Shown here: one piece after another, positions 1 through 64,000 of the stretch
Position numbering within the stretch: position 1 is the first letter of the stretch
Layout: every line of letters begins with the position of its first letter
Assembly (NCBI RefSeq): GCF_000150275.1
Contig: NW_002060945.1
Location: 7,755,684 to 7,819,683, forward strand
DNA from: Trichoplax adhaerens
Lineage: Eukaryota; Animalia; Placozoa
Length of the DNA stretch: 64,000 nucleotides
Direction of reading: 5' to 3'
Translations under genes and position numbers: made by a program
The notes under the pieces: generated by a model
What the model was told of the DNA's origin: nothing
Seen by the model: only the letters and a program-made list of their open reading frames with translations
The model's database searches: none

Positions 1-514
1 AAACTTGTTGCCTAATCGCTAATGCTTTCTGAAACATGGACAGACTCGTGTCGAATTTGGATAAATTCAAATAGATTTCTCCCAAGCCGCTGTAACTGTC
101 AGCAATATCAGGGCTAATTTCGCTGATTTTCTCTAATTTTAACTCTAATGATCTCTTGTAATCAACTAATGCTTCATCATACATCTTTTTTGCTATCTTA
201 ATAGCGCCTTGATTATCTAAACACTTTGCTAATTGCACTTGATCACCTATAAGTCTGGCTGCTTCTTCTGCTTGATTACAATATTCTTCAGCTTTCGTCA
301 AATCACGCTGCTCTAGAAAATTAATGGAAATACGTAGACAAAGGTCGCTTTCAAGCCGATTACCTTTTGCACCACGATTTTTAATAGTTTTTAAAACCTC
401 TAGTGCTTGGTTATAGTGCCATCCAGCTCCTTCAAAATAACCGCATTGATAATTTAGTTGAGCCTTTTTAGTTAAAGATTCAATTCCTCTCATTCGGCAC
501 CAGTTTAAACCCAT
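1..514 (-). CDS. TPR-repeat protein (KLC/NPHP3-type TPR), 5' part; runs off the window start
   Basis: Open frame from ATG at 514: MGLNWCRMRGIESLTKK...QLAKCLDNQGAIK...YDEALVDYKRSLELKLEKISEISPDIADSYSGLGEIY...SMFQKALAIRQQV. Its N-terminal layout matches the 4355-4954 ORF. Confidence 0.85.
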   Translation of the reverse strand, partial: MGLNWCRMRGIESLTKKAQLNYQCGYFEGAGWHYNQALEVLKTIKNRGAKGNRLESDLCLRISINFLEQRDLTKAEEYCNQAEEAARLIGDQVQLAKCLDNQGAIKIAKKMYDEALVDYKRSLELKLEKISEISPDIADSYSGLGEIYLNLSKFDTSLSMFQKALAIRQQV

Positions 515-3231
515 CCTTGTTGTTATAGCTACGTATTTTAAGCTAATTTGAATATCAAAATATCTTTAGGTAGTTGTAGTCAAGGAGAGAAATTCTTTTT
601 GACGGACGATATCTAATAAAAGCCTGCAAAATTTCCAAGCCAAGCCAATATCATCGATACAGCCGTTAAGATTGTTGCAAACTTGCTTCAAACCTTCTTC
701 TAAAATCGAAGATATTTCTCATCCCATGCGGTTGGGCAAACTTTTGTATAGATTCTCATGGATCTATTTTGGATTATCCTGACGTCATAGAACTAAATGA
801 TACAAAGTAGCTATTTCTTATTGTAAATATGTTACTCTATTTAATATTAAATTCTATATGTATATCTATATATATATATACTCATATACGCCCATTAACT
901 GGATACAGCTTGTACTTTTAATATCAGTAGATCTCTTCTAATTTATGCAAACTTATTCACCATACTATCGTGTGGAATAACAATGAACAGTAAATGTCAT
1001 CACCATAAGAAACTGCCAGACGCGTAAAGTTATTGCTGTTTGTAATGGGTAACTTAGTCTTGGATAGTAGACTATTACTGTTGGCCATATTTTAGTATGA
1101 TATACGGTATAACAGCTTTCTATAGTTATTATAAGCCTTATTTAGTAGCTCATAACCATAGACTGTAATTAAAGATTCTATGTTAGGATTCAAACTATAT
1201 GCAGTAAGGTGCTGAGTCACAATTGATGCTGCAAGTAAAAATAGATATGTAATTCAAATCCGATCACGAAAATTCCAAAGTTGGAGAAAATTAGAACTTT
1301 ATTAGATCTAATAAAAAGACTAGCTACACACAGCTCTACTCTAGCCGAATACGATTGATGAAAAGCTTCTAGAAAAAACAATCTTATAATCTAAAGTCTA
1401 GTTTCAAGAACAATCTTTAAGGAGAAATTCAACATTTCTACTTGCATTAGTATCAGTAACTACATTAACAGCAAAATACACATGGAGGACTTTCATCCAC
1501 TTGATATTCTCCCTATTTTTATACAATATTTTATACGGAAGTAAATGTCACTAAAAAAGCGGCTCGAAACTTATTATTGAGTTTTATTCATAATTTTTTT
1601 ACCTGTACATTACAGAAAACTAGCTATACTCGTAATTTAACATTTGTAATTAGCATTCCTCTGTTTTAATACCTCATATTAATGCCGCATTAACTAACGG
1701 AAAATGTCAATTTCATTTCGATACAATCCTTGCCAAATGTAGGTGGTAGCAAAATGTCATTTTATTCTATAGAGTGAATCAACTTTGTTCGTCACAATGA
1801 TATTAAAACGATGTTTGAGAATGATATTTTGCAATATCAGATACTGTAATAAATAAAACTCGCCACATAAGAAAATCCTGATCATTCATGGGATGCAATT
1901 GATGATAGAATAGCATGATTATACTGCGCTAAAATGGAGCCAATCGCAAGTGTTTTCCTATACTGGCTTAATTCTACTACAATTATGAATCAAATCGCTG
2001 TTCGTAACTGGCTGGCATTAAAATAGAGCTTAAAAATTGAATATTGACCCAAATCAAAATATAATAATATCGATTAACTTGATTACGACTTACTCATAAG
2101 CTAATTCGAAGAAAGATGATCGTCTCATAGCCATGCCAGTACTTGATATAAATCCAAACTAAATTAAAAGTCTCTTATGTATCACATAACTTTAAGCACT
2201 TCAGAGATTGGATTGTTAAGATGCAAGTTAAACAGTACTAAGAACATGTTATTATCCTTAATTAAGTATATATTATCTTTACTTTGAAACTCATGATATC
2301 CGTGGGTTAAAGAAAGTGCAAGGTTGACTATTCTTAGTTACTTTAAACTATATAACAGCACATTCAATCCAAGATTAATATTCTAGTGTAAGACTTAATT
2401 AGTTTTAATGTATTTGATCTTCGGCTGGCCAAGGATTGATCGATATAGTCTTGTTGTTTTTTAAGGTCTATGGTCCAATCAATAATAATATAATATAAGA
2501 TTATAATGTATCATTAGAAATAGAATATATAAAGTAATAGCGTAATGCCTTGACTTGAAAGTGTCATCAGAAAATATAGCATTAGCTAGCTTATACGCTT
2601 CTCATAATCCTGTAAGAGTATTCCTAAATTGTAGCTTGAGCTGATTTAACCAAAAACTGGGGCTCCAAGTAATAAGATTTATACTTGCAAGAACTTACTT
2701 ATGCTCTTAAGAACCTGCATTGGCATATCTAACTATGCTCCAGTACATAAGATATCATTTAAGCATGTGGGTAAATAATAAAATTATAATAAATTTTCAT
2801 CTTTCCTTCCTTTTCAATTTTCTCCGCATCGCTCTTCTCATCGTCAATGTCTGGTTATTAAAATCATACAACACTTTTTTAGCACATCAATAAACAAAAT
2901 GTGCGATGCATCTGGTCTTGATGATAACTATTTATAGGATTAAGTATATATCTGTAGAGCCGCGTAAATTTTAACATTCCTCCAGTATTAAATAATTAAA
3001 TAACACTCTAGTTACAAGTACTTGGTACTATAGAAAATAATAGTAATTCTAGCAAATTGATCAAATCCAAGTGAAGTGAAGTGAAGTAAGCAAGATCTTA
3101 CTATATCACTATTAACCAAAAACTTTTCAAAATAACCAACCTGGCAGAATGAACTTTATATGTATATCGATAAGAGCCAATTCGGTTGATATGATAGTAG
3201 TATGCCAACAATACTATTCAAAACTGATAAT

Positions 3232-5021
3232 TCACATGAGTAATGATGCATAGACGTCGGCAATATGTTCATAGACTACAGCAATTTCTAAATGATGTGA
3301 TTCTAATTTTTCTGATCTAATATTAAGACATGTATCATGCATCATTAAGGCATTATTATACTTTGATTGTTTGCAATAGATAGTTCCAATATCGTCGTAT
3401 ACACTAGCTATTTTTAGATGCTTGTTATCAGGTAATAATTGTAATCAAATATCTAGGTATTTCTGATACATTTTAAAGGCATCATCGTAGTTACATTGTA
3501 CTTTATATATTGTACCTATAAACTCGTAGGCTAGCACAATTTGTAAATGTGTCTCGCCTAACTTTTTAACCTAACAGTTAATGACTTTTGTAACATAGAT
3601 AGAGCATCATCGTATCTAGAGATTTTATCATATGTTTCTCCTTTATCATAATAGGAGTAACCGAGAAGAATATGTTCCTTTCCTAATCATTCCAGTCTCA
3701 AGTCTAGCGCTTTGTAAAACAACTTCATAGCAACATCTTAGCGACCTAAATAGGAATAACTTTCTGCAGCGCTCTCATATGCAGTGGTATTATAAAACGG
3801 AAGAAGATCTTCAAAAATATCTAATCTAATAGCGAGAGCTTCAGCATACATGAAAGAACTATCTTCCTCTTTTAATTGATAGCGGTAAACATCTCCAATT
3901 TGATGATGCGATACAGAAACCGAGTATTGATTGGTAACTGGCCTTGTCATTTTAATCATTAATACTTTACGGAACATCGCCTTAGCATCTTCGTGCTTTC
4001 CAAGTTTGTAATAGCTTTCTCCAAGATATTCATAGATATTAATTAATGGCTGTCCAGTCATCATCATCAAGTTTCAAGCTTTGTGATATAATATTAAGCA
4101 ATTTCTGATGCATTTCGATCGCTTCATCATATCGTCCGAGGTGATTATATAAATGCCCAATACTATTAATAGTACTAGCGATTGGATATGATGATCGCCT
4201 AGTATATCTAATCGAATCTCGAAAGCCTTGTTATACATTGTGATACCATCTTCATATCGATGTATATGGTGACAATTATCAGCAAATTCATCATATAAAT
4301 CAGCAATCTGCAAATGATGATGGCCCATTTTGCTAATTTAATATCTAAACATTTCTAAAGCATAATCATCGCTTCTTCATGCCGATCGTCACTACAACGG
4401 ATCGCAGCTATCTGTTGAAATGTATTGGCAACTTTAATGGTTGCATTGGTGAGATTTTCCTCAATAATACCACGAATTTGTAAAGATTTTCCATACGTTG
4501 CTATAGCTTCATCACGATTGCCTTGACGATAGTAAACATTTGCTATGTTATCATATACTAGGGCAATGTCTTCATTATCATTGCCCAATAGTTCCTTTAA
4601 CTGCTTTAATGACTCGTTATAATCGTTGAGTGCTTCATCATAATCTTCTAACTTTTTGTTGTATCCTTTGCTTGCTAAGCATTTAGCTAATCGAATTTTA
4701 TCATTTATCCTTTTAATGCTATGTTCAGCTAGTTGACAATATTGTTTATTTTGTGTAATTTGATCTTGGTTCCCATATACAGCTGATAGATCACGATAAA
4801 TATCGTATTTGAATTCATCACGTTGATTATAATTCATTTTGGTAATTTTATCGGCCATATCAATAGCTGGTAAATAGTGGCTTTCTGTTTGTGAATTGTT
4901 TCCATCTTGACAGCAATCGAGACCTTCTTTCCATAAAAAATTGTACTGGATCAATGATAGATTGGTTTGGATGTGATGATGATGAATTATTATTGAGGTT
5001 GTGCTGATTCATGCTAGGCAT
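3232..5021 (-). pseudogene. Disrupted TPR-repeat gene
   Basis: TPR repeats continue across ORFs 4355-4954, 4074-4328 and 3738-4070 and down to about 3232. They are broken by in-frame stops (TAG 4355, TAA 3738, TGA about 3446) and by frameshifts, e.g. between 4354 and 4328, with no intron-sized gaps. Confidence 0.85.
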
Positions 5022-6064
5022 TGGCGTAACAATTTTTGCTACTAGTACGTATAGCAAGGTATTAGTGACAAGGATTCTTGTTAGCGTTTAAGAAGATTCT
5101 ATATTGGGAATTTAATGATTAAAAAAAATGTTCGTTTTACCGTTTTATTTGTTGCAACAATCTGCTTGAAAAAGTTTTCCTATGCTACTCCATGGACTAC
5201 TCAATGGGCTACTAAATAGTAGTCCGTGGCTAGTCCAATACTCTTCGTCAATGTATAATTCTCTAAGGTGCATGATTAATATCATTTCTAGCAATTTGAA
5301 GTTAGATTGCGATGTAGAATAGGTAGTACTGTACGAACGTAAATGCATTTAGCAAAGGCTATGTTGCAAACTCATGTACCTCAATTCGATATGTCAAAGG
5401 TTTAGAATTAAGGCTGTCGACTACTGCTGCACTGTACTTACAAGTTGGCTGCAGGCTTATCCTTGAATGTTTTTGCTCGTCACGGTAAAGGCTCAATACA
5501 GGATTGCCTGTGTCAAGGCACACTAGAAACTGGTTGGACTTTTTGGCAATGGCGATCTTCCATCACGCTGCATCGCAACACTAGCGAAATCAATGACTAC
5601 ACATGGGCTACCAGCAGTACTGCAATCAACCTGGAAATAACATCTAGACGGATAGACTTTTCTATTGCAAATGCGGGCGAAAAATGTAGAAAAACTTCAA
5701 TTTGACTACTATCCAGTTCCAGTATGGATCTTCTACGTCTGCTTTTTAAATTACTTCTACTCATTAGAAACATAAACGAAGTTCTAGAACTGCTTTCAAG
5801 CAGAACTTGATCCAATAAAATAGGATTCAATGGAATATTACTTCGTTTAGAAAAAAATAGACCAGTGACACAATCGAGCAACTGCTGAAGGACGTTATAA
5901 CGAATAGAAGTGTAGGCAACAGTATTGAATTCTAATCAATCTATAGACTAGGTTGATTCGGTTTTGACTGCTAAGTTCTTACATGAAATGAGCTATATGT
6001 ATATTATATTATGACTATCAATATCTTAGTGTACGCGTACATAAATACTGTAGATTAATAATAA

Positions 6065-6960
6065 GTTTTTCCTATCTTTTCTAAGTAATCTCAAAATCCA
6101 AGCTCACTGCCAGTAATATAGAATACCGGAGGGTTAGCATTGATCAAGTTAGTCGATACGATGATCTTGCAGTAACTTGACGATAGAATATTGATCATGA
6201 ATCAGTGAGTCTTGCTAAGTTAGCAATAGCAATGGAGAACTAAACGATTAACTGCTGCACACTGCGTATTGACAACAAGTTATGTTGTCAAAGTTAGGAT
6301 AATCAGTAGAGTAGCCTTTCATTCAGTAAATTGGAACTTTACTCGCATATTGGAAGAGCTAGATGAAAATCCTATTTTGATCACTTGTTTATCCGATATC
6401 TTACATAGATTAAGTACAGTTTTTCTATCCTTGCTAAGTAAGAAATATTTAAATCCTAAGCTCACTACCAATAGAATAAATATATACAGCCTATCGAAAA
6501 TATAGAGCTTAGTATTGATCAGTCGATACGATGATCAAGCAGCAACTTAATAACATTATATTAAAAATAAATCATTGCTAAGTTAGCAATAGCCATTAAG
6601 GGTGAAACTGTTCAAGACTGCGTATTGGCAGCATGTTATATTGCAAAAGTTAGAATATTCAGTACGGTAGTCTTTAATTCAGTAAATGGAATTTTACTTG
6701 TGTATTAACAACAAGTTATATTACAAAAGTTAGAATATTCAGTACGGTAGTCTTTAATTCAATAAATTAGAGCTTTACTTGCGTATTAGAAGGACTAAAT
6801 GAAAATTATTTTTTGACAACTTGTTCATCAAATATCTTACCTAGATTAAGAATTATTTTTCTATCCATACTAAGTATCAAATACTCAAAATCCATGGTCA
6901 TCACCAATAAAATATATACAGCTTATTAAAAGTAGAAATAGAAGGAGTAACATTGATCAA
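6065..6960. repeat. Degenerate tandem repeat, about 2.5 units of 350-430 bp, with an internal duplication of about 75 bp
   Basis: Recurrent 'ctatc..ctaagta...aaatcc.agctcact.cca' (about 6072, 6425, 6861) and 'agtcgatacgatgatc' (6151, 6521). 'gttatatt.caaaagttagaatattcagtacggtagtctttaattca' occurs at about 6635 and about 6715. Confidence 0.75.
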
Positions 6961-6968
6961 TTTTATCT

Positions 6969-9900
6969 TCAATTTGAAGTCGATTTTTCTTCGGCGATTG
7001 CATCTGCAAGGATATCGGCTATATCTTGTCGATTAATTTGTCGTAGTGCTTGTATAAGTCGCTCTGTAGTTGCACGATTATTTTGTTTCCATTTATACAG
7101 TACGGCAATAGCTCTGTTATATACACCTTGATAATCAGCTTCAATTTCATAAATATTGATATGATGGTCTAATTTGGGAGCTAATTTTGTCCAATCTCGA
7201 TGAATTCGCGACGCTATTTCATAAAAGAAACGACTAGGATCTATTCGGATATTAGAACAGATGAAATGAATTTTACATAGTTATAACTTTTATCATTATG
7301 TTAATATTAATACTGATTTTGAAGTGCCAAGTTCTGCATATCAAATACATTTCTTTATCATGTAATATTAAATATTAGATTAAATAGTTGATCATTTGGA
7401 GAAACATGGATGAAAGAAAGAGATAGAAAGAAGCAATAATAAAACTAAATACAGGCAGCTAAAAGCGTTAAGTGTGTCGTTAAAACTTTTAAGATTATAA
7501 TTCAAACTTGCAATACTCTAAGCTAGTTTCTCTACTAGTGCTCACAATTTTTAATCATTATATTTGTAAAATTACCATCCGGTGATGCTGGATGATCTTT
7601 AGTGGGTAGAACAGGTAGCTTTTCTGGATCAGACTGCTTTGATGGGTTGGGCTGCCAAACATGACAAACTTTACTTAGTAAATTAAATAGAGTCTATATA
7701 CTTCACAACTTCAAGATTAATTATAGATGTTGTTCATTTACCTCGTTGGAATTTGCTCTCATCAAGAAACAAACCTTTGCATTAGTGTCTTGCTGCTGGC
7801 CTATAGGCTTTAGAAAGATTTGAGCTATATCATGAGCTGCTTTATTGATAACCTTGCAAACGTAATCGATAGCATGATAGCTATATCGATTCCAATTGAT
7901 AGAAATTGCCTGATTATTGAAATCAGTATCCAGACAATCTAAACCTCGTTTCTTAAATTTAGCTGTGTATTGACCATTTTCTAGAATAGTATTTTCAAGT
8001 CCAGTCGTAGCTAAACGTATCCTGATAAATGCCTGATCAATTCCTGACACGATAGCAGTTTCATCTTCATCTTTTTTAGCTAAGATTAATTTCATATGGA
8101 CAGTATCATCACTTGTGTCTATTTCGGATAGGAAAGCTAACGTATTAATTCGTTGCTGACAAGATGGAAAGATATGCTTGGAGATTAAATAAATGGTAGA
8201 TTTGACGTAGGAATAGATGACATAGTCAGAGAAATGGCTTACTGCAAAAGTAAGGCAATAATATCCATTTTTATCGCGGCTATATTCATACTCTACATCT
8301 TGCTGTTCCCACTTCTCACATCCATAGCTTCGACAAACGATTTTTATTGGGATATTAAAGTTGTTGTTTTTCTTAAGAAGTGAAACTATCTGGTTGATAT
8401 ATGGAACGGGGACTTGAAGTAAAGCTTTCCTTGTGCTATTAGGGGTAAATTGATACCCATCCGGCTCGAGGCGAACGATTGGTGATAACTGGATAAAGTG
8501 GTTACCATCAGCATCTTTCTGAATTGGTAAACCTTGATTATAAGGTGGATCTGCATAGTATACAGTCATGGTTAGGACGGCCTCGTCGGCTATACACTGA
8601 GCTGGAAGATGAAATTTTAATCCAGGTACTCCAGGCAAGGTTAAATCATGATCTTGATTAACTTGACAGTTATTCGATACCTTAGGATAGCCAGCTTTGG
8701 CTGTTGCGATAGTTGACGTTATATAAGAATAGAAATGAAATTGATGATTTAGAAAGTACTGTCAATGGCAAGAAATGTTCTCCTATGCCTGCGTTTCTTC
8801 TAGTTAAAAGTACTCTTCGATTTCAATGCACTAATAAATAGAATAGCTCTGTTATTACATAATGAGACTATAATTTAGAGAGGAAAGGTTGCGGATAGAA
8901 AGATACTGTCGAAAACTGCTCTCCTATCTCTTATGAAAACAAAATTAACCTGGATTCATTCCTGGAAATAAATGGCATTTCGCTGGATTCTTTTTTATTT
9001 TTCCTGATCTAAGATTATTATCTGGCTCAAAAATAATAGAAGAACATAAATAACAACAACATGTTCAGCCATTCACTTTTCTTATATTAAAGCAGCTGTT
9101 GTCTACTTGAATAGCTAATCCCATTCGCATTTACTTAACGCAACAGCATTATACGTATTTCCTTAATTTCTTAATATTGATTATTGGTCGTAGGTGTTTT
9201 AGTTAATAAATTGCTTACTCTTGTTCTTCCTGTTTCCGATGTTCTCGGTCAAGTGAGAATTAGAGCTCTTACCACCTGAAACAGTTCAATGTCAAAACAA
9301 TTTGCAATGCATCATTTATCATAAACAAACTCTCTCATGTTTAAGAAGCATACACTTAAATCGGCATGAAATATACTCATAACAATATTGATGTATAACG
9401 GGGCTTTTTATCCAAAAGTATTTCAAGCTCCGGTTTATAAACTGAGCCGGTAATGGTAACTATGACAAAGTCTAGCATAGCAAAACTACGATAATTATGG
9501 GTGTAAGTTCTATACAATTCTAAATCCTTTTTTAAATGCTAATTTATAGATTGAGTTGGTAATGATAGCTACGACAAGTCTAGCATAGAAAAACTGCGAT
9601 AATTATAATCATTAATTTAAGTTCTGTGCAATTGTTCCTGCTGCTATCATTTCAAGTACAATGAAGCAAGGAACTTTAATAATTAAACTTTTCAGAATTA
9701 AATATTACCTGTTGGAGAGGATCTCATTATGATACCTTTCTCTATCGACAATCCAGCAGATTGGTTAGGAGCTGCTGATATAAAATTAATGTAATCAGAA
9801 TAAGAGATTGGTATAAATATAATGTTATAGTAATAATAGATATTCAATCCAAGTTCAGTAGCCTCAATTCTCTGTTACTATACGCGTATTACTCAGTTAT

Positions 9901-12064
9901 AGAATAGTCCCAAACTAAATTCAAATCAGCAACTATATAATGCGCGATGCACCATTCTCTTTCTCTATCTTATACGAACAGTAATTAACTAATAGCCTAG
10001 TATTTATTGCAACCTTAGCCTATCAGATTTAGGATAAAGTTAGTTTAAGAATGGTGAGGATTAGAAAATTAATAGAATCGTAGATAATTAGGGTTTGCAC
10101 TATGAATGGTAGCCTTTAGTGACTTCAATCCGAAGGAGCTTTGCTTCTAATCATACCAATCAAATATTTACTAATTATAAGTTTACTTTCTCGCCATTAT
10201 TCACTTAGAGGTATACGAGCCTGATCATATGCTCATGATGTTAATCGATTCATGATTAGCCTTGATCTAGTAGCATCATCGTTTTTAACATGATATTATC
10301 ACTTTCTAATCGTATTTGCTAGGATAGATCATAAAACAGCCATAGCCTTACCGCTATGATTTGAAAGTAAGCCAGAAGAAGGTGCAGCAGGCGGCTTAGA
10401 AACGCTTTGACTTTGCATCTTTCGTTGATTACTTTTCTTTGAACTTGATGTTGAAGTAGCACCAAAAGTGTATGCATCGATAGAAAGATTTTTAGTTTGA
10501 GTAATCAACATTGATAATGATTTAGGCTTGTGTCACAAAACAGCTTTGCAACAAGATAACGTAATCTACGATCAATAAGTCAATTCCTTGAACTACGTAT
10601 CAAGGAACGATATCTGCACTATCACGAGCACTTTTGCTCTACTAGCAGACTACACAAAGACTTAAACGCCTCGTATTTTACGTTAAACACTAAGTTGGAC
10701 AATTCTTCTTTATTTCACGATATACTGCATTTATATACTATTCCTCAATAGTTCATGAGTCATAGTTAATACAATTAACATTAGAATCATTTACTGAATT
10801 AGATATTAATTTTAGCTACTGCTCTCTTAATGCAGACAACAGTATTTACGAACATAGACATGTAATAACTAATACAGAATAGTCAGATTACGATATGTCC
10901 TATCACGGAACATTTCCATGATAATTTACAGTCTATCATAAGTAAATTACAATCACAATGATTCGAACTGTAAGCAGATGATTTGCATTCCCTATTATAA
11001 CTATTATAATTTCAGTATGTGTATAAGTGTCACTGTCATAAAAAGTCAGTGCTATATTAAAATACAGTATATCCAAATTAGAAGTTAACTAAATAAGGAT
11101 AGTCTAACAGAATTATCCTAACATAGTTATTTCTACTGTAATACAGTATTTAACACTGTAACAGCTTGGTAGTTACTTTTCCCAGACTACTGTTTGTGCT
11201 ACCAGAAGCTTTCATGGAACTTTCCGCATTACCTCTATGTCTACTCATTTTATATCGTTTATGTTCTCTACTTGAGCTGAAGAATGACTTAATCATTTCC
11301 ATCATTTGCCTTTCCTTATTAGGTTTAAGTTGATAGTTATTTTCCGTCTCCTGTAAATATTCTGAATCATGGATAGACCCTTTAATCGATTCTTTATAGT
11401 ATCTTTCATTACTCGCTGTGGCTATGTAGGTGTGTGCTTTACTAGACCAGGTGTCAAGAGTTTCCTCATCACTACTCAATTGCTCTTGGTGATACGATGT
11501 AGATCCCTTAAGCACATCAAGTTGAATATGGCTGGCTTGATCCATTAGAGATTGTTGTGATTCCTCACTATCATCACTACTCTCCGATCCATGGATACCT
11601 TCTGCTTCGGTAATGTCAGATTTAGCCACATTACCACTTATTACAGGAGGTATGCTTTCCCTATGATTCCATTCTTGCTCAATATCACTTTCTACCTTAT
11701 TCGATAGAGTAGATTGAGGAGAGTTATAGAAATCCGTATTTAATAAGACTGACTTATCGTTGCTGCTGCTATCCCGCTCTTCATCAGTTTCTTTTCTAGG
11801 TCTCTCTGAGTGAAAGTCGCCAACAGGGATATTTGTATAATCTCTATCGTTTTTTTCCTTATTATCCTCTTTCATCTTGGTAAAATCTGATCGAGTATTG
11901 ACCTGATCATCCATCATCCCTCTCTTATCGCCACCTTTTGCCTTGACTAAACCAAAACGAGCATTGCTTGCATCGTCGATTACAATTTGAGAATCTTCTC
12001 GTTCTCTGGAGATAAACTCAGTTAAATCTTCCGATGGCAGAAGAAAATCCCTATGTCGTTCCAT
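6969..12064 (-). CDS. ZU5-UPA-death domain protein (PIDD/UNC5CL-like) with a long acidic low-complexity N-terminus
   Basis: Phase-consistent exons: 12064-11177, 10526-10352, 9774-9709, 9275-9219, 9021-8950, 8700-7742, 7651-7576, 7240-6969. ZU5-like segment '...QLSPIVRLEPDGYQF...LLQVPVP...FAVSHFS'. The last exon is a clear death domain: FFYEIASRIHRDWTKLAPKL...EIEADYQGVYNRAIAVLYKWKQNNRATTERLIQALRQINRQDIADIL. The 5' exons are less certain than the 3' ones, and the UPA assignment is by position. Confidence 0.8.
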
Positions 12065-13159
12065 ATTAATCCAAATGCTGTAACGACATTCGTTTCTTGG
12101 ATCCGAATAATGTGATATCAAGACACCATTTAAAAGTGGAGAACAAATGGTATAAAATTAGATGAAACAAACAAGTCGTGTTCAGCATGGATAATAAGAA
12201 GTGTTTTGATACCTTTTCCCGATTATAGTCTTCACTGAAAGATTTAATTATTATTATTACAGCCTAGATCTCTATTATTTTGCTTTCCTTAGTTGTGTTA
12301 AAATAGATATTGTCATGGAAATTACCCTATGATCATATAAACAATGGCTTACACTTGCAATATAGTATACGTTGTCTACTTAACAATTAACCCGGTTAAT
12401 TGATGACTAAAAATGATGAAATCTTGGTAAAGGACTGTAAATATTGCGAAGAATGCCAGATTGTGAGCGGTTAGCCCTCATCTTTATGGACCAAATTAAC
12501 CTACTAGTTAACATGGGAAATGGTCTATAGGATCATTCAAACTAGCGGAAACTGAATTATCAACACGTCTTATTGTCATATAAGAAGCAGATATTCTAAT
12601 AGCGATCCAGTGATGATTTTGTCATAATAGTATCCATTTAGTCATATAATTACTGATCAAATTGTATAGTTGAAATTGAAGGGGCAACGTTTACAGTATG
12701 AATTAAGATAATGTTAGTTACATAGCCTATTGAAAACTATCAAATGGTCCCAGACCTATTAATTTATATATAGATTAAAATAATTAATATCCACAAAGCC
12801 TTATGATTGCTTCCCTTTAGCTGGTGATTAATTAATGATCAGATCATAGTTAAAAATTAGATGCATTGACAGGTAATAGTACTGAAATAACTGGCAGGAA
12901 AAGAGACGTTGCAAAAGCTAGAGATAGGCAATGCAAACTAGTGAGTAAATAGGCTTAAAAGCAGACCAATATTGTCACCATTGTTACCTCAGCTCAAAGT
13001 ATCATAAAAGGTTACATTCAAGTTTACTATATGTAGATAGATGCTATGTATAGGCATAAGTTAGGTACAAAACGGAATATGATCATGAGCGTAATTGTCA
13101 ATTATCTAGGGAATTTCCGAATAAATCGCTCGTATAGCAGCTACCGTGACAGATTACAG

Positions 13160-13420
13160 CAGTGTTTAGATTTCACCATTCCTGTCGTTTACAAATATGT
13201 ACTGTGCTATAGCTTTGAATTTATGGAGATATATTTAAATGACCAATCTTTCATGCATTCTGTGGATTAAATTAGGATATATGTTCAATTAGTTCTATCA
13301 TTAAATTACTCATATGACTACTAACAGATTAAAGCAGTTCTTTCATTTCACCAGTCCTGTCGTTTATTATTATATACTGAACTATAGCTTTGATTTTATG
13401 GAGATATATTAAATGACCAA
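13160..13420. repeat. Direct duplication of about 100 bp
   Basis: 'cagatta.agcagt...atttcacca.tcctgtcgttta...ctatagctttga.tttatggagatatatt.aaatgaccaat' at about 13150-13246 and about 13325-13420. Confidence 0.7.
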
Positions 13421-14473
13421 TTCGAAATCATATCCACTTTATAAAGAAAAATGAGAGAAAAGGTTTGTCATACATTTAGTAGTTTGAATTAGAGTATACG
13501 AGTAACATTTAATTATGCCCTTCTTTTACATAAAAGTCCTACTATCAGTGAAGGAAATGAATGTTTTCTCAAGTAATTTTGACATCAAATACAATTTATT
13601 AATACATCCAAGGCGTTAGCTATTGGAATGATAAGGATCTGCAAAGTATTACATGCATTACTAGATACAGAGGTAGGGAGAAATTCTGACCACAAGGGTA
13701 TGAAATTAGCAATTGTAATTATTTCCTATATAAGCGTAAAATATTTTCGGCGAAACCTTAAATCGAAAGAACTTATATTTTAACTTTAGAATATTGGAAT
13801 GCATAGAATTAATTACATTCATAGATCTGTATGGCAAATAATGTTATACTCTGAATATAATACGATTATGATACTGTTTAATCTAATATAAAGTGGATGA
13901 GTAATCACAGTATCTCGATATTATTTTATGTGAACCAATAGAACATTGATCATTTACTAACATATCGCAATCAGTTTATTTCGGAATAATTTTTCCAGTT
14001 AAGGTCTGCTATCGATCTATGGACATAAAGGGGCTTAAACAATATTAAGGTAAGTTGTAAATGGGTTAATGGTCTCAACATTCAATAGAAATTAACATCT
14101 ACTTATAATTATCCACAACCAATACATTAAGAAAGTAACAGTAAAAGCACGCTTTACTATTAGCTTATACTGAAGGCATTTGAAATAGGCGACAGAAAGA
14201 TTGGAGTAATATTAACCAATGTACGAATGGGTTGACAGTCTCAATAGAGAGTAAAAATTGATATCACCTTATAAAACGAATGCAACGTCAATCAACTTAT
14301 ATCTATCCCACAGACAATTTTATTTAGAAAATATCCATCACATTAAGAACTCGCTATCAATCTGTACTAATAGGCAGCAAACTGATCGAAGTAATATTAA
14401 GCTAAGAGAAAAGCGAACGAAGAATCTAAACGGTGAAAATTAGAATTAATTTAAAAAATTGCATGGTTCATAG

Positions 14474-17400
14474 CTATCCACAACCAGTTTTGCTGAGGAA
14501 GCAACATTTCATATCGAGACCATGCTGTTGACCTATAGGTAGCAAAAAGATCCGAGCAATATTAAACCAAGGCATATGTGGATTGATAAACTTGCAATCG
14601 AAATCAAGGTGATAATAATCTTTCTGATTCCAATCAATAGAGATGATTTGCATGGCAGTATCTTGATTTAGGCATTCTAAATCCATTTTCCTAAATTCGA
14701 TTTGGTATGGACCATTTTCTAATATAACTTGTTCAAGGCCCGACGCGGCAAGTTGAGTCACTTTTAATTTGGTTCGGACTTGATCTGCAATAGCTCTCTC
14801 ATCAGCATTTATTCTCGCTAATATCAGTTTTAAGTGAGTAGTATGCTTACTACTATGAATTTCAGATAGATAAGCTAATACTTTAACTTGCTGCTGATAA
14901 GTTGGATATAGTCGCTTAGAAACAAATTGCATGCTTGATCGAATATATGAATAAACAACATAATCGCATAAGTGATTGATTGCAAATACCAAGCAGTGAC
15001 GACCATCTTTATCCAATTTATAATTATATTTAATCTTTTCCATTTTGCACTTGCTTCCTTTATCATTTAGACAAACAATTCTGATAGGGATTTGGTTAAT
15101 ATCATCAAGCTGAAGGAGTTTACATAATTCACTAGTATTAGCAATAGGTACCTGAAGTAATACGGGATTATTTCCATTTGATTCTAATTGACAATAGTCT
15201 GGTTCTAGTCTTACAACGGGGGATAAGGGAATTAATTGGTAGCCTACATGATTATTCTCATACTGAGTTAGTAAATCAAGCATGTACGGTGGATCTGCGT
15301 AGTAGACAGTCATTGTTATTAAAGTATTGTCCGTCATTGACGGAGAATTTAGCTGTAGCCTTAATCCAGGCACTTGAGATAAAGTCATAACTTGGTTTTG
15401 ACCACTTCGACAAATTTTCGATACTTGTGGATAGCCATCAAATGCTAAAATTAACATCATATTTTGTTAGTTGAAATTATAATTAGAAAAGGAGCCGGAT
15501 ATTATAGTAGTCTTGGTTGTTGGAATAGTAACGGATCAATCTAACTAATGAAATGACTTAGGATAATATTAGATTCTATAGACGACTACAGTTATGGTAT
15601 TCAAATGCACACTGTGCGAGTACTTCTCTAATTTAAAATACTTACCGATCTCTTTTTCTGCTACTTCTTCAGTTATTGTGGTCATGGAAAATTTACGCCA
15701 TGACTGACCAGTGCTATGAGCTAAATTTTGCGCTAATAAAAGTATAAGATATCATGTTTAGCAGACCTAATGAACTCGCAGTAAAGCGAATGCAATTCTT
15801 ATAATCTTATCGTTAAGGCTAATTTAGTAGAATACTGGCGATAAAGATTTGATAAGCGTAATTGACTTGCAATAAATTGCATACAATGTTCATCATCATG
15901 TCGATAAGCATAACTTTGCTATGAAGAGGAACTTAAAAGATCTGTTAAATGTAATCGAGTTGCATCCTGTTATTACGCTCGTTTTTAAGAGGACTATAAG
16001 CAGCAAACCCCATTTACTTGTAGTAAAAGGTTATATTGCTTATAATCTTGTAATTAACTGCTGAAGAATTTAATGTGGAACCTAATAAATTAGATATATT
16101 ATTTATTATTTGTTTTTAAGCTCAGTATTCCTATAGCATTAAAACAATTAGCAAGTTTAACCAGCTCGTAGCAAGAGAAATCTGCCCTTGTAGTCTTATT
16201 ATAAAATTCAATTTCATATAACAGTATCATCAGCAGACCTGTTAAACGTAATTGACTTGCAACCAAATAAATGTAAGGCCTATAATTTTATTTATCGGGC
16301 TCAAGTTTGCATAATAGAGATGTTAAAGGCCTGATAAACGTAACTAGCTTTCAACAAAGTGATATAATACAAATAGCTGCTAGAACAACGGGATAAAGCT
16401 TTTATAGTAAAAGAAACTCCTATTGGAGAAGTACAAGGAAATTTAATTTTTATACAATACAAATAGCAGTAAGAATGGTGCAGTAAAACTTTTATAGTAA
16501 AGAAATTCCTGTTGGAAAAGAACCGACAAATTCAATTTTTATCTAATAATTGAGTTAAATTAGTGCGCCAAATTTCATCGTTTTTGTACATCATTCATGT
16601 AAATTTTTTATGATAGTTACCAGTAAATATTAATCTTCCCTAAGCTAACTCAGCACAATGGAAAATTTAATATCTACATCTACTGATGTGGCTAATCATC
16701 TATGTCTTATTACAGATGATAAAAACGTGGTATGGCTATTACCAAACCAAGCTCAAAATCAATTTCAAGAATACATAGAGCTTACCATTGCGATCTTTCC
16801 TTTCCTGTCCAGAGACTGACTCTATTAATAAATCTGCAGGTTCCGTTTGCCATTCTGGACATAAAAATTTTCCAATGTTAAAACAAATTTAGTAAACGAT
16901 AAGTAGTAAATGCAATATTCATTTGTAAACAAGTTAAACAATGTAAAAGGGCGTTGGAGTTAATATTAATACACTACTACTGTGCATTACCAAAGTAAGG
17001 TAATGGTTATCGAGAGGCCTACCTGGTTGCGTAAGCAATTCCTTCCTTCCTTTACTTGTAGACTGTGTATACGTAATTTGCTGATGTCGAGCTTTACTTC
17101 GAATCCTAGATGAAATTTGTTTGATCGCTTTAACCATTTGATAGTTGTGTTGTTTTTGATAGATTTGAGCAATATTATCGTAAATAGTTGTGACCAAGGA
17201 ATGATGAACTCCAAATAGTTGTACAGTGATAGCTAGAGCTTTTTGATACTTGGATAAAGCTTCATCATACTTGGCTTGATGTGAAAAAATACTACCCAAA
17301 TTATTATAGCAAACGGCAACATCGTAATGATTTGCTCCAACTAATTTTAATGTAATATCCAGACAATTTTGATACATAACGATAGCAAGATTGTATTTAT

Positions 17401-18223
17401 TCTGCTTAAAGTAGACATTACCAATGTTATTATACGAATTAGCAACATCTAAATGATGTAGACCCAATATTTTGATTCGGCTCTCCAATGCTTTCTCATA
17501 CATGGCAAGCGCTTTTTGATATTTCAATTCATCAAAATAAATGCTACCAATATTATTATAAGATGTTGCTATCAGTAGGTTATCCTTTCCTAACAGTTTC
17601 AGTGCTATACGTTGAAATTTCTGATACATTGATAGTGCAAATTGATAATTACATTGTTGGTAGTGGATATTTCCCATGTTATTGTAAAGGATAGCTACAT
17701 CTAAATGTTGATTTCCTAGCAATTTCGAATAGATATGCAATGATTTCTCATACGTTGTTAAAGCATCCTTATATTTGGCCAAGTCATAGTAGACGTTACC
17801 AATATTTCGATAGGAAATGGCAATATCGATATCGTGGTAATTGCCTAATAGCTGTAACTTAATATTTAGCGATCTTTCAAACATGGATAAGGCTCGATGA
17901 TATTTGGACTGATGATAATAGATACGTCCTATATGATCACAAGTTATTGCTACATCTAAATGATTATTCTCCAATATAATTAATTTAATGTCTAATGACT
18001 TATGATACATACAAAGGCCATCATCGAACTGCGATTGATGGTAATAAATATGCCCAATCTTGTCATAAATAACAGCAACCTCGATATGGCAGTTACCAAA
18101 TGATTCTAATTTAGAGGCTAATAATTTCTTATACTCATTCAATATTAGTTGAAGAGATCTTTGACCATTTTTTGTATGATCTTGGCTAGCTAAAGATTTA
18201 TTTATTGTAGATTCATTCTCCAT
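14474..18223 (-). CDS. TPR-repeat-ZU5-UPA-like fusion protein (no death domain)
   Basis: Exon 1 (18223-17023) encodes about 8 KLC-type TPRs and ends at a phase-1 donor, CCAG|GTAGGC. Two symmetric phase-1 exons follow, 16854-16786 (69 bp) and 15720-15646 (75 bp), both stop-free with AG/GTAAG ends. The last exon, 15444-14474, is paralogous to exon 8700-7742 (GYPQVS/GYPKVS, MTVYYADPPY, LSPVVRLEPD). Confidence 0.7.
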
Positions 18224-21200
18224 TGTGGATTGATCAGTAGTTCTTACTACCAGTTATTGTCGACGTTAATTTACTACAAATTACTATAACTCCAGTTATG
18301 CTGTCGATATTCAATTTCAGAATAAACTAAGACTGATCCGAATCCAATTATAGAATTTAGCTCCGGTGATTGTTGATTTCATCGACCCGTAGAAACAACA
18401 AATTTTGCAGTACCAAGGCGCAAACATAAGATTGAATAGAATTCTTGAACGAGTTTTGCTATAACTAGACCCAAGAGAAAGATTTATCGAAAAGATCTAT
18501 CGACTATTATCGTACTCCCAGGTATAAGATTCTTGTCACTCTTGTTAAAAATTGGCTAGAACTGTGTGATAAGTAGGCTATAATATTTACTTGATATTTA
18601 ATTGATTAACGAGTGGGTTAGATTTGAATCTTATAGGCTTATGACGAGTTGATTGTTATTCCTTAATCGACAATTGATTTTCGTTACATGAGCTCCGAGG
18701 AAAAAAATTTATTAGACATATCTAGCAACCATGTCGGATTCTTGCGGCTCGGAATATAAAATTGGGCTAATCTTGTAAGAAGCAAGTGCAAACTTTACCG
18801 ATGAAATATCAGTGTACCTATATATTTAATTCAGTGGTTACTGGACATTAACCTAAACTCAAATAGGATATGTACTATTCAATATCTTGAATCTTGGCTA
18901 AGCCAGTGATTTTATTACAACCAGGTAATATACAAGTATAGATTTATTTTGAAAAAATGATAAATTTGAATCAAAATTTTAATTGCCATAATTCCCTTTC
19001 CATGCTGTAGAAACATTGATTTGCAATCCAATTTGTATCGGTAAAACTTTTAATCCTAGTTAAGCCTGAAAATGTTGTTTCTGACTTAATCAGCTAATCG
19101 ATCTGATTATTTTTTTTATTATTCATAGCTGATATTAAGATGATAATCATAGAATGAGACTTAAACAACTCTATTTATTTTGTGGATGATTTTCAATCGC
19201 TGGTATACGGCCGAAAGTAAAGTTGTCAATTTCTTTCAAAGCCCCTATAATCGAGTTCTAAAATCAGAATGTATATGAGATTCCTAAAAATTATCCTGAC
19301 GCAATATTAGTCGATTTGATAGTTCTTGTAATATTAAATCAATAGCAGAAGAGGAATAGATCAATTAGTCATTTAGAAAATATCTATCTTCCTTCTACAA
19401 ATAGTAGATTTAGATTCAATTAGTTCTTATCCAATATTGATCAAATTAGGCTGTTTTCAGTATAACACTACATCCCAGTAGGATAGAAGATTAAATAACT
19501 TCTCTAATTGCCAGCAAGAATATTTGTCTCCTTTTCTAATATGATTAATTTCGCTTAGATAAAATTATTCTAAATCGGTTTCTCGATAAGTCTGGCTGTT
19601 CTTCGCATCGTACTCAAATTTATAGAAAATAGTAATAGATGATCAGTACCACTTTACCGAAGGTTAGTATTCTCTTAATTGATTATGAGTACAAGTCTGG
19701 GTATTTTTAATCTCAACAATATATGAATGATAAAGCAAATGCAGGAGCGATGATGGAGCAATTTCTGTGAAGGTCAATTTTCTATTATTCTTGTAATATG
19801 GATAACAAACTTGAATTAATTTGTCTGTATCAGGGATTAATCAAGCCTCATCTGTTCCCAATATTAAAATTAAAGAAAATGTTGAACAGAAGATAGTATC
19901 ATATCGTTAACAGTACATTTCGAATTCTGGCGTTCCAATTTAATGATGAGCATGAAATAAAAGTAGTCTAGTCCAAGGTTAATAATTTTTGACCATTTTC
20001 TTTCTATAAGCTATAAGAGTAGTAGAAAATAAGTAATATTCCTCTTACCGTTAATATTTTCCATTCGAGACAGGATGGATTATAATAAATTGAGTTACGT
20101 TCTTGAATAATATAATGAGAAGGGAAAGACTGAATTAAATACTATAGAGATATGGGATAGTATTTCAAGCACCAGCCGATGAAAGAGCTTTATTGATGGA
20201 TATTTTATAATGCCTCTCTTACCGATCGTCTACCGAGAAAAATTGCAATCTGCCAATGTTTGCACGTTGGATTAATAATGTCTAAGCTCTCTAAGAAATA
20301 GCTTATTGTCTTAAAAGCCATATCCTACTAAAATGGAATAATATCATATGATACTCCATCAATAGAACAAGTAATAATAAATTATCTTCAGCAATTAGCC
20401 AGAAATAAATTGGCGCCGTCATGCTGATCCTATCAATGTCTGTAAATTAATCCTTTTTAATAAGTACCGTTGCCTAGCATATTATAATTGCAGTCTTGAT
20501 GGAAAGAATAGAATTGATTTCATAACGTACGCATATTCAATGGTAACAGAGAATCAGAAGTGCGAGACAAGAACTATTCAGAAGACAGGATAATCCCATG
20601 TGAATGATGGATAATATTCAGCATAAGGCAATTAGTACCGCAGACATAGCAGCTGACAATTCAATTTTCAATCCCATTTCATGGAGATTGATTGCCTCTT
20701 CTATGCATAATGGATAATTGTCAGTACATTAATTTAGAAGAAAAGTGGACAATAATGAGAAAGAATCTGTGAGTAGTTTCATCACGAGTTTAATACTGAA
20801 AATCTTCGTAATGATGTTTTAATGTCAGCACCTACGTCATATTGCTGTTAAAATTATCTTGTAACCAGGTGTTTTAATTCATTCTTATTGGATAATTTAA
20901 TACTTAGCAGAGTAGATATTGACGCAAGATCAAGCAGACAATTTCATTATTTTATGATATCTACAGATAAAAACTTGCAAAAGAATCTCAACAATTAAAT
21001 TATTAAGAATCAGCCCATAGCAAAAGAGTCTATTCTAGGCTAGAAGTGCGATATTACACGGTACTGTATACATGTACCTAATTCATCGATAGTTGCTATC
21101 TATCCAATCTGATCTTGCTTAAGTCAAGTAGAATAGCTTATTTTCTAGGTGCTTACCCCAGCTAGAGTTTGACGCATAGTTTTGGTTTATAAATCTCTTC

Positions 21201-21349
21201 TAGAATATAACGGAATTATACTACATGTAGCTATTAGTTCATCGTATTTAATGATTCTATACTATTCCTATCGATTTTGTCTTGGCTTAACCAAGGGGAA
21301 TACTTTGTTTTCTACTAACTCGTTATCACTATAAGGTGCTGTCAAGTAC

Positions 21350-21735
21350 AGTACTTTAACGTCCTATACTTTAAATTAACAGTTTTAATCCAATCATATT
21401 GTTGCCTATCTTGTCATCGATAACAATCGACAATAATATTTTTTAAATATCCATTTACTTCTCGAAAGCCTCCATAAATTTATCGAAAAGTTCAGCTTCT
21501 TGACCTGAAAACAATAACTAACTTGGTATCATTATAGAGCCTTATCATATACTTTAACGCCCTATATTTTAAATTTACAGTTTCAATTTTAAAGAATATC
21601 ATAATCATATGACCCAATGTTATCTTGTCGTCATTGATAATAATTCATCAACAATAACATTTTTATCTATTTATCTATCTATTTCTCGAATCTTCCATAA
21701 ATTCATCGAATAGTTCAGCGCCTTAACTTGAAAAT
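21350..21735. repeat. Tandem duplication of about 200 bp carrying an exon-like segment
   Basis: 'tactttaacg.cctata.tttaaatt.acagttt' at about 21352 and 21550. 'tccataaatt.atcgaa.agttcagc' at about 21471 and 21694. Confidence 0.7.
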
Positions 21736-23248
21736 TATAGTTTTAATTTGAAATATGTTATCCGATACCAAGGGAAAAAATATAAAATTGTATTATATTC
21801 CACACAATGAATTCACAAGCATGCATGCAGTTATTAGATTATGCATATATATTATCAATCGTATGCATATGAAATATACAGTACTTGGAGCGAAGCGGTA
21901 GTGATAATGTTAAAGTAAACAGTACAGTCCAATTGCAGTACACGAGGTATCGCGAGTGAGGGTTTGTCTAGTAACTATACAGTACTTATTCGAATATAAT
22001 ATAGTACGTAGTGCAAAATAATCCTATTATTTTTCTATCATGTCTTGTTAAAAGGCCTCGATAGAGGATGTTAATACTGTATAGAAATACATAACTTGAC
22101 TAAAGTTATATAGAGAAATACGCAAACAGTGATTGAAATTGTTATCGCAGTATACTAACAGACCATTGCAGTACATGTCAATTGAAACTTGGAAGTTACG
22201 TCATAACCAAACGTTATGCGTATACTGCTCAAATCCGTTAATTTCATGATCCAAAAATAGAGAATCGCTCATGTATAAAACATCAATTATGTCTCATTAC
22301 CGTTTGTCTACCGATAATATTTTAGACTTGGTTGGTTGACAACATAATTAACGTTTATTATTCATTAACTAGTAGAATATTACGCCAGTTTATTCTCGTT
22401 GTGTTTTGGAAGTTTCTAGACTCGATACTATCTTTTTGTACAGACTCATACTTTTTTATTTCTGTCTTCAATTTGAAGTAACATAACAGGAAAATTGCTT
22501 AGTTGCACCTGTACAATTCCATTGCCGTGTTTAATAAATACGCGTATATGTACAAGCGGTAATAAATAGATTTCGTCAGTAACTGTAAATTTTATAGCAA
22601 TATTGCTACCAAAAAAAGTTAATATACAACTAGTGTGTTTCCATGGCTTAATTAAGACTTTCATAAAAAACATTTTATAACTACAGTGTCATTTTTACTA
22701 TGTAACCATAGTTATACTTGTCCTATTTTAAATCATGAAATCGTTTACGTAAGTTTCAGATAGCTTTATCGACAAGAGACATCTCGAAACAGCTTTACGC
22801 AACTCTGGTTGATATAATCTTACCGAAGCAATATTCGTTTGTTAATCTTAATATATATTTGGGCAAAACGAGAAACAAATTTCATTTAGATCTGAAAACG
22901 AGAGAAGTTCATCTCAATATCTTATAAACTTTTTTAGCTATGTGTGACAAATCAAGGATGTGCAATGCATTTTACAGTTTGTATCTACTAACATTATAAT
23001 AATTCTAAAAAGACTAACGATATTCGGTCTATAGATGTGAACAGATAACTAGCAAAGTATTGTGCTCGTAGATACCATTAAATCCAATCTGACTTATAAG
23101 CTACTCTATGATAGTAATTAATGAAAATTATTATAAAATATATTTTCTTGTTGCTGCAAATTATTCGTTGAGAAATTAAATGTACGCATTTCTAGTAACA
23201 CATTTACGTTTTCAGGACTATGAAAGGCACAAAAAAGTCTTAAATTTT

Positions 23249-26200
23249 TTATGTATTTCTGTCAAAGTTTTTGTGATACATAGGATTCTTGTAAGAAGTT
23301 GTGGCTCGAATATATACTGGATTTTCCTATCAGGATAGAAATGATTATTTTTCGCTTTAGTTTGTTAGACCAAATGTTGACAATGAATAATAACATCATG
23401 TAAGAACTGAAAAGTATGACAGAAAGGATATATTTAAGGAAAGAAACAAGAATATCTACGCTATAGTAAAATTCTAAACTTACCTGAATGCTGGCATTGA
23501 CCCATATTTTCTTAGTAAATTTTTGATAGTCAATCTTATCCTAACATAACACAAGAAGAGTAGATCATCTTTATCAGCGTGTGTAAGAGAAATCATTCAA
23601 TTTGGAATGTCTTATTACCTTTATAGTTACAGCTATTTTCCAAGCGATTAAACAAAGTAGGCCGAACCCGACAATATTTACCATTATACTGACGATAAGG
23701 ACCGACTGGCTGATAAATACAGGACAACCTAGTAATAAAATGTATAATAACAAATTTAAATTATCCTTTAGTGATAATTTTACTCTTAAATAAAGTACCG
23801 CATACTGGGCAACTTACTAACGCTTGTGAGTAAATTTCTATTTGTTTCGCCTTCGATAATAAACTTAAAGTAACAGGAACTATTGATGTCTTGCACATAG
23901 CAATACCATTCATCTAGCAATTAAAGAAGCATATTGAAATTAATATCTTTGATCGAATAGACCATAATCGGAGGCAAAAATTGCCTAAATAATTTCAAGA
24001 AGAATCTTTGACATAAATCAGAGCAACATAAATTTCTTCTATACAGTACTAGTTATTGCGGTTAGTTGGATAGGGAATATTCTTCTATAAGATTGTAGTA
24101 ACAGTAATGTAAGCAATACTTTCAGTACGACACTCACCTCTGGTATCTAACTCAGTCACATTAGTAATAGTAATATTGTTGCAGTAATCACTGCATACTG
24201 GTTGTTTGTGTAACCAACATGATAGACATTGCCCATGTACATCACATGCTGTCGGACAGAACTACGTAATATAATTTGGTATGATATTAATACAAGCTGT
24301 TAAATCGAAATTTTTGAATAATTCAAATTCAGATAAGTTTTATGGCAAATACCAGGCATGATTGGCATGTTTTTCCGTTATATCCACTTTTTGGATGACA
24401 ATCACAAGTACCACAGTTGCAATTACCTTTGCCATTACATATTTTCTATAAAATACATTGTCAGCGAAATAAGAATACAAGACAATAGTAAATTTTAATG
24501 TTGCAATGTAATGGTGTATATTTCTACATTTGATTTTACCCTACTCTTTGGATCTATACACTGAGCAATGGATAAGGTGCAACCACAGTCAATACCAGTC
24601 CAGCCATGGTTACATTTACATGTTCCACAGTCGCATCTTCCATGGCCTACAAAACAAAATATTTATGTTCGCAGACACGAAGTGATTGTTATTTGCACAA
24701 TATCATTTACGCCAGCAATATGCACCATTGAATTACTTTTAACTAATCTAGTAATTATCTGCTAAGCAGCGTGGAGCTAATTTGCTAAGTTCTTTTAGTT
24801 TGAAAGTTTTGATTGGCAGATGACAAAGAATCAAAGTTTGCATACAAAAGGTGGACTCAAGTTGAAGTAGAAGTATTTTATTACTACATAATATTCTAAG
24901 TTACTTAAAACAATGCAGTACTACTACATCATGCATTCGAATAGAACACAAAATTTTTAGTCGATCTGTCCGAAGCACAGTCATGCTATATAAATCATAA
25001 GTTAAATACGATGAAATTTTTCATGAGAAGTTACCGGAGCATAAATTGCCGTTTCTATCAGCAGGACACGTAAAGTTATCGCATTGACAGTACTTCCCAT
25101 ATATCAAGCCTCGGTCATCCTATAGTTTTATTCAAGTAACAATAAGTTCGCTGGTAAGCATTACTTACATTACGTAATCTAGGGCTTTCAATGACGCTTT
25201 TGTACAGTACAAGTCGTCCTATATTAGCACGAGATAGAATTTAAGCTCTACCAGTACCTGGTTACATTGACATTGTTGACAAACACAGTGGCCTCTATAA
25301 TTACAAGTACTATTATCTGTGCTAATAATATCGAAAATATAATATCACTACATAAATAATCATGTAGTCTTTTAAATTTGTTAGTACGTGCTCACGATTT
25401 TATGATTAACAATATGCTATAAAATTCGATAACTATTAGCTATCGCCAATAAGAAAGTTAAATGCAACTTACACATCGCAATCGCGGACAGTATTAGATA
25501 AACTTGCATCGCATTCACAGAAATCTCCGGATCTAGCATGACGACGAAATAGATGATCTCATTACTTGAAGCTATAGCATAACGAATAAGCCTACACCGA
25601 CCTTCCACGGTTACAATTGCATTGACCACAACGTAGTGTACCATTATATGAGCATTTTTCGCTGACAGTTGTCTATGAGATCGAATAATTGAAGATTTAA
25701 TTGTAATAATTGAAAAGATAATAGTTACATGATATAAAATCGTGTAATCCTCTTACATTTTGTAATAATTGAAAGATAATAGTTACATAATATAAAACCG
25801 TGTAATCCTCTTACATTTCTAGTACAACCACACCGACATAGATGTTCTATTTCCACAACTAAGTCTCCAACACCAACAACATGGACATTTATTCTAAATT
25901 CAACAATTAACATACTATTAGCAGTGGTTTTACATTTCAATTATTATTGTTACATTAGATCAAATGAGCTGAAATAGATCTCAAGGTTCCATAAGCGAAG
26001 ATTCAGAAAAAGTAGGATCACATTATTTTAGTATCTTAACTGGTATTATGCCAGACTTACTCATACGAAATATTTTCTGTCTTAGGACACTTTATTGCCT
26101 CAATGGTTACGTTGAATGTGGTCTTAAGCGATTAAAAGTTTTAGTTGTTGTATATTATTTAATTTTATAAATTGAAAAGATCTGTAATTGCTTACAATCA

Positions 26201-29200
26201 TGTTTTCTGTTAAGTTCAGACAAGTATTAATCGGCTTAAATTGGCCATCCCTACGTGATTGAAACATTCCATTTAATCGAAAATTGAAGTTCTTTCCATA
26301 AGCTTCGTACTGAAATTAGTAACTTATCGGCAATTATAGCAATATACAGCTATAAAATCTAAGAATAACGTAAAGGTATTTATATCTCACTTGGTACAAT
26401 TTGAAAAGTATTCAAATTTCAGTAAATCTGTTGGGTCGTTGTATAACTCTATTGTAGTAGACACGGCCTGTAAGATAATTATAAATTAATGAGAATATAG
26501 TCATATCAGAGAACAAAATTAGCTAGTTTTTATAATGATTCAGATGCGAGAGTTAATTATTTTCGTAGTCTTGTCTTTCCAAATTTCTTTCCTTACATCA
26601 TAACTTGAGTTAATTAAACCAAGAATATTACTCGATTCAGCTTCTAAATGTCCCAACCATCCCATTACTCCTTGTAAATTATCTAATAGTTCCTGTATTT
26701 CCCAAAGCCAAGATATAATTTAGAATGTCTATAGTACATATATTCACATACTATGTAAAGTATATCATAAGTCGTGGTAATGGTTTAGTTATGCCAAAGA
26801 TTGCCTTTGAAATATATGTAAACTGTCAAGCTCTTAACTGAGTTTCAGACAAGAACTGTAACTTAAAAGGGATATTGATCTTTTTCGAAATTTAATCGTA
26901 TGATAATACCTAATTAAGCTAAAAATCTATAATTATATCACTTAATATCAAACGCTACTATCGATCTACTTAAAAGTTATAGTAGTTAATAGTAAAATAC
27001 CAGTATACTCCAATTATATGAACACTGACCGTAGTCTTAACGTTGTATATTAAAACATCTTGATTTAGCTATACAAGCCGCAATGTAACATTTTACATTG
27101 AATAATTTAAATTTTGTTAAGGTGACTTACAGCAAATGCACCGTACGATTGATATCGGTTTCTAATTAGAAATACAGGTATAATTCGGTTCTCTCTTAAT
27201 TTCTCTTTTAACTGACCAATGGAAGGATAATCCTGTAACGTATATAAATATACAGAATATAAAATCTAATAATTTACAACATGCAACGGGCAATGGCTTC
27301 ATCAAATCTTCATATTCTCAATATATCTCAATATGTGCTAAAATTTACCATTACTGTTTCTGTTTCATGTTCTCCATGTTCGCTTAGATGACATTTAGCG
27401 TCATTTGGAATAACTAATCCTGCTAACTAGATTATAATTTAAACGACATATGTCATGAAACCATTCAAAAAAGTCGGTAATATTAATTAACAATACTAAA
27501 TACCGTATATAACAGTACGAACTGTATAACTTTCTCTCATATTACAAGTTAATTAGTGTACGTAACAGTTATTAGGTGCTTCATTAAAAATTTATAGAGT
27601 ACATGTTACAAGAAATGATCACCTTGCCATCGCCAGCATAATGGAAATCAGCATCTGATGCATAAACAACGATATGTCGGGCATATGGTCGCCAATTTAT
27701 TATCTGATACAGTATTATATACGTAAATATATAATCTTTAAGCCCGTTGCGAAAATTGGATTGTCGAATAAGATATAACAATCTATGAGTATTTCGGAGT
27801 TACGATTATTTTGTACTTCATTACAAACGGAAAGTTGCAAAAGGGCGTCTAGGCCTGATTCAGGAGCATCCAGATTACTGGATACCATTTGAGCGTTGAC
27901 AACCTCCTGTTATATTACAAGGGAATGCGAATATAAAAGGCAATATACGTATACATGTATCTATATTTATTGATAATTGAGATAGAAATAAACGCTAAAT
28001 GTAAGCAATTTACTACCTGAAAACTAGTCATGTTATTGGTAAGCGATAAATTGTTCCTGAATGAATAAGGTCGAATACATTGGAGAGGTTCCTTTTCACC
28101 GTCATTGCAAGGATTAACCAATCTAATAATACGTACAACATAATAGCCGATCATGAAGACATAAACTTGCATATGCATTGCATAAAATTTACGCAAATAT
28201 CGAATTGTCGCTGCAGTAACAATCGGTCATTTAATTTTTCTGGTCTTATTAAAAGCATAAAAAGTCATGTAGAGTGCCTCATTTCTTATCTAGTCCTGGC
28301 TACAAGAATGCTAATTTAATACAAAAAACTGTAAAATAGTGTAGTGTGCAACACCAAATCTTTGTTACATATTTAGTGTTTGTGAATTTGAGGGGATAAT
28401 AACCGCAATGGCGCAACTATTAATTGTAGATTTTACTATCTTAAGGATATTTTTAACTGAAAAAATATTTCAAGCAGAGTAAAGGATATATGTACGACTG
28501 GGGAGTACTCATTCATAATGGTGTAACTTTATTATTGATTACTTACTTCTCTTTAGCTTGTAACCGAAACGGCGAAACAAATTTATCAACAAATGTTCCA
28601 AATCCCCACCTTGTATCCCTGGATAATTTTTTCATTTCGAGAGCTTTACCCACACAGATATCAAGAACCAGAAGTATTTTAAAAGAAAGATCATTTAAAA
28701 TCCATGTAAGAATATATTAAGTTGTACGTCAGGTAAAGGTTTAGACACTTTCATCCATGCAACAGAGGCTGTTCAATGATAGAAGCGAAAGCGAACCCTT
28801 TTAATAATCTAAACCAATACCTAAGGTAATGGCTCGCTTTTTCAGCATATCTAGATCACCATACATTGATCGCGATATATCGTATAGAAAGTACATATCG
28901 ACAGGGCTCCGTTGGGTAGACACAATATTGAAGCTGATTTGTACTGGTTGGCCTGTAAATTAACAAAAATAGTAAGATGATGAGGTTAAAAGAGTTCAGT
29001 ACCCTACTAAAAGGCTTCTAAAACAATATGTAGAAAGAGTATAACAGTTCCATTGAAGTACTGCATGCTATTGCCAATGAATTAGAACTTGTACACTTGA
29101 TCTGCTGCATACAATGCAAGTGAGGCTAAGCAGCTGTTGCTAATAGTATCTAAATTCAAACATTACTGTTATTTATTTCAATGTGGGATTTATGCCAAAG

Positions 29201-30479
29201 CATCGTATACGTTACTTTGGGTAATTGTAGATCAAAGCCTTCTCAACGTGTCCAACTTGATATTATTAATTATAATTAACAGCTAATAAGCGAATTTATT
29301 TCACTGGTATTATCGGATGCAGTTAACTTACCTGTTCGAAGCTTAACATTAAACCGGGGTAGTTGTAATACTGAATCCGTAAAATTATTCAGTAAGATCT
29401 GCAATACGCGTATGCATGATATTAAAATAAGACATTAACACCATATTTACCAGATTATTTTGCAATCGATCAATCTTCCTCTTCTTTTCGTATTAGAATA
29501 TAAAAATGGTGACTTACAGAATCAAGATCATCGTCAACGTCAGTTCTATTTACTAAGGAAGACTGAGGATTGACAATATCTTCACAGCCTTGAACTTCAT
29601 GATTATCTGCAGCATCGCAACGATAGAGATTTTCTCCTTCATATTTCTGTGATAATGATGAGATCAAACAGGTTAATGATTCGATTCTTGTAGATATTTT
29701 TATACAACGAAATTATGTCGAGAAGTAGCCTCTGTAATAGACTGCTACTGCAGTAGGATTGATAGCTTCGATATTTGAAAATTTATTTCTAAAATAGCAG
29801 TAGAAGCCAATAATTACTTTAGGTATGTTGTGTTGAATGAAGTTTTTTCAAGAAACATGCAAATTAGTATTTTAAATGCGCCTTTTGCTAACATGAGGTA
29901 GTCTATAGAATTCGAATGTTGATGAAAATGCATCAAATTGAACGTTCTGGCAAAATATCTTTAGTGAATTGGCTTTTTTAAATATCTGTATTATTCTGAT
30001 ACTTTGGCTTCTACTTCAGATACGCCCATAAATCATTTATAACACAGGAACATGCTGCAACACTCTTATGTTCATAGTCAACAATATTCCTTCAAAACTT
30101 ACTACCATGCTTGAACATTGATACAGCACTAAATAAAGTACGACAATGGGGTTTACTACTGCATCATTACGTCGGCAAATGTTGAGTAAAATCGTATTTT
30201 GATGAACTCAAGGGAAGATTTGAAAAAGCTATAAAGTTAAAATAATTATGGCTTAATAATCCATTTTACGTGTACTTTCTGTCTTGAATAGTAGAAAAAT
30301 CTTTCCTTTTGGGATCTTTGGAAATTACTTACAAAGTCGGCGCACCATGCACATTCCGGATTAGCAATACATACTTCACATGCCTTTAACGGCTGGCAAG
30401 GATTAGGAGGATCAATAACGGCTACTACGAGTAGATATGCCAATATTAAAAAGACTCGAACGTTTATAGCAATCATCAT
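23249..30479 (-). CDS. ITGB: Integrin beta subunit, divergent paralogue (multi-exon, intact)
   Basis: Signal peptide MMIAINVRVFLILAYLLVVAV; PSI domain (CIANPECAWC); betaI motifs [58 protein letters not shown]; Cys-rich I-EGF exons; TM ending AWK; tail ...ENPVYIRATTSYKNPMYHKNFDRNT* (exon 23326-23249). Confidence 0.95.
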
Positions 30480-32820
30480 CACAAATCGATCAAGACGACA
30501 GTCAGAAGTAACAAGGATACCGCAATTATTCATTCTAAAAAGCAAATCCATGATAGAGAGAAACAGTCTAATTCCCTTACCTACAGCTGAAATTCTGATA
30601 GTCAGTAGGCAAAGCAAATAAATTGATTTCATTTGAAATCAGCGAATGGCTTGAGAAGTTACTTGTTTTTAATATCAATAAAATTGAGAAGGAACGTCGC
30701 CCACATAAGACCAAAGGAAAAAAATCAACAAATATACCCGTACTGCATCGGCTAATATCGTACGTCGTAGGAGGTGAACGTTATTAAAATTGAATTTCGT
30801 TCAAGCTTTCTTTGCTACCAAAGATTGTGAATGGTTTAAGTTTAGTCGTTGTCTAAATCAATTCCTACAATCAATGTTGTATTGTAGTCTACTTTTGAAC
30901 ATTTATGATCGACCTTGTCTAAGAATAAATCTTGTTTTCATTTAAATGGATTATGATAGCCCTGTTTGAAATCAACCAATGGAATCACTTCATACCGTAT
31001 GTGGTCGTATAGCTATCCAAGTCATGAATTGAATTGGGCTAATTATGATTAGATAAGGGAAAAAATGTCCTTTAACGTCATTTTAAACTTTAAATAGATA
31101 CGATTCATGCCAATCGTAGAATTATTTCTTTTTTTACTGTTAGTACATTAGATATTTCTTTGCAGTGAATACCTAGAAGTCATGCAGATTCAAGACGGTA
31201 TTTACGGCAATTGTTTCTTTCCTTGTAAAGTGGGAGAAAAATCAGTTGGTGCAGGACACTGTTGAAATAATTCGTTTATTTATTTAATTAATGTACTTTA
31301 CTGGATCATTTCGAAACCAACGTTCATTCTTAATTAACATTAACATTATTTTTGCCCTACCATTTACTCGTATAACTTATCTGCTTTCACACCACGCCCA
31401 TGATTAGCAGCGTAAATATATTTTGTTGGATTATCGAATAGCTTTATCGCAATTTTCTTTCTTTCTGACAATTAGAACATAGCCGTTATCTCACGAGCAA
31501 AATTTAAAAAAATAAATAAACCAATTCTAAGTAAATTATTTATTGAACCGTTCAAACTAAAATTAATTAAATTATTGACTCCTTAACGTTTAGGGTGTCA
31601 TAGAAAGCCACAAATTATCCAGAGACTTTTAATAAGAGAAATCCTCGCTCTTACAAGTCCCCGATATTATTTCCCTTTTCTACTTTATCAGGTGTAGGAT
31701 ATTGAATGGGATCACGATAGTTTGAATTCATAGGCATGAAGGTCTTTTACACTTATAAATCATTCAAACTGTTATTTTTTACTCGATGTTCTACGAAATG
31801 CTTGTGTAGCTGCAGTGAAATGGATTTGTTACCGTATCAGTTCACATCATGTTGCTTCTCTTCAGTCTGTAGTCTACAGTAGTAGTAGTAATTCAATGAC
31901 AAAATAAAGTTCACCGGAATCATTCATTGCAATATGATTGGACTCGTTGCGGTAGTCTTCAATCAATCGTATCATTGATCAATGTTGTTATTAAGGCATT
32001 TAAGGAGTTGATATAGTAAACACTTTTTAGCGTCTACTGTAGTGGAATGGTTAGGATTACTGTAATCACTTGATGGTTAGCTCGAATGAAATTAGTTTTA
32101 TCATTCTAACCAGTGGCGTTACTATTTGTTTCCATTTGACTAATGAAATCGATTGATTCCTTTTTGCATTTTAACTGCGTGCGACTTTAAACTACCTAAC
32201 AATAGTTTAAAAGTTGTTTGTTGGTGATAATATCTAAGTTGACAAATGGATCTACTCATGGTCTAGGCTGGTATTATTAATTATTATTATTAACTTAAAT
32301 ACAGTATTGAGTCAATAGAGGTACTGTCGTTACAATTAGCTAGATTTCCCTTCAGTAGAACTCAGCTTAAAAAGAAAGAATTGTTTATCAAAACGGAAGG
32401 CTACTTAACTCAAATCTTTCTTTAACTAATTATATATCAATTATTGAAGTATTTTATCATTTGTACACCACGTACATGGCTCCGAATGATATGTTGCCTT
32501 GCAGGTTGATGACTAAATTAATTCAAAATATGAAGTAATAAAATTAGTATCGATCATTTTCCAAGCAGCCAAATAACTAAAGTGTACAGTGCAGTCAATT
32601 TTGCACCGAAAGAAAATCGCAATCTTATATACTCGTATGGTTAGTCCCTCCCTAAACTAGCTCAGAAAAACTGATAATACCAGGAATTTACTACTATTGG
32701 AATATGAATTCCATGTAGGAAATTTCTGAATTAAATGGGGAATTAGCAGTTTATTTTCGCATCGACAAACCATTGCGGATGTTTAAAAAATCCACCTCTG
32801 CGTCATAATCAGGTCCGTAG

Positions 32821-33446
32821 ATTCACCTCTATGATCATGAGTGGCGCAGTGAAGACGTGGAACCCGGTGGAGGTCTTCAGACCATTCGTAGTATCCTGCA
32901 TTTTCTCTAGACTGCAATTACTAGTAGCTATTGAAATGGAATTGTAGCATTAGCAAAGCTTATTTCACCCTGACTGCAATCAGTTCGAGCTCGCAATAAG
33001 TTAGCTGTATGTAATGATTAAAACCTCCATTTCTTCATTGTGAGAGTCATGATCATAGGGGTCAATCAAGCATTAGGTCGCTCCATTTTCTCTATGTTAC
33101 ACTGATAGTAGCTGTTAAAATGGAATCCTGGCACGAGCAAAGCCTATGTTGATTGCAATCAGCTAGTGCTGATAATAAGTTGGCTGCATGCAATGATGTA
33201 AGCCTCCATTTTTTTCACCGCGTTTAAAGCCATGATCATAGAGGCAAACCGATAGATAGGATTAACGCAGCACTCAAGGAGTTGGTAACCCGTTACTGAA
33301 TGCTGCACATTTATGGATTACAGGACAAAAATCTGGTAGCCCGTGGCTGATTGCAATCAGTTTGTGCTGGTATCAAGTTAGTTGTATGCAATGATTTAAA
33401 TATTTTTATTTCTTCACTGTGCTAGTCATGATCATAAAGGCAAATT
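32821..33446. mobile_element. MITE-like element with about 35-bp terminal inverted repeats and a triplicated right arm
   Basis: Left arm 'cctctatgatcatgagtggcgcagtgaaga' (32826-32855) is an imperfect reverse complement of 'tcttcactgtgctagtcatgatcataaagg' (33411-33440). Related right arms lie at about 33026-33066 and 33205-33249, ending direct units of about 190 bp. No ORF. Confidence 0.6.
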
Positions 33447-33559
33447 GATGGACATGTTGGTGCAAAGTATAAATTTTCCTTCGTTATTTTTTTCATTTGA
33501 ATATCAACCTTCAGTCTATCCATGATATCGATTAAAAAAAAGAAAAATAGGAGCCATTG

Positions 33560-33900
33560 GATATCGTAGTGACGTCACTCGTCATCGTGTTACGTTGCTT
33601 GATGCTGGCCCTATCACTGTCTGTACAGTACTGTACTGTATTGTCAGAGTGGAGTGCACTGTGCCCACTGTGCAGTACGGTGACCGAGAAGTCGAGACAT
33701 CCTACTGTGTGTGTGACGCGCTCTGCAGGTTGCGCCCGCTCAATAATAGATCAAGAAAAATTCCTAGACGTTTTATCCATTTCTCTACCACCACACCTGA
33801 CCAAGAATGACAACAACAGCGGGAGTTCGCTTCAACACTGCAAACACGTGCACGAGGTTGATTGTGTAATGTGTATGAAGCAACGACCATTCATTGATGC
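33560..33900. promoter_or_regulatory. Putative promoter/enhancer island between the integrin genes
   Basis: Locally GC/CpG-richer. Perfect palindrome AGTGACGTCACT with a CRE core at 33568-33579, a GTACAGTACTGTACTGTA tract at about 33623, and a CACGTG E-box at about 33845. Confidence 0.45.
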
Positions 33901-34629
33901 ACTTCGTCATCGTCTTTCTTATATCATGGTCTGCTAAATCTCATTTTAGTAGTCCATGGTTGTGTTTGCCGTGATTGCAGTCGACAACGAGCTGCAGTCA
34001 AAATCAATGGATGATTATTAATCCATACAAGGTATCGTTTCCTTGTTTGTACAGTGCTTACTGCAATGATTAATGGGTGGTTTCACAATCAAGTAGGATA
34101 TGAAAGATTTTGAGAGGATTAAAGTCTTAGGCCTGAGTCACCTGACTGTACAGAAAGAAATCCCCCCAAAAGTCAGAATGATAGAAGGGGTACTAATTGA
34201 GACTATTATTGTATCATGAAGTTGCAATAAGTTCATTGCAGACTACGGTTGGTAATAGTATCAACTACGAGATATGCATGCAACTAGTCGTCTATGGTAA
34301 TAGAAAGCGAGGGAATGTTGTTGTTCAAAAGTTAATTTTCAATATTACATGCCTACGTTAAATGGAGAAAGAAGGAAGGATTTGCCTACTAGACCCATTG
34401 ACCTCCAATGGATGGACATATTTACTGTTGATTAATTCATTTTAATTTTAGCGTGCAGTACAGTACGTGCTCGTAGTGCAGTGACAAGTTCATTTTCACA
34501 GTATTAGCATGTTCACATCTTGTCAGACTGGCCATCCAATGGATACGTTCCCTTCAATAAAGGACTAAGCGATCCATTTATACTTCCAATAGAGTAACAT
34601 CAATCAAAGTGAAAAAAAAATCATTCAAA

Positions 34630-35103
34630 ATTGAAGTACAGTACAGTACATAACAGTACTGTACAGTATGCAATGGTTAGAAACAAATACTCTACTGTTC
34701 TGCAGTCAATACTGATTTCAGTGTAGACTGTCATTGTCACAATAACTTCTTCAACAGTATTGTAAACTTGGTCAAATCCAAAAGGAAATACTGTACATTA
34801 CAGTACAATACAGTACGGTACAGTACTCTACACTGTAGTGCATTCATAGCCAGCCAGTGGACTGTGGAATAGCATGACCAGGGGCCGGCGAGTGACTCTC
34901 TCTTATCGAAGCGTTTCAATTCGAACGTACAGCAGCTTCACCATACGCCAGTGAGGTCGTACAACAGTGCTGTAGGTGAAATGCTCCCCAGTGGAACGGT
35001 ACTAGACTGCACGTCAAGATTGAAGCCAGTCGGTCGGCAACAACGCTCTCGTTAGCATACTACCTTGGAAAAGTTGCCACTAGCAAAGACGATTTCAAAG
35101 TGG
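34630..35103 (+). promoter_or_regulatory. Putative promoter and non-coding first exon of the plus-strand integrin beta
   Basis: A GTACA/CAGTACTG cluster (34636-34840) is followed by a GC-richer segment ending at a consensus donor, G|GTAAGT, at 35104. A matching acceptor TTTAG at 37995-37999 lies just before the ATG at 38034. Confidence 0.5.
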
Positions 35104-38033
35104 GTAAGTAATAAGAAGTATCTCGATTAATGGATATTGACAATGAAACTATCATTTAGCTTGTGGGTAAATCTCTTTTGACCGTTATGAAAGCTGCACT
35201 TGGCTATGACTGCTAGTTCTCGACTTTGTCAATTGTTTGCTTTACGGTATTGTGCTCCAATGGGCACCAGGAACTTTTTATCATAGTCGGCTGCTACAGG
35301 CTACTACTTGTACAATATTACGCTCAGTAACTTGATTGGCAATGCTATCCATGATTTTATTCACTCCAATCTTACATAAAATGAGAAATGGATATCATGA
35401 TCAGCTTTATCCAGGATAATTCCTTATCCTATCCTTGACTATGTCGTCCATGTCTGACTGTCTTTATACGCTAATGCATATCAATAGGAGTCGCCAGCAG
35501 TGAGACGAGACGTCAATGTTATTCTACTTATTGTAGGCCAATAACGAGGTTGGGGTTAGAATGAGACGAGGATATCGATAGGATGTACTTCTCCATCTCC
35601 TTACCGTAGCAGCCATACACAAGTCACCGCGAAATGAGTCTAAATTTACTCTTCATAATCGACATCGGTTTAGCCTCGTGTTTTTTATCGTCTCAATCAA
35701 TCGAGCACGAACCTATTTTCATGCTCAATTCTATACCTTGACCGCTATGCAATGAGAAAGGAATTGTCATGGCGGGCTTATTGACATCAATGTAACTTAT
35801 TTTAGCATGCTGTACTATTTTTTTCCTCATCACATGGCTGTACTTCGTACAAAAGTTTCTAGCGATCAAATTTTCTACATGGATCGCGCTGGTTTAAGCG
35901 TAAAACGTTGCGAAAGTGTAGACGAACATAGTATTGTACTGTATTTTACACTTATAGCATGAGGTACAACTTTTTGGTAGAATGAATATACAGTACACTT
36001 GCCTTAGGTATGACCATAGAAAAGCAAGAGGCAAGAATAGATGCGATCATCGATACGTTTCATTTTACACCAATAAGATACTTTATTAAAGGAAATAGTA
36101 GAAATAGAGACGTACATCAAGTATAGGATTAAAATATTTTGAAGTAATCTTTCCAATATACAGCACGCTATGACCGTCATCCATTACAGTATATTAGAGT
36201 CTATAGCTACCATAGATCAATCAATGCCGAATGGGTCGATAATGTTAAATGATATATCTGTCGATTACTTCATCGTCATGATTTGCAATGCCGGTTGTGG
36301 AAAATAACTTCAAAATTATTCTTCACCAGCAGCAAAGGTAGTTCAACAATGTCCAAAATACTTTTTTTTACTCAAATAAATTGTAGTGTTCGTTCGCTAG
36401 TGTAGTGATGATCGGATTTGCGGTAAAACCGGTGCTCTGCAGTAAAGACACTTAGAATGGTCTCTAGTCTGCACAATTCACTACAATATACAGTATTTCT
36501 CGATCAAGCAAGTCCTACTATTAGTAGATAGATCGTAATTCTTTCAACCCATTTTTTTTAATAATTGGCAATCATCTATGGCAGATTACGGTTGCAAAAC
36601 AAACCGTGACTTTTATTAAAATATGGTATTTTAGTTATAACTAGTTATTATTGAATATTTTCAATACTATGATATAGCAGCGTTTTTTAATTATATATTA
36701 GTGTTCGTAACATAATATTGACAAAGTTTGGAAGATACGGTCCAACACTGGATTGTTACTAAGAATAATTTACATGGAGATTATCAAACAACGCCTTATA
36801 GCTTGCATACTTAAACAGTAATGGATTATTTTTTTAATAAGGGAGGGGGTAAAAAATTGTTTTGCATTATGGCTATCTCCCAAGTAATTTCGTCGTTCGT
36901 AATGACTTCTGGCCAGCCTTCGCGTTTAAAATTGCGCTTATTTACGTTAATGGAGCCAATGGATAGTCTTACGTTCTGAATAGAATTGAACGATCAACTG
37001 AACGTGTGCGGTTCAATTGATTATTTATTTACAGTAAAACAGCGTGATGATTCTTTCACTGCCCTTTAATAATCGTCTGTAATATGTAAGAAATCGAACA
37101 TTTTTTGCTTCAATATCCTTTCATTAAAATTTGATTCATGAAATTGATACCTTTCAGCGGAAATAACACGACAATCACAGTATTAAGCTAGTCGATCAGT
37201 GTACAGAATTCTTCACATTTATACTATTGCTAAATAGCACTGTACCTTAAAGTATAGTCTGTCAATAAATTATAAGGTGCTAGTTTGGATGCTGCGTTTT
37301 ATATGCTCAATTTTACCATGATTGCTGGCTATACGGTAGAATGGCAGTAGATCCCTAAAAAATGTAAAGTATCGTTATAAAATTAGTTGATGACAAAAGA
37401 GTCATGATGTTAATGGGTTCCTATGGAACGTCCATTAATACGTTGGGCTAATCGTCTATAGAATATATTAGGTTTCCGTTTAAGAAATATTACGTTAAAG
37501 TTCCAGCCATTATATGATGAACCAATTCCTGTCGTTACGATGTAGAGTTGACTACGTCATAATAAATCACATTCAAATAGTACTGTAATTATACTTACTG
37601 TAGTATTATAGCTTGTGAATAATGAATTTGTTCCAACACATAAATTGTTCTATACCAGCCAGTGTTAAATGATTTACCTTACTGCTGTTTATACGCCTCG
37701 CAGCTGTCCGCAATACAGGAACAGTAAAAATTTTTTTATTATCTCGCGTACAATAGCCTTGACTTTTCAACTACGTAGTCGTTATTATTCCTGCTGGTGA
37801 AATTAGATGTCTTGCGAGATAGTAGACTACCACAAATTACTTTCTAGAACAAAGATCCTAATGAACCAATATTAAACTCCTAAATTTTAAAAAATATTGA
37901 TGTAAAGGTTAAATAAAATTCTTACATTTTCAATCTTAATTTGCTTGTACTGAGATAACTTAATGCCAACTGAATATAACATCATTGTTATTAATTTAGA
38001 TCCTTGACGTGGGTATTGCCCTATCCAAATAAA

Positions 38034-41000
38034 ATGGTTTCCGCCAAATATAGTTTAGGCTATTTTCTATTACTAACCTGCATCGGTTTAACTTTATGCC
38101 AAGGTAATGATAAATTTAGATTAGTACATGGGATAATATTGGAAATGTTCACCTGTAATTTAATAGGTTAAAAAATAGCAATAGTGATATTTTAAAATCT
38201 AATTTTGCGAAAAATATGGCTACGGCCATATAGCACTTAATCTAATTAACGGTAAAATCACCTTATCCTGTTAGAGATAGAGAAGTAAATAAAAATGTAT
38301 AAGTAATTCACTATTGGTTTTCCTCTTCTGTCAGAACAATAATTCTAATTTCGAATGTTAAGCAAACTTTATATCTGTATACTCGTACTCATATTGTTAA
38401 TTGACTTGTTGGTACTATAAGAGCACACAATCAGTTAATTAATTATGCTACACTTATTTTTGCTAGTAATCACAGTATATATAGTCTGTATTGGTAGATT
38501 ATGTAACTTTAAAATGTTTGTAAACTTTCAATATTGATCTGTTTTAGTTGACCGTTGCAATAGTTATTCGGATTCTTGCGCATCTTGTATGAATTCTGAT
38601 CCAACTTGTGCATGGTGTGCTGATGAGGTAACGTATCGTGAAAAACTATTAAATGAATTACGATATCAGACCCTTAAGATACTGTCCATATGTTTGGAAG
38701 AAAATTGAGTACTAATTTCACTGATATTAGAACCTAAAATTCAGTACAGTTTCTTAGCCGTCAATGTCGATCCTTAGTCTGTCGTATGTCACACATAGGA
38801 TTATTTAATAAAATTATATTGTACGCTCACTGCAGCAACTTTGGTTAGAATACGGGGCGCATAGTATATGATGTTAATTGTGCAATTTTTGCCTTTAGCT
38901 AGCATTCAAAGTAACCCCCGATATTGTAGTATATTTCTTAGATATGGATCTTGAGTAATGCACTACAAGATAAATATATTATTTAACCACGTTTTTACGT
39001 GGCATTCAATGGTCTTGTAATTTTATTTAATTTTCTCAAGTTTAATCGTCATTGACTTACTATTTAGAATTATAGGGGATCTTCGCGCTGTCGTTTATTA
39101 AAGAATATGCAGCCTTCGTGCTCTAACATTGTACAACACATTTCTAAAGCGTCTATTTCTTCGGTAAATCCTTAGTATAAGCTACAGAAGGATTAGATCT
39201 ACACAGATATTTAATTTATGCATAGTTACAAATTTGATGGCATTAAATTTCAACTCGTTATCGCTAACAAATAGAGGCCAACTCTAAATGAAAATATTCA
39301 AGTTGCGCCTTCTGTCGTAGATCTTGATCTACGTGTCGGTAAGTTTAAACCCTGATTATCGTCATTAATAAATGTATTCGAAATATTTCCTAAAATAGTA
39401 GCTTGCAACTTAATTGATAGAATTTTGTTGCTTTTGTAAGCATCATACTTGCTACTATAGCGCCTCACTATCATGCAATAATTTTTTCCTGGAATAGTAC
39501 TTCTATCACAAAGAGCCTACAACTTCAAAACGAGTCGTAGGCAATAAATAAATTACTGTTGCATTTTGTAGGTCAACCCGCAAAGTTTTCCATTGAAGTG
39601 CAACCTGCTGCTAATTATCCTGTCGATTTATATTATTTGATGGACGTATCCTTCTCCATGAGAGATGATTTGGATATCATGAAAGGCACAATAAACACTA
39701 TTGGTAAGTCAGTTACTAAATACATTGTTTACTTGGTTAGCGCTGGCTTCTTACAGAAGATTTTAGTAAGATAAAAGGTATTGACTAAATTTCCTCTTTA
39801 TTCTTTTACATAGTAAATGAAATGAGAACCTTGTCGAATCGTAGTAGCTTTGGTTTTGGAACATTTGTTGATAAGCCGATTGCACCGTTCATGGATCCTT
39901 CACGTTATAGGTACAACAGCAAGTTTAAATTATTATTTATTGGCTAGGCTTAGAGGATGGACTGATGATCAATGCCTTAACATACACGAACTTAGCAGTA
40001 TATAATGCTTTGCTCCTTTAAATTTGCCGATTACATAACAATATTATTACTTTCTAATAAATAGACGCCAAGTACCCTGTACAGGATTTCCAGATTTTGA
40101 TCCTTTGAAAATGGTGTGTGATCCAACTTACGGCTTTGTCAATGCAATGCCAGTTACCGATGATGTTAATAAATTTAAGGTAAGCATAACTAAAAGCTCT
40201 AGTTTTTCAGAATTCTGGAAATCCTTACAATGCTACTAGTCTTAATGTCTTATAAATATTCTATTCGTTTACACCAGAATCGTCTTGCCGTTCAGAATAT
40301 ATCATCTAATTTAGATAGTCCGGAAGGAGGGTTAGATGCCCTGTTGCAAGTTGCAGTCTGCACTGAGGTATCTTTTATACGATCGTGATCAGTAGTAAAC
40401 AAACACCCATATAAATATCTTCGAAATATATTGTTATTTTTAATATTTGTATTTCTTTCTGTAGAGGATTGGATGGCGTAGTGGTGCAAGGCACGTTGTT
40501 ATTTATGCTAGCGACTCTAATTATCATTATTCTGGTGATGGAAAGGTATGTATTGTGACTTGTTTACTTCTTAAGCTGTTATTACAAGAATGTATCTTTA
40601 GTTACCTTAGATTGACTAAACTGACCGTCTTTAATGATTATAATTCGTAGCTGGCAGGAATCACTAAACCCAATGACGGTCAATGTCGTGTAAGCTCAGA
40701 AGGCTTATTTAATGGAATCGAAATGGTAATTATAAAGTTTTAGCTTTTATGAACATAGGTCTACTCATTAATTAATGAAAATTATGTTCGTACAATGCAG
40801 GACTATCCATCACTACGGCAGCTAAGAGATAAGTTGGAACAGTTTCAGATTTTGCCGGTGTTTGCCGTTACCAAGCGGACTTTTGGAGAATATGTGGTGA
40901 GGATTATTAAATGTATTATTCATTTGTAAGGGCCCTGAAAAGAGAAAGAGCCTTGCGCGAACTTCAACTTCAAATACTGTAATATGTGATACGATTTGAA

Positions 41001-43702
41001 TGATTTATGACAGAAACTACAAAATACCCTTGTCGGAATTGGTTCACTATTAGGGGAATTATCGTCAAATTCGAGTAACATTATAGAAATTATCAAGAAT
41101 AGTTATCAGGTAATGTTTCATTAGCGCCTGTTCATTTAGAATTAATTTTGTACCTGGTACTTAATTATTTATGTTTTACACCCATATTAGACATTAGTCT
41201 CTACAGTGCAATTATTTAGCACAAGTACCAACGACTTAAATGTTGCTTACGATGCAATATGCGATAGGTAAGATTAAAAATGAAAGGTTGTTAAATTAAA
41301 ATGCCTCTTCCGGAACTATCTTACTGTAATTGATTTACTATATTTGTATTAGCAATGATGTAAGAAAAGGGTCAAATACCTGCACTAATGTTGGCCTTGG
41401 CAAAAAGGTTAGAAGAGATCATCTTGTCTGCATGGGATCTTTAGATGCGGCCTCTTGTTTCCTCTTGCATTCTAAATACTAGTTATTGCTTTAATAGGTT
41501 ACATTTAATGTTTCCGTTACTGCAACGCGATGTCCCCGTCCTGGCATCACACAAGAAGAGTAAGTTCTCCTATTCCTTTTTTTTTGATTTTAACTCAATA
41601 AGGATCCTTACGTTTATTTTTCATTTGAACGTATATTAGATTTAAAATTCGTGTCCTAGGATTTGGTGAAGTCACTGTTAGGGCGAAGTATGTTTGTGAA
41701 TGTGGTTGCGCTCTAGGACAAGCAGCAGTAAGTCAACATATAAGTCTATATACTTTATATTCACAATATTCACAAACTTAATAAACCTATTCAAAGGTAC
41801 CAAATAGTCCAAGATGTACAATGGGAAATGGTACTTACGCTTGTGGAGTTTGTGTCTGCAACCCAGGAAGGTTAGATAAACTGGCTTTGACTGTACACGT
41901 ATGTGTATCTAGGTGGTCGCTATTAACTTTAACGATTACGAAATTATAGATTTGGAAATCTGTGCCAATGTGACTCAGAAGCTGCCTTCTCTGATACATC
42001 TGGTTGTAAAGTGTACGTTTAATAGATTTCGTTATAATTCTACACTATACTAGATGTGCTGTCTGATTGAGATCCAATTCTTTTATGGAATTATAGAAAC
42101 AGTACCGCTATTCTATGCAGCAATCGAGGAGATTGTCAATGCGGCAGTTGCTACTGTAGACAACCACAGGTACTATATTTGTACAGTGCTACTTCTGCTT
42201 AATGACTTATTTTAGGACCAGGATATAATAGAGTTCTATTATTTCATAGAATGGAATTGGTCGAGTATATGGAAAGTTTTGCGAATGTGATGATTTTAGT
42301 TGTCCCCGCGGAGTAAATGGTTTAATTTGCTCTGGTAAAAAATTTTTATTTTTTATTATTTTTACGTAACTGGGGTTGTATATTTATTGAATTATTCTAC
42401 CCAATTAGGCAATGGGCAATGCTCATGTTCTGGTTGCCAGTGTAACCCCGGCTGGTCTCAATTAGACTGTAGTTGTCCAACCTCTACAGCCTCCTGCATT
42501 TCATCGATATCAAATGTGAATGTCGTAAATTAGTCTAGTACCGTTATGCATCGTGTAATATTAGCATTTAATTCTTTAGGAATTGTGTAATGGTCAAGGT
42601 ACTTGCGAATGTGGAAGATGCAACTGTAATTCATCGATTTATACAGGAAGGGCATGTGATTATTGTCCGGTAGGTCTAAAAATTCCTAGATAAAAATGTA
42701 GTGTTTCTTAGAAAAGGTTGCTAAATGATAGCTAATATAACTGTTCTGTGATAGACTTGTCCCGGCATTTGTTCAGCGAACAAAGAATGTGTTGAATGTA
42801 AAGTCTTTGCGTCTGGCCAGTACAGCCCGGCGGAATGCTCCGCAAAATGTAGCAATGTTATTATAACAACTGTTAATACTTTAAACGGTAATAGTTAAAT
42901 TTCGTTTACGTATTGACAGTAAATATAACGCAGACTAAACTCATATACGTCTACGTGTGTTATAGTAATTCAAGGTCAGGAACGTTGTGTCATTCCGCGC
43001 ACGAATAGTTCATGTCAGATGATGTATGTGCATTCTTTGCTGGAAAATGGAACGTTGTTACTCGTTGTTCAAGAAAATGAAGGTAATTTTTTGTCAGACT
43101 TCATAGTTTCTACCTTCGCTTTAGGGTACCTACAAAATATACAGTTCTACTCGTAGTCTGAATCTTAGAAGGCTGATTTTAGGCTATCCTTAGTTGGCTT
43201 ACTTAAGTTTGCTTATCAAAATATTCATCTTTCTATCTTACTATATTCTTTTGGTGATTATTTAGTATGCCCTCAGCCACCAAATATAGCGGCCATTGTA
43301 GCAGGAACTGTTGGGGGTGTAATTGGTGCTGGTCTACTAATTTTATTAATTTGGAAGATTATGATGATGTTAAAGGTCTTTTATTATTGATCTATTTTTA
43401 TACAATTATTAAGCTAATAGTTGAATTTATCGCCAAATAAATGGCAAACATGCACATACTTTAACTTAGATGCAATGCTTACTTTACAGGAACGTAAAGA
43501 ATTTAATGAATTTGAATCGCAAAGAAAGAAAGAAAAATGGAATGCTGTAAGAATGATGAAATTAATGTTTAGATTTTTTACGTGTCGTACTTAAATCTGT
43601 ATACAGTCTAATGGTAGCCTTGATTTAAATCAGAACGAAAACCCACTTTATGAACCTGCAACAAGAAAATACGAAAATCCGATGTATTCCCGTAGAGTAT
43701 AA
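38034..43702 (+). CDS. ITGB: Integrin beta subunit, canonical paralogue (multi-exon, intact)
   Basis: Signal peptide [23 protein letters not shown]; PSI CAWCAD; [19 protein letters not shown]; GFGTFVDKP; [11 protein letters not shown]; I-EGF exons; [23 protein letters not shown]; tail [42 protein letters not shown]. Confidence 0.97.
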
Positions 43703-45649
43703 TGAAAGCTATTACGCCATTATTTATTATCCTTGGAGCATGATTATCAATTTTTTATTCATATCCGATTAATACTAAGGTTATAACCTGCAAGAAAGTT
43801 GTATACTCAGACATCTGCTTGAATGATTTAAATAATGTTAAAAAATTGTACGATTTGCTCAATATAATTAATGGATATTCCGATATACATGCTCAGCTTG
43901 ATGGTTTAAATTTAGTTTTGGAGCTTATGTTTCTTACCTGCTATGTTTTTAATGCGAATTGCATTATATTTGTATTCCCATGTAATGGTAACATTAGGTA
44001 ATTGTCGTCATTGGCTATATAATTTGACTGGATTAACACAATTGTTATCCCTAAATGTCCATTATATAATTGCAATATAAGCAATGATTATATGTTTCTG
44101 CAATATGTATTCAGTTGCTTATATAATTGCCGATCATGAAATATTTACTGACAAATCGTAAGGTTTTTACTATTTGGCATTGCTGCCTGTACAGCATTTA
44201 TATATACTTTCCGTTTTGTTATTCATCACTACTTATTCAGTATGATATTGGAATTTACATTGAGAAATAATTAATCAGCAGCGACTATTTGAAGATAACT
44301 GCGGAAATAACGTAACCAAAAATATTCAAGTAAATCTAATTAATATCATTACCTTAAGTCAACTCTTTCCTTGCTATAATTATGACAAGAAGCTAGCGCA
44401 AATTTCACGTAGAAGCAACAATTTACAATAACGTGACCATAAACAGTAAAGTTGTTGTTACTGTATGATTTAAGGTAGATAGACCTACTACAGCCTCTTC
44501 TGTAGTAGTATCGTAGCGTTAGTCAGTCGGTTAACTATAGCAGTAGATAATGCTGAATGCTGTATAATTAATCAGAGCGTTATAGCGTTTTAGAGAGTAC
44601 TGTACTTATACTAACTAAATATGTAACATAACTTTGTTGCTACAGTAGATATACGGTTCCACACCAGATAGCTGGTCTTTTCGTAATTCGCTAAGAATTT
44701 ATAGATACATGCATCGTTACACAACTAATACAAGCAGAAAGGTAATATTGAGCGTTGCAGTTATACGTTATTCTATGAGCTATAGTTACTCTTATGCCAA
44801 GATCCAGAACGTATGAAAAATATGTCCTATATGTTAAAAAAATGTAGTGTTTTGGGAAGAGTTCGAAAGCCTAGAGATGCTCAAAGGTTTTCCAAAGTTA
44901 AAGACGGTTCTGAAGTGTTGATAAGGTCATGATTACCCAAAATTATTTGTGACCTGAAATCTCTAGTGCTGTGAAAAGGAACGAAGCAGTTATAGTTTGA
45001 AAAGAAAAGAAATAATTTCATTAAGCCTTGCATATCATACAAACACAAACAAAATTGTACAGCTAGTGTCCATCGTAAAACATTTTTACAAAATAAAAGT
45101 TAGCTTAAACAAATAAAATTTCGTTTGAAATCACCGTGATATAAATTCTACTGTAGACTCGTTAAGATTGAAACATAATATTTCAACACAATGCAAAATT
45201 TTAACTTTAATTTTTGAAAGTGTCAATAGCATAGATTTCGATCAACCGTAAGCTACAAAATTACTTTGATTTTCCACAGCCATTACAAATAACATTATTC
45301 ATAGTTTCCCGCTCAAATTATGATGTTGATCGGTTCCTAAGCTTTCTAGCAAAATCCCAATAGAACTATGCAGTATACGTACATTAATTAACGATTAATT
45401 ACTTGATAAAACTGTACAGTATAATTAAAGGTAGTATAAAAGCCCACAATGATTGATATAACAGTGGACACTGTATGATCAATGATGATTAACCATGATG
45501 TGAATATTTCATACCGATGAAGAATTTCTGGAAGCATGAGAGCGCTACATAAAAGCATCAAATAACTTCAATGCTATGCCCTTTATATAGACTGCATAAA
45601 TAACCAATTTTTGTATTATGCAAAATAATCTACTCTCTTAACATCTCCT

Positions 45650-48600
45650 CTACCAATGTCTTCCTTCAATTGAAGCATATTGCTTTGGGATAGCTGACAT
45701 CTTATCAAAGGAACTACAGGTAGATTCAATTATGAAAGTTTGTGAAATGAATATTTCTTTTATTGTTATTAACGCGCAATGACAATATTTGTACATACCT
45801 TTTAGCGGTCATTTCTTTAACTTTATATCGCATAAGGGATGTTGCTCGTGCTGTATCCCTTAACTAATGAAAGAGATATAGACGTTAAATTCAATAGACT
45901 ATAGTCCATTATCCAAGAGAAATATTTATAACAGCAGTAGTGTAACCATCATAATAATGACTATGCCGCTATATGACATACTTTGCTTAAATTTTCTTCT
46001 TTGGCTGCAGCAATCTGCTGTCGTTTCCTATCTTTGCTCATAGCTTGAGCTGTAGTATATCTTTGCTTAAGTTCTTCCTGCTTCTTAATCCTTTAAATAA
46101 CGAAGAATTTATAGCCATATTATACTATTATTTTAGATACACAGTAAGCGTTAAATGATTGAAACTTACTTCTTCATGTTTAATTTTTGACCGGCCTGAC
46201 GAGCTTCCCTTTGCTCCTTCGCACGAAATCGTTTTTCCTCTTTAACTAACGCTGCAATCGTTTCTGCTTTTTCGAGTTTCTTCAATGGCAAATGAAATAG
46301 TTCATCACAAAACAAAGGCAATTTCAACATTAACCAACTAAATCATGATTACCAGATCCTCTTCTAGTTGTAGATGCTTCAGCCATTCGTCATGTTCTTC
46401 GGTCATCAACTTAGCAGTTTCTTGTTGCTTACGAAATTGTTTTTGCATTTTCATGCTATTCGGATATTATAATTAATTCTTACATAAGTTATGCATCATT
46501 TTGTTAAGTTTACTAACTACTTCAAAATCTAAGATTATTTCACATTTTATTAACGAATTAAGCGGCTAATTTTATAAGTAATAATTATAATATAAGAGCG
46601 ACTATGCAGTTTAGTTTCTGGCTAGCATACATCTCAGCCCTCATTTCTTCAGCCTTAATTTGCTGCTGCCGCTTATAATTAGTATCAGCTCTTAAATGCT
46701 TTAATTCAATGGAATTTTGTAAATAATGTTGATCTTCCCTATATATAAAAACGAAATGTCGCAATAAGTACCCACAGCGCTGCTAATGTGATATCACATT
46801 CAAATAATTTGTACAAGTTACTTCTAATAGCTGGTGCTTTCAAAACCTACCTTGTTTTCATCTCATTGTCATATTTCTTTTTGTCATGTTCTAGCTCACT
46901 TTTTAAATTATTTGCACCAATTCTCTACATGGCAATAGGAAGATTTAGTTATCGTCTTAATTAATTTAATTTAATGTTAGGGATTGTAGCGAATTGCTGT
47001 ACATTACAGCTACTTTGATAACATATCTTTATTGTATCTTTTATTATAGATACGAAGAGTGATGATGACATAGCTCAAATTTGATATTATCATATGCTGA
47101 TTAGATATCTTACAAGTTGATCTTCACGACTTCGGATTTGACGGTTAATTCTAGCATTTTCTTCAATTCGTAAATTTCTTAAATGATTTTGAATGGCTTT
47201 AGCGTTTCGATATTCTTCCTCTACCTTCAGATTGTACTCCTACAATGTTATCATGAAATTACGGTGTTACACTGTTGATGACATAGAATTTAGTAATCCT
47301 ACTAGGAAAGAAAGATTTCCTAACACCGTAAAGTTCAACGACACCCTAGAGGAGTTTTGATCATATCTTAACCAGTACAATTGCTACATAATCAGATCAG
47401 GACAATCATGTAGTGTTATAGAAATCTACTGGTAAGTTTATATTACTAAATAATAATCACACTTTATAGTAACTAACGCAATTTAGGAAAGTAAATGTTA
47501 TACGTATCTTTGTATGCCTTCAAGGTACGATCTAAACGTAATAGGGGCATACAATACCTTATAATTTTGAGTATCAACTAACATATTTTAGCAATTAACT
47601 TAATATATCGCGACTAACTTGATTCTTTTTTTTGGATTGATCTTGTAATATTTTCAGTTGAATTTGCTGTTCCTATTCATGTGTCAATTGTTTATTTTAT
47701 TTGCAAATGAACGAAAGACAACCTTAACGTATGTGTGTAATTTACCAATAACTTTTGTTTAGCTGATGTAATAGCTGCCAATTTAGCATCCTTCTCTTGA
47801 ATTTTTTCTATTTTGAATTTTCTTTGTACTTCATTCTCATAGTCAACTTTTGCTTTCTGTTGTTCCTACAACAAATATGTTCAGATCAGAAGCAGTACTT
47901 AAATATCAGCTGCTTACTGCGCTTACGAACAAATTGACATCCAAATATAAAGCTGTTTAATAAACTGATTCAATATCTTACGTTCCCTATAGTTAATTAT
48001 CTACCTGTGCTGCAAGTCTAGCACGATTTGATTCTCTAATTTCCTCCTTTTTGCGATTTAAATTCATTGCCATTTTTTCATCTAAAGCCAGTCTTTGTTG
48101 TTCCCAATTTAAATTCGCAAGTCTTCTGACTCTATCACTTTCTTCCTCCTCTCTATGTCTATTAAGCATTAATTCTATAATTTTCCGATCCTATTATTTA
48201 AAATTAAAATGTTAAGTATAAAGAGTATAATAGATCATTTTCGAGGCTTAACATGTGAGAAATCTTAATGTACAAAAATCAAATAACATGCATCAATAGC
48301 TTATTATTCTTTGTTACTTTTTCAGGTACTCCAATGTTAATGCTTTCCAATTTCTTTTTACGGTTTTTGATCACTTTCGAATTTCTATTACGTGCAGGCT
48401 GTTTCTTTGATCTTAAAATAATTAACAACTATATTACTTTAAACATCAGTTATATCGAAACTCGTATTTGGGTAGTTAAATTACTCTGGATAGCTTGCTA
48501 TACTACGTGTATGTTACAAGAAAACAGATAATAACTTTGGTTTGCTGTGCTTCTTAACTATCATTTGCGGAACATCTTGCTCGGAATGTGGTAATGATTC

Positions 48601-51249
48601 TCTTCTAAATTCACTGACTATCCTTTCTAACTCATCATCTACTCAAGATAGAAAAAGAGAAAGGTTTTTAAGCTTTGAATCAATCGTTATCATAAGCCTA
48701 GGTACGTAAAACTTACTAGAATACTTTCGTAAAACTTTCCCTGTTCGGCCTGATTCTTTTATTTCCTCATGAGGAGGATCAACTACGTCTTCATGTCGGT
48801 TATAATGGCAATGAAAAATATTATTTATCATTTCAAAACAGCCAAAATCGAAACTTCAGATGCAGATGCAACTTAATCAAACTGTGAAATGACTACCTGT
48901 AGCTATTGTTTCATTCTCCTGCCACATCATTCTTTCGCGCTCTTCTCGACAAAGTTTTAATTTACCTATAAACACAATAATTTCATAGTGTCGTTAGCAA
49001 TTTCCTCCACAATCGTCCTATCAAAAATAATTCCATTCTACAGCTTGTGATATTATGAATATCCTATCTTACGCCGCCTTTCCGCCTCCATATCTCTGTA
49101 ATTGGTATATATTTGACTGTACGATAAATTGGGATCAGCTTCTTTACATTGGATTTCTACTTCAGATAAACTTTTGTACAATAGTTCCGTTGGCTGATGG
49201 TTAAGTTAGAAATTAATGAAATGACAGCATAGCATTAAATGTATAGTACTTTAACTTTCTTTGCAAGCAGATATTACATGCGAAAAGAGCAAAAGATTGC
49301 AGTATATTTTAAATTTTTAATGTACCTTGATGTCGTGACGGGCACAAGCCTAGTATTGATGTAAACAAAATTTGACGACAAGGAGTATTAAATTTTGATT
49401 AATTATGAAATTAATAGTTATATTTTTACACAATGAATTGAGGTGATTAGGTTAGGTATAATTACCTCAAGTGATCTGGGGCTAGTTAAAATATATCGAC
49501 AATTTTGCATTTTGTCATCATCGAAATTATATAAGTTTAGCATCATAATTTCTTCCACCTCTTTGTCATCACCTAATGAATAGTTTTTAGCATTATCAAT
49601 TTATGATTACAGGTAATTTAGTAATAGTAGAAACGTTGCAGCGATTTCATTATGGTATTCCTAATCAAAGTAAAGTTTACGTAATAGTTTTTTAGGAATT
49701 ATTATGGACATAATCAATCAATTCTTAATGATGTCAAGTACTCCTAGTTGTAGTACCGTTCGTAATTATAATTTGGTGATGATAAAATAAAATAAACAAA
49801 AATAATTTTCGGATGATTACGTGTGCTAGGGGTCGATTACCCCTTTAAATGAAATAGAAAGTCTATTGCCTAATAACGTATTGCAATCATTCAATCTTTG
49901 CATGCAGAAATCTCTAACATAAACTAATATTATAGTGACTGTTATGATTGGAATATGCTATGTGATCATACTTACTATCGCCATCATCTTGTAAGATGTT
50001 CTGCTCATCATCGTCAACAGTTGCTCCCAGTATTAGTTCATTACCTGGAATATCGACCAATATATTATTTAGTCAAAGTTATGCCGTACATATAGTGTCC
50101 ATAAATATATAAAATTGGCGTTAAATGACCGTTTTAAATTAAGTATTATCCAATGTCTTTAGCCGTTTCCAATCTCAATGGAAAAGATACACTTTGTATG
50201 CTATCATATAATATCACTGTAACTCAATTTCGTAACTATAATGTACGCATAGGTTTGGCTACAGAAGGTTCAGCTATCGGTACAGTACATCGATGATACA
50301 TTAACGGCAAGTAAGATGCATTTCTTTAGTAGAAGAATGAATGCACATCCTATCAATAACTAGTCGCTATCTATTCTACAGTGCAATGATACATTGGTAG
50401 CCTATAATATTCATTTCTTTGCACAAGCATTGATGTGCATCCTACAGCAACTAGTCGATATCTACTGTATAACATTCATTGCGTTTGCAACAAGAATTGA
50501 TGCACGTTATACCAACAACTACCCGAATATGCACTCTACAGCTAGGCGTTTCCGCAGTTGGGCATATAACATTCATTTCTTTCGTAGGAGCATTGATGGA
50601 CATTATATATCAACTAATCGATATCTACTCTATAAGATTGATTTCTTTTGCAGAAGAATTCATGCAAGCCATACTAACAACTGGTCGACATCTACCCTAC
50701 AGTGCAATGATGCATTCGTGGCTTCAAACATTCAGATCTTTCGTAGAAGAACGGATGTACATCTAACAGCAACTAATCGATCTCTACTTAGTATTGGATG
50801 AGTGCAATCGTAACATGAAGCATTTCTTGTCGAAGGGTTGATGGACACCATTTAGCCAGTCATTACATCGATACATTGGTGATCTGGACACATAACATTC
50901 ATTTTTATTATTTTTGTAGAAGAGTTGATTTCCATCCGACATCAACTAGTTGATATCTACGGTATCTACGATACTCGATCGTGCATCACTCCATTGGTGG
51001 CCTATAAACATGAGCAACTTCTATTGCAGAAGAATTGCTATACTCAATATCATACAACAACAACCCGCAGATATCTCTTGACGACTGTAGACCGATATAC
51101 GGTCGAAGTGGCATGCAACATGGAGTTTGCATTTCGTTTGTAGCAGAATACTGGATAACCGATCATAAATAAGTGTATATATATATAGAATCGTATCGAG
51201 ACGAGTAGATCTAACCTTGACTTGGTCTCTTAACAGTTTTGGTTGCCAT
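45650..51249 (-). CDS. CCDC177: Coiled-coil domain-containing protein 177 (DUF4659 family), multi-exon
   Basis: Spliced N-terminal signature LNLYNFDD...CRYILTSPRSLEACARHDIKPTELL...EAERRRKLKLCREERERM; central VPEKDRKIIELMLNRHREEE; C-terminal TARATSLMRYKVKEMTAKSSFDKM. The first exon is MATKTVKRPSQ|G with ATG at 51249. The exact 3' end is uncertain. Confidence 0.85.
50310..51110. repeat. Degenerate minisatellite in CCDC177 intron 1
   Basis: About 8 imperfect copies of 'cattcatttcttt.cagaagaattgatgcacat.cta.cagcaactagtcgatatctac'. These explain the spurious ORFs 50394-50801 and 50479-50766. Confidence 0.85.
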
Positions 51250-51569
51250 GATACATATCCAAGGATACCTGGCGGGACGATTTTGTAGGATGATTTCGAA
51301 TTAGCAGCCGGTGGCCACCGTCACAGCTAACAGTAGATTACTATACCGTACTTGTACTTACTATACACTCATACCGGTGGCAACAGGAGGGGTGGTTTCC
51401 CTTTTCCCGCCAAAGTTTGTCTGACAGGCAAAGATGAGTGAAAACACTTGAACAGCACCAATACAGTACACATAGTAAGTTTCCACAACGACTGTATGGT
51501 GTACTATACAGTAGACACTCGGACGTAAAACAGCATGATGGCAACAGACCTGAGAAAAGTTTGGTAAAA

Positions 51570-52710
51570 TAAAATTCACTTTCTTACTTTATATAAAATA
51601 TGAATAAAATAGAAATCAAATGGATAAGAATAAGTGTTAGTTTGTTATTTCGTATAAAATATGACAGATCAGATGACAACATGACCGGCATGGTTCAACT
51701 TCAACGCTAAAATAAACTTCACCTTCTTACTTTATATAAAACATGAAGCACACTGAATAAGAATGAAGGTTAATTTCTTATTTCGACAAAACATCACCAA
51801 CATGCTTAAACTTAAACGCTGAAATAAAGTTCACTTTCTTACTTTATATAAAACATGAAGCACGCTAAATAAGAATGAGGGTTAGTGTATTATTTCCTAC
51901 AAAATATGGCCAACATGGTTAAAATAAAACTCTAAAATAAAGTTTACTTTCTTACTTTGTGTAAAATATTGTAGTGTACGCGTTGTTAACCCTAGGTTCT
52001 TAATCCGTCAACTCAAAATTCTGAGTTGTTAAAATCAAGCAAATCCCTAATGTGACACAAAATAGTCAACACCGTATAATTGACTTATAGCAGTGAAGTT
52101 TATGAACGTCCGTGTATCGTCCGTCGGAGAAGAACCCCAATTTCTTCCCCTCATCATAGCAGTCGAAAATGGCTAAGATAAACCGGATAATCGACTTATA
52201 AATTATCATCAATTGCTCCTCTACAAAGGAGTCATCCATCACTTTAGTACTTTGCTTAATAGCATTGCCTAATATGGCTATCAATTGCGGCCTTATATAG
52301 CACATACTAAACGTTTACTGTTTCATCATGCAAGCCTTATCAACACTTACTTTACGAAGACATACAATTCTTCACTACATACTATCACTGTGTTGCTTAA
52401 ACAAAACTACTGTAATTAGCTGAAATCACTACAAACGTGAACTACACTGAATAAGAAAGAATAAGGGTTAGTTTATTATTTCGACAAAACATCAATAACA
52501 TGCTTAAACTTAAACGCTATAATAAAGTTCACTTTCTTGCTTTGTATAAAACATGAAGCACGCTGAATAAGAATGAGGGTTAGTTTATTATTTCGTATAA
52601 AACATGACGGATCAGATGACAACATGACCGACATGGTTAAACTTAAACTCTGAAATAAAGTTCACTTTCTTACTTTGTCTAAAACTTGAAGCACACAGAA
52701 TAAGAATATT
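51570..52710. repeat. Tandem repeat of about 110-140 bp units, split by a unique insert (about 51965-52440)
   Basis: 'ttcactttcttactttatataaaacatgaagcac.ctgaataagaatgagggttagt...aacatg.ttaaacttaaacgct.aaataaag' recurs at about 51575, 51718, 51830, 51943, then at about 52528 and 52661. Confidence 0.85.
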
Positions 52711-53540
52711 CGCTGCAAATTGCATTCATAAATGCTTCCTATATACTGTAGAACGAACGGACAATTGCACACAATCTTGCAATCTAAAGTACAATGGAAC
52801 AGTAGCCATGCTGCAAGCAGTCTCAGCTGGTAGAAGTAAAAAATAAAACCTCTATGGTCACCATTCACAACCATAGAGGTTTCGCAAGCGTACAAGTAAA
52901 AAGCTTTCGGATCATATGTGATTTACGGTCACCAAAAAACATAAGCTCTCTATTCCAAGGCTTTTTATCCACCTTAGACAGAGTATCAAATTACCCGCAG
53001 AAAGAAACTACCTTAAGCTCTCCGTTTCTTTAAGTTTTGCCCAGGAATATCCTAATTTATCCTTAGACTTTTTCATCCATCTCGAGGTTTCACAATCATA
53101 GAAGTAAATAGCTTTCTTTCGCGCAATGTCGTAAATTGCGTTTGTGAATACTTTCTTATTTATAACAGACAATTGCACACAATCTAATGTTCGATTGAAA
53201 AATAGTCGTGCTGTAGTCTCAGCTGGTAGAGGTAAAAAAAACCTCCATGGTCACCACTCACAACCATAAAAGTAAAAACCTTTCTTTCGCGCAATGCTGC
53301 AAATTGTGTTCTATGAATGCTTTCTATTTAGAATCTTCGAACAGACAATTGCACACAATCTTACAATTTAACGTACAATTAAGAGTCATGATGCTGTAAG
53401 TAGTCTCAGCGAGTAGAGGTAAAGAACCTGTATGGTCACCACTCACAACCATAAAAGTAAAACCTTTCTTCCGAACAGTGCTGTAAATTGCATTTATGAA
53501 ATACTTTCCACTGTATAGAATAGACAATTTCATGCAATCT
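52710..53540. repeat. Tandem repeat of about 180 bp units
   Basis: 'gacaattgcacacaatct...agtctcagc..gtaga.gtaaa...tatggtcacca.tcacaaccata' at about 52760, 53168 and 53344, with a partial copy at 53523. Confidence 0.85.
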
Positions 53541-55609
53541 AAAATGCTGTATAAATATTATCTAGCATATTATGTATAGCACTGTGATAAAGTGACATCA
53601 AAATGATCTGGTAAGAATTTCCTTTCGTTATTAACTTCGCATTATGATTTGAACTCGTAAAGCATCCTTTCAATGATACAATGCTATAAATGGCGTATTG
53701 TAATATTGTGTACTTCATGTAGAGTTGTAACTAGTTGTAACGATAGGATTTTTCTTCGTTTAGAATCTCTCTCATATCATATTAAAGATATACTCATCTA
53801 ATTAAAGTAACACACAAAATCCCCTCATATTATACGTATTATACGTAGTAACGTAGATATCTGCAAGGAATGGACAATTACATACGCTATAATTACAAAT
53901 TGTTAACTCTACAAAAATCCGATCATTACTTAGTCACTCGACTAATACAATGACAGGTTTTACAATATTCCTGAATGCAGGTCCAGTTACGCCTTAGGAA
54001 TCTGAATTCTCGCGAGTACAGCATATCCACCATTGCGAATTTCCAATCACACATGGCTTATTATTCAGACAGTAGACTCGTTTATATGATTAGAGCAAGA
54101 TGATTTCTGACTCTCCGACTGGAGTAAAATAGTAAAAACAGAAATAGTTTATAGCAATCGATGCAAGGATAATTATAATCAATGATAATTATTTACTATA
54201 CAGTATATCATGATTTCAAGATAGAAACTACGATACAATATACGGTAATGTATAAATCCTATAAATGTTAGATTTCAAAATGTAAATCGGCTCTGGTATC
54301 CTTGCTCCATTATAGCTCCAATGTTATATTTCGATACAACTATGTTGTCGGGATATCAAGACATCAAATATCATCCGATTTTATGCCTGTCTTACTCCCT
54401 ATTTTGACTATGGTATGCCAAATTTACGGTAGGTATTTTTATCTACGCGCCGTACAAGAAAAATTGTAGATAATTTCATAACCTATTCATACAAGGATAA
54501 TTATGCAATCCTCAAGATATTCTTATAACCTAAAGGAATATCGATTGTAGACTAAGTACATGCCGTGTCAATGCGATTAAAGCTATTAAATCAATTTGAT
54601 AAGAAACCATCAATGAAGAGTTCAACAATTGTACACACTTATAGAGACAGTGTATATTCAATCGTGGTACATCTTTTAATATATAGTTTGCAAGGTAGGA
54701 ATAGAAAGCCATTCCCTTACAATGTGTAGATAGGACTGCAAATAATTTCTAAAATTACTTGTTAACTATGACTGACGAGATCATTAGAATAATAATACGG
54801 CTAATAAATAGTACTGCACATTGTAGAAATTATACTGAACATTTATTGTAACTATACTATAATAAGCCATCATTATGTGTTGCAATTACCACAAATTAAA
54901 GTAATGACTAAAAGTCCTCACTCAATCATAGTTACGGTCTGCGAGAATGTCCGATCGGAAGCTATATTAGTTACACTCTTTTTTTCTATACGTTATTACT
55001 GTATCTCTACTCAATAGGTTGCATTACTTCAGCTAATATTATGTAATATGGTAAATCAGAAGGTAATTACTTATTGTTACTATGAGTTTTTTCACTGTCA
55101 ATATGTTACTGCTATATCTTACTGGACATATTTTCGTACTGCTTGATATTGCATTAATTCAGTATAATTTATAGCAGTATATCTACGTGAATTATCATAT
55201 CCTAATAGTTCGTTATCTCTGTGTATTGAAAGCTATATCTAATCAATACACTTGCACGAGTCTATGAGTCATACAAATTTGCTCAAAAATTAGCTCCATA
55301 AAATAGAATATTACTAGATCTTGCGCTACCATATATGATATTGTAACTCTCTACGGATTACTGACTAAGTCGATACAATTATTAACCCTACCGTTCATAC
55401 GTAAGGTAGTGTAACGTCTATCTCGTTATAACCTATCGAAAGCTATATAGTAACTAATAAAGATATCTTTACATACTAATACTAACAAAGAAATTTAGTT
55501 CAGAAATTCACTTTTATCTACAATATTGATAACCATACTTTATCATCGACTGTCAATTGAATATAAAGGCTTCACTTCATATCTCTAGGTTATAAAAAGG
55601 AAACATGTA

Positions 55610-56803
55610 TTATGTAAATTGAAAAGTTGAAGATTCACTTGGGCCTTGTGGATCAAGTAATTCAACAAATTGGCTCTTAAACTCAGCAACTTGATCAAAA
55701 TCAATTTCAACATTTGTTTGACGATTAATGTCAGCAACTTGCTGATGAATTTGATTAACTAATTCAGTTAATCCTTGACGCGATGTTAAAACGATAGTTT
55801 GATAGTATAACGGCAATTGGTGACTGCAGAATTTTGCCAGTAATTGATATCCCTGATAGTATTGCTTCCGTCTTTGCCAATTATAATGTTGAAACGTAAA
55901 GGCAGGAAATTGTAATTTTAAAAAATCCTCCATACCAATTTCTTCTAGTGGTGTATGACTGATAAATTCTAAAATATCCCAAACTTGTCTAGCTTGATCG
56001 TCGGCACATGCTTTATCCAATTTTTCCGCGGTGATTATTTTTTCCACATTATCATTAACTTGCGGTAGCGGTATAATATCTTTCATAGTTATAACGCTGT
56101 AGGGAATACCTTCCTTTTGGCAAGCATGAATTAAAGCTAACGTGCCATACGGACAAGATCTTTTGGAGAAATAACTTGTTAAGACACCCATCAGCCCAGG
56201 GCATAAATCAGTTAAGAAAGCGATACCATTACTTGCTAACTGATGGTGAATTGATAGTAGAGCTGATTTAAGTCGTGGTTGATCAGTAAATTCAGCCGGA
56301 GTGCCACAAGTATTATCATTCATGGTGTATAAATAGGAAGTACTAAATTGCCAAAAGATACTTATGGGCTGATTACGCTGGCCATCATGTTGATTGGTAT
56401 CACTATTGCCACTAAATTGTTCAAAATTGAAACCTTCTTCAATTAAATCGTAGTCATAGATACAATCATCAGAACTTAATTTTGATTTCCACAATTGGAT
56501 CCTTTCTTCACATAATTCTATGCCTTTTGCCCGTATGCGATCAAAACCGATTTGTTGAAAGCAACTTTTAATCAATGTTGATGTTGTTCCATCGCCACAC
56601 ATCAGATGTAAGAAATAGGGTGGATTGGTATCTTGATTAGTTGTTGAATCGATGAAAATATTGTCAATCCTTTTTCGTAATTGTTGGATGAGTTGACAAG
56701 TTTGGACTGTCCCATGCCGAACAATGTCAGTCAAATTGGTAGCTGTTCGAGACCAATTCATATAGCGTTGATAACGTGGCGGCTGGTTCAGGTTTTCTTC
56801 CAT
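55610..56803 (-). CDS. Class I SAM-dependent methyltransferase-like protein, single exon
   Basis: 397-aa ORF with motif I-like FLHLMCGDGT, motif II-like AKGIELCEERI, and post-motif 'LKSALLSIHHQLASNGIAFLT' (cf. AL..I...L.PGG). Confidence 0.65.
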   Translation of the reverse strand: MEENLNQPPRYQRYMNWSRTATNLTDIVRHGTVQTCQLIQQLRKRIDNIFIDSTTNQDTNPPYFLHLMCGDGTTSTLIKSCFQQIGFDRIRAKGIELCEERIQLWKSKLSSDDCIYDYDLIEEGFNFEQFSGNSDTNQHDGQRNQPISIFWQFSTSYLYTMNDNTCGTPAEFTDQPRLKSALLSIHHQLASNGIAFLTDLCPGLMGVLTSYFSKRSCPYGTLALIHACQKEGIPYSVITMKDIIPLPQVNDNVEKIITAEKLDKACADDQARQVWDILEFISHTPLEEIGMEDFLKLQFPAFTFQHYNWQRRKQYYQGYQLLAKFCSHQLPLYYQTIVLTSRQGLTELVNQIHQQVADINRQTNVEIDFDQVAEFKSQFVELLDPQGPSESSTFQFT

Positions 56804-59800
56804 GATTCACGCTATCGATTAGCAATTGAAGATAGTCAAATTTAAAGAGACGAAGAGTGATATCTCAATCGCTGTTCAACAAATTGGCTATTATTATTAC
56901 GAGATAGAATGACAGTAAGTTGGAGTGTTCGATAATAAAATCTATCTTGATATTCTAATTTGGTGGTAGTTGAATTAAAAATATCCTAGCTTACATCTAG
57001 ATTAGATTTTACTTACTCTTCAACGATTCATTATCTCAGTACTACTGCAGCATCTGATATAGTAGCACTGGATAAATAGATTGATTTAAAGATTGTTGAT
57101 TAACAGTAAATTGTAAGCTATTATCTTGCTCTATGTGTATTCATTGAATTCATACAGTACTTGCTGGCCGTGTTAGTTTGTCATTGTTAGAGATGAGCTA
57201 CTGCATATATTCAATATTTATAGTTGAATTACGGTATATTATAGCTACCACTTTTCTAAAATACGCGCATTATCAGCGCTATTATTAATCTCTACATTCA
57301 AGAAGTAATTCTTATACAACGGGGGAAAAAAAACAAGTCTTTCTAGTCTTTAATTTTCACTTTTACATTATTCTGGAATAATTATTTTGAAAATTTACTT
57401 CTATTGAATCTTTCGATCTCAAAATCAAGTTATTCTATCCAATTTGTGTCAACTTACTTCTCAAATATACTACCTTGGATTGGCTTAAAATCGATCGTTA
57501 ATAGAAGGGGAAAAATGACCCTTGTTGATTACGATGAAAAATTAGTGCGATGATGATGGAAGTACAAGCAATATTATAATAGATAGGCGAAAAGCGAACT
57601 CCTTTAAAGTTAAATAGACGACGTTGTATCAGACGCTATTGTTATGATTTCTTATTGTCCATTTTTTAACATTATCCAAGTTTATATATATATATTATTA
57701 TATGCAAGCATTATCCAGCCTATTGTTTATATATTATGCCATACGTTAAAATTGGATCTTTTTGCTGATTATTTATTTGTACCAGTTAAAATATACAGTG
57801 ATAGTTATCATCTATGTTAAACAGTACAACTTGCGTACGGTATAGTATTTGTTAGGCGTGATTACAACAATGCTATAATTGTTATGCTAAACGCTAGATG
57901 ATTTAGTGAAGAAGTAGAGCAGTACCGTAGATTAGTATAATATCTGAAATACTACGTCTACTATGTTGACGTAAAACATTAATATATAGGCATCAAAATC
58001 GTTTTTGATCTCTGACAAATTTCATTCTACAACCGTTTATTCCTAAGCTCGGCTAGAATTATTTCTTTAATCCCCATGTATTGATAATACATAGTTCTTT
58101 TCTTTGGCTAAAGAGAGAATTGACTGTTATAATGTCAAAATAACTGTTACTTTATAAGTTGGAATTGACTTTAGGTACGGTAATAAGATTGATAACGTAC
58201 TAGTTTTTATATAAATAGAAAATGAACTTTTTTACCATTTGGGTACACTAAAACGTCAATAGAGGTATTCCTACCGTCTACTCGATATTACTGTGAACAG
58301 ACAGTAATATCGATCGTTGTGCTGTAGGCAGGATGACCATATAAAATGGTAACCTTTATAAGCAGTGCAGGTAGCTCAACCTTTTTTACAGTTATCTAGA
58401 AAATTCACTGATGTTACTCCATTCTCAGTTAATAATAATCCTGAAGTGGTTTAATAATTACTATTTTACCTCTTGATTGCATAAGTGCATGGCATACTAG
58501 ACTGAATTACTGTATATCCACTATTTTTTCTGAGGTTGAGATTTATCATCTACACGGTATCCTACTACTGCATGGCTAACCAAAGGTATAATATAATTAT
58601 AAATACGAGCTTGATATATTTCAATCGCTATAGATAGAATTTGCTTTTAAAATCGATTTGTGTAGTCTTAGGTCGAATTTTATCTCATGATTATAAAATT
58701 CAGTGTATCCATTCAATCGGCTAGATGTATTTCCATCATCCTCTAAATGTCATGACATATCGCAGTGCACGATCATTACTAATAAACAAAACAGGCAGTC
58801 TTTTATCATTCATTTTAAGTCAATAGCTGATGTTGTCTTAAGTTATACCAACGATGCCTTTTCGAATTGGAAGTGGCAGATAATACTATAAAGCTGTTGT
58901 GACTACAGTATTAGCTGAAGGATCATACCTAATACTATATGATAACTTTCTTACTTCACAGAATAACCCTTAAAAAGTTGGTTGACATCGAACTATTAAC
59001 TGTGTCATTAATTTATTATGATCATCGAATCACCCGGTAGTCATTAACGTGAACTTGTATAACATGATAGCATGCCATATTAAAATTTAAAATGTAAATT
59101 CAGCAACGCTTCGCCAGCTTTATTAATTAATCATATAATTATTAACAGACAAATAAGCTATGATTTAGATATTACTACAGTACATGTAAAGCACAGTATG
59201 TTGGTCTAGTCTGAACGACAGAGGTAAAAGCCTAAGCTTTTGCATTTTCTCCAGTTGCTGTTCTGTCCTCCCATTCTTCAGGCTTGTTTTCATCCATTTT
59301 TTAAATGAATCAATAAAAGCATCATTTTTCTCCACATATTTCGAGCATCTTTATTGAGCTTCACACCTCGATAGTATTGTATACTGTACTTCAGAGACTA
59401 CTACAAGGAAAGAGTGCTATCCTTAGCATCACTAATACATCGTCATGGACTTTTCGATTTTTCCCATGATTTGTATATGTCACACACACAAAATTGCATT
59501 TTCTTGCTGGAAATGAAGTATCAAAATGCACCATTTTTTTATGAAATAGTCCCGGGTATTGAATTCATGACGGAAACTATACGTATTATAATAGCTAGTC
59601 CCTCAAAAGCCGTTCCCTTTTTTCTCGTTCATCAGTAAGTTTTATGGGCAGTTCTGAATGTTAATTTTTAATCTCAGTTCCACTGTGGCTAAGCTAGAGT
59701 ACACTGGTACTAAGTTGTAATAGTTACCAATAAAATAGTTAATAACCTAAACCTATCGTTGGACTGTATGTTTACTATAGTATAGGAATAAGTTCGTTTT

Positions 59801-60109
59801 CCTTTCCGGATGATCTGCGGAGTTTGTTGGGGAACCTTAAGAGTAGATAGTTTAGTTTAGGAACGATCACGAAAGCTGTTTTGTGACAGTAGTCTATGAT
59901 GCAAACTATTTACAGTATTGTACTTTATATGCACAAATAGTAATATATCAATAAATAAACAGACAGTCATTGATATAGTAGCGATAATATCGAAGGATTC
60001 TTCGACTTCTAGTGTTATTGTATCATTAATTCATTATCATTGCTTCCCATCGAGACTCTAGAGTTGGGAGCAAACCTTCTTCAAGGCATACTAAACAGTT
60101 CGATATACT

Positions 60110-60360
60110 AAACAGTTAGATACTGTATAGTATGTCGACAGCCGTACTGTATTCGAAACTTTCGATCCTGTCTACAATGTACAGTGTACAATGCACAGTA
60201 CTATGCACTGTGTCATCCTCGGCTACTACAGTACAGTACTGTACTGTACTGTACGGTATTATGAGCTCATACAGTGTACAGTACTGTACAGTACAGTACT
60301 ATGAGCGAGGGTGGGCCCGCTCGTGTCATTGAGATACAGTACTGTACTGCAGTCTATTTG
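60110..60360. promoter_or_regulatory. GTACA/CAGTACTG microsatellite cluster upstream of cysteine synthase
   Basis: 'actacagtacagtactgtactgtactgtac' and 'gtgtacagtactgtacagtacagtact' lie about 350-550 bp before the ATG at 60696. The regulatory role is inferred. Confidence 0.5.
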
Positions 60361-60695
60361 CGGAAGATCATTGGGGAGTTTTTGGGTCAAATTGATTTAA
60401 ACTAGTGACACCCTCGATCATGATAATACATTACTAATGTACTGTATTATTGCATGTCCGACAGTCAAAATCGTCTTAAGTCTTCAAATCAGCCGCGCCA
60501 TGCCAACCGTTGGGGGTGACACCAGTTCTTTGCAGAGATGACGAGGCGTTTCTCGCTTCTTGCTCACTAGAGTAGTACAAGTTGCAACTGCGTATTACGT
60601 GGTGTCAAGAACGTTTAAGCAGGGCCTCCAGGAGTGGAGAGTATTTCTATTTTTGTGTCTCTCCCAAGGTGCAAAGTCTCTATTTTTGCAGCATT

Positions 60696-62921
60696 ATGTC
60701 AAACTCAATTGTCAAGATAGTCAAACGAGCTGATTTGATTTCCAATCCATTAACAACAGCTTACGGAATAGTCACACGACGTTTATCACGCTATGCAACA
60801 ACGGAATATCGCCATGGTTTCGCTGGCATGGTCGGCAATACACCCATGATTTACTTAGAGAAAGTGAGCAAAGAAACTGGTTGCACAATACTTGCTAAAG
60901 CTGAGTTTGCAAATTGTGGGGGCTCAGTGAAAGATCGAGCTGCTTTATATTTAATCAAAGATGCTGAAGAGAGGCAATTATTGAAACCCGGTGGGACGGT
61001 AGTAGAAGGAACTGCTGGAAATACCGGTATAGGTTTAGCTCATTTGTGTAATGCTTTGGGTTATAAATGCGTTATTTACATGCCTGATACGCAATCTGTG
61101 GAAAAAATTGATCTAATGAGAGCCTTGGGAGCGGACGTTAGACCTGTTCCAGCTGTTCCTTACGATGATCCTAACAATTATAATCATCAGGCCATGAGAT
61201 TTGCAGACAGTTTAGATAATGCTGTTTGGACCAATCAGGTACTTGAGACAAATACTCCATTTATGCTGTCAACAGTCATGCTTGTTTAACGTGCAAGTTC
61301 TGCATTTAAAAATCGTCGATAGTGAAAGATTGACAATTAATAATTAAATAGAATGGATTAAGATCCTACAGCTAGCTGTAGGCGATACGCCATTGATTAA
61401 AGCAAACGATACACATGGACAACATATCTGCGCATGCAGACTTTTTGCTATGATTCAATCATAACATTTACTGTGAGATGAATAACAAATGAATATAAGT
61501 GTACTGTACAGTATACAGTATACTGTATAGTGGATACGCCTATTCCACACATCAGACTATTTAAATTTATCAGTTGTCCAAACGTTTATTTCTTATAGAT
61601 GGTACGGCACTTAGCTAGTGTTTAACTCAAGTACTTCCAGTTACTCGTAGTCTGTACATTGTGTACAACTGTAATAAGCATTGGCAACAATTCTGCCATC
61701 CTAGACTGCGAGTTAATACGAGCATCTGTTTTGTAGACCGGCTGAGTAAAGCTTAAATCGTATACAGTGTGAGTTCAAGTAATGACTAGTTATATTAAAC
61801 GAGTCCATCTCTGTGACCTATGCTGTTTCAGTTTACATTTCAGGATCATTGCACATTTTAAGCTCTATTGCTGACACTATCTGATGTTCTTGTTTCATTG
61901 CATAATGCCATAGTTTGACAGTGTAGCTAATCGACGTGCCCACATCGAAACGACTGGACCAGAGATATGGAAACAAACAGGTGGCACCGTTGATGTGGTC
62001 GTTTTTGCTACTGGTACCGGAGGTACATTAGCCGGAACCTCGATGTTTCTTAAAAGTATTAACCCTAATATCAAAGCGATATTAGCGGATCCTCAAGGCA
62101 GCGTTTTATATAATTACGTTAAAACTGGTAAGGGCCACTAAAGTATAGTCATTACGTAATGCAATAATAGAAAAGAGGCATTCATGTGCTGTCAATAGCC
62201 ATCGATTTAATCTTCTATTATAATTATGAATTATTCGCCAACAGTGATTACCAATTTATTTATTTTATCGTAAATTAGTTAATTTACTGATTCTTTCCTT
62301 TAGGCGAACTGATAAGAAGAGAAGGTAGTTCGATTACAGAAGGAATAGGTCAAGGTAGAGTAACCGCCAATTTGCAGGGTGCTCCAGTCGATGACGCCGT
62401 TAGCATTAGCGATTTTGATGCAGTAAACATGACATTTAGGTGCGGATATATGACTCTTAATGAAGTAATGTGATAACGCTAATTTTTGACATGGTAGATA
62501 TTTGCTAGAGGCATTGCTATCTTCAAATCATATCAAATTTGATTGGTAATGATTGTTGTTATTACAGCATGCGCTTAGTATATACCCTGTACGTTAACCA
62601 TTGGCATATTAAGTAGCAGTTAATATTTACTCGATGGTGTGCCAACGCAGTTATACACTTAGCTTTAACTAGAAACAAACTATGATTTTCTAATTGATTA
62701 GATTACTACATGAAGAAGGTATCTATGTTGGTGCTTCATCTGGTTTAAATGTGGCTGCTGCAGTTGAAGTAGCAAAGATGGTAGGACCCGGAAAAACAAT
62801 TGTCACATGTTTATGTGACGGTGGCCAACGTTCCTATTCGCGATTATTCAACAGAAAATTTATGGAGGAAAAAGATCTATTACGAGCTATACCTGAACCT
62901 TATAGACATACACTCAGTTAA
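60696..62921 (+). CDS. cysK: Cysteine synthase (PLP-dependent O-acyl-serine sulfhydrylase, fungal Cys11/CysB-like), probable mitochondrial presequence
   Basis: Exons 60696-61238, 61914-62127, 62304-62439, 62702-62921. Motifs: PLP-lysine GGSVKDR, substrate loop EGTAGNTG, phosphate loop [40 protein letters not shown]. No CBS heme or CBS-pair domains. Confidence 0.93.
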
Positions 62922-63801
62922 ATTTGAAAAATTACGCATCTTATGTGTATGATAGTTTTAGAATTGGCATCTATACTACAGTACCTAGTGATTAAATCTT
63001 TAAATCGAACTCTAGCTTGCATGTTGAATCTGAATCTAATTGCTTATATGGCGTAGCATATTTTAGGCTCCAATAGGTCATACTGTATGCTGGAGTATAA
63101 GATTGCAGTTTTTTAGGCATGTGAGTACTACATTGCAGATCATACACTGTAATTATTGCTCTGTATAGTGCAGATACCGCAGCCGTGAGCAAATCTAACG
63201 CTGAGAAGATATATAGAATTGGTTAATGTTTACCAAAGATGTCCTCTATGAGGCTTTTAAAGTACATCGTAATAAACATTCTCGATTAAAAGTGCATTAC
63301 CAACATGAAGTCATGCATTAAAGCGAAAAAATAGCTGAAATTTTGGTAGGATTAGGATGTATATAACATACATCAATGGAGCAGTCATTTTACCAAATGT
63401 ATCCCACATATTACACCGCTTAACTGAAACATAATGTTTATTAAATTTTTTATACCAATATTAACGCTCTTGCATGTACGGACTATTCGATATTGTAAAG
63501 ACATCAATATCATTAAGACAGGCGCAACTAGCCTATAAGGTGTAGCACTATACTAGTTGTATATTATATATGTTATACTGAATAACTATAATACCGTATA
63601 TGTTGATATTGCTACAAGGAACCTACAACATCATTTCGATTTAAGCTAAGCCTTATGTATAACATACTCAGTTAAACGTTCTATTACGCCACGAAGCACT
63701 TTACTAAGCGTACAATTAACGCGCATTGTGCGCTAAAAGAAGTTCGGAGGAAGTTGAAGAAAGGCGACACTTGCTTCAATCATGAGCATAACCATCCAAA
63801 G

Positions 63802-64000
63802 TTACTGCTGTTGATATTCCGCAGGATTGTGTTCAAATATTGCAGCTGCTCCCATGCCAGAGCCCATACACATTGAGACAATACCATAAGCTCTGTTAAG
63901 AAAGGAAGTCGCATTATTGAGCAATATACTTGTACTAAAGTAATCAAATAAAATGGCCAGTTAGCTATACGTGTGCAATTAAAATTAGCAACCTCTTCTC
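63802..64000 (-). CDS. ACAA1: 3-ketoacyl-CoA thiolase (peroxisomal ACAA1-like), last exon plus the end of the preceding exon
   Basis: Exon 63892-63802 reads (R)AYGIVSMCMGSGMGAAAIFEHNPAEYQQQ*, containing the thiolase C-terminal catalytic Cys motif (CxGxGxG). Confidence 0.85.

What the first reader, a model, noticed from the sequence alone, without database searches (positions are those of the whole stretch)
6969..18223. TPR/ZU5-UPA/death-domain locus: a candidate PIDDosome-like sensor system using TPRs instead of LRRs
Seen: two adjacent, same-strand paralogous ZU5-UPA-like exons. One is joined upstream to about 8 TPRs and has no death domain; the other is joined downstream to a death domain. 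Further TPR genes and a pseudogene flank them. Established: PIDD1 is LRR-ZU5-ZU5-UPA-DD, and UNC5/UNC5CL/ankyrins use the ZU5-UPA-DD supramodule for cell-death or NF-kB signalling. Inference: this is a lineage-specific sensor (TPR) plus adaptor (DD) pair acting in innate immunity or cell death. I do not know this architecture as a described family.
Basis: partly seen in the sequence, partly recalled or inferred. Interest (0 to 1): 0.9.

Follow-up and report, generated by a model that had tools for sequence, protein, structure and literature searches.

The report
Placozoan PIDD-like ZU5-UPA gene pair
Two neighbouring Trichoplax adhaerens genes carry the self-cleaving ZU5-UPA module known from PIDD1, NLRP1 and CARD8, one fused to eight TPR repeats and one to a death domain; both are real and belong to a little-described placozoan gene family, but nothing yet shows that they work as a pair.

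Summary
The window is Trichoplax adhaerens. It contains two same-strand neighbours already in public databases as uncharacterised proteins.

- **Gene B** is TRIADDRAFT_54880: eight TPRs, then ZU5-UPA, no death domain.
- **Gene A** is TRIADDRAFT_54879: a disordered N-terminus of about 340 aa, then ZU5-UPA-death domain.

The two 300-aa exons are 44% identical, and Pfam does not recognise them. Three results show they are ZU5-UPA modules:
- AlphaFold models match ankyrin, UNC5b, NLRP1 and CARD8 ZU5-UPA structures (Z up to 13).
- A profile search reaches PIDD1-like LRR-ZU5-ZU5-UPA-DD proteins of other phyla.
- The HFS of gene A sits in the column of PIDD's second self-cleavage site. Gene B has HLC there.

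The module occurs at about 15-20 loci in this genome, several of them next to TPR exons, alongside at least 110 death-domain exons.

The fold, homology and splicing are shown. Self-cleavage, immune or cell-death signalling and sensor-adaptor cooperation are inferred.

This scan noted the same family before on two other pieces of this genome.

Verdict: a new variant of a known kind, of moderate interest.

The parts
17023..18223 (-). Gene B (TRIADDRAFT_54880) exon 1: start codon and eight 42-aa TPR_12 repeats; ends in phase 1 at a GT donor
   Evidence: Pfam TPR_12 E 5.8e-85. 100% tblastn match to P0060. Exact exon map. Donor read. RNA joint 17023|16854 in runs X5 and X10.
16786..16854 (-). Gene B exon 2, 69-nt linker, phase 1-1
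15646..15732 (-). Gene B exon 3, 87-nt linker, phase 1-1; an alternative acceptor at 15720 gives 75 nt (4 aa fewer, as in the H2 protein)
   Evidence: Joints 16786|15732 and 16786|15720 in X5 and X10. Exon map. P0060 is 775 aa and P0010 is 771 aa.
14474..15444 (-). Gene B exon 4: ZU5-UPA module followed by a stop codon; no death domain
   Evidence: 44% identical to the gene A module. Joint 15646|15444. Atlas neighbours are UPA/ZU5, FIIND, UNC5 and PIDD-like clusters, score 0.96. The same terminal stop occurs in H2 and in a distant placozoan contig, L006.
14966..14974 (-). Gene B H610-L611-C612, in the column of the ZU5 self-cleavage tripeptide
   Evidence: Alignment A2 column: HFS 32, HFT 7, HFC 5, HLC 2. 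Coordinates derived from the exon map.
11233..12064 (-). Gene A (TRIADDRAFT_54879) exon 1: acidic, Ser-rich N-terminus predicted to be disordered
   Evidence: Exon map. AlphaFold pLDDT under 50 for residues 1-340. No Pfam hit. The H2 model uses a later donor and an extra exon near 10329-10511.
8950..9774 (-). Gene A linker exons 2-4 (9774-9709, 9275-9219, 9021-8950), all phase 1-1
   Evidence: Not tested with RNA.
7775..8700 (-). Gene A exon 5: ZU5 (about 8201-8698) and UPA (about 7790-8164). The H2-type donor at 7742 would keep the last conserved UPA strand
   Evidence: AlphaFold pLDDT about 90. ZU5 against ankyrin 3f59_D: Z 12.9, rmsd 2.9 over 138 residues. UPA against rat NLRP1 FIIND 7crv_B: Z 8.3. 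4d8o: Z 13.2. Donor difference.
8228..8236 (-). Gene A H498-F499-S500, candidate self-cleavage site at the end of ZU5
   Evidence: Same column as the second HFS of LRR-ZU5-ZU5-UPA-DD proteins. In the model it lies in the loop between strands 490-496 and 501-508.
7576..7651 (-). Gene A exon 6, 76-nt linker between UPA and the death domain
   Evidence: The linker has low pLDDT (residues 646-676).
6969..7240 (-). Gene A exon 7: death domain and stop codon
   Evidence: Pfam Death, 53 bits, E 3.9e-14. FADD DD Z 13.6, ankyrin-G DD Z 13.0, PIDD DD Z 11.4, RAIDD DD Z 10.6.
3241..4954 (-). Flanking TPR_12 pseudogene: stops inside TPR motifs and two frame changes

Best explanation
The locus holds two tandem paralogues of a placozoan-expanded family built on a PIDD-type ZU5-UPA module that Pfam does not detect.

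**Gene A** is a disordered N-terminus followed by ZU5(HFS)-UPA-death domain. It corresponds to the PIDD-C part of PIDD1 and has the layout of CARD8, with a death domain in place of the CARD. I infer this mechanism:
1. The protein cuts itself between F499 and S500.
2. The UPA-DD fragment stays held by the ZU5 fragment.
3. When the N-terminal part is removed or displaced, UPA-DD oligomerises.
4. It then recruits other death-domain proteins, of which this genome has many.

**Gene B** is eight TPRs followed by ZU5(HLC)-UPA, made as one spliced mRNA, with no death-fold output of its own. It is most likely a TPR-bearing, ligand- or partner-binding member that acts through ZU5/UPA contacts, as a regulator or decoy. 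It is not an independent signaller.

Shown: fold, homology, motif register, splicing, family size. Inferred: cleavage, oligomerisation, cell-death or immune role, and any A-B contact (my odds for real cooperation are about 0.25).
For: - **Fold.** Foldseek's top six hits are all ZU5-UPA proteins, E 2.6e-7 to 2e-5. VIA-align gives ZU5 Z 12.9, UPA Z 8.3, 4d8o Z 13.2, NLRP1-DPP9 Z 8.8 and CARD8 Z 8.5.
- **Homology.** A profile of the module finds 56 proteins. Of the 58 aligned sequences, 29 carry Pfam ZU5, 15 carry LRRs and 13 carry Death. The PIDD1-like ones come from Owenia, Tubulanus, Branchiostoma, Oscarella, Antedon and Saccoglossus.
- **Cleavage motif.** HFS aligns with the second HFS of those proteins. 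PIDD cleaves after each ZU5 at HF/S, and CARD8/NLRP1 at SF/S at the ZU5-UPA boundary (PMC3210808).
- **Gene A layout.** Disordered residues 1-340, then confident ZU5-UPA and death domain.
- **Gene B transcript.** Splicing is seen in two RNA studies.
- **Conservation of gene B.** Its DD-less end and Cys nucleophile are kept in a placozoan contig only 54% identical.
- **Family and partners in this genome.** 35 module matches, at least 110 death-domain exons and 24 CARD exons, including same-strand CARD-DD pairs.
- **Synteny.** The order is kept in Trichoplax sp. H2.
Against: - No protein-level evidence of cleavage exists for either gene.
- UNC5 and ankyrin ZU5-UPA-DD modules do not self-cleave, and UNC5b has Leu where gene B has Leu (PMC3210808). 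Gene B may therefore be uncleaved.
- Gene A's junctions and expression were not tested with RNA here.
- H1-H2 synteny is weak evidence, because the two lineages are 97-99% identical.
- Adjacency is what tandem duplication gives anyway.
- No immune or cell-death phenotype is known. The placozoan immunity survey I read does not mention these genes.
Confidence: 0.55

Rival explanations
1. A true sensor-adaptor pair. Gene B senses a ligand through its TPRs and passes the signal to gene A's UPA-DD through heterotypic ZU5/UPA contacts, forming a two-chain PIDDosome-like complex.
For: - The two genes are same-strand neighbours, and the order is kept in H2.
- Their outputs are complementary: TPR without DD, and DD without a repeat domain.
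- A second TPR-ZU5-UPA gene (52778) also sits next to a ZU5-UPA gene (52779).
- In NLRP1 and CARD8, UPA mediates self-association of the C-terminal fragment (bioRxiv 10.1101/2020.06.27.175497, abstract).
Against: - Tandem duplication alone explains the adjacency.
- The modules are only 44% identical.
- The partner in the second pair has no detectable death domain and has HFA at the site.
- No co-expression or interaction data exist.
Confidence: 0.2
2. Non-cleaving scaffolds of the ankyrin/UNC5 kind. ZU5-UPA(-DD) acts as a closed, autoinhibited binding supramodule, and HFS is only an inherited relic. The genes serve cytoskeletal or trafficking roles, not immunity.
For: - The best structural matches are ankyrin ZU5 and ZU5-ZU5-UPA-DD.
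- Gene B has Leu at the Phe position, as UNC5b does.
- Several paralogues have lost the nucleophile: HFA, ELA, GSS.
Against: - By sequence the module groups with PIDD-like proteins, not with ankyrin or UNC5. Pfam ZU5, which finds the canonical ZU5 loci of this genome, misses it.
- His-Phe-(Ser/Thr/Cys) is kept in 44 of 54 aligned sequences.
- Lineage-specific expansion with variable N-termini is typical of conflict or immune families.
Confidence: 0.15
3. One receptor made by read-through or alternative splicing. The phase 1-1 linker exons let transcripts join gene B's TPR exons to gene A's ZU5(HFS)-UPA-DD exons.
For: All linker exons of both genes are phase 1-1, and both ZU5-UPA exons start in phase 1. 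The genes are on the same strand, 2.4 kb apart.
Against: - RNA contigs run colinear through gene B's stop codon into about 1 kb of 3' sequence (13473-14504).
- X5 and X10 show no other joint and no loose end at gene B's exon 3 or 4.
- Contigs do drop rare forms, and gene A lay outside the stretch I laid.
Confidence: 0.05
4. Gene B is a decaying fusion with no function.
For: It has lost the death domain and the Phe of the motif. A TPR pseudogene lies nearby.
Against: - The 775-codon frame is intact.
- It is correctly spliced in RNA from two studies.
- It is kept in H2 and, as an exon with the same end, in a contig only 54% identical.
Confidence: 0.03

Closest known systems
PIDD1 (LRR-ZU5-ZU5-UPA-DD), core of the PIDDosome
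   Same: - It is the nearest family by sequence. The module aligns to the second ZU5 plus UPA of PIDD1-like proteins, with HFS in the column of the second PIDD cleavage site.
- Gene A has UPA followed by a death domain, like PIDD-C and PIDD-CC.
- Gene B places a repeat domain N-terminal to ZU5-UPA, as PIDD1 does.
   Different: - It has one ZU5 and one cleavage motif, not two.
- It has TPRs or a disordered region instead of LRRs.
- The repeat-bearing protein has no death domain.
- No LRR-ZU5-ZU5 gene was found in this genome.
- Partners equivalent to RAIDD and caspase-2 are not established.
CARD8 and NLRP1 (FIIND = ZU5-UPA, followed by CARD)
   Same: - Gene A has the CARD8 layout: a disordered N-terminus, self-cleaving-type ZU5, UPA and a C-terminal death-fold domain.
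- The structures match: rat NLRP1 FIIND Z 8.1-8.8, CARD8 Z 7.6-8.5.
- Atlas neighbours include FIIND clusters.
   Different: - The output is a death domain, not a CARD.
- The motif is HFS, not SFS.
- Pfam FIIND does not hit.
- DPP9-type restraint and activation by N-terminal degradation are unknown here.
UNC5, UNC5CL and ankyrin ZU5-UPA-DD supramodule
   Same: They share the same three folds in the same order. These are the best structural hits: 4d8o Z 13.2, 3f59 Z 12.9, 3g5b Z 9.2.
   Different: - There is no detectable sequence match to them.
- Pfam ZU5 and UPA models miss the module.
- There is no transmembrane, Ig/TSP or ankyrin-repeat part.
Placozoan NLR-like NB-ARC/NACHT proteins with TPR or WD40 repeats (Kamm et al. 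2019, PMC6321704)
   Same: They also show TPR_12-type repeats combined with death-fold signalling domains in a lineage-specific expansion.
   Different: There is no NTPase domain here. ZU5-UPA takes the central place. That paper does not mention ZU5 or PIDD.

Membership tests
ZU5-UPA(-DD) superfamily | ZU5 beta-sandwich fold | tested here: met
Gene A residues 344-509 against ankyrin ZU5 3f59_D: Z 12.9, rmsd 2.9 over 138 residues. 3ud2: Z 12.1.
ZU5-UPA(-DD) superfamily | UPA fold directly after ZU5 | tested here: met
   Residues 522-646 against rat NLRP1 FIIND chain B: Z 8.3, rmsd 3.3 over 110 residues. 4d8o and 6m3q span both domains, Z 13. For gene B: Atlas UPA/ZU5 clusters, score 0.96.
ZU5-UPA(-DD) superfamily | C-terminal death domain | tested here: met
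   Met for gene A: Pfam Death 53 bits, FADD DD Z 13.6. Not met for gene B: a stop follows UPA, RNA runs colinear across it, and there is no DD exon nearby.
ZU5-UPA(-DD) superfamily | Match to the Pfam ZU5, UPA or FIIND models | tested here: not met
   No hit at E 0.1 for either exon. Membership rests on the profile search that reaches Pfam-ZU5 proteins and on structure.
PIDD1 orthologue | N-terminal leucine-rich repeats | tested here: not met
   TPR_12 in gene B, a disordered region in gene A.
PIDD1 orthologue | Two ZU5 domains, each ending in HFS | tested here: not met
   There is one ZU5 and one motif per gene. PIDD1-like hits have two HFS about 150 residues apart.
PIDD1 orthologue | Death domain that assembles with RAIDD and caspase-2 | not testable with these tools
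   Only leads: same-strand CARD-DD exon pairs elsewhere in the genome.
Self-cleaving ZU5 (PIDD, UNC5CL, NLRP1, CARD8) | His/Ser-Phe-Ser tripeptide at the ZU5-UPA boundary, before a long beta strand | tested here: met
   Gene A H498-F-S500 lies in register with the PIDD-like second site, in the loop before strand 501-508. Gene B has H-L-C, which is inconclusive.
Self-cleaving ZU5 (PIDD, UNC5CL, NLRP1, CARD8) | Actual autoproteolysis that depends on the Ser/Cys nucleophile | not testable with these tools
   This needs protein expression and point mutants.
FIIND proteins (NLRP1, CARD8) | C-terminal CARD after UPA | tested here: not met
   A death domain, not a CARD.

The most novel reading that the evidence does not exclude
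Placozoans run a tripwire system of the NLRP1/CARD8 kind on a death-domain chassis. Gene A is pre-cut at HF|S, and loss of its long disordered N-terminus (by a pathogen protease or by degradation) frees UPA-DD to nucleate a death-domain signalling complex. The DD-less TPR-ZU5-UPA neighbour captures or releases that fragment through UPA/ZU5 contacts in response to a TPR ligand. If so, activation by N-terminal degradation would date to before the split of placozoans from cnidarians and bilaterians.
Probability: 0.12. Interest if true: 0.85.

Novelty: new variant of a known kind. Interest (0 to 1): 0.55.

Why it matters
ZU5-UPA followed by a death-fold domain is the working core of PIDD1, NLRP1 and CARD8, and its history outside vertebrates is poorly charted. 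A 2024 survey even suggested that PIDD is vertebrate-specific (PMC11463336).

This locus shows three things:
- An early-branching animal has expanded a PIDD-type module that standard domain models miss.
- It keeps the self-cleavage motif in most copies.
- It has joined the module to different N-terminal parts: TPRs, a death domain, disordered regions and large unknown domains.

That gives a simple system in which to ask whether self-cleavage-gated death-fold signalling is ancient. It also shows that domain-based censuses of placozoan immune genes undercount this class.

Tried and rejected
- **Pfam on the two paralogous exons:** only noise.
- **Profile of the module against PDB sequences:** no hit even at E 10. 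The fold had to come from models.
- **First AlphaFold model from 9 sequences:** mediocre (pLDDT 64.8). It was replaced by one built on 58 sequences.
- **A 3440-aa 'open frame' at C1414:13.247 Mb:** it looked like a giant TPR-ZU5-UPA-DD gene but is an assembly gap of N.
- **Long TPR ORF at C1413:** fetched to see whether gene B's TPR type is the NLR type. It is TPR only, with no NTPase among the 25 best Pfam families shown, so I make no NLR link.
- **Contig C1295 (TPR, module and DD in order):** broken by stops, so not a clean example.
- **Loci C1400 and C1391:** these show other N-terminal parts, but I did not build gene models.
- **Runs X1 and X3:** listed as possible RNA, they behave as genomic DNA, with flat cover and no joints. 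They give no expression evidence.
- **Search for full-length relatives of gene B:** found only Trichoplax proteins. The word filter and length window mean this does not show absence elsewhere.
- **MAFFT placement of the pre-ZU5 linkers** under the first HFS strand of PIDD-like proteins: too weak to claim a relic first ZU5.

Full report
**What the window is.** The sequence is AT-rich (about 32% GC). Its ORFs match Trichoplax adhaerens proteins at 100% identity. The window lies at C1412:7755684-7819683 of a 105.6-Mb assembly.

The finding covers two consecutive public gene models on the minus strand:
- **Gene B**, TRIADDRAFT_54880 (P0060, 775 aa). Its Trichoplax sp. H2 orthologue, P0010, is labelled 'Nephrocystin-3'.
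- **Gene A**, TRIADDRAFT_54879 (P0008, 766 aa), labelled 'Death domain-containing protein'.

A script that demands exact translation and GT..AG introns reproduces both proteins from the window:
- Gene B: 18223-17023, 16854-16786, 15732-15646, 15444-14474.
- Gene A: 12064-11233, 9774-9709, 9275-9219, 9021-8950, 8700-7775, 7651-7576, 7240-6969.

I built no joined coding sequence of my own. All work on whole proteins used the database proteins by their ids. The alternative H2-type model of gene A was neither joined nor folded.

**Checking the observation.**
- The two long exons are 44% identical (E 5e-88).
- The upstream ORF has eight 42-aa TPR_12 units.
- The downstream exon is a death domain: Pfam Death 53 bits against a cut-off of 22.6.
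- A TPR gene at about 3241-4954 has stops inside TPR motifs and changes frame twice, so it is a pseudogene. A TPR fragment sits at 2-304.

**Splicing.** I laid contigs of four runs on 12500-18400.
- X1 and X3 cover everything evenly without joints, so they behave as genomic DNA.
- X5 (a 2018 study) and X10 (a recorded RNA-Seq library from 2021) cover mainly the exons, plus a stretch of about 1 kb downstream of the stop and a few short intron-located contigs. Both carry the same four joints, all GT..AG on the minus strand: 17023|16854, 16786|15732, 16786|15720 and 15646|15444.
- The donor and acceptor can be read directly.
- The TPR ORF is therefore spliced 90 nt before its apparent end at 16934 and joined to the ZU5-UPA exon.
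- The 12-nt alternative acceptor explains the 775-aa and 771-aa forms.
- Contigs continue colinear across gene B's stop codon down to about 13473. The genome-wide Death search finds no death-domain exon between the genes. The lack of a death domain in gene B is therefore real.

**Is the module ZU5-UPA?** Sequence models say nothing. Pfam gives noise, and a profile against all PDB sequences gives no hit. Three other lines agree.

1. *Profile search.* A profile of nine placozoan sequences, searched against 1.8 billion proteins, finds 56 hits. Beyond the placozoan copies these are PIDD1-like proteins with LRRs, Pfam ZU5 and Death. They come from an annelid, a nemertean, amphioxus, a sponge, a crinoid and a hemichordate, with E down to 2e-13. 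Of the 58 aligned sequences, 29 carry Pfam ZU5, 15 carry LRRs and 13 carry Death.
The second model, of P0008 with 58 sequences, has pLDDT about 90 over residues 341-645 and 677-766, and under 50 over residues 1-340. VIA-align results on it:
   - ZU5, residues 344-509, against ankyrin ZU5: Z 12.9, rmsd 2.9 over 138 residues.
   - UPA, residues 522-646, against rat NLRP1 FIIND: Z 8.3.
   - Ankyrin-B ZU5-ZU5-UPA-DD: Z 13.2 over 306 residues.
   - UNC5b Z 9.2, NLRP1-DPP9 Z 8.8, CARD8 Z 8.5.
   - Death domain against FADD Z 13.6, ankyrin-G Z 13.0, PIDD Z 11.4, RAIDD Z 10.6.
3. *Gene B on its own.* For residues 430-775 of gene B, the protein atlas returns UPA/ZU5, FIIND, UNC5 and LRR-ZU5-Death clusters (score 0.96).

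**The cleavage motif.** PIDD1-like hits carry two HFS motifs about 150 residues apart.
- In the 58-sequence alignment, gene A's H498-F-S500 (window 8236-8228) and gene B's H610-L-C612 (14974-14966) fall in the column of the second motif.
- That column reads HFS 32, HFT 7, HFC 5, HLC 2 and other 8.
- In the model the tripeptide lies in the loop before a long strand at the ZU5-UPA boundary.
- This is the position at which PIDD (HF/S) and CARD8/NLRP1 (SF/S) cut themselves. The cut depends on the Ser and on the buried Phe (PMC3210808).
- Gene B's Cys is a plausible nucleophile, since Cys and Thr variants occur in PIDD-like proteins too. Its Leu at the Phe position is what non-cleaving UNC5b has. 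Its competence is therefore open.
- A genomic contig from a public run (L006) carries an exon only 54% identical to gene B's. It has HFC and the same terminal stop. The DD-less, Cys-type form is therefore old within placozoans and is maintained.

**Family context.**
- The module matches 35 places in the genome. About 15 are full-length, and many lie in a cluster at C1414:12.54-13.25 Mb.
- Pfam ZU5 finds only three loci.
- Death-domain exons number at least 110, and CARD exons 24.
- Most modules have a death-domain exon just downstream. Some have one upstream (P0003, P0004).
- TPR exons precede the module at other loci too: TRIADDRAFT_52778 (QFT at the site), which lies just downstream of 52779 (HFA); a TPR ORF upstream of 52770; and the C1391 locus matching the 1876-aa H2 protein.
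- Other copies follow large ORFs with no known domain.
- A search with an Owenia PIDD-like protein matches only its residues 410-710 here, so I found no LRR-ZU5-ZU5 gene.
- Gene order (integrin beta, gene B, gene A, TPR gene) is the same in Trichoplax sp. H2. That lineage is 97-99% identical, so this says little.

**How it most likely works.** Gene A has the layout of PIDD-C and of CARD8: a disordered N-terminus, ZU5 with an intact cleavage motif, UPA and a death-fold output. By analogy I infer self-cleavage at F499|S500, retention of UPA-DD by the ZU5 fragment, and signalling by death-domain oligomerisation once the N-terminal part is lost. Gene B cannot signal through a death fold. I take it for a TPR-bearing binding or regulatory member that acts through ZU5/UPA contacts. 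None of these steps has been shown. My odds that the two proteins truly cooperate are about 0.25. The alternatives are independent function, non-cleaving scaffolds, or a rare read-through transcript.

**Known or new.** The proteins have been public since 2008 without a name. In the searchable literature I found nothing on ZU5, UPA or PIDD in placozoans:
- The placozoan immunity survey does not mention them (PMC6321704).
- Aravind's group notes expanded ZU5 proteins in sponges, and TRADD-N fusions to FIIND and UPA-ZU5, in other animals.
- This scan had already noted the family on two other pieces of this genome, including a reported single gene with 34 TPRs joined to ZU5-UPA-Death. I did not verify that gene.

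I therefore class the locus as a new variant of a known kind. The module is known. The TPR fusion without a death domain, and the CARD8-like form with a death domain, are not described.

**Limits.**
- All runs laid were contigs, which show presence but not level and not rare isoforms.
- Genome counts are lower bounds from six-frame searches.

Noticed in passing
P0030 (Owenia fusiformis), P0034 (Tubulanus polymorphus), P0047 (Oscarella pearsei), P0036, P0051, P0058: Proteins with LRRs, Pfam ZU5 and a death domain (Pfam checked for P0030 and P0034), and with two HFS motifs about 150 residues apart in five of the six listed (P0058 has NFC at the second site), occur in an annelid, a nemertean, a sponge, amphioxus, a crinoid and a hemichordate. 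A 2024 paper (PMC11463336) reports no PIDD in lophotrochozoans and suggests it is vertebrate-specific. These hits argue against that.
   Followed up: partly
window 7742-7775 and about 10329-10511, minus strand: The T. adhaerens model of gene A uses a donor at 7775, which drops the last conserved UPA strand (11 aa). The H2 model and the paralogues use the donor at 7742. The H2 model also has a later exon-1 donor and an extra N-terminal exon. The 2008 model is probably wrong at these points.
   Followed up: partly
window 15720 and 15732, minus strand: Alternative 3' splice sites 12 nt apart in gene B's exon 3 are both present in RNA contigs of two studies.
   Followed up: yes
window 13473-14504: RNA contigs of run X5 continue for about 1 kb past gene B's stop codon. 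This is either a long 3' UTR or a separate transcript upstream of gene A.
   Followed up: no
G000:C1408:2458570-2460073 and G000:C1404:1707760-1709421: A CARD exon is followed about 1 kb downstream, on the same strand, by a death-domain exon. These are candidate RAIDD-like two-part adaptors.
   Followed up: no
G000:C1414:12555392-12556366 and 12558390-12559364: Two module copies with identical scores lie 3 kb apart (TRIADDRAFT_52770, whose model is a perfect tandem of two modules). This is either a very recent duplication or an assembly artefact. A 511-aa TPR open frame lies just upstream.
   Followed up: no
G000 whole genome: There are at least 131 matches at E 1e-30 or better to gene B's TPR array, many inside open frames of 1100-1700 aa. 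One ORF I fetched (1389 aa) is TPR from end to end, with 27 TPR_12 units. Two more TPR genes lie just left of the window (C1412:7745183-7755081).
   Followed up: partly
G000:C1414:13238354-13247644: An assembly gap of N directly upstream of the TRIADDRAFT_52843 module makes six-frame tools report a false 3440-aa open frame.
   Followed up: yes
window 8950-9021 and 15646-15732, minus strand: MAFFT places the short exons before each ZU5 under the strand that carries the first HFS of PIDD-like proteins. They could be relics of a lost first ZU5, but the similarity is too weak to claim.
   Followed up: partly
window 30246-30632 and 60582-61289: Upstream neighbours include an integrin beta gene (PSI domain exon) and a pyridoxal-phosphate-dependent enzyme exon. 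They are unrelated to the finding.
   Followed up: no

What the first reader, a model, noticed from the sequence alone, without database searches (positions are those of the whole stretch)
8228..8236. Intact HFS autoproteolysis motif at the end of the ZU5 domain
Seen: FAVS-H-F-S-DYV (CAT TTC TCT) at the ZU5/UPA boundary. Established: PIDD1, UNC5CL and Nup98 self-cleave at HF|S by an N-O acyl shift. Inference: the protein releases a UPA-DD fragment starting SDYVIY, equivalent to PIDD-CC, and sheds its disordered acidic N-terminal half.
Basis: partly seen in the sequence, partly recalled or inferred. Interest (0 to 1): 0.8.

Follow-up and report, generated by a model that had tools for sequence, protein, structure and literature searches.

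The report
Placozoan ZU5-UPA-death-domain protein, intact HFS
The His-Phe-Ser tripeptide is real and lies at the self-cleavage position of a PIDD/NLRP1-type ZU5-UPA-death-domain module in a Trichoplax gene, so the protein probably cuts itself there, but this is a new member of a known kind and cleavage has not been shown.

Summary
The contig is Trichoplax adhaerens, not human. CAT TTC TCT at 8236-8228 on the minus strand encodes HFS. It lies inside a 320-codon exon of TRIADDRAFT_54879 (766 aa, HFS = residues 498-500).

Pfam does not see a ZU5 domain in this protein. An AlphaFold model of the exon (pLDDT 79.6) does: its top eight Foldseek matches in the PDB are ankyrin-B ZU5-ZU5-UPA-DD (E 1.6e-10), UNC5b, NLRP1 and CARD8 (VIA Z 12.7). 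HFS sits in a three-residue loop just before the last ZU5 strand, which is where CARD8, NLRP1 and PIDD1 cut.

A family profile aligns this HFS exactly on the HFS of the second ZU5 in LRR-ZU5-ZU5-UPA-DD proteins (PIDD1 architecture). Of 141 aligned domains, 82% carry H-F-[S/T/C] there.

A Pfam death domain (E 4.6e-14) follows, after one short linker exon. The N-terminal 341 residues are acidic, Ser-rich and mostly below pLDDT 50.

Cleavage itself is untested. "Shedding" is too simple, because the strand after the cut belongs to the ZU5 sandwich, so the two fragments should stay bound until the N-terminal piece is removed.

The scan has already met this gene family on other scaffolds of this genome.

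Verdict: new member of a known kind, moderate interest.

The parts
8228..8236 (-). HFS codons (His498-Phe499-Ser500 of TRIADDRAFT_54879); predicted scissile bond is Phe|Ser
7742..8700 (-). ZU5-UPA exon. Acceptor cag|CC at 8700 (phase 1). Donor GAG|gtaaat after 7742 (phase 0) is used by the H2 orthologue and by paralogue models. The H1 model instead ends at 7775 (AAG|gtttgt), which removes the last UPA strand.
8198..8692 (-). ZU5 beta-sandwich (exon residues 1-165), including the post-site strand SDYVIYSYV
   Evidence: VIA: isolated ankyrin ZU5 3f59_D Z 10.5, rmsd 3.3, model 1..162. Pfam ZU5 over cut-off in paralogues P0008 and L019.
7751..8161 (-). UPA beta-sandwich (exon residues 178-314)
   Evidence: Alignments to 4d8o, 3g5b, 7crw and 7jn7 span model residues 1..311-314. 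Single-sandwich matches start at 178-181.
7576..7651 (-). Pro-rich linker exon (PNPSKQSDPEKLPVLPTKDHPASPD), phase 0 to 1
   Evidence: Low pLDDT over protein residues 645-673.
6972..7240 (-). Death-domain exon; stop codon at 6969-6971
   Evidence: Pfam PF00531, E 4.6e-14, 52.7 bits against cut-off 22.6. pLDDT 80-96.
8950..9021 (-). Linker exon, phase 1-1 (NNLRSGKIKKNPAKCHLFPGMNP)
9219..9275 (-). Linker exon, phase 1-1
9709..9774 (-). Linker exon, phase 1-1
10352..10526 (-). Extra Ser-rich linker exon present only in the Trichoplax sp. H2 gene model
11233..12064 (-). First coding exon: acidic, Ser-rich N-terminal region (ATG at 12064). Single copy in the genome; mostly below pLDDT 50.

Best explanation
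The window encodes TRIADDRAFT_54879 (orthologue TrispH2_007479). Its architecture is a roughly 340-residue acidic, probably disordered N-terminal region, then one ZU5, then UPA, a Pro-rich linker and a death domain.

His498-Phe499-Ser500 is the homologue of the PIDD1-type autoprocessing tripeptide. It sits in a tight loop just before the last ZU5 strand.

Most likely mechanism (inferred):
1. After folding, the buried Phe strains the Phe-Ser bond.
2. The Ser hydroxyl attacks the preceding carbonyl (N-O acyl shift), and the resulting ester is hydrolysed.
3. This gives an N-fragment (disordered region plus most of ZU5) and a C-fragment of about 267-278 residues, depending on the splice model, that starts SDYVIY (last ZU5 strand, UPA, DD).
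4. The C-fragment's first strand remains inserted in the ZU5 sandwich, so the two pieces stay together. The death domain becomes signalling-competent only when the N-fragment is degraded or unfolded, as in NLRP1/CARD8 'functional degradation' or PIDD-CC release.
5. The freed UPA-DD then recruits death-domain partners.

Shown here: the fold, the position and homology of the site, the death domain and the gene structure. Inferred: cleavage, continued association of the fragments, the release trigger and downstream partners.
For: Fold:
- AF2 model of the exon has pLDDT 79.6. In the full-length model the module reaches about 90.
- The top eight Foldseek PDB matches are all ZU5-UPA proteins: 4d8o E 1.6e-10, 3g5b 1.9e-8, 7crw 2.8e-7, 7jn7 5e-4.
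- VIA Z is 12.7 for 4d8o and 10.5 (rmsd 3.3) for the isolated ankyrin ZU5.

Site:
- HFS lies in the loop between strands 145-151 and 155-163. [quoted passage not shown]
- The profile of 18 family members hits LRR-ZU5-ZU5-UPA-DD proteins of Owenia, Tubulanus, Branchiostoma and Saccoglossus at library-wide E 2e-39 to 1e-30.
- Local hmmsearch places the family's HFS column exactly on their HFSWY of the second ZU5 (HFSFF in two unnamed DD-ZU5 relatives, P0039 and P0040), and in three cases (P0025, P0030, P0039) also on HFSLF of the first ZU5.
- 116 of 141 aligned domains have H-F-[STC] at this column.

Death domain: PF00531, E 4.6e-14.

Gene model: H1 model P0014 and H2 model P0135 both join the acidic exon to ZU5-UPA-DD.

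Constraint: the ZU5 part up to the site has dN/dS 0.36-0.56 against close paralogues.

Published mechanism: PIDD1, Nup98 and Unc5CL autoprocess at His-Phe-Ser (PMC9162469, PMC7883297).
Against: - There is no experimental evidence of cleavage for any placozoan member.
- Pfam ZU5 gives no hit for this protein, even at E <= 10.
- Sequence-only matches to solved ZU5 chains are weak (E 0.11) and cover only the N-terminal part of the domain.
- About half of the non-redundant Trichoplax paralogues have lost the nucleophile (Ala or Gly at the Ser position), so the module can persist without cleavage.
- Other determinants known from CARD8 (distant His and Glu) and PIDD1 (N-terminal region) could not be mapped.
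- Low pLDDT in the N-terminus may partly reflect the lack of homologues in the alignment.
Confidence: 0.65

Rival explanations
1. The module is a non-cleaving ZU5-UPA-DD scaffold, a closed and autoinhibited supramodule like UNC5b or ankyrin. The HFS is kept for structural reasons: Phe as a core anchor, His and Ser tolerated. Signalling would then depend on conformational opening rather than proteolysis.
For: - The best structural matches are the non-cleaving ankyrin and UNC5b modules.
- Six of 13 non-redundant paralogues lack a nucleophile and still keep the fold.
- Phe is conserved (9/13) more often than Ser (5/13).
Against: - Across the wider family the whole triad H-F-[STC] is kept in 82% of domains.
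- Within Trichoplax, His co-occurs with a nucleophile (6 of 7, against 2 of 6 without one).
- The closest sequence relatives outside Placozoa have PIDD1 architecture with HFS at both known cleavage positions.
- In UNC5b the equivalent of the Phe is Leu (PMC3210808).
Confidence: 0.22
2. The gene is one drifting copy of a fast-duplicating, exon-shuffling placozoan family. The HFS is merely inherited and this copy has no selected function.
For: - There are many paralogues, some with in-frame stops.
- Overall dN/dS against close paralogues is about 1.1-1.7.
- The acidic first exon is unique to this gene.
Against: - All seven to eight exons are open, with splice sites in consistent phase.
- The ZU5 half has dN/dS 0.36-0.56 with the same dS as the other half, so the excess is localised and not uniform decay.
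- The gene is modelled intact in both Trichoplax species.
Confidence: 0.1
3. The HFS is a chance tripeptide in a fold unrelated to ZU5.
For: HFS occurs 18 times in the six frames of the window. Pfam finds no ZU5 in this exon.
Against: Fold matches, the profile alignment to PIDD1-architecture proteins and column conservation.
Confidence: 0.01

Closest known systems
PIDD1 (LRR-ZU5-ZU5-UPA-DD), second autoprocessing site (human S588, yields PIDD-CC)
   Same: The ZU5-UPA-DD order is the same. The HFS tripeptide occupies the same profile column as the second-ZU5 HFS of PIDD1-architecture proteins. The predicted C-fragment is last ZU5 strand + UPA + DD.
   Different: There are no LRRs and only one ZU5. 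The N-terminus is a unique acidic, low-complexity region. The death domain shows no special similarity to the PIDD death domain (E 0.06-0.08). It is not an orthologue.
FIIND of NLRP1 and CARD8 (ZU5-UPA-CARD, cleavage at SF|S)
   Same: Same two-sandwich fold (7crw E 2.8e-7, 7jn7 E 5e-4; VIA Z 9.2-9.4). The cleavage loop lies just before the last ZU5 strand. CARD8 also has a disordered N-terminus, which suggests release by degradation of the N-fragment.
   Different: The output domain is a death domain, not a CARD. The motif is HFS rather than SFS. There is no NACHT/LRR, and no DPP8/9-type checkpoint is known.
UNC5CL / UNC5 and ankyrin ZU5-UPA-DD supramodules
   Same: Same ZU5-UPA-DD module. These are the best structural matches (4d8o, 3g5b). 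Unc5CL is reported to autoprocess by the same mechanism (PMC7883297).
   Different: No transmembrane or ankyrin-repeat part is evident. UNC5b and ankyrins lack the catalytic triad and are not cleaved.
GAIN/GPS domain of adhesion GPCRs and the Nup98 autoproteolytic domain (ZU5 superfamily, Zhang et al. 2012)
   Same: The ZU5 part of the model aligns to GAIN subdomain B at VIA Z 8.2-9.7. In both, the cleavage motif precedes the last strand, and that strand stays bound after cleavage.
   Different: The context (extracellular receptor, nuclear pore) and partner domains differ. The match is at fold level only.

Membership tests
ZU5-UPA-DD module proteins with PIDD-type autoprocessing site | ZU5 beta-sandwich fold | tested here: met
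   Foldseek 4d8o E 1.6e-10. VIA Z 10.5-11 with rmsd 3.3-4.1 to isolated ankyrin ZU5 domains.
ZU5-UPA-DD module proteins with PIDD-type autoprocessing site | UPA sandwich directly after ZU5 | tested here: met
   Alignments to 4d8o, 3g5b, 7crw and 7jn7 run over model residues 1..311-314. The profile alignment to PIDD1-architecture proteins covers positions 2-304.
ZU5-UPA-DD module proteins with PIDD-type autoprocessing site | C-terminal death domain | tested here: met
   PF00531, E 4.6e-14, 52.7 bits against cut-off 22.6. The splice link is supported by P0014, P0135, P0004 and P0006.
ZU5-UPA-DD module proteins with PIDD-type autoprocessing site | His-Phe-Ser in the loop before the last ZU5 strand, homologous to the PIDD1 sites | tested here: met
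   Model loop 152-154 and strand 155-163. Column identity with HFSWY/HFSFF/HFSLF. 82% H-F-[STC] across 141 domains.
ZU5-UPA-DD module proteins with PIDD-type autoprocessing site | Self-cleavage abolished by Ser-to-Ala | not testable with these tools
   Needs protein expression and mutagenesis.
ZU5-UPA-DD module proteins with PIDD-type autoprocessing site | Pfam ZU5 (PF00791) over the gathering score | tested here: not met
   No hit for this exon or for P0014, even at E <= 10. Met by paralogues P0008 (28.5 bits) and L019 (21.6 bits) against cut-off 21. The Pfam model covers only the first two thirds of the structural domain.
PIDD1 orthologue | N-terminal leucine-rich repeats | tested here: not met
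   Pfam finds only Death in P0014. Residues 1-341 are mostly below pLDDT 50.
PIDD1 orthologue | Two tandem ZU5 domains, each with HFS | tested here: not met
   A single profile match, 346-651, in P0014.
FIIND (NLRP1/CARD8) | ZU5-UPA followed by a CARD; SF|S motif | tested here: not met
   The C-terminal domain is Death, not CARD. The motif is HFS.

The most novel reading that the evidence does not exclude
Placozoans carry a lineage-specific, rapidly diversifying family of self-cleaving ZU5-UPA(-DD) 'tripwire' sensors that work by N-terminal functional degradation, like NLRP1/CARD8. Each paralogue would have a different bait: here a unique acidic disordered region, next door a TPR array. The UPA-DD output would be under diversifying selection and would feed CARD-DD adaptors and CARD-caspases. 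That would put the inflammasome-type 'cleave first, release on degradation' logic at the base of animals.
Probability: 0.15. Interest if true: 0.8.

Novelty: new member of a known kind. Interest (0 to 1): 0.45.

Why it matters
If the site is active, autoproteolytic ZU5-UPA signalling modules of the PIDD1/NLRP1/CARD8 type exist in one of the earliest-branching animal lineages, and have been expanded and re-wired there. In Trichoplax they are coupled to death domains and to unusual N-terminal parts (disordered acidic regions, TPR arrays).

The family also provides natural variants in one genome: Ser, Cys and dead sites at the cleavage position. These could be used to study what makes a ZU5 cleave.

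On its own, an intact HFS in a ZU5-UPA-DD protein is the default state of this clade, not a surprise.

Tried and rejected
- Pfam on the exon alone gave nothing relevant.
- Sequence and profile searches against PDB chains gave only a weak ankyrin-2 hit (E 0.11) over the N-terminal ZU5 motif. It did not reach the HFS.
- The word-based protein search returned no named relatives outside Placozoa, only Trichoplax models and unnamed metagenome proteins. I therefore used the full-library profile search once.
- VIA ranges alone could not give a residue-level match to the cleaved NLRP1 UPA chain: 7crv_B aligned over model 62..317.
- The '3440-aa open frame' at one paralogue is an artefact of an N-filled gap.
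- The death domain shows no specific affinity to the PIDD death domain.
- The Tinel 2007 paper is not held; I cited reviews instead.
- I did not build my own spliced protein. The joined step was left out, and the database models P0014 and P0135 were used by id.
- No complex-prediction job was sent. A pass for two halves of one fold would not have changed my odds.

Full report
**Origin of the contig.** The assembly has 105.6 Mb in 1,414 contigs at about 33% G+C. Protein hits carry TRIADDRAFT and TrispH2 names. The window is therefore Trichoplax adhaerens and not human, and no restriction on human sequence applies.

**Observation.** Plus-strand bases 8228-8236 are agagaaatg. On the minus strand this reads CAT TTC TCT = His-Phe-Ser, within FAVSHFSDYVIY. 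The codons lie in a stop-free stretch, 7724-8761. HFS as a bare tripeptide occurs 18 times in the six frames of the window. The observation has weight only because of where it sits.

**Gene structure.**
- The exon starts at 8700 (cag|CC, phase 1).
- It ends at 7742 (GAG|gtaaat), or at 7775 (AAG|gtttgt) in the H1 annotation.
- A 76-nt Pro-rich linker exon follows (7576-7651), then a death-domain exon (6972-7240; Pfam Death E 4.6e-14).
- Upstream lie three short phase 1-1 linker exons (8950-9021, 9219-9275, 9709-9774) and a first exon (11233-12064). The first exon encodes an acidic, Ser-rich region: D+E 18%, S 15%, net charge -17.
- This is the annotated gene TRIADDRAFT_54879 (XP_002111180.1, UniProt B3RT90, 'Death domain-containing protein', 766 aa).
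- The Trichoplax sp. H2 orthologue, TrispH2_007479 (858 aa, 97-99% identical), has the same layout. It also has an extra linker exon (10352-10526) and uses the downstream donor at 7742. Paralogue models P0004, P0005 and P0006 use the equivalent downstream donor too.
- The upstream donor would remove the last predicted UPA strand, so I prefer 7742.
The database models were used by id.

**Fold.**
- Pfam does not recognise ZU5 or UPA in this protein.
- Paralogues P0008 (28.5 bits) and L019 (21.6 bits) pass the ZU5 cut-off over profile positions 8-74 of 97.
- An AlphaFold2 model of the exon, built with 12 paralogues, has mean pLDDT 79.6. In the full-length model the module reaches about 90.
- The eight best Foldseek matches in the PDB are all ZU5-UPA proteins: ankyrin-B ZU5-ZU5-UPA-DD 4d8o (E 1.6e-10), the ankyrin-spectrin complexes, UNC5b 3g5b (1.9e-8), rat NLRP1 7crw (2.8e-7) and CARD8 7jn7 (5e-4).
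- VIA-align gives Z 12.7 for 4d8o. It gives Z 10.5 (rmsd 3.3, 132 residues) for the isolated ankyrin ZU5 over model residues 1-162. Unrelated single-sandwich matches begin at 178-181.
- So ZU5 is about residues 1-165 and UPA about 178-314.

**Position of the motif.**
- HFS is residues 153-155 of the exon. It lies in a short loop between strand 145-151 (YCLTFAV) and the long strand 155-163 (SDYVIYSYV), and that strand still belongs to the ZU5 sandwich.
- I could not inspect coordinates, so Phe burial is untested.

**Homology of the site.**
- A profile of 18 family members was searched against 1.84 billion representatives. It found 123 proteins at E <= 1e-3.
- Beyond Placozoa, named relatives include 900-1,040-residue proteins from Owenia, Tubulanus, Branchiostoma and Saccoglossus. 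Their Pfam content is LRR + ZU5 + Death, and each has two profile-matched ZU5 stretches. This is the PIDD1 architecture.
- In local hmmsearch alignments (domain E 1e-45 to 3e-30), the family's 'ishfsdy' positions fall exactly on HFSWY of the second ZU5 of three named PIDD1-architecture proteins (the Saccoglossus protein has NFC there), and on HFSFF in two unnamed DD-ZU5 relatives (P0039, P0040). In the weaker first-domain alignments of P0025, P0030 and P0039 they fall on HFSLF.
- In human PIDD1 the two sites are F445|S446 and S588. The second produces PIDD-CC (PMC9162469).
- Of 141 aligned domains that cover the column, 100 have HFS, 11 HFT and 5 HFC.

**Variation inside Trichoplax.** The genome holds at least 24 matches to this exon. 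Among 13 copies that are less than 70% identical to each other, the site reads as follows:

| Site | Copies |
|---|---|
| HFS | 4, including this gene |
| HFC | 1 |
| HLC | 1 (the neighbour at window 14477-15466, TRIADDRAFT_54880, TPR + ZU5-UPA without a DD) |
| RFS | 1 |
| HFA | 1 |
| YFA | 2 |
| RLA | 1 |
| RTG | 1 |
| HCG | 1 |

His accompanies a nucleophile in 6 of 7 copies, and is present in 2 of 6 copies without one. The family therefore mixes probably cleavable and probably dead modules. This is the main reason to keep a non-cleaving scaffold as a live rival.

**Selection.**
- I compared this gene with its close paralogues (about 82% identical).
- Codons 1-152 (ZU5 up to the site) have dN/dS 0.36-0.56.
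- Codons 153-317 (last strand, linker, UPA) have dN/dS 1.6-3.3, with similar dS in both halves (0.05-0.09). The binomial p is 0.005 in two comparisons, which are not independent of each other.
- This argues against simple decay. It suggests that the would-be released fragment is diversifying. Counts are small, and a proper codon model is needed.

**N-terminal half.** In the full-length model, residues 1-341 are almost entirely below pLDDT 50. ZU5-UPA is near 90, the linker 645-673 is low, and the DD is 80-96. The first exon has no paralogue in the genome. 'Disordered acidic N-terminal half' is a fair description. The caveat is that a shallow alignment also lowers pLDDT.

**Mechanism.**
- Established for PIDD1, Nup98 and Unc5CL: an N-O acyl shift at His-Phe-Ser (PMC9162469, PMC7883297, PMC3210808).
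- Inferred here: cleavage between Phe499 and Ser500, yielding a C-fragment that starts SDYVIY.
- The C-fragment's first strand is part of the ZU5 sandwich. I therefore expect the fragments to stay associated, and release to require loss of the N-fragment, as for NLRP1 and CARD8 (PMC9162469, PMC9213247).
- Possible downstream partners exist. The genome has at least 118 Death and at least 39 CARD matches. At least three same-strand CARD-then-Death exon pairs lie about 1.1-1.3 kb apart, which is a CRADD-like layout. This is circumstantial.

**Comparison and novelty.**
- The protein works like PIDD-CC generation or the FIIND, but it is not a PIDD1 orthologue: it has no LRR and only one ZU5. It is not a FIIND protein either, because its output is a DD rather than a CARD.
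- ZU5 autopeptidases, their link to GAIN/GPS and Nup98, and a lineage-specific expansion in sponges are already described (PMC3482391). My GAIN matches at Z 8.2-9.7 fit that picture.
- I found no paper that describes the placozoan family. A survey of placozoan immunity does not mention it (PMC6321704).
- Other agents of this scan have already noted the family on other scaffolds of this genome.

**Verdict.** This is a new member of a known kind, of moderate interest.

Noticed in passing
window 7742-8692 against L002, L003, L004, L005: dN/dS changes at the cleavage site. It is 0.36-0.56 for ZU5 up to HFS and 1.6-3.3 for the last strand, linker and UPA, with similar dS in both halves. The fragment that would be released seems to be diversifying among recent paralogues.
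   Followed up: partly
P0025 (Owenia fusiformis CAH1794394.1), P0028 (Tubulanus polymorphus XP_074647770.1), P0030, P0034: LRR-ZU5-ZU5-UPA-DD proteins (PIDD1 architecture; the annelid, nemertean and amphioxus ones have HFS in both ZU5s) exist in an annelid, a nemertean, amphioxus and a hemichordate. A 2024 survey (PMC11463336) reported no PIDD in lophotrochozoans. Orthology to PIDD1 was not tested.
   Followed up: partly
window 7742-7775: The H1 gene model TRIADDRAFT_54879 uses donor AAG|gtttgt at 7775. This removes 11 residues that form the last predicted UPA strand. The H2 orthologue and the paralogue models use GAG|gtaaat at 7742.
   Followed up: yes
window 10352-10526 and 11165-11233: The H2 orthologue's model has 81 more residues: a longer first exon plus an extra Ser-rich exon. 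In the H1 sequence the matching first-exon boundary reads AAG|ct, which is not a canonical donor. This may be a species difference or a model error.
   Followed up: partly
window 14477-15466 and 16937-18253 (minus): The neighbouring gene TRIADDRAFT_54880 ('Nephrocystin-3' in H2) is a TPR array plus a ZU5-UPA module. It has HLC in the HFS column and no death domain in its model.
   Followed up: partly
L019 (G000:C1344:29000-30600): One paralogue has an acidic, Ser-rich insert of about 200 residues directly after HFS and its strand, before the UPA domain, in a single open frame.
   Followed up: no
G000:C1408:2458570-2460073; C1404:1707760-1709421; C1404:1797746-1799122: Same-strand CARD exon followed about 1.1-1.3 kb later by a Death exon, a CRADD/RAIDD-like layout. 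The genome has at least 118 Death and at least 39 CARD matches.
   Followed up: no
model residues 1-171 of the exon: The ZU5 part aligns to GAIN domains of adhesion GPCRs (ADGRB2, BAI3, CD97, CELSR1) at VIA Z 8.2-9.7. This is consistent with the proposed ZU5/GPS/Nup98 superfamily.
   Followed up: no
G000:C1414:12555392-12556273 and 12558390-12559271 (L008, L009): Two identical tandem copies of a ZU5-UPA exon lie 3 kb apart. Database model P0013 fuses them into one 718-aa protein.
   Followed up: no
window 3235-5008 (minus): A run of TPR_12-type repeats lies downstream of the death-domain exon. It is probably a separate TPR gene.
   Followed up: no
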